Positions 1 through 64,000 of a stretch of DNA of 64,000 nt are shown here, one piece after another. Every line of letters begins with the position of its first letter. The stretch's first letter is position 1. The DNA is taken from NCBI RefSeq assembly GCF_035084215.1, contig NC_090329.1, positions 126,914,001 to 126,978,000 of the forward strand. The letters are read 5' to 3'. The notes under the pieces were generated by a model that saw only the letters and a list, made by a program, of their open reading frames with translations, did not search any database and was not told where the DNA came from. Position numbers and translations under genes: made by a program. The stretch is from Heptranchias perlo. Lineage: Eukaryota.

Positions 1-10
1 ATGTATTGTA

Positions 11-1855
11 AAGGGAAGAGAGGGAATTGGATGGTCGAAGGAAGAGAGGGAATTGGATGGTTGGGGGAAGGGAGGGAATTGGATGGTTGGGGGAAGGGAG
101 GGAATTGGATGGTTGGGGGAAGGGAGGGAATTGGATGGTCAAAGGAAGAGAGGGAATTGGATGGTTGGGGGAAGGGAGGGAATTGGATGGTCAAAGGAAG
201 GGAGGGAATTGGATGGTCGAAGGAAGAGAGGGAATTGGATGGTCGAAGGGAGGGAGGGAATTGGATGGTCAAAGGAAGAGAGGGAATTGGATGGTTGAGG
301 GAAGAGAGGGAATTGGATGGTCGAAAGAAGGGAGGGAATTGGATGGTCGAAGGAAGAGAGGGAATTGGATGGTCAAAGGAAGGGAAGGAATTGGATGGTG
401 GAAGGGAGGGAGGGAATTGGATGGTCGAAGGGAGGGAGGGAATTGGATAGTTGAGGGAAGGGAGGGAATTGGATGGTCGAAGGGAGGGAATTGGATGGTC
501 GAAGGAAGGGAGGGAATTGGATGGTCGAAGGGAGGGAGGGAATTGGATGGTCGAAGGGAGGGAGGGAATTGGATGGTCGAAGGGAGGGAGGGAATTGGAT
601 GGTTGGGGGAAGGGAGGGAATTGGATGATCGAAGGGAGGGAAGGAATTGGATGGTCGAAGGAAGAGAGGGAATTGGATGGTGGAAGGGAGGGAGGGAATT
701 GGTTGGTGGAAGGGAGGGAATTGGATGGTCAAAGGGAGGGAGGGAATTGGATGGTCAAAGGGAGGGAGGGAATTGGTTGGTGGAAGGGAGGGAATTGGAT
801 GGTCAAAGGGAGGGAGGGAATTGGTTGGTGGAAGGGAAGGAATTGGATGGTCAAAGGGATGGAGGGAATTGGTTGGTGGAAGGGAGGGAATTGGATGGTC
901 AAAGGAAGGGAGGGAATTGGATAGTTGAGGGAAGGGAGGGAATTGGATGGTCGAAGGAAGGGAGGGAATTGGATAGTTGAGGGCAGGGAGGGAATTGGAT
1001 GGTCGAATGAAGAGAGGGAATTGGATGGTGGAAGGGAGGGAGGGAATTGGATAGTTGAGGGAAGGGAGGGAATTGGATGGTCGAAGGAAGAGAGGGAATT
1101 GGATGGTCGATGGGAGGGAATTGGATGGTTGTGGGAAGGGAGGGAATTGGTTGGTGGAAGGGAGGGAGTGAATTGGATGGTCAAAGGAAGGGAGGGAATT
1201 GGATGGTCGAAGGGAGGGAGGGAATTGGATGGTCAAAGGAAGGGAGGGAATTGGATGGTCAAAGGAAGGGAAGGAATTGGATGGTTGTGGGAAGGGAGGG
1301 AATTGGATGGTCGAAGGGAGGGAGTGAATTGGATGGTCAAAGGAAGGGAGGGAATTGGATGGTTGTGGGAAGGGAGGGAATTGAATGGTCGAAGGAAGAG
1401 AGGGAATTGGATGGTCGAAGGAAGAGAGGGAATTGGATGGTCAAAGGAAGGGAAGGAATTGGATGGTGGAAGGGAGGGAGGGAATTGGATGGTCGAAGGA
1501 AGAGAGGGAATTGGATGGTCGAAGGGAGGGAGGGAATTGGATGGTCAAAGGAAGGGAAGGAATTGGATGGTGGAAGGGAGGGAGGGAATTGGATGGTCGA
1601 AGGAAGAGAGGGAATTGGATGGTCGAAGGGAGGGAGGGAATTGGATGTTCGAAGGGAGGGAATTGGATGGTTGGGCGAAGGGAGGGAATTGGATGGTTGA
1701 GGGAAGGGAGGGAATTGGATGGTCGAAGGGAGGGAGGGAATTGGATGTTCGAAGGGAGGGAGGGAATTGGATGGTCAAAGGAAGAGAGGGAATTGGATGG
1801 TCGAAGGGAGGGAGGGAATTGGATGGTTGAAGGGAGGGAGGGAATTGGATGGTCA
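11..1855. repeat. Purine-rich minisatellite, 25/29-bp unit GGAATTGGATGGT(CGAA/CAAA/TGGG/GGAA)(GGGA)n
   Basis: The core GGAATTGGATGG recurs every 25 or 29 bp. The repetitive ORFs (GREGIGW, GRELDG, GGNWMV) are its frames. The array probably continues left of the window. Confidence 0.97.
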
Positions 1856-2809
1856 TAGGAAGTGAAGAAATGGATTGTCAAAGGAAGGGGACAGGTAAGG
1901 GTCGGCAATGAAGGGGAGAGAGAAATGAAGGGGAGAGGGAATGGAGAGAGGGTGAAATGAAGAGAAGATGGAAGCCGAAGTGGGAGGGGACAGAAGTTGG
2001 AATCAGTGCTTTGCGGGGTTAGTGAGGAAAATCCAGAAGTTGTGTTTTGGGAGGGAAAAGTGGATGAGCTGAGAGCCTCTGGTGTAGGAAGAAGAAAACT
2101 ATTCGAGCTTGGAGAGGCAACAGAGCAGCGCCCAGTTCCCTTTTAATTCACTATCCCCAGACAGACAGGGGAATCTGTGGTTAACAACCAGGAGCTGGAA
2201 TTCAGGCTGGTATTTCCCCTCCTAAGACGGCTGAGGCAAATTGTACAGCCCCAAGTGTCAGACTGTGAAACAAAGCTGGACTTTCTGGTCTGTACGGCTT
2301 GGTTCAACACCAGCTCCTTCCTTCACCTACCAAGATTCCCAGGGGAGCTCTTTTAACGTTTTAAAGGGAAAGAAAAGCTATAATAGTCCTGAAAGGGTTA
2401 ACACAGACCATTCAAGCACTGAAGGTCCCTTGCCTGCTCCACCAGAACGATCAACCTCGCTCCTGGCTGAGGCTCTTATTTTTATTGATGTGCTTTGTGT
2501 GATATTAAACTACTGTGAGTTTATCAAAACCATCTGAAACTCTCCTTGCACACAAGCTGTGTTTGGACTCGAAGTGTTTTCTAACAATGGGATATTGGTG
2601 ATTGTGTAAATATTCTCATGGACGTTTGCTCTTATATGTTTGCCTTGTTTATATCAGCCTGTCCTGTTGACATGTAGCAGGCTTTACACTGGAGTGGCAC
2701 CAATTTATAGAGATTGTATGGAGCTCAGAGCTAGGCTAGTCACACTGAGAACATTATCCATCGATCCAGCCTCTGATCCACTCATTCATCCCTCTACCTA
2801 TTCATCACC

Positions 2810-3290
2810 CAGTCATCCACCCCTCCATCTGTCCATTCAACTGACCATCCAACCCACCATCTGTCCATTCAACTGACCATCCACCCCTCCATCTGTCCAT
2901 TCAACTGACCATCCAACCCACCATCTGTCCATTCAACTGACCATCCAACCCACCATCTGTCCATTCAACTGACCATCCAACCCACCATCCATCCACCCAT
3001 CTATCCAACTGTCCATTCATCCATCCACCCCTCCATCTGTCCATTCAATTGACTACTCATCAGTGCAGTCATCCAACCATTCATCTGCCCATCCATCAAT
3101 CCAAAATCCAGCCCATTCATCCAAGGATCCATCCACCCCTCCATCTGCCCAGCCTTCCAACTGGCCACTCATCAATCCATCCATCTGCCCAACTATCTGA
3201 TCATTCATCCATCAGCTCATCCAGCCATTGCTCTATTCACCCACCTTCCCATCCACCCATCCCCTGCCTATCCATCTATCCATCCATTCA
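2810..3290. repeat. CCAT-rich low-complexity tract with ~5 copies of a 32-bp unit (CCATCTGTCCATTCAACTGACCATCCAACCCA)
   Basis: Near-perfect 32-bp copies at ~2825-2985, then decayed (CCAT)n-like sequence. Confidence 0.9.
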
Positions 3291-3436
3291 TGGGCCTATG
3301 TATCTACTGTGTCTATTTCTCCATTGTATCAATACTGCTATGTTCGTTACTCCTCTGAACTTTCCTGTCTTGTTCCTCCCAAGCTACCAACACACCATCC
3401 CACACGTTGCTCTCTCTGCATTCTCACTATGATCAG

Positions 3437-3515
3437 ATGAAGACTCATCTCAGCACCTCCTACTCTAAAACATTCCGTCCCATTACCAATGACACTGCAC
3501 CATCTACAAGAACAG
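3437..3515 (+). other. Candidate 79-nt exon of an unidentified transcript
   Basis: Pyrimidine-rich stretch and CAG before 3437; consensus donor CAG|GTAAGT at 3515/3516. Only frame 0 is open (MKTHLSTSYSKTFRPITNDTAPSTRT). No homology recognised. Confidence 0.3.
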
Positions 3516-3559
3516 GTAAGTACCGAGACACTGGGGCAATTCCCACTGGAGGAGAGAAG

Positions 3560-3765
3560 GCTAAGAGCAAAATTGAGGGAAATTTATAAATTTATGAGGG
3601 ATTCAGATAGAATGGGGGAGAAATTATTTCCTCCGGTTGGGATTCAGTGACAAAGGTTCATCGATTCAAAATGGGCACTGAGAGAGTGAGGAGAAGGGTT
3701 AGGAGAGATTTCTTCATGCAGTGGGTTGTTGCAGTATGGAATGCATTGTCACAGGGAGTGGTTGA
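3560..3765 (+). mobile_element. Decayed CR1-type LINE fragment (end of ORF2)
   Basis: Translation TKVHRFKMGTERVRRRVRRDFFMQWVVAVWNAL resembles the CR1 C-terminus at 50011-50901 (TRGHSLRI...RRNFFTQRVVNLWNSL). Confidence 0.75.
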
Positions 3766-3938
3766 ACATAAGAACATAAGAAATAGGAGCAGGAGTAGGC
3801 CAATCGGCCCCTCGAGCCTGCTCCGCCATTCAATAAGATCATGGCTGATCTGATCCTAACCTCAAATCTAAATTCATGTCCAATTTCCTGCCCGCTCCCC
3901 GTAACCCCTAATTCCCTTTACTTCTAGGAAGCTGTCTG
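3764..3938 (-). mobile_element. CR1-type LINE 3' UTR/tail
   Basis: AACATAAGAACATAAGAAATAGGAGCAGGAGTAGGCCAATCGGCCC closely matches the tail of the RT-bearing CR1 at 49917-50010. Confidence 0.8.
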
Positions 3939-3950
3939 AATAGGCAGCGA

Positions 3951-4205
3951 CGATGGCACTATTTGAAGAAGAGCAGGGGAGTTCTCCCCGGTGTCCTGGC
4001 CAATATTTATCCATCAACTAACATCACTAAGAAACAGATGATCCGGTCATTATCACATTGCTGTTTGTGGGATCTTGCTGTGCGCAAATTGACTGCCACA
4101 TTTCCTACATTACAGCAGTGACTACACTTCAACAAGTACCTCATTGGTTGTGAAGCACTTTGAGTTCTGAGGTCATGAAAGGTGCTATATAAATACAAGT
4201 TCGTT
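3951..4205 (+). mobile_element. Deu-domain SINE (AmnSINE1/SacSINE1-like), 5'-truncated
   Basis: GGCACTATTTGAAGAAGAGCAGGGG...CACATTGCTGTTTGTGGGATCTTGCTGTGCGCAAATT...GCTATATAAATACAAG. Four further copies occur in the window. Family named from recalled consensus. Confidence 0.8.
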
Positions 4206-7200
4206 TTTACGTTTGCTCCCCTTTCTCCTGCATCCACAGGCTGTATTGTAAGCCACCCTGCCATGTGACATTCCAAAGGAGCTACAAGGCCGAGGTGTAA
4301 GTGATACAACATTAACGTACTGTATGGAAATCCAGCACACCAGATCCCAACTACATTGGGTGTTCCAGGCCCAGTAAACTCTCACTATACTGACTGATCT
4401 GGGAATTACTCCAGTTTTCCTGGTGTCTTTGGAGCAAGACTCAGGGATCAATTGGCCGCTCCACAAAGGAACTTTTTTTTAAACTTCCTCATTCACCGCT
4501 CACACCGCACACACTGCTAACACTGCTCACACCGCACACACAGCTCACACCACACACACAGCTCACACCACTCACACCACACACACAGCTCACACCACTC
4601 ACAGCTCACACCACACACACCACTCACACAGCTCACACCACACACACCGCACACACAGCTCACACCACACACACAGCTCACACCACACACACCACTCACA
4701 CAGCTCACACCACACACACCGCTCACACAGCTCACACCGCACACACCACTCACACAGCTCACAGCACACACACTGCTCACACCGCACACACAGCTCACAC
4801 CACACACACAGCTCACACCACACACATTGCTCACACCACTCACACCATACACACCGCTCACACAGCTCACACCACTCACACCGCAAACACAGCTCACACA
4901 GCTCACACCACTCACACCGCACACACAGCTCAGACCGCACACACAGCTCACACCACACACACCACACACACCGCACACACCGCTCACACAGCTCACACCA
5001 CACACACAGCTCACACCGCACACACAGCTCACACCACTCACACCGCTCACACAGCTCACACCACACACACCGCACACACCGCTCACACAGCTCACACCAC
5101 ACACACAGCTCACACCACTCACACAGCTCACACCGCTCACACAGCTCACACCACACACACCGCACACACCGCTCACACAGCTCACACCACACACACCGCA
5201 CACACCGCTCACACAGCTCACACCACTCACACCGCACACACTGCTCACACCACACACACAGCTCACACCACACACACAGCTCACACTGCTCACACAGCTC
5301 ACACCGCTCACACCGCTCACACCGCACACACAGCTCACACAGCTCACACTGCTCACACAGCTCACACCGCACACACAGCTCACACAGCTCACACCGCACA
5401 CACAGCTCACACAGCACACACAGCTCACACAGCTCACACTGCTCACACCGCACACACAGCTCACACAGCTCACACTGCTCACACAGCTCACACCACTCAC
5501 ACCGCTCACACCACTCACACCACTGACACAGCTCACACCACTCACACCACACACACAGCTCACACCACACACATTGCTCACACCGCTCACACAGCTCACA
5601 CCGCTCACACCACACACATTGCTCACACCGCTCACACAGCTCACACCACTCACACCACACACACAGCTCACACCACTCACACCACTCACACCACACACAC
5701 CGCTCACACAGCTCACACAGCTCACACCGCTCACACCACTCACACCACACACACAGCTCACACCACACACATTGCTCACACAGCTCACACCACACACACA
5801 GCTCACACAGCTCACACCGCTCTTGCAGCTCACACCACTCACACCACACACACAGCTCACACCACACACACAGCTCACACAGCTCACACAGCTCACACCG
5901 CACACACAGCTCACACCGCATACACAGCTCACACAGCTCACACCGCACACACAGCTCACACCACACACACAGCTCACACCGCTCACACAGCTCACACCAC
6001 TCACACCGCACACACTGCTCACACCACACACACAGCTCACACCACACACACAGCTCACACCGCACACACAGCTCACACAGCTCACACTGCTCACACAGCT
6101 CACACCGCACACACAGCTCACACCGCACACACAGCTCACACAGCTCACACTGCTCACACAGCTCACACCGCACACACAGCTCACACCGCACACACAGCTC
6201 ACACCACACACATTGCTCACACCGTTCACACAGCTCACACCACTCACACCACACACACAGCTCACACCACTCACACCACACACACAGCTCACACCACACA
6301 CATTGCTCACACCACTCACACAGCTCACACAGCTCACACCACACACACAGCTCACACCACTCACACAGCTCACACCACACACATTGCTCACACTGCTCAC
6401 ACCACACACACAGCTCACAACACACACGTTGCTCACACTGCTCACACCGCACACACTGCTCACACCACACACACTGCTCACACCGCTCACACCACACACA
6501 CCGCTCACACTGCTCACACCACACACACTGCTCACACTGCTCACACTGCTCACACCACACACACCGCTCACACTGCTCACACCACACACACTGCTCACAC
6601 TGCTCACACCACACACACTGCTCACACCACACACACTGCTCACACCACACACACCGCTCACACTGCTCACACCGCTCACACCGCTCACACCGCACACACA
6701 GCTCACACCGCACACACCGCAGACACCACACACACCGCTCACACAGCTCACACCGCTCACACAACTCACACGGCTCACACAGCTCACACCGCACACACCG
6801 CACACACCGCACACACCACTCACACCACTCACACAGCTCACACCGCTCACACACCGCTCACACACAGCTCACACGGCTCACACCGCTCACACACAGCTCA
6901 CACCGCTCACACACCACACACACCGCTCACACAGCTCACACGGCTCACACCGCTCACACTGCTCACACCGCTCACACACCGCACACACCACTCACACAGC
7001 TCACACACTGCTCACACTCCGCACACACTGCTCACACACCGCTCACACAGCTCACACAGCTCACACTCCGCACACACTGCTCACACAGCTCACACAGCTC
7101 ACACCGCTCACACCACACACACCGCTCACACAGCTCACACCGCTCACACAGCTCACACCGCTCACACAGCTCACACCGCACACACCGCACACACCACACA

Positions 7201-10200
7201 CTCCGCACACACTGCTCACACCGCTCACACACCGCTCACACAGCTCACACTCCGCACACACTGCTCACACTGCTCACACCGCTCACACAGCTCACACTCC
7301 GCACACACTGCTCACACAGCTCACACTGCTCACACAGCTCACACACCGCTCACACAGCTCACACTGCTCACACAGCTCACACACCGCTCACACAGCTCAC
7401 ACCGCTCACACCGCTCACACCACTCACACCGCACACACCGCTCACACAGCTCACACCACTCACACTGCTCACACCACTCACACAGCTCACACCACTCACA
7501 CAGCTCACACCGCTCACACAGCTCACACAGCTCACACCGCACACACCACACACACAGCTCACACCACTCACACCACACACACAGCTCACACCACTCACAC
7601 CACACACACAGCTCACACCACTCACACCACTCACACAGCTCACACAGCTCACACCACTCACACCGCTCACACCACTCACACCACACACACAGCTCACACC
7701 ACTCACACCACTCACACAGCTCACACAGCTCACACAGCTCACACCACTCACACAGCTCACACCGCTCACACAGCTCACACCGCTCACACAGCTCACACCG
7801 CTCACACCACACACACAGCTCACACCGCTCACACAGCTCACACCGCTCACACCACACACACAGCTCACACCACACACACAGCTCACACCACACACACAGC
7901 TCACACAGCTCACACAGCTCACACCACTCACACCACACACACCACACACACAGCTCACACCGCTCACACAGCTCACACCACTCACACCGCTCACACAGCT
8001 CACACCGCTCACACCGCTCACACAGCTCACACCGCTCACACCGCTCACACCGCTCACACCACACACACAGCTCACACCACACACACAGCTCACACCACAC
8101 ACACAGCTCACACAGCTCACACCACTCACACCACACACACCACACACACAGCTCACACCACTCACACCACACACACAGCTCACACCACACACACAGCTCA
8201 CACCACACACACAGCTCACACAGCTCACACCACTCACACCACACACACCACACACACAGCTCACACCGCTCACACCACACACACAGCTCACACCACACAC
8301 ACAGCTCACACCACACACACAGCTCACACAGCTCACACCACTCACACCACACACACCACACACACAGCTCACACCGCTCACACAGCTCACACAGCTCACA
8401 CAGCTCACACCGCTCACACCGCTCACACAGCTCACACAGCTCACACCACTCACACCACACACACCACACACACCGCTCACACAGCTCACACCACTCACAC
8501 CAATCACACAGCTCACACCGCTCACACCGCTCACACCAAACACACAGCTCACACCGCTCACACAGCTCACACCGCTCACACCACACACACAGCTCACACC
8601 ACTCACACCACACACACCACACACACAGCTCACACCGCTCACACAGCTCACACCACTCACACCGCTCACACAGCTCACACCACTCACACAGCTCACACCG
8701 CTCACACCGCTCACACAGCTCACACCACTCACACCGCTCACACAGCTCACACCACTCACACCGCTCACACAGCTCACACCGCTCACACAGCTCACACCAC
8801 TCACACCGCTCACACAGCTCACACTGCTCACACCGCTCACACCACACACACAGCTCACACCGCTCACACAGCTCACACCACTCACACCAATCACACAGCT
8901 CACACCGCTCACACCGCTCACACCACACACACAGCTCACACCGCTCACACAGCTCACACAGCTCACACCACTCACACCACTCACACTGCTCACACCACAC
9001 ACACAGCTCACACCACTCACACCGCACACACAGCTCACACCGCTCACACCACACACACAGCTCACACCGCTCACACAGCTCACACAGCTCACACCACTCA
9101 CACCACTCACACTGCTCACACCACACACACAGCTCACACCACTCACACCGCACACACAGCTCACACCGCTCACACAGCTCACACAGCTCACACAGCTCAC
9201 ACCACTCACACCACTCACACTGCTCACACCACACACACAGCTCACACCACTCACACCAATCACACAGCTCACACCGCTCACACCGCTCACACAGCTCACA
9301 CCACTCACAACGCTCACACAGCTCACACAGCTCACACCGCTCACACCACTCACACCACACACACCACACACACAGCTCACACCGCTCACACCGCTCACAC
9401 AGCTCACACTGCTCACACCACTCACACCACTCACACAGCTCACACCGCTCACACAGCTCACACAGCTCACACCGCTCACACAGCTCACACCGCTCACACC
9501 ACACACACAGCTCACACCGCTCACACCACTCACACCACACACACCACACACACAGCTCACACAGCTCACACCGCTCACACAGCTCACACCGCTCACACCG
9601 CTCACACAGCTCACACTGCTCACACCACTCACACCACTCACACAGCTCACACAGCTCACACCGCTCACACAGCTCACACCGCTCACACCACACACACAGC
9701 TCACACCGCTCACACCACTCACACCACACACACCACACACACAGCTCACACAGCTCACACCACTAACACCACACACACCACACACACAGCTCACACAGCT
9801 CACACCGCTCACACAGCTCACACCACTCACACCACTCACACCACACACACAGCTCACACCACTCACACCACACACACCACATACACAGCTCACACAGCTC
9901 ACACCGCTCACACCGCTCACACCGCTCACACCACACACACCACACACACAGCTCACACAGCTCACACCGCTCACACCACACACACAGCTCACACCACTCA
10001 CACCGCTCACACAGCTCACACAGCTCACACCACTCACACCACACACACAGCTCACACAGCTCACACAGCTCACACCTCTCACACCGCTAACACAGCTCAC
10101 ACAGCTCACACAGCTCACACCGCTCACACAGCTCACACCGCTCACACAGCTCACACCACTCACACAGCTCACACCGCTCACACCACACACACAGCTCACA

Positions 10201-10488
10201 CAGCTCACACTGCTCACACCGCTCACACCACACACACAGCTCACACCACTCACACAGCTCACACCGCTCACACCACTCACACCGCTCACACCACTCACAC
10301 AGCTCACACCGCTCACACCGCTCACACCACACACACAGCTCACACCACTCACACAGCTCACACCGCTCACACCACTCACACCGCTCACACCACTCACACA
10401 GCTCACACCGCTCACACAGCTCACACTGCTCACACCACTCACACCACTCACACAGCTCACACCGCTCACACAGCTCACACCGCTCACA

Positions 10489-10637
10489 NNNNNNNNNNNN
10501 NNNNNNNNNNNNNNNNNNNNNNNNNNNNNNNNNNNNNNNNNNNNNNNNNNNNNNNNNNNNNNNNNNNNNNNNNNNNNNNNNNNNNNNNNNNNNNNNNNNN
10601 NNNNNNNNNNNNNNNNNNNNNNNNNNNNNNNNNNNNN
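10489..10637. other. N block (149 bp)
   Basis: Run of n inside the 9-bp satellite. Confidence 0.99.
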
Positions 10638-11943
10638 CACACCGCTCACACCACACACACAGCTCACACCGCTCACACCACTCACACGGCTCACACCGCT
10701 CACACAGCTCACACTGCTCACACCACTCACACCACTCACACAGCTCACACCGCTCACACAGCTCACACCGCTCACACCACACACACCACTCACACAGCTC
10801 ACACCACTCACACCACACACACCACTCACACAGCTCACACCACTCACACCACTCACACAGCTCACACCACTCACACAGCTCACACCACTCACACCACTCA
10901 CACAGCTCACACAGCTCACACCACTCACACCACTCACACAGCTCACACCGCTCACACCACACACACAGCTCACACCACTCATACCACACACACCACTCAC
11001 ACAGCTCACACAGCTCACACCGCTCACGCAGCTCACACCGCTCACGCAGCTCACACCACTCACACAGCTCACACAGCTCACACCGCTCACACAGCTCACA
11101 CAGCTCACACTGCTCACACCACTCACACCGCTCACACAGCTCACACCACTCACACCGCTCACACAGCTCACACTGCTCACACCACTCACACAGCTCACAC
11201 AGCTCACACCACTCACACAGCTCACACCACTCACACAGCTCACACCACACACACAGCTCACACAGCTCACACCACTCACACAGCTCACACAGCTCACACC
11301 ACTCACACCACACACACAGCTCACACCGCTCACACAGCTCACACCGCTCACACCGCTCACACCACTCACACCACACACACCACACACACAGCTCACACCG
11401 CTCACACCACACACACAGCTCACACCACTCACACCACACACACCACACACACAGCTCACACAGCTCACACTGCTCACACCGCTCACACAGCTCACACTGC
11501 TCACACCACTCACACCACACACACCACACACACAGCTCACACCGGTCACACCACTCACACCGCTCACACAGCTCACACTGCTCACACCACTCACACCACA
11601 CACACCACACACACAGCTCACACCGCTCACACCGCTCACACCACACACACCACACACACCACACACACAGCTCACACCACTCACACCGCTCACACCACAC
11701 ACACAGCTCACACAGCTCACACCACTCACACCACTCACACAGCTCACACCGCTCACACCACTCACACAGCTCACACAGCTCACACTGCTCACACCACTCA
11801 CACCACACACACCACACACACAGCTCACACCACTCACACCGCTCACACCACACACACAGCTCACACAGCTCACACTGCTCACACCACTCACACCACACAC
11901 ACCACACACAGCTCACACCGCTCACACCGCTCACACCACTCAC

Positions 11944-12076
11944 NNNNNNNNNNNNNNNNNNNNNNNNNNNNNNNNNNNNNNNNNNNNNNNNNNNNNNNNN
12001 NNNNNNNNNNNNNNNNNNNNNNNNNNNNNNNNNNNNNNNNNNNNNNNNNNNNNNNNNNNNNNNNNNNNNNNNNNNN
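11944..12076. other. N block (133 bp)
   Basis: Run of n. Confidence 0.99.
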
Positions 12077-14444
12077 ACACAGCTCACACCACTCACACCG
12101 CTCACACAGCACACACAGCTCACACCGCTCACACCACACACACCACACACACCGCTCACACCGCTCACACAGCTCACACAGCTCACACTGCTCACACCAC
12201 TCACACCACACACACAGCTCACACAGCTCACACAGCTCTCACCTCTCACACAGCTCACACCGCTCACACCGCTCACACCACACACACAGCTCACACCACT
12301 CACACAGCTCACACCGCTCACACCACTCACACCGCTCACACCACTCACACAGCTCACACCGCTCACACAGCTCACACTGCTCACACCACTCACACCACTC
12401 ACACAGCTCACACCGCTCACACAGCTCACACCACTCACACCACACACACAGCTCACACCACTCACACCACTCACACCACTCACACAGCTCACACCGCTCA
12501 CACAGCTCACACAGCTCACACACCACTCACACAGCTCACATAGCTCACACCACTCACACCGCTCACACCGCTCACACCGCTCACACCACACACACAGCTC
12601 ACACCACTCACACCGCTCACACCACACACACAGCTCACACCACTCACACCGCTCACACCACTCACACCACTCACACAGCTCACACCGCTCACACCGCTCA
12701 CACCACACACACAGCTCACACCACTCACACGGCTCACACCGCTCACACAGCTCACACTGCTCACACCACTCACACAGCTCACACCGCTCACACAGCTCAC
12801 ACCGCTCACACCACACACACCACTCACACAGCTCACACCACTCACACCACACACACCACTCACACAGCTCACACCACTCACACCACTCACACAGCTCACA
12901 CCACTCACACCACTCACACCACTCACACAGCTCACACCACTCACACAGCTCACACCACTCACACCACTCACACAGCTCACACCGCTCACACCGCTCACAC
13001 CACACACACAGCTCACACCACTCATACCACACACACCACTCACACAGCTCACACAGCTCACACAGCTCACACAGCTCACACCGCTCACACAGCTCACAGA
13101 GCTCACACAGCTCACACAGCTCACACTGCTCACACTGCTCACACCACTCACACCGCTCACACAGCTCACACCACTCACACCGCTCACACAGCTCACACTG
13201 CTCACACCACTCACACCGCTCACACAGCTCACACTGCTCACACCACTCACACAGCTCACACAGCTCACACCGCTCACACAGCTCACACCACTCACACCAC
13301 TCACACAGCTCACACCACTCACACAGCTCACACAGCTCACACCACTCACACCACTCACACCACTCACACAGCTCACACCACTCACACCGCTCACACAGCT
13401 CACACCACTCACACCACTCACACAGCTCACACCACTCACACCGCTCACACCACTCACACAGCTCACACCGCTCACACCACTCACACCACACACACCACAC
13501 ACACAGCTCACACAGCTCACACCGCTCACACCACACACACAGCTCACACCACTCACACCACACACACAGCTCACACCACACACAGCTCACACAGCTCACA
13601 CTGCTCACACCGCTCACACAGCTCACACTGCTCACACCACTCACACCACACACACCACACACACAGCTCACACCGGTCACACCACTCACACCGCTCACAC
13701 AGCTCACACTGCTCACACCACACACACCACACACACAGCTCACACCGCTCACACCGCTCACACCGCTCACACCACACACACCACACACACCACACACACC
13801 ACACACACAGCTCACACCACTCACACCGCTCACACCACACACACAGCTCACACAGCTCACACCACTCACACAGCTCACACCGCTCACACAGCTCACACCA
13901 CTCACACCACACACACAGCTCACACAGCTCACACCACTCACACAGCTCACACAGCTCACACAGCTCACACCACTCACACAGCTCACACCGCTCACACAGC
14001 TCACACCACTCACACCACTCACACAGCTCACACAGCTCACACCACTCACACCACACACACAGCTCACACAGCTCACACCACTCACACAGCTCACACAGCT
14101 CACACCGCTCACACCACTCACACCGCACACACCGCTCACACCGCTCACACCACTCACACAGCTCACACAGCTCACACTGCTCACACCACTCACACCACAC
14201 ACACCACACACACAGCTCACACCACTCACACCGCTCACACCACACACACAGCTCACACAGCTCACACTGCTCACACCACTCACACCACACACACCACACA
14301 CACAGCTCACACCACACACATTGCTCACACCGCTCACACCACTCACACCGCTCACACCACACACACCACACACACCACACACACAGCTCACACCACACAC
14401 ACCACACACACCACACACACAGCTCACACCACTCACACAGCTCA

Positions 14445-14579
14445 NNNNNNNNNNNNNNNNNNNNNNNNNNNNNNNNNNNNNNNNNNNNNNNNNNNNNNNN
14501 NNNNNNNNNNNNNNNNNNNNNNNNNNNNNNNNNNNNNNNNNNNNNNNNNNNNNNNNNNNNNNNNNNNNNNNNNNNNNNN
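14445..14579. other. N block (135 bp)
   Basis: Run of n. Confidence 0.99.
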
Positions 14580-15994
14580 CACAGCTCACACCGCTCACAC
14601 CACACACACAGCTCACACCGCTCACACCGCTCACGCAGCTCACACCACTCACACAGCTCACACAGCTCACACCACTCACACAGCTCACACCACTCACACC
14701 GCTCACACAGCTCACACCACTCACACCACTCACACAGCTCACACCACTCACACCGCTCACACAGCTCACACAGCTCACACCACTCACACAGCTCACACCG
14801 CTCACACAGCTCACACAGCTCACACCACACACACAGCTCACACAGCTCACACAGCTCACACCACTCACACCACTCACACAGCTCACACCACACACACAGC
14901 TCACACCGCTCACACCACTCACACCACTCACACCACTCACACCGCTCACACAGCTCACACCGCTCACACAGCTCACACAGCTCACACAGCTCACACAGCT
15001 CACACAGCTCACACCGCTCACACAGCTCACACCGCTCACACCGCTCACACAGCTCACACCGCTCACACCGCTCACACAGCTCACACCGCTCACACAGCTC
15101 ACACCACTCACACAGCTCACACCACTCAAACAGCACACACCACTCACACAGCTCACACCGCTCACACCGCTCACACAGCTCACACCACTCACACAGCTCA
15201 CACCACTCAAACAGCACACACCACTCACACAGCTCACACCGCTCACACCGCTCACACAGCTCACACAGCTCACACCGCTCACACCGCTCACACCGCTCAC
15301 ACCACTCACACCGCTCACACCGCTCACACAGCTCACACCGCTCACACAGCTCACACAGCTCACACCGCACACACCACTCACACCGCTCACACCGCTCACA
15401 CCACTCACACCGCTCACACAGCTCACACCACTCACACAGCTCACACCGCTCACACCGCTCACACAGCTCACACCGCTCACACAGCTCACACCGCTCACAC
15501 CACTCACACCACTCACACAGCTCACACCACACACACCGCTCACACAGCTCACACCACTCACACCGCTCACACAGCTCACACCGCTCACACCACACACACA
15601 GCTCACACCGCTCACACCGCTCACACCGCTCACACCGCTCACACCGCTCACACAGCACACACCACTCACACAGCTCACACCGCTCACACAGCTCACACAG
15701 CTCACACCACTCACACCGCTCACACAGCTCACACCGCTCACACCACACACACAGCTCACACCGCTCACACCGCTCACACCACTCACACAGCTCACACCAC
15801 TCACACAGCACACACCACACACACTGCTCACACCACTCACACCACTCACACCACTCACACAGCTCACACCGCTCACACCGCTCACACCACTCACACGGCT
15901 CACACCGCTCACACAGCTCACACTGCTCACACCACTCACACCACTCACACAGCTCACACCGCTCACACAGCTCACACCGCTCACACCACACACA

Positions 15995-16170
15995 NNNNNN
16001 NNNNNNNNNNNNNNNNNNNNNNNNNNNNNNNNNNNNNNNNNNNNNNNNNNNNNNNNNNNNNNNNNNNNNNNNNNNNNNNNNNNNNNNNNNNNNNNNNNNN
16101 NNNNNNNNNNNNNNNNNNNNNNNNNNNNNNNNNNNNNNNNNNNNNNNNNNNNNNNNNNNNNNNNNNNNNN
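15995..16170. other. N block (176 bp)
   Basis: Run of n. Confidence 0.99.
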
Positions 16171-19100
16171 CACACCACACACACAGCTCACACCACTCAC
16201 ACAGCTCACACAGCTCACACCGCTCACGCAGCTCACACCACTCACACAGCTCACACAGCTCACACCACTCACACCACTCACACAGCTAACACCGCTCACA
16301 CCACACACACAGCTCACACCACTCACACAGCTCACACAGCTCACACCGCTCACACAGCTCACAGAGCTCACACAGCTCACACAGCTCACACTGCTCACAC
16401 CACTCACACCGCTCACACAGCTCACACCACTCACACCGCTCACACAGCTCACACTGCTCACACCACTCACACCGCTCACACAGCTCACACTGCTCACACC
16501 ACTCACACAGCTCACACAGCTCACACCACTCACACAGCTCACACCACTCACACAGCTCACACCACTCACACAGCTCACACAGCTCACACCACTCACACCA
16601 CACACACAGCTCACACCGCTCACACAGCTCACACCACTCACACCGCTCACACCACTCACACCACACACACCACTCACACCACTCACACAGCTCACACAGC
16701 TCACACCGCTCACACCACACACACAGCTCACACCACTCACACCACACACACCACACACACAGCTCACACAGCTCACACTGCTCACACCGCTCACACAGCT
16801 CACACTGCTCACACCACTCACACCACACACACCACACACACAGCTCACACCGGTCACACCACTCACACCGCTCACACAGCTCACACTGCTCACACCACTC
16901 ACACCACACACACCACACACACAGCTCACACCGCTCACACCGCTCACACCGCTCACACCACACACACCACACACACCACACACACAGCTCACACCACTCA
17001 CACCGCTCACACCACACACACAGCTCACACAGCTCACACCACTCACACCACTCACACAGCTCACACCGCTCACACCACTCACACAGCTCACACAGCTCAC
17101 ACTGCTCACACCACTCACACCACACACACCACACACACAGCTCACACCACTCACACCGCTCACACCACACACACAGCTCACACAGCTCACACTGCTCACA
17201 CCACTCACACCACACACACCACACACACAGCTCACACCGCTCACACCGCTCACACCACTCACACCGCTCACACCGCTCACACCACACACACCACACACAC
17301 CACACACACAGCTCACACCACACACACCACACACACCACACACACAGCTCACACCACTCACACAGCTCACACAGCTCACACCGCTCACACTGCTCACACC
17401 ACTCACACCACTCACACAGCTCACACCGCTCACACAGCTCACACCACACACACCACACACACCGCTCACACCGCTCACACAGCTCACACAGCTCACACTG
17501 CTCACACCACTCACACCACACACACAGCTCACACAGCTCACACAGCTCACACCTCTCACACAGCTCACACCGCTCACACCGCTCACACCACACACACAGC
17601 TCACACCACTCACACAGCTCACACCGCTCACACCACTCACACCGCTCACACCACTCACACAGCTCACACCGCTCACACAGCTCACACTGCTCACACCACT
17701 CACACCACTCACACAGCTCACACCGCTCACACAGCTCACACCACTCACACCACTCACACAGCTCACACCACTCACACCACTCACACCACTCACACAGCTC
17801 ACACCGCTCACACAGCTCACACCGCTCACACCGCTCACACCGCTCACACCACACACACAGCTCACACCACTCACACCGCTCACACCACTCACACCACTCA
17901 CACCACTCACACAGCTCACACCGCTCACACCGCTCACACCACACACACAGCTCACACCACTCACACGGCTCACACCGCTCACACAGCTCACACTGCTCAC
18001 ACCACTCACACCACTCACACAGCTCACACCGCTCACACAGCTCACACCACTCACACAGCTCACACCACTCACACCACTCACACAGCTCACACCACTCACA
18101 CCACTCACACAGCTCACACCACTCACACCACTCACACCACTCACACAGCTCACACCACTCACACAGCTCACACCACTCACACCACTCACACAGCTCACAC
18201 CGCTCACACCGCTCACACCACACACACAGCTCACACCACTCATACCACACACACCACTCACACAGCTCACACAGCTCACACCGCTCACGCAGCTCACACC
18301 GCTCACGCAGCTCACACCACTCACACAGCTCACACAGCTCACACCGCTCACACAGCTCACAGAGCTCACACAGCTCACACAGCTCACACAGCTCACACAG
18401 CTCACACCACTCACACCGCTCACACCACTCACACCGCTCACACAGCTCACACTGCTCACACCACTCACACCGCTCACACAGCTCACACTGCTCACACCAC
18501 TCACACAGCTCACACAGCTCACACAGCTCACACAGCTCACACCACTCACACCGCTCACACCACTCACACCGCTCACACAGCTCACACTGCTCACACCACT
18601 CACACCGCTCACACAGCTCACACTGCTCACACCACTCACACCGCTCACACAGCTCACACTGCTCACACCACTCACACAGCTCACACAGCTCACACCGCTC
18701 ACACAGCTCACACCACTCACACCACTCACACAGCTCACACCACTCACACAGCTCACACAGCTCACACCACTCACACCACTCACACCACTCACACAGCTCA
18801 CACCACTCACACAGCTCACACAGCTCACACCACTCACACCACACACACAGCTCACACCACTCACACCGCTCACACAGCTCACACCACTCACACAGCTCAC
18901 ACAGCTCACACCACTCACACAGCTCACACAGCTCACACCACTCACACCACACACACCACACACACAGCTCACACAGCTCACACCGCTCACACCACACACA
19001 CAGCTCACACCACTCACACCACACACACAGCTCACACCACACACAGCTCACACAGCTCACACTGCTCACACCGCTCACACAGCTCACACTGCTCACACCA

Positions 19101-22100
19101 CTCACACCACACACACCACACACACAGCTCACACCGGTCACACCACTCACACCGCTCACACAGCTCACACTGCTCACACCACACACACCACACACACAGC
19201 TCACACCGCTCACACCGCTCACACCACACACACCACACACACCACACACACCACACACACAGCTCACACCACTCACACCGCTCACACCACACACACAGCT
19301 CACACAGCTCACACCACTCACACAGCTCACACCGCTCACACAGCTCACACCACTCACACCACTCACACAGCACACACCGCACACACCGCTCACACCGCTC
19401 ACACCACTCACACAGCTCACACAGCTCACACTGCTCACACCACTCACACCACACACACCACACACACAGCTCACACCACTCACACCGCTCACACCACACA
19501 CACAGCTCACACAGCTCACACTGCTCACACCACTCACACCACACACACCACACACACAGCTCACACCACACACATTGCTCACACCGCTCACACCACTCAC
19601 ACCGCTCACACCACACACACCACACACACCACACACACAGCTCACACCACACACACCACACACACCACACACACAGCTCACACCACTCACACAGCTCACA
19701 CCACTCACACCGCTCACACAGCTCACACAGCTCACACCACTCACACCACACACACCACACACACCGCTCACACAGCTCACACAGCTCACACCACACACAC
19801 AGCTCACACAGCTCACACCGCTCACACCACTCACACAGCTCACACAGCTCACACCACTCACACAGCTCACACCACTCACACCGCTCACACAGCTCACACC
19901 ACTCACACCACTCACACAGCTCACACCACTCACACCGCTCACACCGCTCACGCAGCTCACACCACTCACACAGCTCACACAGCTCACACCACTCACACAG
20001 CTCACACCACTCACACCGCTCACACAGCTCACACCACTCACACCGCTCACACAGCTCACACAGCTCACACCACTCACACCGCTCACACCACTCACACCAC
20101 TCACACAGCTCACACCACTCACACCACTCACACAGCTCACACCACTCACACCGCTCACACCACTCACACAGCTCACACAGCTCACACAGCTCACACCACT
20201 CACACAGCTCACACCACTCACACCGCTCACACCACTCACACAGCTCACACCACTCACACCGCTCACACCACTCACACAGCTCACACCACTCACACAGCTC
20301 ACACCACTCACACCACTCACACAGCTCACACACAGCTCACACCACACACACAGCTCACACCACTCACACCACTCACACAGCTCACACAGCTCACACAGCT
20401 CACACAGCTCACACCACACACACAGCTCACACCGCTCACACAGCTCACACCACTCACACCACTCACACAGCTCACACCACACACACAGCTCACACAGCTC
20501 ACACAGCTCACACCACACACACAGCTCACACAGCTCACACAGCTCACACCACTCACACCACTCACACAGCACACACCGCTCACACCACTCACACAGCTCA
20601 CACCACTCACACAGCTCACACAGCTCACACAGCTCACACAGCTCACACCGCTCACACCGCTCACACCGCTCACACCGCTCACACCACTCACACCGCTCAC
20701 ACCGCTCACACAGCTCACACCACTCACACCGCTCACACAGCTCACACCACTCACACAGCTCACACCGCTCACACAGCTCACACCACACACACAGCTCACA
20801 CCGCTCACACCACTCACACCGCTCACACCGCTCACACCGCTCACACCACTCACACAGCTCACACCACTCACACCGCTCACACCACTCACACCGCTCACAC
20901 CACTCACACCACTCACACCGCTCACACCACTCACACAGCTCACACAGCTCACACAGCTCACACCACTCACACAGCTCACACCGCTCACACAGCTCACACC
21001 ACTCACACAGCTCACACAGCTCACACAGCTCACACCACTCACACAGCTCACACAGCTCACACCACTCACACCGCTCACACCACTCACACCGCTCACACCG
21101 CTCACACAGCTCACACCACTCACACCGCTCACACAGCTCACACCACTCACACAGCTCACACCGCTCACACAGCTCACACCACACACACAGCACACACCGC
21201 ACACACCACTCACACCGCTCACACCGCTCACACCACTCACACCGCTCACACCGCTCACACCACTCACACAGCTCACACAGCTCACACAGCTCACACCACT
21301 CACACAGCTCACACAGCTCACACCGCTCACACAGCTCACACAGCTCACACAGCTCACACCACTCACACAGCTCACACAGCTCACACCACTCACACAGCTC
21401 ACACCACTCACATAGCTCACACCACTCACACCACACACACAGCTCACACCACACACACAGCTCACACCGCTCACACCGCTCACACCACTCACACCACTCA
21501 CACAGCTCACACCACTCACACAGCACACACCACTCACACCACACACACAGCTCACACCACACACACAGCTCACACCGCTCACACCGCTCACACCACTCAC
21601 ACCACTCACACAGCTCACACCGCTCACACAGCTCACACAGCACACACCACACACACTGCTCACACCACTCACACAGCTCACACCGCTCACACCACACACA
21701 CAGCTCACACCGCTCACACCGCTCACACCACTCACACAGCTCACACCACTCACACAGCACACACCACACACACTGCTCACACCACTCACACAGCTCACAC
21801 CGCTCACACCACTCACACAGCTCACACCACTCACACAGCACACACCACTCACACAGCACACACCACACACACTGCTCACACCACTCACACAGCTCACACC
21901 GCTCACACCACTCACACTGCTCACACCACTCACACAGCTCACACCGCTCACACCACTCACACCGCTCACACCACACACACAGCTCACACCGCTCACACCG
22001 CTCACACCACTCACACAGCTCACACCGCTCACACCACTCACACCACACACACAGCTCACACAGCTCACACCGCTCACACAGCTCACACCGCTCACACCGC

Positions 22101-25100
22101 TCACACAGCTCACACCGCTCACACCACACACACAGCTCACACAGCTCACACCGCTCACACCACTCACACCACTCACACAGCACACACCGCTCACACCACT
22201 CACACCACACACACAGCTCACACTGCTCACACAGCTCACACAGCTCACACCGCTCACACAGCTCACACAGCTCACACCGCTCACACCACTCACACAGCTC
22301 ACACAGCTCACACCGCTCACACCACACACACAGCTCACACCACTCACACCACACACACCACACACACAGCTCACACTGCTCACACAGCTCACACCGCTCA
22401 CACAGCTCACACTGCTCACACAGCTCACACCGCACACACCACACACACAGCTCACACAGCTCACACCACACACACAGCTCACACAGCTCACACCACTCAC
22501 ACCACACACACAGCTCACACAGCTCACACCGCTCACACAGCTCACACCACTCACACAGCTCACACAGCTCACACCACTCACACCACTCACACAGCTCACA
22601 CCGCTCACACAGCTCACACCACACACACAGCTCACACAGCTCACACCGCTCACACAGCTCACACAGCTCACACCACTCACACAGCTCACACCACTCACAC
22701 AGCTCACACCGCTCACACCACACACACCACTCACACAGCTCACACCACTCACACCGCTCACACCACTCACACAGCTCACACAGCTCACACCACTCACACC
22801 ACTCACACAGCTCAGACCGCTCACACCGCTCACACAGCTCACACACAGCCCACACCACACACACAGCTCACACCGCTCACACCGCTCACACAGCTCACAC
22901 ACAGCTCACACCACACACACCACTCACACCACTCACACCGCTCACACAGCTCACACCGCTCACACCGCTCACACAGCTCACACACAGCCCACACCACTCA
23001 CACCACACACACAGCCCACACCACACACACAGCTCACACCGCTCACACCACTCACACAGCTCACACTACTCACACTGCTCACACTGCTCACACTGCTCAA
23101 ACTGCTCACACCACACACACCACTCACACAGCTCACACTGCTCACACCGCTCACACAGCTCACACAGCTCACACAGCTCACACTACTCACACTGCTCACA
23201 CCACACACACAGCTCACACCGCACACACCACTCACACAGCTCACACTACTCACACTGCTCACACCGCTCACACAGCTCACACAGCTCACACTACTCACAC
23301 TGCTCACACTACTCACACTGCTCCCACTGCTCACACCACACACACAGCTCACACCGCACACACCACTCACACAGCTCACACTACTCACACTGCTCACACC
23401 GCTCACACAGCTCACACAGCTCACACTGCTCACACTGCTCAAACTGCTCACACAGCTCACACCACACACACAGCTCACACCACTCACACCACTCACACCA
23501 CTCACACAGCTCACACAGCTCACACCACACACACAGCTCACACACAGCTCACACCACACACACAGCTCACACAGCTCACACCGCTCACACCGCTCACACC
23601 ACTCACACCACACACACAGCTCACACAGCTCACACAGCTCACACCACACACACAGCTCTCACAGCTCACACCGCTCACACCACACACACCGCTCACACCG
23701 CTCACACTGCTCACACAGCTCACACCGCTCACACCACTCACACCGCTCACACAGCTCACACCACTCACACCACACACACAGCTCACACCACACACACCAC
23801 TCACACCGCTCACACCACACACACAGCTCACACCACACACACAGCTCACACAGCTCACACCACTCACACAGCTCACACAGCTCACACCACTCACACAGCT
23901 CACACACAGCTCACACCGCTCACACAGCTCACACCACTCACACCACACACACAGCTCACACCACACACACAGCTCACACAGCTCACACCGCTCACACCGC
24001 TCACACCACACACACAGCTCACACCACTCACACCACACACACAGCTCACACAGCTCACACCACTCACACAGCTCACACAGCTCACACCACTCACACAGCT
24101 CACACCACTCACACCACACACACAGCTCACACCACACACACAGCTCACACCACTCACACCACACACACAGCTCACACCACACACACAGCTCACACCACTC
24201 ACACACCTCACACAGCTCACACAGCTCACACCGCTCACACAGCTCACACAGCTCACACAGCTCACACCACTCACACAGCTCACACCACTCACACAGCTCA
24301 CACCACTCACACCGCTCACACAGCTCACACCGCTCACACAGCTCACACAGCTCACACCACTCACACAGCTCACACACAGCTCACACCGCTCACACCACTC
24401 ACACAGCTCACACCACTCACACAGCTCACACCACTCACACAGCTCACACCACTCACACAGCTCACACCACTCACACCACACACACAGCTCACACAGCTCA
24501 CACCGCTCACACAGCTCACACCACTCACACAGCTCACACAGCTCACACCACTCACACCACACACACAGCTCACACCACTCACACAGCTCACACAGCTCAC
24601 ACCACTCACACAGCTCACACAGCTCACACCGCTCACACAGCTCACACAGCTCACACCACTCACACAGCTCACACACAGCTCACACTGCTCACACAGCTCA
24701 CACCGCTCACACCACTCACACAGCTCACACCACTCACACAGCTCACACCACTCACACAGCTCACACAGCTCACACCACTCACACCACACACAGAGCTCAC
24801 ACAGCTCACACCACTCACACAGCTCACACAGCTCACACCGCTCACACCACTCACACAGCTCACACCACTCACACAGCTCACACCACTCACACAGCTCACA
24901 CAGCTCACACCACTCACACCACACACACAGCTCACACAGCTCACACCACTCACACAGCTCACACAGCTCACACAGCTCACACCACTCACACAGCTCACAC
25001 AGCTCACACCGCTCACACCACTCACACAGCTCACACCACTCACACAGCTCACACCACTCACACAGCTCACACAGCTCACACCACTCACACCACTCACACA

Positions 25101-28100
25101 GCTCACACCACTCACACAGCACACACCACTCACACAGCTCACACAGCTCACACAGCTCACACCACTCACACAGCTCACACACAGCTCACACTGCTCACAC
25201 AGCTCACACCGCTCACACCACTCACACAGCTCACACCACTCACACAGCTCACACCGCTCACACAGCTCACACCACTCACACAGCTCACACCGCTCACACA
25301 GCTCACACCACTCACACCACTCACACAGCTCACACCACTCACACCACTCACACAGCTCACACCGCTCACACAGCTCACACCACTCACACCACTCACACAG
25401 CTCACACCACTCACACCACTCACACAGCTCACACAGCTCACACAGCTCACACCACTCACACCACACACACAGCTCACACCGCTCACACAGCTCACACCAC
25501 TCACACCGCTCACACCACACACACAGCTCACACAGCTCACACCGCTCACACAGCTCACACAGCTCACACCACTCACACCACACACACCACTCACACAGCA
25601 CACACCACTCACACAGCTCACACCACTCACACAGCTCACACAGCTCACACAGCTCACACCACTCACACAGCTCACACAGCTCACACCACTCACACAGCAC
25701 ACACCACTCACACAGCTCACACCACTCACACAGCTCACACCACTCACACCACTCACACAGCTCACACAGCTCACACAGCTCACACCACACACACAGCTCA
25801 CACAGCTCACACCACTCACACAGCTCACACCATTCACACCACACACACAGCTCACACAGCTCACACCGCTCACACAGCTCACACTGCTCACACCACTCAC
25901 ACCACTCACACAGCTCACACCGCTCACACAGCTCACACCACACACACAGCTCACACAGCTCACACAGCTCACACCACTCACACCACACACACAGCTCACA
26001 CAGCTCACACCACTCACACAGCTCACACAGCTCACACCGCTCACACAGCTCACACTGCTCACACCACTCACACCACTCACACAGCTCACACCGCTCACAC
26101 AGCTCACACCACACACACAGCTCACACAGCTCACACCACTCACACAGCTCACACCACTCACACAGCTCACACCATTCACACAGCTCACACCGCTCACACA
26201 GCTCACACAGCTCACACCACTCACACCACTCACACCACTCACACAGCTCACACCACACACACAGCTCACACAGCTCACACAGCTCACACCACACACACAG
26301 CTCACACAGCTCACACCGCTCACACAGCTGACACACAGCTCACACCACTCACACAGCTCACACCGCTCACACAGCTCACACACAGCCCACACCACACACA
26401 CAGCTCACACCGCTCACACAGCTCACACAGCTCACACACAGCTCACACCGCTCACACCACTCACACAGCTCACACTACTCACACTACTCACACTGCTCAC
26501 ACCACACACACCACTCACACAGCTCACACTGCTCACACCGCTCACACAGCTCACACAGCTCACACAGCTCACACTACTCACACTGCTCACACCACACACA
26601 CAGCTCACACCGCACACACCACTCACACAGCTCACACTACTCACACTGCTCACACCGCTCACACAGCTCACACAGCTCACACTACTCACACTGCTCACAC
26701 TACTCACACTGCTCCCACTGCTCACACCACACACACAGCTCACACCGCACACACCACTCACACAGCTCACACTACTCACACTGCTCACACCGCTCACACA
26801 GCTCACACAGCTCACACTGCTCACACTGCTCAAACTGCTCACACAGCTCACACCACACACACAGCTCACACCACTCACACCACTCACACCACTCACACAG
26901 CTCACACAGCTCACACCACACACACAGCTCACACACAGCTCACACCACACACACAGCTCACACAGCTCACACCACACACACAGCTCACACAGCTCACACC
27001 GCTCACACCGCTCACACCACTCACACCACACACACAGCTCACACAGCTCACACAGCTCACACCACACACACAGCTCACACAGCTCACACCGCTCACACCA
27101 CACACACCGCTCACACCGCTCACACTGCTCACACAGCTCACACCGCTCACACCACTCACACCGCTCACACAGCTCACACCACTCACACCACACACACAGC
27201 TCACACCACACACACAGCTCACACAGCTCACACCGCTCACACCACACACACAGCTCACACCACACACACAGCTCACACAGCTCACACCACTCACACAGCT
27301 CACACAGCTCACACCACTCACACAGCTCACACACAGCTCACACCGCTCACACAGCTCACACCACTCACACCACACACACAGCTCACACCACACACACAGC
27401 TCACACAGCTCACACCGCTCACACCGCTCACACCACACACACAGCTCACACCACTCACACCACACACACAGCTCACACAGCTCACACCACTCACACAGCT
27501 CACACAGCTCACACCACTCACACAGCTCACACACAGCTCACACCACACACACAGCTCACACCACTCACACCACACACACAGCTCACACAGCTCACACCAC
27601 TCACACAGCTCACACAGCTCACACCACTCACACAGCTCACACACAGCTCACACCACACACACAGCTCACACCACTCACACCACACACACAGCTCACACCA
27701 CTCACACCGCTCACACAGCTCACACCGCTCACACAGCTCACACAGCTCACACCACTCACACAGCTCACACACAGCTCACACTGCTCACACAGCTCACACC
27801 GCTCACACCACTCACACAGCTCACACCACTCACACAGCTCACACCACTCACACAGCTCACACAGCTCACACCACTCACACCACACACACAGCTCACACAG
27901 CTCACACAGCTCACACCGCTCACACAGCTCACACCACTCACACAGCTCACACCGCTCACACCACTCACACAGCTCACACAGCTCACACCACTCACACAGC
28001 TCACACAGCTCACACAGCTCACACCACTCACACACAGCTCACACAGCTCACACCGCTCACACCACTCACACAGCTCACACCACTCACACAGCTCACACCA

Positions 28101-31100
28101 CACACACAGCTCACACAGCTCACACCACTCACACAGCTCACACAGCTCACACCGCTCACACCACTCACACAGCTCACACCACTCACACCACTCACACAGC
28201 TCACACACAGCTCACACCACTCACACAGCTCACACAGCTCACACCACTCACACAGCTCACACACAGCTCACACCGCTCACACCACTCACACTGCTCACAC
28301 TGCTCACACCACACACACAGCTCACACCGCACACACCACTCACACAGCTCACACTACTCACACTGCTCACACCGCTCACACTACTCACACTGCTCAAACT
28401 GCTCACACAGCTCACACCACACACACAGCTCACACCACTCACACAGCTCACACTACTCACACTGCTCACACCACACACACAGCTCACACCGCTCACACAG
28501 CTCACACCGCTCACACCACACACACCACTCACACCGCTCACACAGCTCACACCGCTCACACCACACACACAGCTCACACCGCTCACACCACTCACACAGC
28601 TCACACCGCTCACACAGCTCACACCGCTCACACAGCTCACACAGCTCACACAGCTCACACCACTCACACAGCTCACACACAGCTCACACTGCTCACACAG
28701 CTCACACCGCTCACACCACTCACACAGCTCACACCACTCACACAGCTCACACCACTCACACAGCTCACACAGCTCACACCACTCACACCACACACACAGC
28801 TCACACAGCTCACACAGCTCACACCGCTCACACAGCTCACACCACTCACACAGCTCACACACAGCTCACACTGCTCACACCGCTCACACCACTCACACAG
28901 CTCACACAGCTCACACCACTCACACAGCTCACACAGCTCACACAGCTCACACAGCTCACACCACTCACACACAGCTCACACAGCTCACACCGCTCACACC
29001 ACTCACACAGCTCACACCACTCACACAGCTCACACCACTCACACAGCTCACACCGCTCACACCACTCACACAGCTCACACCACTCACACCACTCACACAG
29101 CTCACACACAGCTCACACCGCTCACACCACTCACACTGCTCACACAGCTCACACCACTCACACAGCTCACACAGCTCACACCACTCACACAGCTCACACA
29201 CAGCTCACACCGCTCACACCACTCACACTGCTCACACTGCTCACACCACACACACAGCTCACACCGCACACACCACTCACACAGCTCACACTACTCACAC
29301 TGCTCACACCGCTCACACTACTCACACTGCTCAAACTGCTCACACAGCTCACACCACACACACAGCTCACACCACTCACACCACTCACACAGCTCACACT
29401 ACTCACACTGCTCACACCACACACACAGCTCACACCACTCACACTGCTCACACTGCTCACACCACACACACAGCTCACACCGCACACACCACTCACACAG
29501 CTCACACTACTCACACTGCTCACACCGCTCACACTACTCACACTGCTCAAACTGCTCACACAGCTCACACCACACACACAGCTCACACCACTCACACCAC
29601 TCACACAGCTCACACTACTCACACCGCTCACACCACACACACCACTCACACCGCTCACACAGCTCACACCGCTCACACCACACACACAGCTCACACCGCT
29701 CACACCACTCACACAGCTCACACCGCTCACACAGCTCACACCACACACACAGCTCACACCACTCACACCACACACACCACTCACACAGCTCACACAGCTC
29801 ACACCACTCACACAGCTCACACCACTCACACAGCTCACACCGCTCACACCACTCACACAGCTCACACCGCTCACACCGCTCACACCACACACACCGCTCA
29901 CACCGCTCACACCACACACACAGCTCACACAGCTCACACCGCTCACACCGCTCACACCGCTCACACCGCTCACACCACACACACAGCTCACACAGCTCAC
30001 ACAGCTCACACCGCTCACACCGCTCACACCACACACACAGCTCACACAGCTCACACCGCTCACACCACACACACAGCTCACACCGCACACACCGCTCACA
30101 CCGCTCACACCGCTCACACAGCTCACACAGCTCACACAACTCACACAGCTCACACCACACACACCGCTCACACCGCTCACACAGCTCACACCACACACAC
30201 CACACACACAGCTCACACAGCTCACACCGCTCACACCACACACACCGCTCACACCGCTCACACAGCTCACACCACACACACCACACACACAGCTCACACA
30301 GCTCACACCACTCACACCGCTCACACCACACACACAGCTCACACCACACACACAGCTCACACCACTCACACCGCTCACACCACACACACAGCTCACACCA
30401 CACACACCACACACACAGCTCACACAGCTCACACCACTCACACCGCTCACACCACACACACAGCTCACACCACACACACAGCTCACACCACTCACACCAC
30501 TCACACCACACACACACAGCTCACACCACTCACACAGCTCACACCACACACACAGCTCACACCACTCACACCACACACACACAGCTCACACCACACACAC
30601 AGCTCACACCACTCACACCGCTCACACCACTCACACCGCTCACACCACACACACAGCTCACACCACACACACCACTCACACCACACACACAGCTCACACC
30701 ACTCACACCACTCACACCACACACACACAGCTCACACCGCTCACACAGCTCACACAGCTCACACAGCTCACACAGCTCACACCGCTCACACAGCTCACAC
30801 CACTCACACCGCTCACACAGCTCACACAGCTCACACCGCTCACACTGCTCACACCGCTCACACCGCTCACACCACTCACACCGCACACACCACACACACA
30901 GCTCACACCGCTCACACTGCTCACACCGCTCACACAGCTCACACCACTCACACAGCTCACACCACACACACCGCTCACACAGCTCACACCACACACACCG
31001 CTCACACAGCTCACACCACTCACACAGCTCACACCACACACACAGCTCACACCGCTCACACAGCTCACACCACACACACAGCTCACACCGCTCACACACA

Positions 31101-33257
31101 GCTCACACCACACACACCACTCACACAGCTCACACCACACACACCGCTCACACAGCTCACACCGCTCACACCGCTCACACAGCTCACACCGCTCACACCA
31201 CTCACACAGCTCACACAGCTCACACCGCTCACACCGCTCACACAGCTCACACACAGCTCACACCGCTCACACCACTCACACAGCTCACACTACTCACACT
31301 GCTCACACTGCTCACACCACACACACAGCTCACACCGCTCACACCGCTCACACAGCTCACACAAAGCTCACACCGCTCACACCACTCACACAGCTCACAC
31401 TACTCACACCGCTCACACAGCTCACACCGCTCACACAGCTCACACAGCTCACACACAGCTCACACCGCTCACACCACTCACACAGCTCACACGACTCACA
31501 CTGCTCACACTGCTCACACCACACACACAGCTCACACCGCTCACACAGCTCACACTACTCACACTGCTCACACTGCTAACACTGCTCAAACTGCTCACAC
31601 AGCTCACACCACACACACCACTCACACAGCTCACACTACTCACACAGCTCACACAGCTCACACCGCTCACACAGCTCACACAGCTCACACTACTCACACT
31701 ACTCACACTGCTCACACTGCTCACACAGCTCACACCGCACACACCACTCACACAGCTCACACTACTCACACTGCTCACACCGCTCACACTACTCACACTG
31801 CTCACACCGCTCACACTACTCACACTGCTCACACCACACACACAGCTCACACCGCACACACCACTCACACAGCTGACACTACTCACACTGCTCACACCGC
31901 TCACACAGCTCACACACCTCACACTACTCACACACCTCACACAGCTCACACAGCTCACACTACTCACACTGCTCACACTGCTCACACTGCTCAAACTGCT
32001 CACACAGCTCACACCACACACACAGCTCACACCACTCACACAGCTCACACAGCTCACACCACACACACAGCTCACACACAGCTCACACCACACACACAGC
32101 TCACACAGCTCACACCACACACACAGCTCACACAGCTCACACCGCTCACACCGCTCACACCACTCACACCACACACACCACACACACAGCTCACACAGCT
32201 CACACAGCTCACACCACACACACAGCTCACACAGCTCACACCGCTCACACCACACACACCGCTCACACCGCTCACACTGCTCACACAGCTCACACCGCTC
32301 ACACCACTCACACCGCTCACACAGCTCACACCGCTCACACTGCTCACACTGCTCACACAGCTCACACCACTCACACCACACACACCACACACACAGCTCA
32401 CACCACACACACAGCTCACACCGCTCACACCACACACACCGCTCACACCGCTCACACTGCTCACACTGCTCACACAGCTCACACCACTCACACCACACAC
32501 ACCACACACACAGCTCACACCACACACACAGCTCACACAGCTCACACCGCTCACACCACACACAACACACACACTGCTCACACCACTCACACCACACACA
32601 CCACACACACCGCTCACACCACTCACACAGCTCACACAGCTCACACCACTCACACAGCTCACACACAGCTCACACCACACACACAGCTCACACCACTCAC
32701 ACAGCTCACACAGCTCACACCGCACACACCACTCACACAGCTCACACAGCTCACACAGCTCACACCACTCACACAGCTCACACAGCTCACACCGCTCACA
32801 CCACTCACACCACTCACACAGCTCACACCACACACACAGCACACACCGCTCACACAGCTCACACAGCTCACACACACCGCACACACAGCTCACACCACAC
32901 ACACCACTCACACCACTCACACAGCTCACACTACTCACACTGCTCACACGACTCACACTGCTCACACAGCTCACACCGCTCACACAGCTCACACTGCTCA
33001 CACCGCTCACACAGCTCACACTGCTCACACAGCTCACACCGCTCACACAGCTCACACAGCTCACACCACTCACACCACTCACACCACTCACACAGCTCAC
33101 ACAGCTCACACCGCTCACACAGCTCACACTGCTCACACCGCTCACACAGCTCACACCACTCACACTGCTCACACCGCACACACAGCTCACACTGCTCACA
33201 CCGCACACACTGCTCACACTACTCAGACTGCTCAACAGCAGCTCCATAGATCAGCAA

Positions 33258-36200
33258 TGGTGTGAGACAGAGCGGGTGACGGTGAGGGAGTGTGAGACAG
33301 AGCGGGTGAGGGTGAGGGAGTGTGAGACAGAGCGGGTGAGGGTGAGGGAGTGTAAGACAGAGCGGGTGAGTGTGGGGGAGTGTGAGACAGAGCGGGTGAG
33401 GGTGAGGGAGTGTGAGACAGAGCGGGTGAGGGAGTGTGAGTAAGAGCGGGTGAGGGTGGGGGAGTGTGAGACAGAGCGGGTGAGGTGAGGGAGTGTAAGA
33501 CAGAGCGCGTGAGGGTGAGGGAGTGTAAGACAGAGCGGGTGAGTGTGGGGGAGTGCAAGACAGAGCGGGTGAGGGTGGGGGAGTGTGAGACAGAGCGGGT
33601 GAGGGTGAGGGAGTGTAAGACAGAGCGGGTGAGGGTGGGGGAGTGTGAGACAGAGCGGGTGAGGGTGAGGGAGTGTGAGACAGAGCGGGTGAGGGTGAGG
33701 GAGTGTGAGACAGAGCGGGTGAGGGTGAGGGAGTGTGAGACAGAGCGGGTGAGGGTGGGGGAGTGTGAGACAGAGCGGGTGAGGGTGAGGGAGTGTAAGA
33801 CAGAGCGGGTGAGGGTGGGGGAGTGTGAGACAGAGCGGGTGAGGGTGAGGGAGTGTGAGACAGAGCGGGTGAGGGTGGGGGAGTGTAAGACAGAGCGGGT
33901 GAGGGTGAGGGAGTGTAAGACAGAGCGGGTGAGTGTGGGGGAGTGTGAGACAGAGCGGGTGAGGGTGAGGGAGTGTGAGACAGAGCGGGTGAGGGTGGGG
34001 GAGTGTGAGACAGAGCGGGTGAGTGTGGGGGAGTGTGAGACAGAGCGGGTGAGGGTGAGGGAGTGTGAGACAGAGCGGGTGAGGGAGTGTGAGACAGAGC
34101 GGGTGAGGGTGAGGGAGTGTAAGACAGAGCGGGTGAGGGTGAGGGAGTGTAAGACAGAGCGGGTGAGTGTGGGGGAGTGTGAGACAGAGCGGGTGAGGGT
34201 GGGGGAGTGTGAGACAGAGCGGGTGAGGGAGTGTGAGACAGAGCGGGTGAGGGTGGGGGAGTGTGAGACAGAGCGGGTGAGGGTGAGGGAGTGTGAGACA
34301 GAGCGGGTGAGGGTGAGGGAGTGTGAGACAGAGCGGGTGAGGGTGGGGGAGTGTGAGACAGAGCGGGTGAGGGTGAGGGAGTGTAAGACAGAGCGGGTGA
34401 GGGTGGGGGAGTGTGAGACAGAGCGGGTGAGGGTGAGGGAGTGTGAGACAGAGCGGGTGAGGGAGTGTGAGACAGAGCGGGTGAGGGTGAGGGAGTGTGA
34501 GACAGAGCGGGTGAGGGTGAGGGAGTGTGAGACAGAGCGGGTGAGGGTGGGGGAGTGTAAGACAGAGCGGGTGAGGGTGAGGGAGTGTAAGACAGAGCGG
34601 GTGAGTGTGGGGGAGTGTGAGACAGAGCGGGTGAGGGTGGGGGAGTGTGAGACAGAGCGGGTGAGGGAGTGTGAGACAGAGCGGGTGAGGGTGAGGGAGT
34701 GTAAGACAGAGCGGGTGAGGGTGGGGGAGTGTGAGACAGAGCGGGTGAGGGTGAGGGAGTGTGAGACAGAGCGGGTGAGGGTGGGGGAGTGTGAGACAGA
34801 GCGGGTGAGGGTGGGGGAGTGTGAAACAGAGCGGGTGAGGGTGAGGGAGTGTAAGACAGAGCGGGTGAGGGTGAGGGAGTGTAAGACAAAGCGGGTGAGG
34901 GTGGGGGAGTGTGAGACAGAGCGGGTGAGGGTGAGGGAGTGTGAAACAGAGCGGGTGAGTGTGGGGGAGTGTGAGACAGAGCGGGTGAGGGTGAGGGTGG
35001 GGGAGTGTGAAACAGAGCGGGTGAGGGTGAGGGAGTGTGAGACAGAGCGGGTGAGGGTGAGGGAGTGTGAAACAGAGCGGTTGAGGGTGAGGGAGTGTGA
35101 GACAGAGCGGGTGAGGGTGAGGGAGTGTGAGACAGAGCGGGTGAGGGTGAGGGAGTGTGAGACAGAGCGGGTGAGGGTGAGGGAGTGTGAGACAGAGCGG
35201 GTGAGGGTGAGGGAGTGTGAGACAGAGCGGGTGAGGGTGGGGGAGTGTAAGACAGAGCGGGTGAGGGTGAGGGAGTGTAAGACAGAGCGGGTGAGGGTGA
35301 GGGTGGGGGAGTGTGAGACAGAGCGGGTGAGGGTGTGGGAGTGTGAGACAGACCGGGTGAGTGTGAGGGAGTGTGAGACAGAGCGGGTCAGGGTGTGGGA
35401 GTGGGAGACAGAGCGGGTGAGTGTGAGGGAGTGTGAGACAGAGCGGGTGAGGGTGAGGGAGTGTGAGACAGAGCGGGTGAGTGTGGGGGAGTGTGAGACA
35501 GAGCGGGTGAGTGTGAGGGAGTGTGAGACAGAGCGGGTGAGGGTGAGGGAGTGTGAGACAGAGCGGGTGAGGGTGGGGGAGTGTGAGACAGAGCGGGTGA
35601 GTGTGAGGGAGTGTGAGACAGAGCGGGTGAGGGTGGGGGAGTGTAAGACAGAGCGGGTGAGGGTGAGGGTGGGGGAGTGTGAGACAGTGCGGGTGAGGGT
35701 GAGGGAGTGTAAGACAGAGCGGGTGAGGGTGAGGGAGTGTAAGACAGAGCGGGTGAGGGTGAGGGTGGGGGAGTGTGAGACAGTGCGGGTGAGGGTGAGG
35801 GAGTGTAAGACAGAGCGGGTGAGGGTGAGGGAGTGTAAGACAGAGCGGGTGAGTGTGGGGGAGTGTGAGACAGAGCGGGTGAGGGTGAGGGAGTGTGAGA
35901 CAGAGCGGGTGAGGGTGGCGAGTGTGAGACAGAGCGGGTGAGGGTGAGGGAGTGTAAGACAGAGCGGGTGAGTGTGGGGGAGTGTGAGACAGAGCGGGTG
36001 AGGGTGAGGGAGTGTGAGACAGAGCGGGTGAGGGAGTGTGAGACAGAGCGGGTGAGGGTGAGGGAGTGTAAGACAGAGCGGGTGAGGGTGAGGGAGTGTA
36101 AGACAGAGCGGGTGAGTGTGGGGGAGTGTGAGACAGAGCGGGTGAGGGTGGGGGAGTGTGAGACAGAGCGGGTGAGGGTGGGGGAGTGTGAGACAGAGCG

Positions 36201-39200
36201 GGTGAGGGTGAGGGAGTGTGAGACAGAGCGGGTGAGGGTGGGGGAGTGTGAGACAGAGCGGGTGAGGGTGGGGGAGTGTGAAACAGAGCGGGTGAGGGTG
36301 AGGGAGTGTAAGACAGAGCGGGTGAGGGTGAGGGAGTGTAAGACAAAGCGGGTGAGGGTGGGGGAGTGTGAGACAGAGCGGGTGAGGGTGAGGGAGTGTG
36401 AAACAGAGCGGGTGAGTGTGGGGGAGTGTGAGACAGAGCGGGTGAGGGTGAGGGTGGGGGAGTGTGAAACAGAGCGGGTGAGGGTGAGGGAGTGTGAGAC
36501 AGAGCGGGTGAGGGTGAGGGAGTGTGAAACAGAGCGGTTGAGGGTGAGGGAGTGTGAGACAGAGCGGGTGAGGGTGAGGGAGTGTGAGACAGAGCGGGTG
36601 AGGGTGAGGGAGTGTGAAACAGAGCGGTTGAGGGTGAGGGAGTGTGAGACAGAGCGGGTGAGGGTGAGGGAGTGTGAGACAGAGCGGGTGAGGGTGAGGG
36701 AGTGTGAGACAGAGCGGGTGAGGGTGAGGGAGTGTGAGACAGAGCGGGTGAGGGTGAGGGAGTGTGAGACAGAGCGGGTGAGGGTGAGGGAGTGTGAGAC
36801 AGAGCGGGTGAGGGTGGGGGAGTGTAAGACAGAGCGGGTGAGGGTGAGGGAGTGTAAGACAGAGCGGGTGAGGGTGAGGGTGAGGGAGTGTGAGACAGAG
36901 CGGGTGAGGGTGTGGGAGTGTGAGACAGAGCGGGTGAGGGTGAGGGAGTGTGAGACAGAGCGGGTGAGGGTGTGGGAGTGTGAGACAGAGCGGGTGAGGG
37001 TGAGGGAGTGTAGGACAGAGCGGGTGAGTGTGGGGGAGTGTGAGACAGAGCGGGTGAGTGTGAGGGAGTGTGAGACAGAGCGGGTGAGGGTGAGGGAGTG
37101 TGAGACAGAGCGGGTGAGGGTGGGGGAGTGTGAGACAGAGCGGGTGAGTGTGAGGGAGTGTGAGACAGAGCGGGTGAGGGTGAGGGAGTGTGAGACAGAG
37201 CGGGTGAGTGTGAGGGAGTGTGAGACAGAGCGGGTGAGGGTGGGGGAGTGTAAGACAGAGCGGGTGAGGGTGGGGGAGTGTAAGACAGAGCGGGTGAGGG
37301 TGAGGGTGGGGGAGTGTGAGACAGTGCGGGTGAGGGTGAGGGAGTGTGAGACAGAGCGGGTGAGGGTGAGGGAGTGTAAGACAGAGCGGGTGAGTGTGGG
37401 GGAGTGTGAGACAGAGCGGGTGAGGGTGAGGGAGTGTGAGACAGAGCGGGTGAGTGTGAGGGAGTGTGAGACAGAGCGGGTGAGGGTGAGGGAGTGTGAG
37501 ACAGAGCGGGTGAGTGTGAGGGAGTGTGAGACAGAGCGGGTGAGGGTGAGGGAGTGTGAGACAGAGCGAGTGAGTGTGAGGGAGTGTGAGACAGAGCGGG
37601 TGAGGGTGAGGGAGTGTGAGACAGAGCGGGTGAGGGTGAGGGAGTGTGAGACAGAGCGGGTGAGGGTGAGGGAGTGTGAGACAGAGCGGGTGAGGGTGAG
37701 GGAGTGTGAGACAGAGCGGGTGAGTGTGAGGGAGTGTGAGACAGAGCGGGTGAGGGTGGGGGAGTGTGAGTCAGAGCGGTTGAGGGTGAGGGAGTGTAAG
37801 ACAGAGCGGGTGAGGGTGAGGGTGGGGGAGTGTGAGACAGAGCGGGTGAGGGTGAGGGAGTGTGAAACAGAGCGGGTGAGGGTGAGGGAGTGTGAGACAG
37901 AGCGGGTGAGGGTGAGGGAGTGTGAGACAGAGCGGGTGAGGGTGAGGGAGTGTGAGACAGAGCGGGTGAGGGAGTGTAAGACAGAGCGGGTGAGGGTGGG
38001 GGAGTGTGAGACAGAGCGGGTGAGGGTGGGGGAGTGTGAGACAGAGCGGGTGAGGGTGAGGGAGTGTAAAACAGAGCGGGTGAGGGTGGGGGAGTGTAAG
38101 ACAGAGCGGGTGAGGGTGAGGGAGTGTGAGACAGAGCGGGTGAGGGTGAGGGAGTGTAAGACAGAGCGGGTGAGTGTGAGGGAGTGTGAGACTGAGCGGG
38201 TGAGTGTGAGGGAGTGTGAGACAGTGCGGGTGAGGGTGAGGGAGTGTGAGACAGAGCGGGTGAGGGTGAGGGAGTGAGAGACAGAGCGGGTGAGGGTGGG
38301 GGAGTGTGAGACAGAGCGGGTGAGGGTGGGGGAGTGTGAGACAGAGCGGGTGAGGGTGAGGGAGTGTGAGACAGAGCGGGTGAGGGAGTGTGAGACAGAG
38401 CGGGTGATGGTGAGGTAGTGTGAAACAAAGCGGTTGAGGGTGAGGGAGTGTGAGACAGAGCGGGTGAGGGTGAGGGAGTGTGAGACAGAGCGGGTGAGGG
38501 TGGGGGAGTGTGAGACAGAGCGGGTGAGGGTGAGGGAGTGTTAGACGGGTGAGGGTGAGGGAGTGTGAGACAGAGCGGGTGAGGGTGAGGGAGTGTGAGA
38601 CAGAGCGGGTGAGGGTGGGGGAGTGTGAGACAGAGCGGGTGAGGTTGAGGGAGTGTGAGACAGAGCGGGTGAGGGTGAGGGAGTGTGAGACAGAGCGGGT
38701 GAGGGTGAGGGAGTGTGAGACAGAGCAGGTGAGGGTGAGGGAGTGTGAGACAGAGCGGGTGAGGGTGAGGGAGTGTGAGACAGAGCAGGTGAGGGTGAGG
38801 GAGTGTGAGACAGAGCGGGTGAGGGTGGGAGTGTGTGAGACAGAGCGGGTGAGGGTGAGGGAGTGTGAGACAGAGCGGGTGAGGGTGGAGGAGTGTGAGA
38901 CAGAGCGGGTGAGGGTGGGGGAGTGTGAGACAGAGCGAGTGAGGGTGAGGGAGTGTAAGACAGAGCGGGTGAGGGTGGGGGAGTGAGAGACAGAGCGGGT
39001 GAGGGTGAGGGAGTGTGAAACAGAGCGGGTGAGGGTGAGGGAGTGTGAAACAGAGCGGGTGAGGGTGAGGGAGTGTGAGACAGAGCGGGTGAGGGTGAGG
39101 GAGTGTGAGACAGAGCGGGTGAGGGTGAGGGAGTGTGACACAGAGCGGGTGAGGGTGAGGGAGTGTAAGACAGAGCGGGTGAGGGTGGGGGATTGTGAGA

Positions 39201-40810
39201 CAGAGCGGGTGAGGGTGAGGGAGTGTGAGACAGAGCGGGTGAGGGTGAGGGAGTGTGAGACAGAGCGGGTGAGGGTGGGGGAGTTTGAGACAGAGAGTGT
39301 GAGGGTGAGGGAGTGTGAGACAGAGCGGGTGAGGGTGAGGGAGTGTGAGACAGAGCGGGTGAGGATGAGGGAGTGTAAGACAGAGCGGGTGAGGGTGGGG
39401 TAGTGTGAGACAGAGCGGGTGATGGTGAGGGAGTGTGAAACAGAGCGGGTGAGGGTGAGGGAGTGTAAGACAGAGCGGGTGAGGGTGAGGGAGTGTAAGA
39501 CAGAGCGGGTGAGGGTGGGGGAGTGTAAGACAGAGCGGGTGAGGGTGAGGGAGTGTGAGACAGAGCGGGTGAGGGAGTGTAAGACAGAGCGGGTGAGTGT
39601 GAGGGAGTGTGAGACAGAGCGGGTGAGTGTGAGGGAGTGTGAGACAGAGCGGGTGAGCTTGAGGGAGTGTGAGACGGTGAGGGTGAGGGAGTGTGAGACA
39701 GAGCAGGTGAGGGTGAGGGAGTGAGAGACAGAGCGGGTGAGGGTGGGGGAGTGTGAGACAGAGCGGGTGAGGGTGGGGGAGTGTGAGACAGAACGGGTGA
39801 GGGTGAGGGAGTGTGAGACAGAGCGGGTGAGGGTGGGGGAGTGTGAGACAGAGCGGGTGAGGGTGAGGGAGTGTGAGACAGAGCGGGTGAGGGTGAGCGA
39901 GTGTGAGACAGAGCGGGTGAGGGTGAGGGAGTGTGAGACAGAGCGGGTGAGGGAGTGTGAGACAGAGCGGGTGAGGGTGAGGGAGTGTGAGACAGAGCGG
40001 GTGAGGGTGAAGAAGTGTGAGACAGAGCGGGTGAGGGTGAGGGAATGTGAGACAGAGCGGGTGAGGGTGAGGGAGTGTGAGACAGAGCGGGTGAGGGTGA
40101 GGGAGTGTGAGACAGAGCGGGTGAGGGAGTGTGAGACAGAGCGGGTGAGGGTGAGGGAGTGTGAGACAGAGCGGGTGAGGGTGAGGGAATGTGAGACAGA
40201 GCGGGTGAGGGTGAGGGAGTGTGAGACAGAGCGGGTGAGGGTGAGGGAGTGTGAGACAGAGCGGGTGAGGGTGGGGGAGTGTGAGACAGAGCGGGTGAGG
40301 GTGAGGGAGTGTGAGACAGAGCGGGTGAGGGTGAGGGAGTGTGAGACAGAGCGGGTGAGGGTGAGGAAGTGTGAGACAGAGCGGGTGAGGGTGAGGGAGT
40401 GTGAGACAGAGCGGGTGCGGGTGAGGGAGTGTGAGACAGAGCGGGTGAGGGTGAGGGAGTGTGAGACAGAGCGGGTGAGGGTGGGGGAGTGTGAGACAGA
40501 GCGGGTGAGGGTGAGGGAGTGTAAGACAGAGCGGGTGAGGTTGGGGGAGTGTGAGACAGAGCGGGTGAGGGTGAGGGAGTGTGAGACAGAGCGGGTGAGG
40601 GAGTGTGAGACAGAGCGGGTGAGGGTGAGGGAGTGTGAGACAGAGCGGGTGAGGGTGAGGGTGAGGGAGTGTGAGACAGAGCGGGTGAGGGTGAGGGAGT
40701 GTGAGACAGAGCGGGTGAGGGTGAGGGAGTGTGAGACAGAGCGGGTGAGGGTGTGGGAGTGTGAAACAGAGCAGGTGAGGTTGGGGGAGTGTAAGACAGA
40801 GCGAGTGAGG
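33258..40810. repeat. 30-bp tandem array GTGTGAGACAGAGCGGGTGAGGGTGAGGGA (24- and 36-bp variants by loss/gain of GGGTGA)
   Basis: Highly homogeneous 30-bp period; reads as ECETERVRVR repeats. Confidence 0.98.
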
Positions 40811-42435
40811 GTGTCGGAGGTTTGGACGGTGAGGGTGGGGGAGGTTTGGACGGTGAGGGTGGGGGAGGTTTGGACGGTGAGGGTGTGGAAGTTTTGGGCG
40901 GTGAGGGTCAGGGAGTTTTGGACGGTGAGGGTGGGGGAGTGTGAGACAGAGCGGGTGAGGGTGTGGGAAGTTTGGACGGTGAGGGTGGGGGAGGTTTGGA
41001 CGGTGAGGGTGGGGGAGTGTGAGACAGAGCGTGAGAGGGTGAGGGAGTATGAGACAGAGCGGGTGAGGGTGGGGGAGTTTGAGACAGAGCGGGTGAGGGT
41101 TGGGGAGGTTTAGACGGTGAGGGTAGGGGAGGTTTGGATGGTGAGGGTGGGGGAGATTTGGACCGTGAGGTTCGGGGAGGTTTGGACGGTGAGGGTGGGG
41201 GAGTTTTGGACCGTGAGGGTGGGGGAGTTTTGGACGGTGAGGGTGGGGGAGATTTGGACAGTGACGATGGAGGAGTTTTGGACGGTGAGGGTGGGGGAGG
41301 TTTGGACCGTGAGGGTGGGGGAGTTTTGGACGGTGAGGGTGGGGTAGTTTTGGACGGTGAGGGTGGGGGAGGTTTGGACAGTGACGATGGAGGAGTTTTG
41401 GACGGTGAGGGTGGGGGAGGTTTGGACGGTGAGGGTGGGGGAGGTTTGGACAGTGACGGTGGAGGAGTTTTGGACGGTGAGGGTGGGGGAGATTTGGACG
41501 GTGAGGGTGGAGGAGTTTTGGACGGTGAGGGTGGGGGAGATTTGGACAGTGACGGTGGAGGAGTTTTGGACGGTGAGGGTGGGGGAGATTTGGACGGTGA
41601 GGGTGGGGTAGTTTTGGACGGTGAGGGTGGGGGAGGTTTGGACAGTGACGGTGGAGGAGTTTTGGACGGTGAGGGTGGGGGAGATTTGGACGGTGAGGGT
41701 GGAGGAGTTTTGGACGGTGAGGGTGGGGGAGATTTGGACGGTGAGGGTGGAGGAGTTTTGGACGGTGAGGGTGGGGGAGATTTGGACAGTGACGGTGGAG
41801 GAGTTTTGGACGGTGAGGGTGGGGGAGTTTTGGACGGTGAGGGTGGGGGAGATTTGGACAGTGAGGGTGGGGGAGTATTGGACAGTGACGATGGAGGAGT
41901 TTTGGACGGTGAGGGTGGGGGAGGTTTGGACAGTCACGGTGGAGGAGTTTTGGACGGTGAGGGTGGGGGAGGTTTGGACAGTGACGGTGGAGGAGTTTTG
42001 GACGGTGAGGGTGGGGGAGTTTTGGACAGTGAGGGTGACGGTGGAGGAGTTTTGGACGGTGAGGGTGGTGGATTTTTGGACGGTGAGGGTGGGGGAGTAT
42101 TGGACAGTGACGATGGGGGAGGTTTGGACGGTGAGGGTGGGGGAGGTTTGGACAGTCACGGTGGAGGAGTTTTGGACGGTGAGGGTGGGGGAGATTTGGA
42201 CAGTGACGGTGGAGGAGTTTTGGACGGTGAGGGTGGGGGAGGTTTGGACAGTGACGGTGGAGGAGTTTTGGACGGTGAGGGTGGGGGAGATTTGGACAGT
42301 GACGGTGGAGGAGTTTTGGACGGTGAGGGTGGGGGAGTTTTGGACAGTGAGGGTGACGGTGGAGGAGTTTTGGACGGTGAGGGTGGGGGAGATTTGGACG
42401 GTGAGGGTGGTGGATTTTTGGACCGTGAGGGTGGA
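40811..42435. repeat. 24-bp tandem array GAGTTTTGGACGGTGAGGGTGGGG, interleaved with the 30-mer at 40810-41110
   Basis: 24-bp period; shares GGTGAGGGTGGGGGAG with the 30-mer. Confidence 0.96.
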
Positions 42436-42630
42436 GACAAAGACTGTGGTACTTTTGATGAGTTGAAAATGAAGAACTGTGGATGCCGGCTGGAAGATCA
42501 TTGGAAACATCAATGAGGTTATGAAGACATGGCGTAGGGACCGGAGAGGAAGGCCATGTTGTAGAGGCAGAAGAAGGCAGTTTTGGTAAAGGAGCAGGTG
42601 TGGGGTGGAACCTGAGCTCAGGCTGAGCAG
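42436..42630 (-). mobile_element. Highly decayed L2 LINE ORF2 fragment
   Basis: Minus strand gives PELRF and FTKTAFFCLYNMA (L2-type TKTAFFHLRNIA). Plus-strand GCCGGCTGGAAGATCATTGGAAACATC aligns to the L2 copy at ~63159 (GCCGGCCAGGAGAGCATTGGAATAGTC). Confidence 0.65.
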
Positions 42631-42809
42631 AATTCCAAGGTCCCACCCTCCTTAATAACCGAGTTGATTCTGTAATTATTAGCTCTTGTCTGATTAAGTT
42701 CATATTTACTGCCGCCTACCTCACTGATACCAATTTAATTGGCCCTTTGCCACCAATTTTGGAATGATTAACATTTACCTCTTTAATATTATAATTATTA
42801 TAATTATAA

Positions 42810-42880
42810 TCTTTCAAAGGGCCGGCATGGGCACAATGGGCTGAATGGCCTCCTTCTGTGCTGTCGGATTTTATGATCTA
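42810..42880 (+). mobile_element. CR1/HER1-type 3' tail fragment
   Basis: CTTTCAAAGGGCCGGCATGGGCACAATGGGCTGAATGGCCTCCTTCTGTGCTGT, homologous to 62592-62645. Confidence 0.7.
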
Positions 42881-43189
42881 AGGCCCCAGCTGTGAACCAA
42901 CAACTATTAGACGGACTCAGGGGGAGGACTTTGCACAGAGTTCCCCCGATCGCCCACACGTAAGGTTGCGGATACACCGGAAACGGACATTTGCGCCATT
43001 GCTCCGGGGAGAGACTGGGAAAACCCAGCCGGAAGCTCCAGGCCTTAGTTAATGGAACAGGCAGAAAAGTTACGTGGGAGCCTCTGCTGCAGGGTGGTGT
43101 GTTGTAGTGGGGGTGATGTAAGTGTGCGGTGTTTAAAGGGACATGTAAACGTTACATGTTGATTTCATGGTGAGACTTGCCTGAGTCTG

Positions 43190-43620
43190 AAAGAAAGAAC
43201 TTCAATTTCTATCGCGTCTTTCATGGCCTCAGGACGTCCCAAAGCGATTTACAACCAATGAAGTACTTTTTGAAGTGTAGTGACTGTTGTAATGTAGGAA
43301 ACGCGGCAGTCAATTTGCGCACAGCAAGATCCCACAACCGGCAATGTGATAATGACCAGATAATCTGTTTTTATAGCGATGTTGTTTCTGGGATAAATAT
43401 TAACCAGGACAAACTCCCCTGCTCTTCAAATAGTGCCATGGGATCTTTTATGTCCACTTGAGAGGACAGACTCGGTTTAACATCTCATCCAAAAGACAGC
43501 ACCTCCGGCAGTACAGAGTGTCAGTCTGGATAATGTGCGCAAGCCTCTGGAGTGGGACTTAAACCCACAACCTGCTGATTCAGACATACAAGTGCTACCA
43601 ACTGGGCCACGGCTGACACA
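43190..43620 (-). mobile_element. Deu-domain SINE, near full length
   Basis: Reverse-complement match to 3951-4205 and direct match to 57655-58090. Confidence 0.85.
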
Positions 43621-43750
43621 GAGAATCGTTCCAATTGGAGTAATAGTTTTACAATGGCTCGAGTAGCCCATTAAGTGCTGCAGATGTGTTCTGTTCAGGG
43701 CATGATTGCCACATCTGGGTGACCTGCTTGTGTTGCCACTCTGCACGCTG

Positions 43751-44107
43751 TAGGGGGTTACCAAACCTCCTGGAGTCTCTAGGGACTAAAGACTAATCTC
43801 CTGGACACTGCTGCGAGCAACTAAGGAGAAAAAGCATCGGGGCGTTTAAAACAAAATGCCATATTATCTTGGAACACTTTCATTTATTAATTGTACAGAT
43901 ATTGGAGATGGTGAAAAAAGAAGGCTGTTTGACTGACAGTCAAGAATCACCCAATCGGGAAATGGAGGGTCTGTTCGCTTTCCAATTGGCGGTGGGAAGG
44001 CGGTGAGGGTGGGCATGTCGGGCGACCGATGGCGGGAGCGTGGGGACGGGGCGGTCGGAGGCGGGAGGTCATGTGATGAATACGTGTGACCAGAGTTGGC
44101 GACCTTA
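43751..44107. mobile_element. Old non-autonomous DNA transposon (MITE) with AGGGTTGCCAAC-like termini
   Basis: Left end TAGGGGGTTACCAAACCT and right end CAGAGTTGGCGACCTTA form degenerate inverted termini. A similar right end occurs at 56473-56487. Confidence 0.45.
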
Positions 44108-44444
44108 CTCTGCAGGGTCACGTCGAGCGAGTCGCAGTGACTAGTTGTCGCTGCTCAGTGGCGTTGCGCCCATGTCGAAGGCCTTACCATTCTGTCTTTG
44201 GGAGCTTCTAAACTCCCGTCAGCGAACAAAACTCCACGTAAGCGTCAAAATGCGTTATGTAATATTTTCCTACTTTGAAATTTCACCTGCTATCCTTTGG
44301 CCTCTCTATTTAATGTCTTCAGATAAAAATTTGCAGCAACTCGTCCCTCAGGGTGCTTCCTGCACAATTAATCCCTTTAAGTGTGGTCGTTGTTGTCAGG
44401 GTCAATCTCACCCAACAGCAGTGAGATCTCTGCCCAGTTGGTGG

Positions 44445-44532
44445 GAGGTGGCTCGTGTGGAGCATAAACACCAGTATGGACCAGTTGGGCCGAATGGCCT
44501 GTTTCTGTGCTGTAAATCCGATATAATTCTAT
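44445..44532 (+). mobile_element. CR1-type 3' tail
   Basis: GGCTCGTGTGGAGCATAAACACCAG...GGGCCGAATGGCCTGTTTCTGTGCTGT is the reverse complement of the tails at 48390 and 63775. Confidence 0.8.
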
Positions 44533-44699
44533 GCAAGGGCTTCCGTTTGCACAGAGAGACCGAATTGCCAAACATGATCCCAAAACACGGATGAAAATCC
44601 TGAACCAAAACAGAGTTTGATTTGTTCAGTCTCCTTGGGACAGTGACCCTGGTCACACACCTTCACTCAGGGCTGATTTTCAGTTTTTTGAGCTGGCAA

Positions 44700-46358
44700 C
44701 TTCTCTGGGGGGGCAGGGGGGAGGGCTGCTGTGTGAGTTTCTCGGGGGGGCTGTGTGAATTTCTCGGGGGGGGCTGTGTGAGTTTCTCAGGGGGGGTGCT
44801 GTGTGAGTTTCTCGGGGGTGGGGCTGTGTGACACTCTCTGGGGGGGGCTGTGTGTGATTCTATCGGGGGGGCTGTGTCAGATTCTCTCGGGGGGGCTGTG
44901 TCAGATTCTCTGGTGGGGGGGCTGTGTGACTTTCTCTGAGGGGGGCTGTGTGAGTTTCTCTGGGTGGGGGCTGTATCAGTTTCTCTGGGGGGGGACTGTG
45001 TCAGATTCTCAGGGGAGGACTGTGTGAGTTTCTCTGGGGGGGGCTGTATCAGTTTCTCTGGGGGGGCTGTGTCAGATTCTCTTGTGGGGGGGCTGTGTGA
45101 GTTTCTCTGGGGGGGCTGTGTGAGGTTCTCTGGGTGAGGGCTGTATCAGTTTCTCTGGGGGGGGCTGTGTGAGTTTCTCTCGGGGGGGCTGTGTCAGTTT
45201 CTCTGGGGGGGGCTGTGTGAGTTTCTCTCGGGGGGGCTGTGTCAGTTTCTCTGGGGTGGGGCTGTGTCAGTTTCTCTGGGGAGGGGTGAGTTTCTGTGGG
45301 GGGGCTGTTTGAGTTTCTGTGGGGAGGTGCTGTGTGAGTTTCTCTGGGGGGGGCTTTGTGAGTTTCTCTGGGTGGGGCTGGATCAGTTTCTCTGGGGTGG
45401 GGCTGTGTCAGTTTCTCTGGGGGGGTGCTGTGTGAGTTTCTCTGGGGTGGGGCTGTGTGAGTTTCTCTGGGGGGGGGCTTTGTGAGTTTCTCTTGGTGGG
45501 GGCTGTATCAGTTTCTCTGGGGTGGGGCTGTGTCAGATTCTCTGGGGAGGGGTGAGTTTCTGTGGGGGGGGGGCTGTGTCAGTTTCTGTGGGGGGGTGCT
45601 GTGTGAGTTTCTCTTGGGGGGGCTGTGTCAGTTTCTCTGGGGGGGGGGTGTGCTATATCAGTTTCTCTGGGGTGGGGCTGTATCAGATTCTCTGGGGGGG
45701 TGAGTTTCTGTGGGTGGGGCTGTACCCATTTCTCTGGGGGTGGGGCTGTATCAGATTCTCTGGGGGGGGGCTGTATCAGTTTCTCTGGGGGTGGGGCTGT
45801 TTCAGATTCTCTGGGGGGGTGAGTTTCTGTGGGGGGGGCTGTGTCAGTTTCTGTGGGGGGGTGCTGTGTCAGTTTCTCTGGGGGGGGCTGTGTCAGTTTC
45901 TCTGGGGGGGGCTTTGTGAGTTTCTCTGGGGGGGGCTTTGTGAGTTTCTCTGGGTGGGGGCTGTATCAGTTTCTCTGGGGGGTTGCTATATCAGTTTCTC
46001 TGGGGTGGGGCTGTATCAGATTCTCTGGGGGGGGTGAGTTTCTGTGGGTGGGGCTGTATCAGATTCTCTGGGGCGGGTGAGTTTCTGTGGGGGGTGCTGT
46101 GTGAGTTTCTCTGGGTGGGGCTGTGCCAGTTTCTTTGGGGGGGGGGTGAGTTTCTGTGGGGGGGCTGTTTGAGTTTCTGTGGGGGGGTTGCTGTGTGAGT
46201 TTCTCTGGGGTGGGGCTGTGCCAGTTTCTTTGTGGGGGGGGATGAGTTTCTGTGGGGGGGCTGTTTGAGTTTCTCTGGGGGGGTTGCTGTGTGAGTTTCT
46301 CTGGGGGGGGGGGGCTGTGTCAGATTCTCTGGGGGAGGGGTCTGTGTTAGTTTCTCTG
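44700..46358. repeat. G-rich minisatellite, ~25-27-bp unit GTTTCTCTG(G)nCTGTGT(C/G)A
   Basis: Recurrent TTTCTCTG + G-run + CTGTGT; G-run length varies between units. Confidence 0.93.
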
Positions 46359-47421
46359 AAGTTGTCCTGAGTTGACAGGTGTGCATTGTTCAACCCTGTG
46401 CCTCTCCCTTCTCTGACAATATTTCCCCTTTTCCTGGTCGCAAAGCAACCATTCTGCCCCATCAAGCATTTTATCATCGACGTCTACACCTATCCTTTAG
46501 ATAAGATAGATAGGTGCTTTGAGTAATGGAAAATGTTCTCCTCAGGAAGCTATTATCAGTTGCAATCCCTGTGTATCCAAGAATGGCTTCCTACAGGAAA
46601 TATTATCCATTGCTGAAAAGTCTTGGTGTAAATTGACCTGTTGGCGAGTTATTTACAGTTGGATTCCATGAATTACCGCTAGATTTTCCTCATTGAAAAA
46701 AAAACTTTTCTCATGGAAATTGGACGAGGATGTGATTCCTCCCCTCAGAGTGGTGGTCACACCAAACCCTTCGTACCAGACTTACAATCTTAGAGAATAA
46801 ACAGAAACGAAAACTGACGGCATGTCTTGTTGGCCAAGGACCTCACATAACCATCGAATTCCTGAGGACGAGGCACCTGCTACTAATCAAAACTGCTGGG
46901 CTTCTTGCCAGAGACCAGTCCTTGAGGCCTCATGAAGGTCTCATCTTAGAAGTGACCTCTGTGCTCTCATTAGCACTAGCAACGGCGACGATAGCAATTG
47001 GAATAGACGTCCCACGTGTCCATTTGACATCCAAACACAACAATCAGACCCTCCCACTTCGCCTCCTCCAGTTGCAATGGGAATAAGCCTGATCTATCAA
47101 CCCCAGCCTTCACTTACTCTCCAGCCCATTAAACAAACATAAGAGGTTTCGAGCTGACTGCCACTCCCGGGCCAAGCAGGAAATAAAAACCACCACCTCT
47201 TGACCCTTGGAGTTGATTTTGTTGATGAAACAGGATCTTGGCATCAGATCGGCAGAAACGCCTGGCGGGGATCTCTCACCATTCACTGTAGGGATGGGGA
47301 GAAAAGGCTCGTTACATTGAGCTGGTCAAATAAGGGGCTTTGTTTCATTTCTCCTTCTTTGCCCCCGCCCCCACACCTTTCATTTTTTTTTTTGAGTATT
47401 TGGCAAACTGAAAGAAAAAAG

Positions 47422-47785
47422 TAAAGAACTTGCATTTATATAGCACCTTTCATGTCCTCAGGATGTCCCAAAGTGCTTCACATCCAAGGAAGTGTTTTTT
47501 GATCTGTAGTCACTGTTGTAATGTACGAAACGCAGGAGCCAGTTTACGCAGAGCAAGATCCCACAAGCAGCAACGAGATAACGACCAGGTAATCTGTTTT
47601 AGTGATGTTGGTTGAGGGAGAAATATCGCCCAGGACACCGGGGAGAACTCCCCTGCTCTTCTTCAAAATAGCACCATGGAATCTTCTACGTTCACCTTAG
47701 AGGGCAGACAGGGCCTCGGTTTAACATCTCATCCGAAAGACGGCACCTGCAACAGTGCAGCACTCCCTCAGTACTGCACTGGAGC
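47422..47785 (-). mobile_element. Deu-domain SINE
   Basis: AAGAACTTGCATTTATATAGCACCTTTCATG...GCACTCCCTCAGTACTGCACTGGAG; collinear with 57655-58020. Confidence 0.85.
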
Positions 47786-48369
47786 ATCAACAAAAACAAC
47801 AACAACTTGCATTTATATAGCACCTTTAGCATAGTAAAACGTCCCAAGGGGCTTCACAGGAGTGATTATCAAACAAAAATTTGACACCGAGCCACATAAA
47901 GAGCTATTAGGACAGGTGAACAAAAGCTTGGTTGAAGTGGTAGTTTTTAAGGAGTGTCTTAAAGGAGGAGAGAGAGGTAGAGAGGCGGAGAGGTTTAGGG
48001 AGGGAATTCCAGAGCTTAGGGCCGAAGCAGCTGAAGGCACGGCCGCCAATGGTGGAGCGATTAAAATCAGGGATGCGCAAGAGGCAAGAATTGAAGGAGC
48101 GCAGAGATCTCGGAGGGTTGTAGGGCTGGAGGAGGTTATAGTGATAGGGAGGGGCGAGACCATAGAGGGATTTGAAAACAAGGATGAGATTTTTAAAATC
48201 GAGGAATTGCCGGTCCAGGCGTCAGTGTAGGTCAGCGAGCAGAGGGGTGATGGGAGAACACGGCTTAGTGCGAGTTAGGATACGGGCAGCAGAGTCTTGG
48301 ATGAGCTCAAGTTTATGGAGGGTGGCAGATGGGAGGCCGACCTGGAGAGCATTGGAATAGTCAAGTCTA
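47786..48369 (-). mobile_element. L2 LINE, 3' part (split; continues at 53749)
   Basis: (AAC)n tail; minus-strand translation LDYSNALQVGLPSATLHKLELIQDSAARILTRTKPCSPITPLLADLH, typical of L2 ORF2. Collinear with 62513-63190. Confidence 0.9.
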
Positions 48370-48700
48370 CATCGAGTTACTTCGAAACAACAGCACAGAA
48401 ACAGGCCATTCGGCCCAACTGGTCTATGCTGGCGTTTATGCTCCACACGAGCCTCCTCTCTGCCTACTTCATCTAACCCTATCAGCATACCCTCCAATTC
48501 CTTCCTCCCCCATGTATTTATCTAGTTTCCCATTAAATGCATCTTTGCTAGTCGCCTCAATTGCTCCTTGTGGTAGCACGTTCCACATTCTTACCGCTCT
48601 TTGGGTAAAGACATTTTTCCTGAATTCCCTATTGGATTTATTAACGACGATGTTATAACTATGACCTCTAGTTTTGGACTCCTCGACAAGTGGAAACTAT
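48370..48700 (-). mobile_element. CR1 LINE 3' part (split by Harbinger; continues at 53548)
   Basis: Tail ACAGCACAGAAACAGGCCATTCGGCCC, collinear with 63775-64000, continuing to GGACTCCTCGACAAGTGGAAAC. Confidence 0.85.
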
Positions 48701-48984
48701 GGGGGAAAAAGAAATCCAATAGGGCCCATTTTCGGGTGCAGGCAGCGTGATCCGCTATTACCCCACGCCCAATGGCCCCTACGCAGGCAGCACATGAATT
48801 TCAAGCTGCCCGCTACTTACCGTGATATCTCCATGCAGCCAGCACTACCCACGGTGCTGAGAGGCTGCACGGAGAATGAGGAAATGGGGCGTGCTCAGCG
48901 CACGTCATCAGCAGCCTGCACCTCTTAAAGATGCAGGTGCACATTTTAAATGGGACTCGCACAGTCCACGAGGATGAAGGAAAG

Positions 48985-51695
48985 ATGGCCGCAAGGATGG
49001 CAGGACCGGCGTGAGAGAAGGCCCCACGCTTCTCCGATGATGCATTAGAGGCCGTGGTGGACAAAAGGAGGGCCAACATGTACCCGCAGGGTGGCAGGAG
49101 ACCCTCCAGGCTGCAGCTCCGCAGGCATTGGCGGGCTGTGGCCCAGGAAGTGAACACCACGAGCATTGCACCACGCACGTGGGTGCAGTGTTGAAAGACC
49201 CCCTCACCCACCCACCAACAAACACTGCCCATCCATACGCAATGCTGCACTCGGCACGCTGCATCTCACCCGCACATAGTACTACACTTGCAGGCCACAC
49301 AACCACCACTCACAGGTCACACACACTGGCAGCTATTCGACCACAACAGGCACAACACCCACACACCTTGCAGAATACTCACTGACTCACTGTCCTCTGT
49401 CTTGCAGGAGAAGGTGGCACATAACACCCAGCAGCAGGAGGGACCTGAGGGTGGACGGGCACCTTTACACGTCCTCACCCCCCTAGAGGAGACAGTGCTT
49501 CAGATCATTGGGTGGGTCGTTGCTGCAGCCGTGACAATGTGCCGCGCTGGAGGTCCCGATGATGGGGGTCTCTGCATATCTAATGAACCTTCTCCTTTTC
49601 CACATCTCCCTCCTCCCATAATCTTTTCTGACTCACACGCTACAGATGCTGTCGGCACACACGTCTTACTTGCTCCTCTCCCCACTCCACAACTCAACCT
49701 GTTTCCCTTTGTCATTGCAAATACCCAAGAACACGTGGTGGCACCTGAGGAGGAGGAGGAGGAGGAGGAGGACACTGAAGCCACACCGTCACTCGATCTG
49801 ACACTTGCTTCCACCAGCTCAGAGTCTGACGCTGCACGTCATTTAGAGGTTAGGTTAGAGGAGGGATCTGCACGCGGTGAGACACCGAGCACAAGTGCGC
49901 AGGAGCCGGGGTGGAGAAACATAGAAACATAGAAAATAGGAGCAAGAGTAGGCCATTCGGCCCTTCAGGCCTGCTCCGCCATTTAAAATGATCATGGCTG
50001 ATCGTCTAACTCAGTACCCTGTTCCCGCTTTTTCCCCATATCCCTTGATCCCTTTAGCATTAAGAAATATATCTATCTCCTTCTTGAATACATCTAATGA
50101 CTTGGCCTCCACTGCCTTCTGAGGTAGAGAATTCCACAGGTTCACCACCCTCTGAGTGAAGAAATTTCTCCTCATCTTGGTTCTAAATGGCATACCCCGT
50201 ATCCTGAGACTGTGACCCCTGGTTCTGGACTCTCCAGCCATCGGGAACATCCTCCCTGCATCTAGTCTGTCTAGTCCTGTTAGAATTTTATATGTTTCGA
50301 TGAGATCACCTCTCATTCTTCTAAACTCTAGTGAATATAGGCCTAGTCGACCCAATCTCTCCTCGTATGTCAGTCCTGCCATCCCAGGAATCAGTCTGGT
50401 AAACCTTCGCTGCACTCCCTCCATGGCAAGGGCATCCTTCCTCAGATAAGGAGACCAAAACTGCACACAATACTCCAGATGTGGTCTCACCAAGGCCCTA
50501 TATAATTGCAGTAAGACATCCCTGCTGCTGTACTCAAATCCTCTTGCAATGAAGGCCAACATACCACTCGCCTTCCTAACTGCTTGCTGCACCTGAATGC
50601 TCGCTTTCAGCGACTGGTGTACGAGGACACCCAGGTCTCGTTGCACCTCCCCTTTTCCCAATCTATCACCATTCAGATAATAATCTGCCTTTCTGTTTTT
50701 ACAACCAAAGTGGATAACCTCACATTTATCCACGTTATACTGCATCTGCCATGTTCTTGTCCACTCACCCAACTTGTCTAAATCACATTGGAGCCTCTTT
50801 GCATCCTCCTCACAGCTCACATTCCACCCCAGCTTTGTGTCGTCTGCAAACTTGGAGGGAACAGATACGGCAGTTGCCAGCTCGCCGGAGGGCGAGGTCA
50901 CTCACTAGTTCTGCTGCAGAGGAGTCAGATGTGGACTTTGATGGGCCAGGCTACAGAAGGCGGCTGATGGGCGTACACCAACAAATGCTTGGGACACTGG
51001 AAGGCTGGCCAGAAAGCGCGTGCACAATGTCAAGGGGCATGGAGGAGTCCAGCTCCAACTTGGTGCAGGGCTTTGCGCAGAGCTTGGAGCCCATCCTTTC
51101 CAACATGGAACGGGTGGTCACCTCCATCAGCGCACCTGTGGAACCCACCATGATGCAGTGCCTGATGGCCAATGTCGCGGCTTCCATTGCAGCACAAATC
51201 GACGTCATCAAAGATCTGCAAGCTACGGTTGCTGCTCAGACTGCTGCTATCGTGGCTCTGGGGACCACTGTGAAACGGGGCTTCCAGGGCGTCACAGCAC
51301 TCCAGCAATCCATTCTCCAGCTGATCACCAGGATTGCTGAGGCGACGCCCCGGGAGAGTGGCAGTGGCGCCATGGCAGTCGGACCTGCTGTCCTCTCTCA
51401 GGACAGCCTTCCTGCTCCCACCCCTGCCACTCCGCCAGTGCCCCTGTTGTTGCCTATCGGCCATCCAGGCCAGAGTACTGCAGCCCATGGTGAGATGGTG
51501 CAGTCTGAAACCGAGCCCTGCAGGCCCAGAGCTGCTTGAGTTTGTCCTCCAAGGCCATCTGGACATTCCTCCATTGAAGGCCAGCAGCCTTCCACCACCC
51601 ATGCTCCAGCCACTGGGGAAGCACCACATAGGAGCACCAGGATAGATAAAGGCACACGGACAACAGGCACTAAGGGAATGCACAAGGGTGAATAG
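48985..51695 (+). pseudogene. Harbinger Myb/SANT-like DNA-binding gene (spliced, disrupted)
   Basis: Exon 1: A*EKAPRFSDDALEAVV...HWRAVAQEVNTTSIAPRTWVQC*K. Exon 2 follows cttgcag at 49408 (EKVAHN...LTPLEETVLQIIG). Also an acidic tract, C-terminal ATGEAPHRSTR, in-frame stops and a CR1 insertion. Confidence 0.85.
49917..50852 (-). mobile_element. 5'-truncated young CR1 LINE with open RT C-terminus
   Basis: ORF 50011-50901: KFADDTKLG...RDLGV...LYRALVRPHLEYCVQFWSP...RRMRGDLIETYKIL. (GAAACATA)n tail; TGGAG duplicated at 49912-49916 and 50853-50857. Confidence 0.95.
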
Positions 51696-51892
51696 TTCTG
51701 TTCTGTTTGCTTAATTTCATTTATTCATTGATAAATGAGACTTTGATTTTGTATTTGGTGGTGGTTTTTATTTATGCGATGAGATGAGAGGGAAACCAAG
51801 GTGTAATCAGATGGAGGGTGATTTGATTGTCTTGTGGGAGCGGAAAGGTGGGGAGTGTAGGACTGTTGGTGAGTTGGGGGATGCAGTTCACA

Positions 51893-53070
51893 TTATTGAT
51901 AGCAGGCACGGATCAGACGAGCACGCACAGCCCTTGCAGACAAGGCGTATGGTTCCTGTTGCACCCTTGCGTCTTCTTCCACTTCCACTTCCACTTCCGG
52001 CTCCTCCCCCTCCTCAGCCTCTTCCTCCTCCTGCTCCTCAGCCTCTTCCTCCTCAGCCTCCTACTCTGGCTCAGGGTCTTCTCCGATCATTGGTGGCAAA
52101 GGCTGGTCTCTCATGATGGCGAGGTTGTGCAGCATGCAGCAGACCATCACGAATCTGCCCACCCGCTCGGGGGAGTACTGCAGGGCTCCTCCAGACCAAT
52201 CCAGGTAGCGGGAGCGCTGTTTGAGGAGGCCTATGGTCTGCTCCACGATGTTGCGTGTGGCAGCGTGGCTCTCATTATAGGCCTGCTGTGTATGTGCGTG
52301 TGGGTTCCTGACCGTGTCATGAGCCAACACGTGAGGGGATAGCCCTTGACGCCCAGTAGCCAGCCTTTGACTTGCCAAGTTGGCAAAGATAGCTGGCACG
52401 TTGGACTGCCGCATGAAGAAGGTGTAGTGGCTGCTCCCAGGGTAGCGGGCATCAACCTCCATGATCCGATACGTGTAGTCACACACCAGCTACACTTTCT
52501 GGGAGTGGAAGCCCTTTCGGTTGACGAAGACAGCCGAGTTGATATGCGGGGCACGCAGGGCAATGTGAGTGCAGCCAATGGCACCCTGCACCATGGGGAA
52601 GCCAGCAATGCGGGCGAACCCCTGTGCTCGCTCATTCTGCTTGTTTCTTTCAAGGGGGAAGGTGATGAACCTGTTCCTCATGTGGTACAGAGCATCTGTG
52701 ACCTCCCTTATGCAGCAGGCCTGAAATGCTCTTAAGCCGTAGAAATTCAGTGCCACGGTAACCTTCACAGCCACAGGCAATGCTGTCCTCACCCTGCTCT
52801 GAAGCTGCAGTTGTGGCCGCACCAGTTGACAGATCTCGGTCACGGCTTCCTTGGTGAACCTCAGCCACCGGATGCAATCCTCCTCGGTCATGTTTAGGAA
52901 AGAGAATTAGTCCCGGAAGGCTCTCATTGGATACGGCCTCCCGCTCAGTGCCCTGCAGCTCCTCGTCCTCCCTCTCCTCACAGCCTGACCCACTGGGCGT
53001 GGTCTCTCTGCATGCTCCCAGTCGTGCTCAATGCCCAGCAGGAGCCCGAGCAGATTGCCAGGTTGTAACT
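51893..53070 (-). pseudogene. Harbinger (HARBI1-like, DDE_Tnp_4) transposase pseudogene
   Basis: LRFTKEAVTEIC, ALPVAVKVTVALNFY, IAGFPMVQGAIGCTHI, NRKGFHS, DARYPGSSH, WLLGVKGYP, YNESHAATRNIVEQTIGLLKQR, CCMLHN. Stops and frameshifts present; the expected catalytic Asp residues read G (GAIGCTH) and V (GVKGY). Confidence 0.93.
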
Positions 53071-53217
53071 TTCCGAACCGTAAGGCAGTACCTGCCAAAC
53101 CATCTCAAATGTACTCTAGGAACTCTCAGTAAGTATAGGGAGCTTCAAAAAACTCTTCCTACTCCCCCAGCAGCCAGAAGCAATAATCCAGCAACTAATC
53201 TGTAAATCCTGCATGGT

Positions 53218-53229
53218 CCCTTTAAATAG
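53218..53229 (-). promoter_or_regulatory. Candidate TATA box of the transposase gene
   Basis: Minus-strand TATTTAAAGGG ~150 bp upstream of the transposase. The same motif lies at ~61228-61239, upstream of the second Myb gene. Confidence 0.4.
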
Positions 53230-53547
53230 CGCTGGTGGGGGTTCCTCCAGGCACTCCAAGATATGATCAGGTGTGTGTGATTAAGACTGTGCTTTGAGTT
53301 GAGCGTTAAGGTCCAAAATGGTGTCTATCACTTTAAATCAGCATTGCACACTGATTGCACACATTTTCTCCCTACTTTATATGCTTCCGGCATTGGGTAT
53401 TTGCGCCTGCGCTAAATCGTATACCAAGATGGCGTCCGGCTCATGTCACGCTGGAAACGTGCACGCGCAGCCAAGACGTCATCTTGGATGTTCGAGAGGC
53501 CGTGTAGCGCCAAAACAACGGGCGCTACACGGCCCAATTTAGCGTCC

Positions 53548-53748
53548 TATTTCTCTACGTCTACCCTATCAAACCCTACCTTTTATCTTAAATACCTCTA
53601 TCGGGTCACCCCTCAGCCTTCTCTTTTCTAGAGAAATAAGTCCCAGACTGTTCAGCCTTTCCTGATAAGGATATCCTCTCAGTTCTGATATCACCCTCGT
53701 GAATCTTTTTTGCCCCATCTCCAATGCTTTTGTATCCTTTCTTTAATA
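53548..53748 (-). mobile_element. CR1 LINE, 5' remainder of the 48370-48700 copy
   Basis: TTTCTCTACGTCTACCCTATCAAACCC...GGTCACCCCTCAGCCTTCTCTTTTCTAGAG; parallels 50255-50420 of the young CR1. Confidence 0.8.
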
Positions 53749-53793
53749 TAGAGGTAACAAAGGCATGGATGAGGGTTTCAGCAGCGGATGAGC
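53749..53793 (-). mobile_element. L2 LINE, 5' remainder of the 47786-48369 copy
   Basis: Translates SSAAETLIHAFVTS, which immediately precedes RLDYSN in L2 ORF2; RLDYSN lies at ~48352-48369. Confidence 0.8.
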
Positions 53794-54120
53794 CTCGGCT
53801 AACGTTACCTGCATGACGTGTCAGACCAGGAAGCGTGGTTGAGCTCACAGCCTTATGAAAATGTCCACAAACTTTGTTGGAATTATCCACGGGCCTCCTC
53901 CTTATCGTCTGCCGTGGAAGATCAGCGGAAACCCCACAGAAACATCCGTTTGCGCCATTTCTTTCCTGGTTTCCACCAATCCCCCAACAAAGTTACGGCA
54001 GATCAGGGAACCCCAGAGAAATTCTACCCAATCAATTTAACTGGAGTAATTAGAAATACCTTTTGTCAGATCTGCCCTTCAGTGGGTTCAGGCAGGGAAA
54101 TCAATCAGTCTTTTTTGTTA

Positions 54121-54143
54121 TCTCTCTCTCTCTCTCTCTCTCT
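54121..54143. repeat. (TC)n microsatellite
   Basis: Direct observation. Confidence 0.9.
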
Positions 54144-54297
54144 TTGTCTCAGGTATTAACAATTGGGATCACAATCTCACAGGTGTAAGGAATTAACAAA
54201 TATCTTTCTTCATTGTCAACAAAATTGGTTGGATTCAAAATTCAACTGGTATTTTTTTAATTGAACTCACAATAACATGAATTGTCTTCCTCTCTCC

Positions 54298-54407
54298 TTT
54301 TTTTTATTCGTTCATGGGACGTGGGCGTCGCTGGCGAGGCCGGCATTTATTGCCCATCCCTAATTGCCCTTGAGAAGGCGGTGGTGAGCTGCCTTCTTGA
54401 ACCGCTG
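54298..54407 (-). mobile_element. Inverted 3' end (with poly-A) of the adjacent LINE
   Basis: Reverse complement of 55486-55595 with 5 substitutions. Confidence 0.93.
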
Positions 54408-55605
54408 AGGTGAGGTGAGAGTGACTGCCCTTGACATCAAGGCAGCATTTGACCGAGTGTGGCACCAAGGAGCCCTAGTAAAATTGAAGTCAATGGGAAT
54501 CAAGGGGAAAACTCTCCAGTGGCTGGAGTCATACCTAGCACAAAGGAAGATGGTAGTGGTTGTTGGAGGCCAAGCATCTCAGCCCCAGGGCATTGCTGCA
54601 GGAGTTCCTCAGGGCAGTGTCCTGGGCCCAACCATCTTCAGCTGCTTCATCAATGACCTTCCCTCCATCATAAGGTCAGAAATGGGGATGTTCGCTGATG
54701 ACTGCACAGTGTTCAGTTCCATTCGCAACCCCTCAGATAATGAAGCAGTCCGAGCCCGCATGCAGCAAGACCTGGACAACATCCAGGCTTGGGCTGATAA
54801 GTGGCAAGTAACATTCGCGCCAGATAAGTGCCAGGCAATGACCATCTCCAACAAGAGAGAGTCTAACCACCTCCCCTTGACATTCAACGGCATTACCATC
54901 GCCGAATCCCCCACCATCAACATCCTGGGGGTCACCATTGACCAGAAACTTAACTGGACCAGCCATATAAATACTGTGGCTACGAGAGCAGGTCAGAGGC
55001 TGGGTATTCTGCGGCGAGTGACTCACCTCCTGACTCCCCAAAGCCTTTCCACCATCTACAAGGCACAAGTCAGGAGTGTGATGGAATACTCTCCACTTGC
55101 CTGGATGAGTGCAGCTCCAACAACACTCAAGAAGCTCGACACCATCCAAGATAAAGCAGCCCGCTTGATTGGCACCCCATCCACCACCCTAAACATTCAC
55201 TCCCTTCACCACCGGCGCACTGTGGCTGCAGTGTGCACCATCCACAGGATGCACTGCAGCAACTCGCCAAGGCTTCTTCGACAGCACCTCCCAAACCCAC
55301 GACCTCTACCACCTAGAAGGACAAGGGCAGCAGGCGCATGGGAACAACACCACCTGCACGTTCCCCTCCAAGTCACACACCATCCCGACTTGGAAATATA
55401 TCGCCGTTCCTTCATTGTCGCTGGGTCAAAATCCTGGAACTCCCTTCCTAACAGCACTGTGGGAGAACCGTCACCACACGGACTGCAGCGGTTCAAGAAG
55501 GCGGCTCACCACCACCTTCTCAAGGGCAATTAGGGATGGGCAATAAATGCCGGCCTTGCCAGCGACGCCCACATCCCGTGAACGAATAAAAAAAAAAAAA
55601 AAAAA
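54408..55605 (+). mobile_element. 5'-truncated non-LTR retrotransposon (Jockey/CR1-group RT), open for 372 aa, with poly-A tail
   Basis: ALDIKAAFDRVWHQG, AGVPQGSVLGP, FINDL, MFADDC, ILGVTID, YKAQVRSVMEY; A18 tail at 55588-55605. Exact clade not determined. Confidence 0.93.
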
Positions 55606-55721
55606 GCCCCTGACCGCAGTCTCACACTCTCTTTCTCAGCTTAATACACTTTCTAAAGTTCATAGAACACAGAACGAAAGGTACAATGGGTGTATTAATC
55701 ACAACAGTGTCATTTTGTCTA

Positions 55722-55722
55722 A

Positions 55723-55761
<39 letters not shown>

Positions 55762-55764
55762 GCG
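55722..55764. repeat. (CT)n(CA)n(CG)n compound microsatellite
   Basis: Direct observation. Confidence 0.9.
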
Positions 55765-56150
55765 TGCATGCAAACTCTTTCTTAAAAAAAAAGACACTCT
55801 AAATATAAACTTTAGCCCAGTAAAGCTTTTGAAATTTGCCCTTTTGCTTTTACAGATTATTTGAAGAAAAAGCTAAAGAAAAATATTCCATCAGCACAGC
55901 TGACTGAATGGTACTGATGGAACCCTGGGGAGTTAGATACGCCACACGTGCTCAGACTTTTGAAATCAAAGAAAGCCTCTTTAAGAAGGAAGTGTGGAAG
56001 GGAAGGAAGGAGGGGGCGGAGGGAAACAGACGGAGGGTGAGGGGGCCTGTGGCCTCTTACCACCCCAACCTTGCCCCAGAGTTCCCGATTGCCCTTACCA
56101 CTGCCCCAAACAAAGCCATTGAAGGTGGAAGAGACATGGACTTCCAACGC

Positions 56151-56487
56151 TAGGGGTGTCCATGTCTCCTCAACTCTCCTTGGGATCGTTCTCTAGGCCC
56201 ATTTTGCACCGGCCTGCTGTTCCTCCACCAACCAGTCCCATTTCCAGTCACCCCTAAGTGGGGCGGGGGTGGGGGAGGTGGGGCGACATCATCGAGTCGC
56301 AGGCTTCTCTATGGCGACAGCTGGTGACGTCACAGAGTGGGGAGGGGGAGGGGGAGGGGGAGGGGGGAGCTGCTGTGGCAAGAGATTTAAAGGGTTGTGC
56401 TCTCCCGGGCTGATAGCGGAAGTCCCTGGGAGATTCGTCCCCCATTCCGGGAGACTCCCAGACAATCCGGGAGAGTTAGCAACCCTG
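56151..56487. mobile_element. Possible old MITE ending GAGTTAGCAACCCTG
   Basis: Right end resembles that at 44091-44107; left end TAGGGGTGTCCA is degenerate. Confidence 0.35.
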
Positions 56488-56496
56488 GGAATGTAT

Positions 56497-56897
56497 AAAT
56501 ATCATGAGGACAGGTTGCATAAACCTGCCCTGCATTCCCTTGAGTTTAAACAGGTGAGGAGTGATCCAATCAAGGGGTTCGATAGGGTAGATCGGGAGAA
56601 ACTATTTCCTCTGGCGGGGGAGTCCAGAACAAGGGGATACGATTTTAAAATTAAAGCAAGGCCATTCAGGAGTGAAATCAGGGAGCACTTTTTCAAACAA
56701 AGGATAGTGGAAATCTGGAACTCCCTCCCCCAAAAGGCTGTGGATTCTGGGGGTCAATTGGAGCTTTAAAGACCGAGATTGATAGATTTTGGAGCAAAGG
56801 CGGCTAAATGGCGTTCAGGTACAGATCAGCCATGATCTAACGGAATGGCAGAACATGCTCGAGAGGCTGAATGGCCTCCTCCTGTTCCTGTGCTCCT
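56497..56897 (+). mobile_element. CR1 LINE 3' fragment
   Basis: YHEDRLHK...KGFDRVDREKLFPLAGESRTRG...HFFKQRIVEIWNSLPQKAV, plus tail GGCTGAATGGCCTCCTCCTGTTCCT. Confidence 0.88.
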
Positions 56898-57151
56898 AGT
56901 GCCAAGATTAGAAGGAAAGTGAGCTCTACAACACACGAGGCATGGGCTGCAGCGAGCAGGTTTCTGAGGTTAATTAAACTTTAACTGCTGCTTCGTTGGT
57001 AAGTTTACAGATTGCCAGATGCTTGTTCATTTCCAAAGTCAGGTCAGAAAAAAATAAGCAGCAACTCGCTGTCTTTCTACTCTTTTCATTCTTTTGGCAC
57101 TTCAAAGTATGACATCTGACGCATGATGAACTCAAAACATTTTATATATAA

Positions 57152-57390
57152 AGAGGAGTTCTCCCCGGTGTCCCGGTCAATATTTATCCCTCAACCAACA
57201 CCTAAGAAACAAATTATCTGGTCATTATCACATTGCTGTTTGTGGGATCTTGCTGTGCGCAAATTGGCTGCCGTGTTTTCTACATTGCAACAGTGAGTAC
57301 ACTTCAAAAGTACTTCATTGGTTGTAAAGCGCTTTGGGAAGTCCTGAGGTCGTGAAAGAGGCTATGTAAATATAGGTCTTTCTTATCTTT
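57152..57390 (+). mobile_element. Deu-domain SINE, 3' half
   Basis: Collinear with 3975-4205. Confidence 0.85.
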
Positions 57391-57654
57391 CATTGAATGT
57401 TACAGCACAGAAGGAGCTGGAGATTGCATCATGTGTTTGATTTGAAGTTAATATTATAATACTGAAGCTATTCCTTATGTTTGAGTAGCTTTATTATTGT
57501 GCTATTAAGGTTTATTCGACATGCAACTGCTGAATACAAGGAAGATCAGTAAGTCCAGGGAGGCACTTATTTCCTTGCTCCTGTCAACAGTCATCATTAC
57601 CACCATCTGTCCATTATCATCAGAACTCCAGTGACTGTCCTCCACACCTTAAGA

Positions 57655-58090
57655 ACAAAAGAAAGATCTTGCATTTCTACAGCGCCTTTCACGACCTCAG
57701 GATGTCCCAAAGTGCTTTACATCCAATTAAGTACTTTTGAAGTGTAGCCACTGTTGGAAATGTGGCAGTCAATTTGCGCACAGCAAGATCCCACAAACAG
57801 CAATGTTAGTGAATGACCAGATAATCTGTTTTTAGTGATGTTGGTTGAGGGATAAATACTGGCCAGGACACCGGGGAGAACTCCCCTGCTCTTCTTCGAA
57901 ATAGTGCCATGGGATCTTTTATATTCACCTGAGAGGACAGACGGGGCCTCGGTTTAATGTCTCATCCATAAGACGGCAGCTCCTACAGTGCAGCGCTCCC
58001 TCAGTACTGCACTGGGAGTGTCAGCCTAGATTTTGTGCTCAAGTCTCTGGAGTGGGTCTTGAGCCCATGACCTTCTGACTCAGAGTGCTG
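57655..58090 (-). mobile_element. Deu-domain SINE, near full length
   Basis: Collinear with 43190-43620 and 47422-47785. Confidence 0.87.
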
Positions 58091-58427
58091 CAAATAGTTT
58101 AGGTCTTTTGCCAATGATCCTGATTATTGGGGACAATGCAGCAAGAAATGAGTTAAATATGCAGCAGTTGTGCCGTTATGCAAATCTTCTGTTGGGCAGG
58201 CTATTAACGGGTATTAAAGATTCAGACATTGTTTGCATAGCTATGCAGCTCTCCCAGTAAGGTAGGTGAGTGGTTTACATGCTTAATAGGAGCAATTAGG
58301 CAACAATGTAGTGTGAAAAGCAAAATACTGCAGATGCTGAAAATCAGAAAATGCTGGAGACACTCAGCAAGTGAGGCAGCATCTGTGGAGCGAGAAACAG
58401 AGTTAACGTTTCAGGTCGAAGACCTTA

Positions 58428-61400
58428 GGGTCGATTTTTGGATGGCCGAGCGGGTGCGTTGGGGGCAGGGGGCTCCTAAAATGGCGGAATCCCAGGGTGG
58501 GTTCGGAGCCCGGCTCCAACCCGCTGACTTCCGGGTTCCCCAATGACGCGTGCAGGTGCGCACACAGCTCCCGCATGCGGGACTCTCACCGGCAATTAAA
58601 GCCGCCGGGATGATAATTTACATTGTTATTTAGGTAGTTGAGGTACTTGACAGACATCATTGAGTGGAGATTTTGGCAGGGGTGCAATTTTAAAGGATCC
58701 TCAGCGTGTTTCCCGTGCTGTGGGACACACTCCCTGTTGGAGCAGACGTGTTTCAGCCAGCAGCCAGTGGGAGATGCAAAGGATTATTTGACAGTTGCGG
58801 GGAATACCTCATTTCTTGCATCAGGGCACTCTGTCACTTCAGACAAAGTTTTGGCTGCAACACTTTTGTCTTTCCACTCAAAATCATTAATTTATACCCT
58901 AAACTTTGCTGTGCAAACACATTTACCTACTCTGCGGACCCCCTCAAACTCACACCGTCAGGATGGGGTGGGGGGCGCCATAGCTGCATTCATCACTTCA
59001 TCCGAGGATGAGCAACATCACCAGCCTCGCCAGGCTCGCCATCCACCTCCACCACGTGGAGCTCCACAACACAGTGCTGCGCCACAGGCACCTGCACAAA
59101 GTAGTCGTGTAACTACACATACACCCACTGTAGGGTGACCCAATGGGTGGCATCAAGTGTGGGTGTTCATGGTGAACCTCATGAGAAGGACTTATTACAC
59201 AACCAGTCAAGAATGGTCAAGACGTGGCAGTAGTGGTGACAATAATAATATTTAATGTGCCATTAACAAAAATCAAATATAAATAAAAAACATGACAAAC
59301 TGTCAAACACCCTTGTGCATCCCCTTTGTGCTCACAAAACCTTCGCCTTATGCTTACGTCCACTCCTACGTGGTGCTTCCCCTGTAGCTGCAGCAGAGAT
59401 AGTGGCAGGTTGCTCTTGTTCATGTGCTGACCGATTAGATGCTTTGAGCCTTCGCCCTCTGGGTTTTGGTGCCCGTGAGGGCCCCTCCAAAGACTGCTCC
59501 ACCTGCACCTGTGCAGGGGCAGACTCGACCACCTGGAGAGGAGGCAGCATTGCGGGTACTGGTTGAGATGGGGGCAATGGATGAGATGTGGGAATGCTTT
59601 GAGTGGCGTCCCGTCCCCACTTCCATGTCCCCTTTTGCCATCATCCCTCTCCTGGGTCAGGCCCACATCACTCCTACCACCCTGCTGGATGACAGTTTGG
59701 AGGACATGTGTGAAGCCTTGTAAGGCCAGTGCTAATGTATCTGTCTGCCTGTTTAAGGCGGCAGAAAGTTGCTCACCCTGAGTCTGAACGGCCGTTGTCA
59801 GGGCCTCAGTGGACTCATTGGTGAGCCATGCCTGAAGCTCGATGGAGGCTAACCTTCCCCCCATCGCAGACATTCCCGCACTTACCCGCGACACCAAATT
59901 AGAGATGTCCTCATGTCCCTGTGACAGTATCTCAGAGATTCCCTCCTGTACCTGTGCCACTATTCCACTCATGCAGGAGTTGGACTCCTCCATCCTCTGC
60001 ACGATTGTGGAGAGTGCATGTGGCACCTGTTCCAGCAGCTCGCAAATGTGTTGCTGCCCCTCGATCATTCTCCTTTTAAAGGATGGCCCCCAGGGTTCAG
60101 CATCTGTGTCCAGCTGAGCAGAGCCTGGAGAAGAGTGTTCCCACTGACGCGGACGCTGCCCCTGTCACCAGTGTCTGCTCGTGCTCACGTGTGTGGTGAC
60201 TCACCATGTGCGACCACAACTAACTGAGGACGGGGACCCACCGAGGTGTGTGTATATACGCTGGTGGATGGCTGGCTCAGATGTGACAGTGCCCCCTCAG
60301 AGGCCGGCAGGTCCTCTGAGGAATCGCCCTCCACTGTCACGGTGGTCGCTGAAGGCCCTGTAAGAGAACAGAAGGCAATATTAAGCATGATGACAGATGT
60401 TGAGGTGCTGAAGATGGCAAGGCATGTTAACATCGTTTGCTATTGTGAGTGCTGAATGTTAAAGTTCTGTCACCAGCCGTTTGTCGGGTGGCAGTCTCGG
60501 CGTCCCCGACGAACAGGCACTCGTGGGTGTGGCTCACTTCAAGAGCCTCCTGCTCCACGTCCGTGAGGACGACCTGATGTTGCGGCCCCCCTCTGGTCTT
60601 CACCCTCTCCTGTGCATTCTGAGCTCTCTTCTCCTATAAGGGGAGAAAGTAGAGAGGCGTGAGTGAGGGATGGTGACGTGGCCAACCGCTGAATGGATTG
60701 GTTTGGGTAAGGCCGACCATGAAAGAGATGCATTAGAGGGTGAGCATGAGACAGAGCCATGAGATTGTATGAGGATTGGGTTGAGTGGTAGTGGTGGAAT
60801 GAGTACTGGGGAGATGAGTAAGTGCAGGTAAGTTGAACATGAGGTTTGAGTGGGTGTGAGGAGTGATGTGATAGATTGGTGTTGGCAGTGCAGAAGGAGT
60901 GGGGGCGGTGATGTGGAAGACGGAGTGTAGGAGAATGAGTAAGTGTACTCACTAGTTAGGTCATTGAAGTGCTTCCTGCACTGGATCCATGTGCGGGAGA
61001 CGTTGCTGCTGCTGGTGACCTCCTTTGCCACCTCGAGCCAGGCCTTCTTGGTGGCAGAGACAGGCCACTTCCTCCCGTCCGCTGGGTAGAAAATATCCCT
61101 CCTCCTCCTCACCCCATCCAGTAGGACTTGGACTGAGGCATCGTTAAATCTGGGAGCAGCCTTTCCCTGGTCTGCTCCATGCTGTACTTTTGGTTGGGTT
61201 GCTGCAGGACTAGCATTGGAGGACTGCCCCTTTAAATAGAGCTCCTCCAGCTGACAGCCTGTGATGTGGGCGCGCAGTCTGCCCACTGCACAGGTTGACA
61301 ACGGGAAACCCTGAAGCCACGGCAAGTGCCTTCAATTTACCCGCGATCACGTGGGGAACGGACAGATTTCACTGGGCGGGTTACCCCCCACCCCCAACTG

Positions 61401-61431
61401 CCATTCCACCTCCCTGGTAATATCGGGGTCC
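58428..61431. mobile_element. Second PIF/Harbinger element, deletion derivative lacking the transposase core
   Basis: Interrupts Penelope at GACCTT|TGGTCAGAAC with a short (CTT or TTA/TTT) duplication. Ends GGGTCGATTTT / AATATCGGGGTCC are imperfect inverted repeats. Carries a Myb gene on the minus strand; no DDE motifs are visible. Confidence 0.82.
59332..61180 (-). pseudogene. Harbinger Myb/SANT-like gene, 3 exons, frameshifted
   Basis: Exon 1: KAAPRFNDASVQVLLDGVRRRRDIFYP...AWLEVAKEVTSSSNVSRTWIQCRKHFNDL. Exon 2 after ccttatag: EKRAQNAQERVKTRGGP...LTDVEQEAL. Exon 3 after cttacag, ending ATGEAPRRSGRKHKAKVL. The ATG at 61180 is out of frame with the Myb domain. Confidence 0.87.
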
Positions 61432-62148
61432 TTTGGTCAGAACTGAAGATGTTAAAAGAGTTAAAGTTTTTGAGTAAATACATGAGGGGAGGGAGGGGAG
61501 GAAAGAATAAGAGGGAAGGTCTGTGATAGGGCGGAGGGCACGAGTGATTAAATGACAAAGGGGATGATGGTGCAAGGCAAGGAGAGTGGTATTGGGACAG
61601 GTTAAGAAACAAAAGATTGATCAGGAGTAGCTGTAAATGGCAGCAGCAGAACCATTACCAGCACTAGCTGACTGAAAAAACCAATCCTCATACAATGTCA
61701 TGGCTCTGTCTCATACTGACCCGCTGAAGTTATTAAAATTAATGTTGAGCCCGGAAGGTTGTAAAGTGCCTAAACGAAAGATGAGGTCCTGTTCGTTGAG
61801 CTTCACTGGAACAGCGTAAGAGGCCGAGGACGGAGAGGTCAGAGTAGGAGTGGGAAGGGGAATTAAAATGTTCCGGACTTAACACTGATTTCAATAACTT
61901 CAGATCACAACCACTGCTCCCATTTTTTTCAGTCAGCTAGTGCTGGTTATGGTTCTGTTGCTGCCATTTACAGCTACTCCTGATCAATCTCTTGTTTCTT
62001 AACCTGTCCCATTACCATCTTCCTTGCCTTGCACCATCATCCCTTTTGTCATTTAATCACTCGTGCCCTCCACCCTATCACAGACCTTCCCTTTTGTTCT
62101 TTCCTCCCCTCCCCTCGCTCAAAAACTTTAACTCTTTTAACATCTTCC

Positions 62149-62185
62149 ATTTCTGACGAAAGGTCTTCGACCTGAAACGTTAACT
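62149..62185 (+). ncRNA. Minimal hammerhead ribozyme motif in the Penelope pseudo-LTR
   Basis: CUGACGA (62153-62159), extra A, stem AGGUC-UUC-GACCU, GAAA, then CGUU within the palindrome AACGUU. Stem I AUUU/AACU pairs at 3 of 4 positions. Confidence 0.7.
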
Positions 62186-62512
62186 CTGTTTCTCTCTCCA
62201 CAGAAGCTGCCTCACTTGCTGAGCTTCTCCAGCATTTTCTGTTTTTATTATTATTATTAATGTAGTGTTAAAGGTTTAGTAGCTGGGGTAATACCAGAGC
62301 TCGTGTTTCAGTGTTTTAGGAGGTGAAATCGTGCTCTTTGACACTCAGCGATTCCCATACTAATTTTTCAGGCTCCCACCCCCTTCTCTCCTGTAGTTAT
62401 GGACTCACCGTGGATTGGGCACGGGCTGCCCTCCCTTACCTTGCCCAAGTGGACATACTTCACAGGTCAGACTAGATCTTGCGGTTTTCAACATTTTCTA
62501 CATGGGGGACTC

Positions 62513-63190
62513 CAACAACAACAACAACTTGCATTTATATAGCGCCTTTAACATGGGGAAAGAGCAGGGGAAAAGGACTAATTGGATAGCTCTTTCAAAG
62601 AGCCAGTGCAGGCACGATGGGCCAAATGGCCTTCTCCTGTGCTGTACCTACTATGATACTGTGGACATAGTAAAATATCACAAGGTGCTTCACAGGAGCG
62701 ATTATCAAACAAAATTTGACACCAAGCCACATAAGGAGATATTAGAACCGATGACCAAAAGCTGGGTCAAAGAAGTAGGTTTTAAGGAGCGTCTTAGAGG
62801 AGGAGAGAGAGGTAGAGAGGTGGAGAGGTTTGGGGAGGGAATTCCAGAGCAGAATTTCATCGCTCCACCATTGGCGGCCCAGGCAGCTGAAGGCACGGCC
62901 GCCAATGGTGGAACGATGAAAATCGTGGATGCGCAAGAGGCCAGAATTGGAGGAGTTCAGAGATCTCGGAGGGTTGTAGGGCTGGAGGAGGTTACAGAGA
63001 TAAGGAGGGGCGAGGCCATGGAGGGATTTGAAATCAAGGATGAGCCTATGTAGGTCAGCAAGCACAGGGGAGATGGGGGAACGAGACTTGGTGCGAGTTA
63101 GGATATGGGCAGCAGAGTTTTGGGTGTGCTCAAGTTTATGGAGGGTGGAAGATGGGAGGCCGGCCAGGAGAGCATTGGAATAGTCGAGTC
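62513..63190 (-). mobile_element. L2 LINE 3' fragment
   Basis: (AAC)n tail; RLDYSNALLAGLPSSTLHKLEHTQNSAAHILTRTKSRSPISPVLADLH...SLHGLAPPYL...WNSLP...LLKTYFF. Confidence 0.92.
62555..62664 (+). mobile_element. CR1/HER1-type 3' tail inserted in the L2
   Basis: Absent from the L2 copy at 47830. ACAT duplicated at 62551-62554 and 62665-62668; contains the GATGGGCCAAATGGCCTTCTCCTGTGCTGT tail. Confidence 0.8.
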
Positions 63191-63670
63191 TCCCTGCAAA
63201 TAATGATACATTCTCAGCCACCCCCTGCAAATATTGAAGTACAAGTAATGGCACACTCTTAGGGACTCCCTGTAAATAATGATACACTCCCAGCACCCCA
63301 TGCAAATGCTCATGCACTCCCGGGAAACCCCTCTACAAATTGGCACACTCCTAGAGACTCCCTGCAAATATTGATGTACTCCCGAGTAAACGCCTGTAAA
63401 CACTGTCACACTCCTATCGACTTCTTTCAAATACAGACACACTCGTAGGAACACCCTACAAATACTGGGACACTCCCAGGAAACTCCTGTAAATATTGAT
63501 ACACTCACAGGAACACCCTATAAATACTGGGATACTCCCAGGAAACTCCTGTAAATATTGATACACTCACAGGAACACCCTACAAATACCGGGACACTCC
63601 CAGGAAACCCCTGTAAATATTGATATATTCCCAGGGACCACCTGGAAACAATGGAACACTCCTGGGGACC
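63191..63670. repeat. ~31-bp minisatellite with a 62-bp dimeric higher-order unit
   Basis: CCTGTAAATATTGATACACTC-type units; near-identical 62-bp copies start at 63464, 63526 and 63588. Confidence 0.85.
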
Positions 63671-63751
63671 CAATCCTTTTCTTTGACAGTTCCCTTCACT
63701 GACTCCCCAGGCAAACTTTTCCCTACATTGATCACCCACCATATGGAGTAA

Positions 63752-64000
63752 CTACATAGAATTTCATAGAATGTACAGCACAGAAACAGGCCATTCAGCC
63801 CAACAGGTCTATGCCGGTGTTTATGCTCCACACAAACCTCCTCGATCCCTACTTCATCTAACCTTACCAGCATATATTCCTTTCTCCCTCATGTGTTTAT
63901 CTAGCTTCCCCTTAATGCATCTATGCTATTCGTCTCAACTACTCCTTGTGGTAGCGAATTCCACATTCCAACCATTCTCTGGGTAAAGAAGTTTCTCCTG
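63752..64000 (-). mobile_element. CR1 LINE 3' end (runs off the window)
   Basis: CATAGAAT...ACAGCACAGAAACAGGCCATTCAGCCC; collinear with 48390-48625. Confidence 0.87.

Follow-up and report, generated by a model that had tools for sequence, protein, structure and literature searches.

Architecture of the locus

The window analysed here is a stretch of 64,000 nucleotides from Heptranchias perlo (assembly GCF_035084215.1, contig NC_090329.1), situated at 126.9 Mb on a contig of 137.9 Mb in a genome of 3.25 Gb. An earlier note, made from the letters alone, had described an array of about 9 kb at this place and had proposed that it expanded from inside an L2 LINE, both flanks of which would still be readable. 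The array itself is real by TRF and runs from 33260 to 42434, with about 253 30-mers followed by 66 24-mers, so that it comprises some 320 units in two diverged unit blocks. For the region this is an ordinary size: tandem repeats account for 87 kb in 640 kb of neighbouring DNA, with several arrays exceeding 2 kb. The features needed in what follows are, in window positions:

4494..33234, plus strand, 9-nt array of 28.7 kb (TRF, 3184 copies), the context of the 30-mer array
33225..33259, no strand assigned, 35-nt linker separating the 9-mer array from the 30-mer array
33260..40813, plus strand, 30-nt minisatellite block (TRF, 252.8 copies, 91% matches; unit parse)
40805..42434, plus strand, 24-nt minisatellite block (TRF, 66.4 copies; unit list)
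42403..42654, minus strand, decayed LINE ORF2 remnant from the region after the RT domain, assigned to an older subfamily (nhmmer, E 1.5e-33)
47857..48376, minus strand, young-subfamily LINE 3' fragment (member of the young profile; E 1.1e-89 to an independent older profile)
62693..63201, minus strand, second young-subfamily LINE 3' fragment (match to the young profile; E 2.7e-72 to the older profile)

Modules of 6 nt compose the whole of the 9-kb array, with only three frame slips; the 24- and 36-nt variants within the 30-nt block have one module less or more, and units of 24 and 30 nt are intermixed at 40800-41110 in the unit list. The 24-nt block is a more decayed form of the unit found in the 30-nt block, where the units differ from their own consensus by about one base. 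Exact internal duplications of the array reach 207 nt. Motif counts on its G-rich strand gave 796 G3 runs and 179 relaxed and 10 strict G4 motifs. The G-rich 30-mer array and the C-rich 9-mer array, the latter containing four short N runs, face each other head to head, and their G/C skews are opposite. An open frame of 3154 codons (33251-42715, minus strand) spans the entire array; it was not taken as a gene, since modules of 6 nt that lack stop codons produce such a frame of themselves.

Further elements are scattered over the window. Matches to DDE_Tnp_4 (E 2e-14) and to a Myb/SANT-like domain (E 2.9e-6) lie at 52061-52906 and 60600-61331, pieces that we take to be as in Harbinger-type DNA transposons and that are probably two separate decayed elements. 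A 374-codon RT frame (RVT_1, E 1.7e-27) with a poly(A) run at its end occupies 54409-55600, and a second, presumably CR1-like 3' fragment without a Pfam match 50011-50901. Additional minisatellites are located at 14-1889 (26 nt), 44728-46358 (25 nt) and 63268-63662 (31/62 nt), the last of which starts about 75 nt past the point where the 63-kb LINE copy is cut. Judged by eye, borders resembling splice sites enclose short stretches at about 3440-3517, 4240-4295, 54153-54182 and 55858-55912; a putative gene may contain the arrays in its introns.

The array as a single locus

The genome was searched with one 30-nt unit, allowing at most two mismatches, and with exact 47- and 28-nt patterns. All 244 matches of the 30-nt unit fall inside the array, as do all those listed among the exact matches of the longer patterns (62 for the 47-nt and four for the 28-nt pattern), the four 28-nt matches lying without exception in the 24-nt block. 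At up to two mismatches the array is a single-locus minisatellite. A dispersed satellite family, of which copies elsewhere without L2 flanks would have spoken against the proposal of the earlier note, was looked for and ruled out at this threshold genome-wide, no unit matches being present at other loci.

The right flank and the LINE subfamilies

The decayed minus-strand LINE ORF2 that had been read to the right of the array was confirmed with a profile of young copies (42481-42645, E 4.6e-17). We further built two profiles of an older subfamily from non-overlapping sets of 34 copies, which are more decayed, and of 39 copies, two of them young-type; array sequence was used in neither. The right flank matches these with E values of 1.2e-32 (first set) and 1.5e-33 (second set) and is identical to the second older consensus at 168 of 219 positions. 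Diagnostic bases in the flank favour the old over the young type by 35 to 10 with the second set and by 39 to 10 with the first, the latter count being partly circular because that set was collected by similarity to the flank. By its sequence, the remnant belongs to an older subfamily than the 48-kb and 63-kb copies in the window.

A genome search with 42436-42660 returned 15 further loci, whose frames read as a LINE ORF2 in its C-terminal part. Pfam assigned no family to this C-terminal piece itself; the frame of one young copy has 83 relatives, many of which carry PF00078, the RT domain (best E 8.4e-51). We take the LINE family to be L2, by its peptide motifs and its 3' tail. The profile alignment of the remnant extends from 42403, and hence into the last 24-mer unit, the array ending at 42434. 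In four of four runs one short-read contig reads through the right junction and shows no difference; all of these runs derive from one sample, possibly the source of the assembly.

The unit and its match to the LINE

The 30-mer aligns to positions 382-416 of the second older consensus with 30 of 32 aligned bases identical and gaps of 1 and 2 nt, and this interval adjoins the point at which the flank alignment ends. The junction match has p 0.0006-0.004 in all four scorings, and among the other local minisatellites 54 units and strands were scored, none as high as the 30-mer. Over the whole second consensus, composition-aware scoring gives p 0.002-0.017 and simple scoring 0.11; under the latter, shuffled G-rich units also score high. 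The seed region is G-rich and of low complexity. The first older consensus, which is noisier, has its best match to the 30-mer, out of 746 nt, at 418-452, where the flank alignment begins (junction p 0.005-0.11 depending on gap cost; whole-consensus p 0.02-0.5). The best whole-consensus match of the 30-mer is therefore the junction site with both older consensuses, and among single decayed copies it falls at the junction in 14 of 34.

The 24-nt variant of the 30-mer, present in 12 copies, agrees with a 27-nt LINE seed at 22 of 24 positions, and the units of the 24-nt block agree with the same seed at 18 of 24, with gaps identical to those of the variant. By itself the 24-mer is not significant (p 0.11-0.19; p 0.08 for the anchored extension). 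Because the 30-mer and the 24-mer both fit the same 27-nt stretch, we recognise one seed and not two, contrary to the earlier note, which had derived the two units from two LINE positions; the segment it had proposed as the source of the 24-mer still sits in the right flank. A 6-nt direct repeat, GGGTGA, brackets the seed at a spacing of 27; the consensus contains 24 such 6-mer rows in all. The seed is the sole relaxed G4 motif in the second consensus, a motif that is absent from the other two consensuses. The flank lies farther from the consensus than the unit does (p 0.06), which hints weakly at an early start of the array.

Against the young-subfamily interval the 30-mer scores at chance level (p 0.41-0.93), and the young copies in the window were discarded as an alignment reference, the alignments being off-register or at chance. 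It was from young copies that the earlier note had argued. Its two landmarks, given as about 40-50 bp apart in L2 copies, do lie 40 nt apart in the 63-kb copy (63051 and 63091), and its count of 10 identities in 14 positions for the 30-mer core holds by hand but does not rise above chance. The wider claim, that the adjoining LINE interval seeded the array in place, is supported in seed and register by way of the older subfamily, while the young-subfamily evidence for it stays at chance.

The linker and the missing left side

The letters of the linker are as they had been quoted, and its proposed LINE origin is not above chance. Local alignment yields p 0.53-0.80 against the older and 0.19-0.42 against the young consensus, and anchored alignment 0.14-0.80; the comparison with the single 63-kb copy (p 0.013-0.14) is the only one to reach so low. 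Excision of the array in silico, as the earlier note had suggested, gives 108.6 bits for the joined flanks, where the right flank by itself has 108.2, and shuffled linkers joined to the right flank do as well in 186 of 200 cases. Of the two flanks held to be readable as LINE, the right one is and the left one is at chance. The linker does not resemble the 9-mer array above chance either (p 0.31).

LINE profile matches are absent from the 9-mer array, from 3951-4500 and from the 20 kb to the left of the window. The 9-mer array occupies the place where the 3' part of the LINE would be expected, and since LINEs insert starting from their 3' end, this part was probably lost later.

Other arrays on the same LINE family

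Tandem duplications were searched with 11-mers from the seed and from other sites of the LINE. Reversed patterns gave 207, 73 and 135 matches, which makes raw match counts uninformative, and flank checks were used instead. The seed 11-mer returned 248 matches, 182 of them in one array on C38, and three of the nine loci examined among the matches listed are LINE-linked (on C38, C2 and C6). The largest, at C38:23468723-23484438, spans 15.7 kb with about 463 copies of a 34-mer derived from the same LINE interval. It retains the 3' part of the LINE on its left and has SINE-like sequence on its right; the flank alone is recognised as LINE (E 8.2e-12) and continues into the array in register, and when the searched 11-mer is kept fixed, the unit match has p 0.010. 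Judged by these alignments, the C38 array arose independently from the same interval. At C2:34910640-34910781 a 4-copy 35-mer stands inside a LINE with both flanks readable and is a small true example of the two-flank arrangement that had been proposed for the 9-kb array. The locus on C6 is a short LINE-linked duplication. An array on C26 that is similar to the seed (p 0.04) was left out of the count, as it lacks a LINE flank.

The next G-rich site gave 106 matches, 100 of them listed, and six of the eight loci examined (of nine among the matches listed) are LINE-linked. They comprise a 92-copy 27-mer array at C23:32710023-32712510, in register on a young LINE copy, four similar 35-mer arrays of 5-22 copies, likewise in register on young LINE copies, near 5.35, 5.38, 5.46 and 7.02 Mb of C7, which may represent one event, and one two-copy case. 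Like the C38 array, those on C23 and C7 stand at the 5'-truncated end of the LINE, a position that may reflect an origin of these arrays during insertion. Two T/A-rich sites yielded 7 and 3 matches, of which 6 are LINE-linked and none exceeds about three copies; a third purine-rich site yielded one array, without a LINE flank, among the 100 listed of its 137 matches. The reading of the seed as one special hotspot was dropped, as the next G-rich site seeds arrays too. With the 9-kb array, the C38, C2 and C23 arrays and the C7 group, there are five separate events at two G-rich sites, against none at the two T/A-rich sites and none at the third purine-rich site, in a comparison between sites that involves small numbers and searches detecting only well-kept 11-mers. 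Tentatively, and at rather less than even odds, multi-kb minisatellites in this genome might start recurrently from G-rich stretches towards the 3' end of dead L2 ORF2s, and such stretches might account for a measurable fraction of the simple repeats on cartilaginous-fish chromosomes, with T/A-rich stretches duplicating but not expanding.

Origin of the array

The array unit matches a 27-nt stretch of the old LINE adjoining the remnant, and in-place tandem duplication of this stretch is the likely origin of the array, with a probability that we put at about 0.85. The in-register match between unit and LINE, the single locus and the 6-nt modular variants are direct observations. The history would have begun with the insertion and subsequent decay of a LINE of the older subfamily. 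Its G-rich seed would then have lost 3 nt and been duplicated between the GGGTGA repeats, by slippage or by unequal exchange between direct repeats, to give a 24-nt unit. Addition of one GGTGAG module would have produced the 30-mer, which is now dominant, while units beside the flank would have decayed into the present 24-mer. Block duplications would have carried the array to 9 kb, and the 3' part of the LINE, on the side towards the 9-mer array, would later have been overwritten or lost. G-quadruplex folding as the driver of this instability is a guess. The array is most likely neutral DNA without function.

It is unlikely that the array expanded inside a LINE of which both flanks survive, the linker being the continuation of the element. 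An 11-nt word of the linker is identical at 10 of 11 positions to the 63-kb copy, and one decayed copy on C2 has it letter for letter at the homologous place; the linker can also be aligned, with gaps, to the older consensus. This word, however, is a young-subfamily motif, whereas flank and seed are old-type, and it is present in only two of the 73 copies of the older sets, both young-type. The anchored tests and the excision are at chance, and whereas 39 of 41 profile matches of the second older set retain sequence beyond the seed on its 3' side, none is found leftwards here.

More improbable still is an unrelated G-rich origin, or arrival from elsewhere, with adjacency and match to the LINE being due to chance. 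Such an origin would sit well with the abundance of multi-kb minisatellites nearby and with the high scores of shuffled G-rich units under simple scoring. Chance has to contend with the junction p values, with the 54 local units of which none matches as well, and with the position of the match exactly at the end of the flank alignment; arrival from elsewhere has to contend with a genome that holds no copy outside the array at up to two mismatches. A derivation of the 30-mer, by inversion, from the C-rich 9-mer array beside it appears very improbable indeed: the two arrays lie head to head with opposite skew and have short words in common, but the 30-mer compared with the inverted 9-mer array is at p 0.49.

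The array is a clear worked case of minisatellite birth, in which the parent element and its seed are legible, as are the direct repeat and the variants of the unit. Together with the second large, independent array, this worked case turns the LINE family into a usable natural series, in which seeds that reached two copies can be compared with those that reached kilobases. The process itself, a minisatellite seeded by a transposon, L2 included, is already known, and nothing points to a function.

Comparison with known systems

The direct-repeat model of minisatellite birth is said to go back to Haber and Louis in 1998. The 9-kb array is like that model in having a short repeat at both ends of its seed (6 nt, spacing 27) and differs from it in that only the right boundary survives here and the founding duplication is reconstructed, not observed.

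Satellites containing LINE ORF2 sequence, as named in PMC9659126, include chicken HinfI (CR1), Phodopus PROsat, seal Pvc20 and the cetacean common satellite. These repeats and the 9-kb array are alike as tandem repeats with LINE-derived sequence; those entries are satellite DNAs or named repeats, whereas ours is a single-locus array of 24-30-nt units attached to its parent copy. The unstable human G-quadruplex minisatellites of the CEB1 type (PMC2673046) resemble the array in their G-rich strand with many G3 runs. In elasmobranchs, regions dominated by simple tandem repeats are described in a recent preprint (10.1101/2025.06.08.657570); L2-seeded arrays in sharks were not found in open-access text.

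The closest parallel is human. Ahmed and Liang (2012; PMC3389668) report 7,276 transposon-derived minisatellite arrays, amounting to 23% of human minisatellites, and set out the direct-repeat model; L2a, L2b and L2c occur 275 times in the supplementary table. By their definitions, a unit is at least 70% similar to the transposon consensus, and the units here agree at 30/32, 22/24 and 18/24 with a consensus built by us and without the BLAST E-value cut-off of that paper. An overlap of array and transposon of at least one period is likewise present, the alignment starting at 42403 and the array ending at 42434. Of the input filter described there (units of at least 20 nt, GC of at least 40% and units at least 95% alike), length and GC are reached, and adjacent matches by TRF are 91% and 84%, below the 95%, though the 30-nt units lie within about one base of their own consensus. 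The human cases and the 9-kb array have in common a unit made from a transposon segment, a single locus and local expansion; the human arrays mostly consist of two to a few units, whereas the array described here has grown to about 320 units in two diverged blocks.
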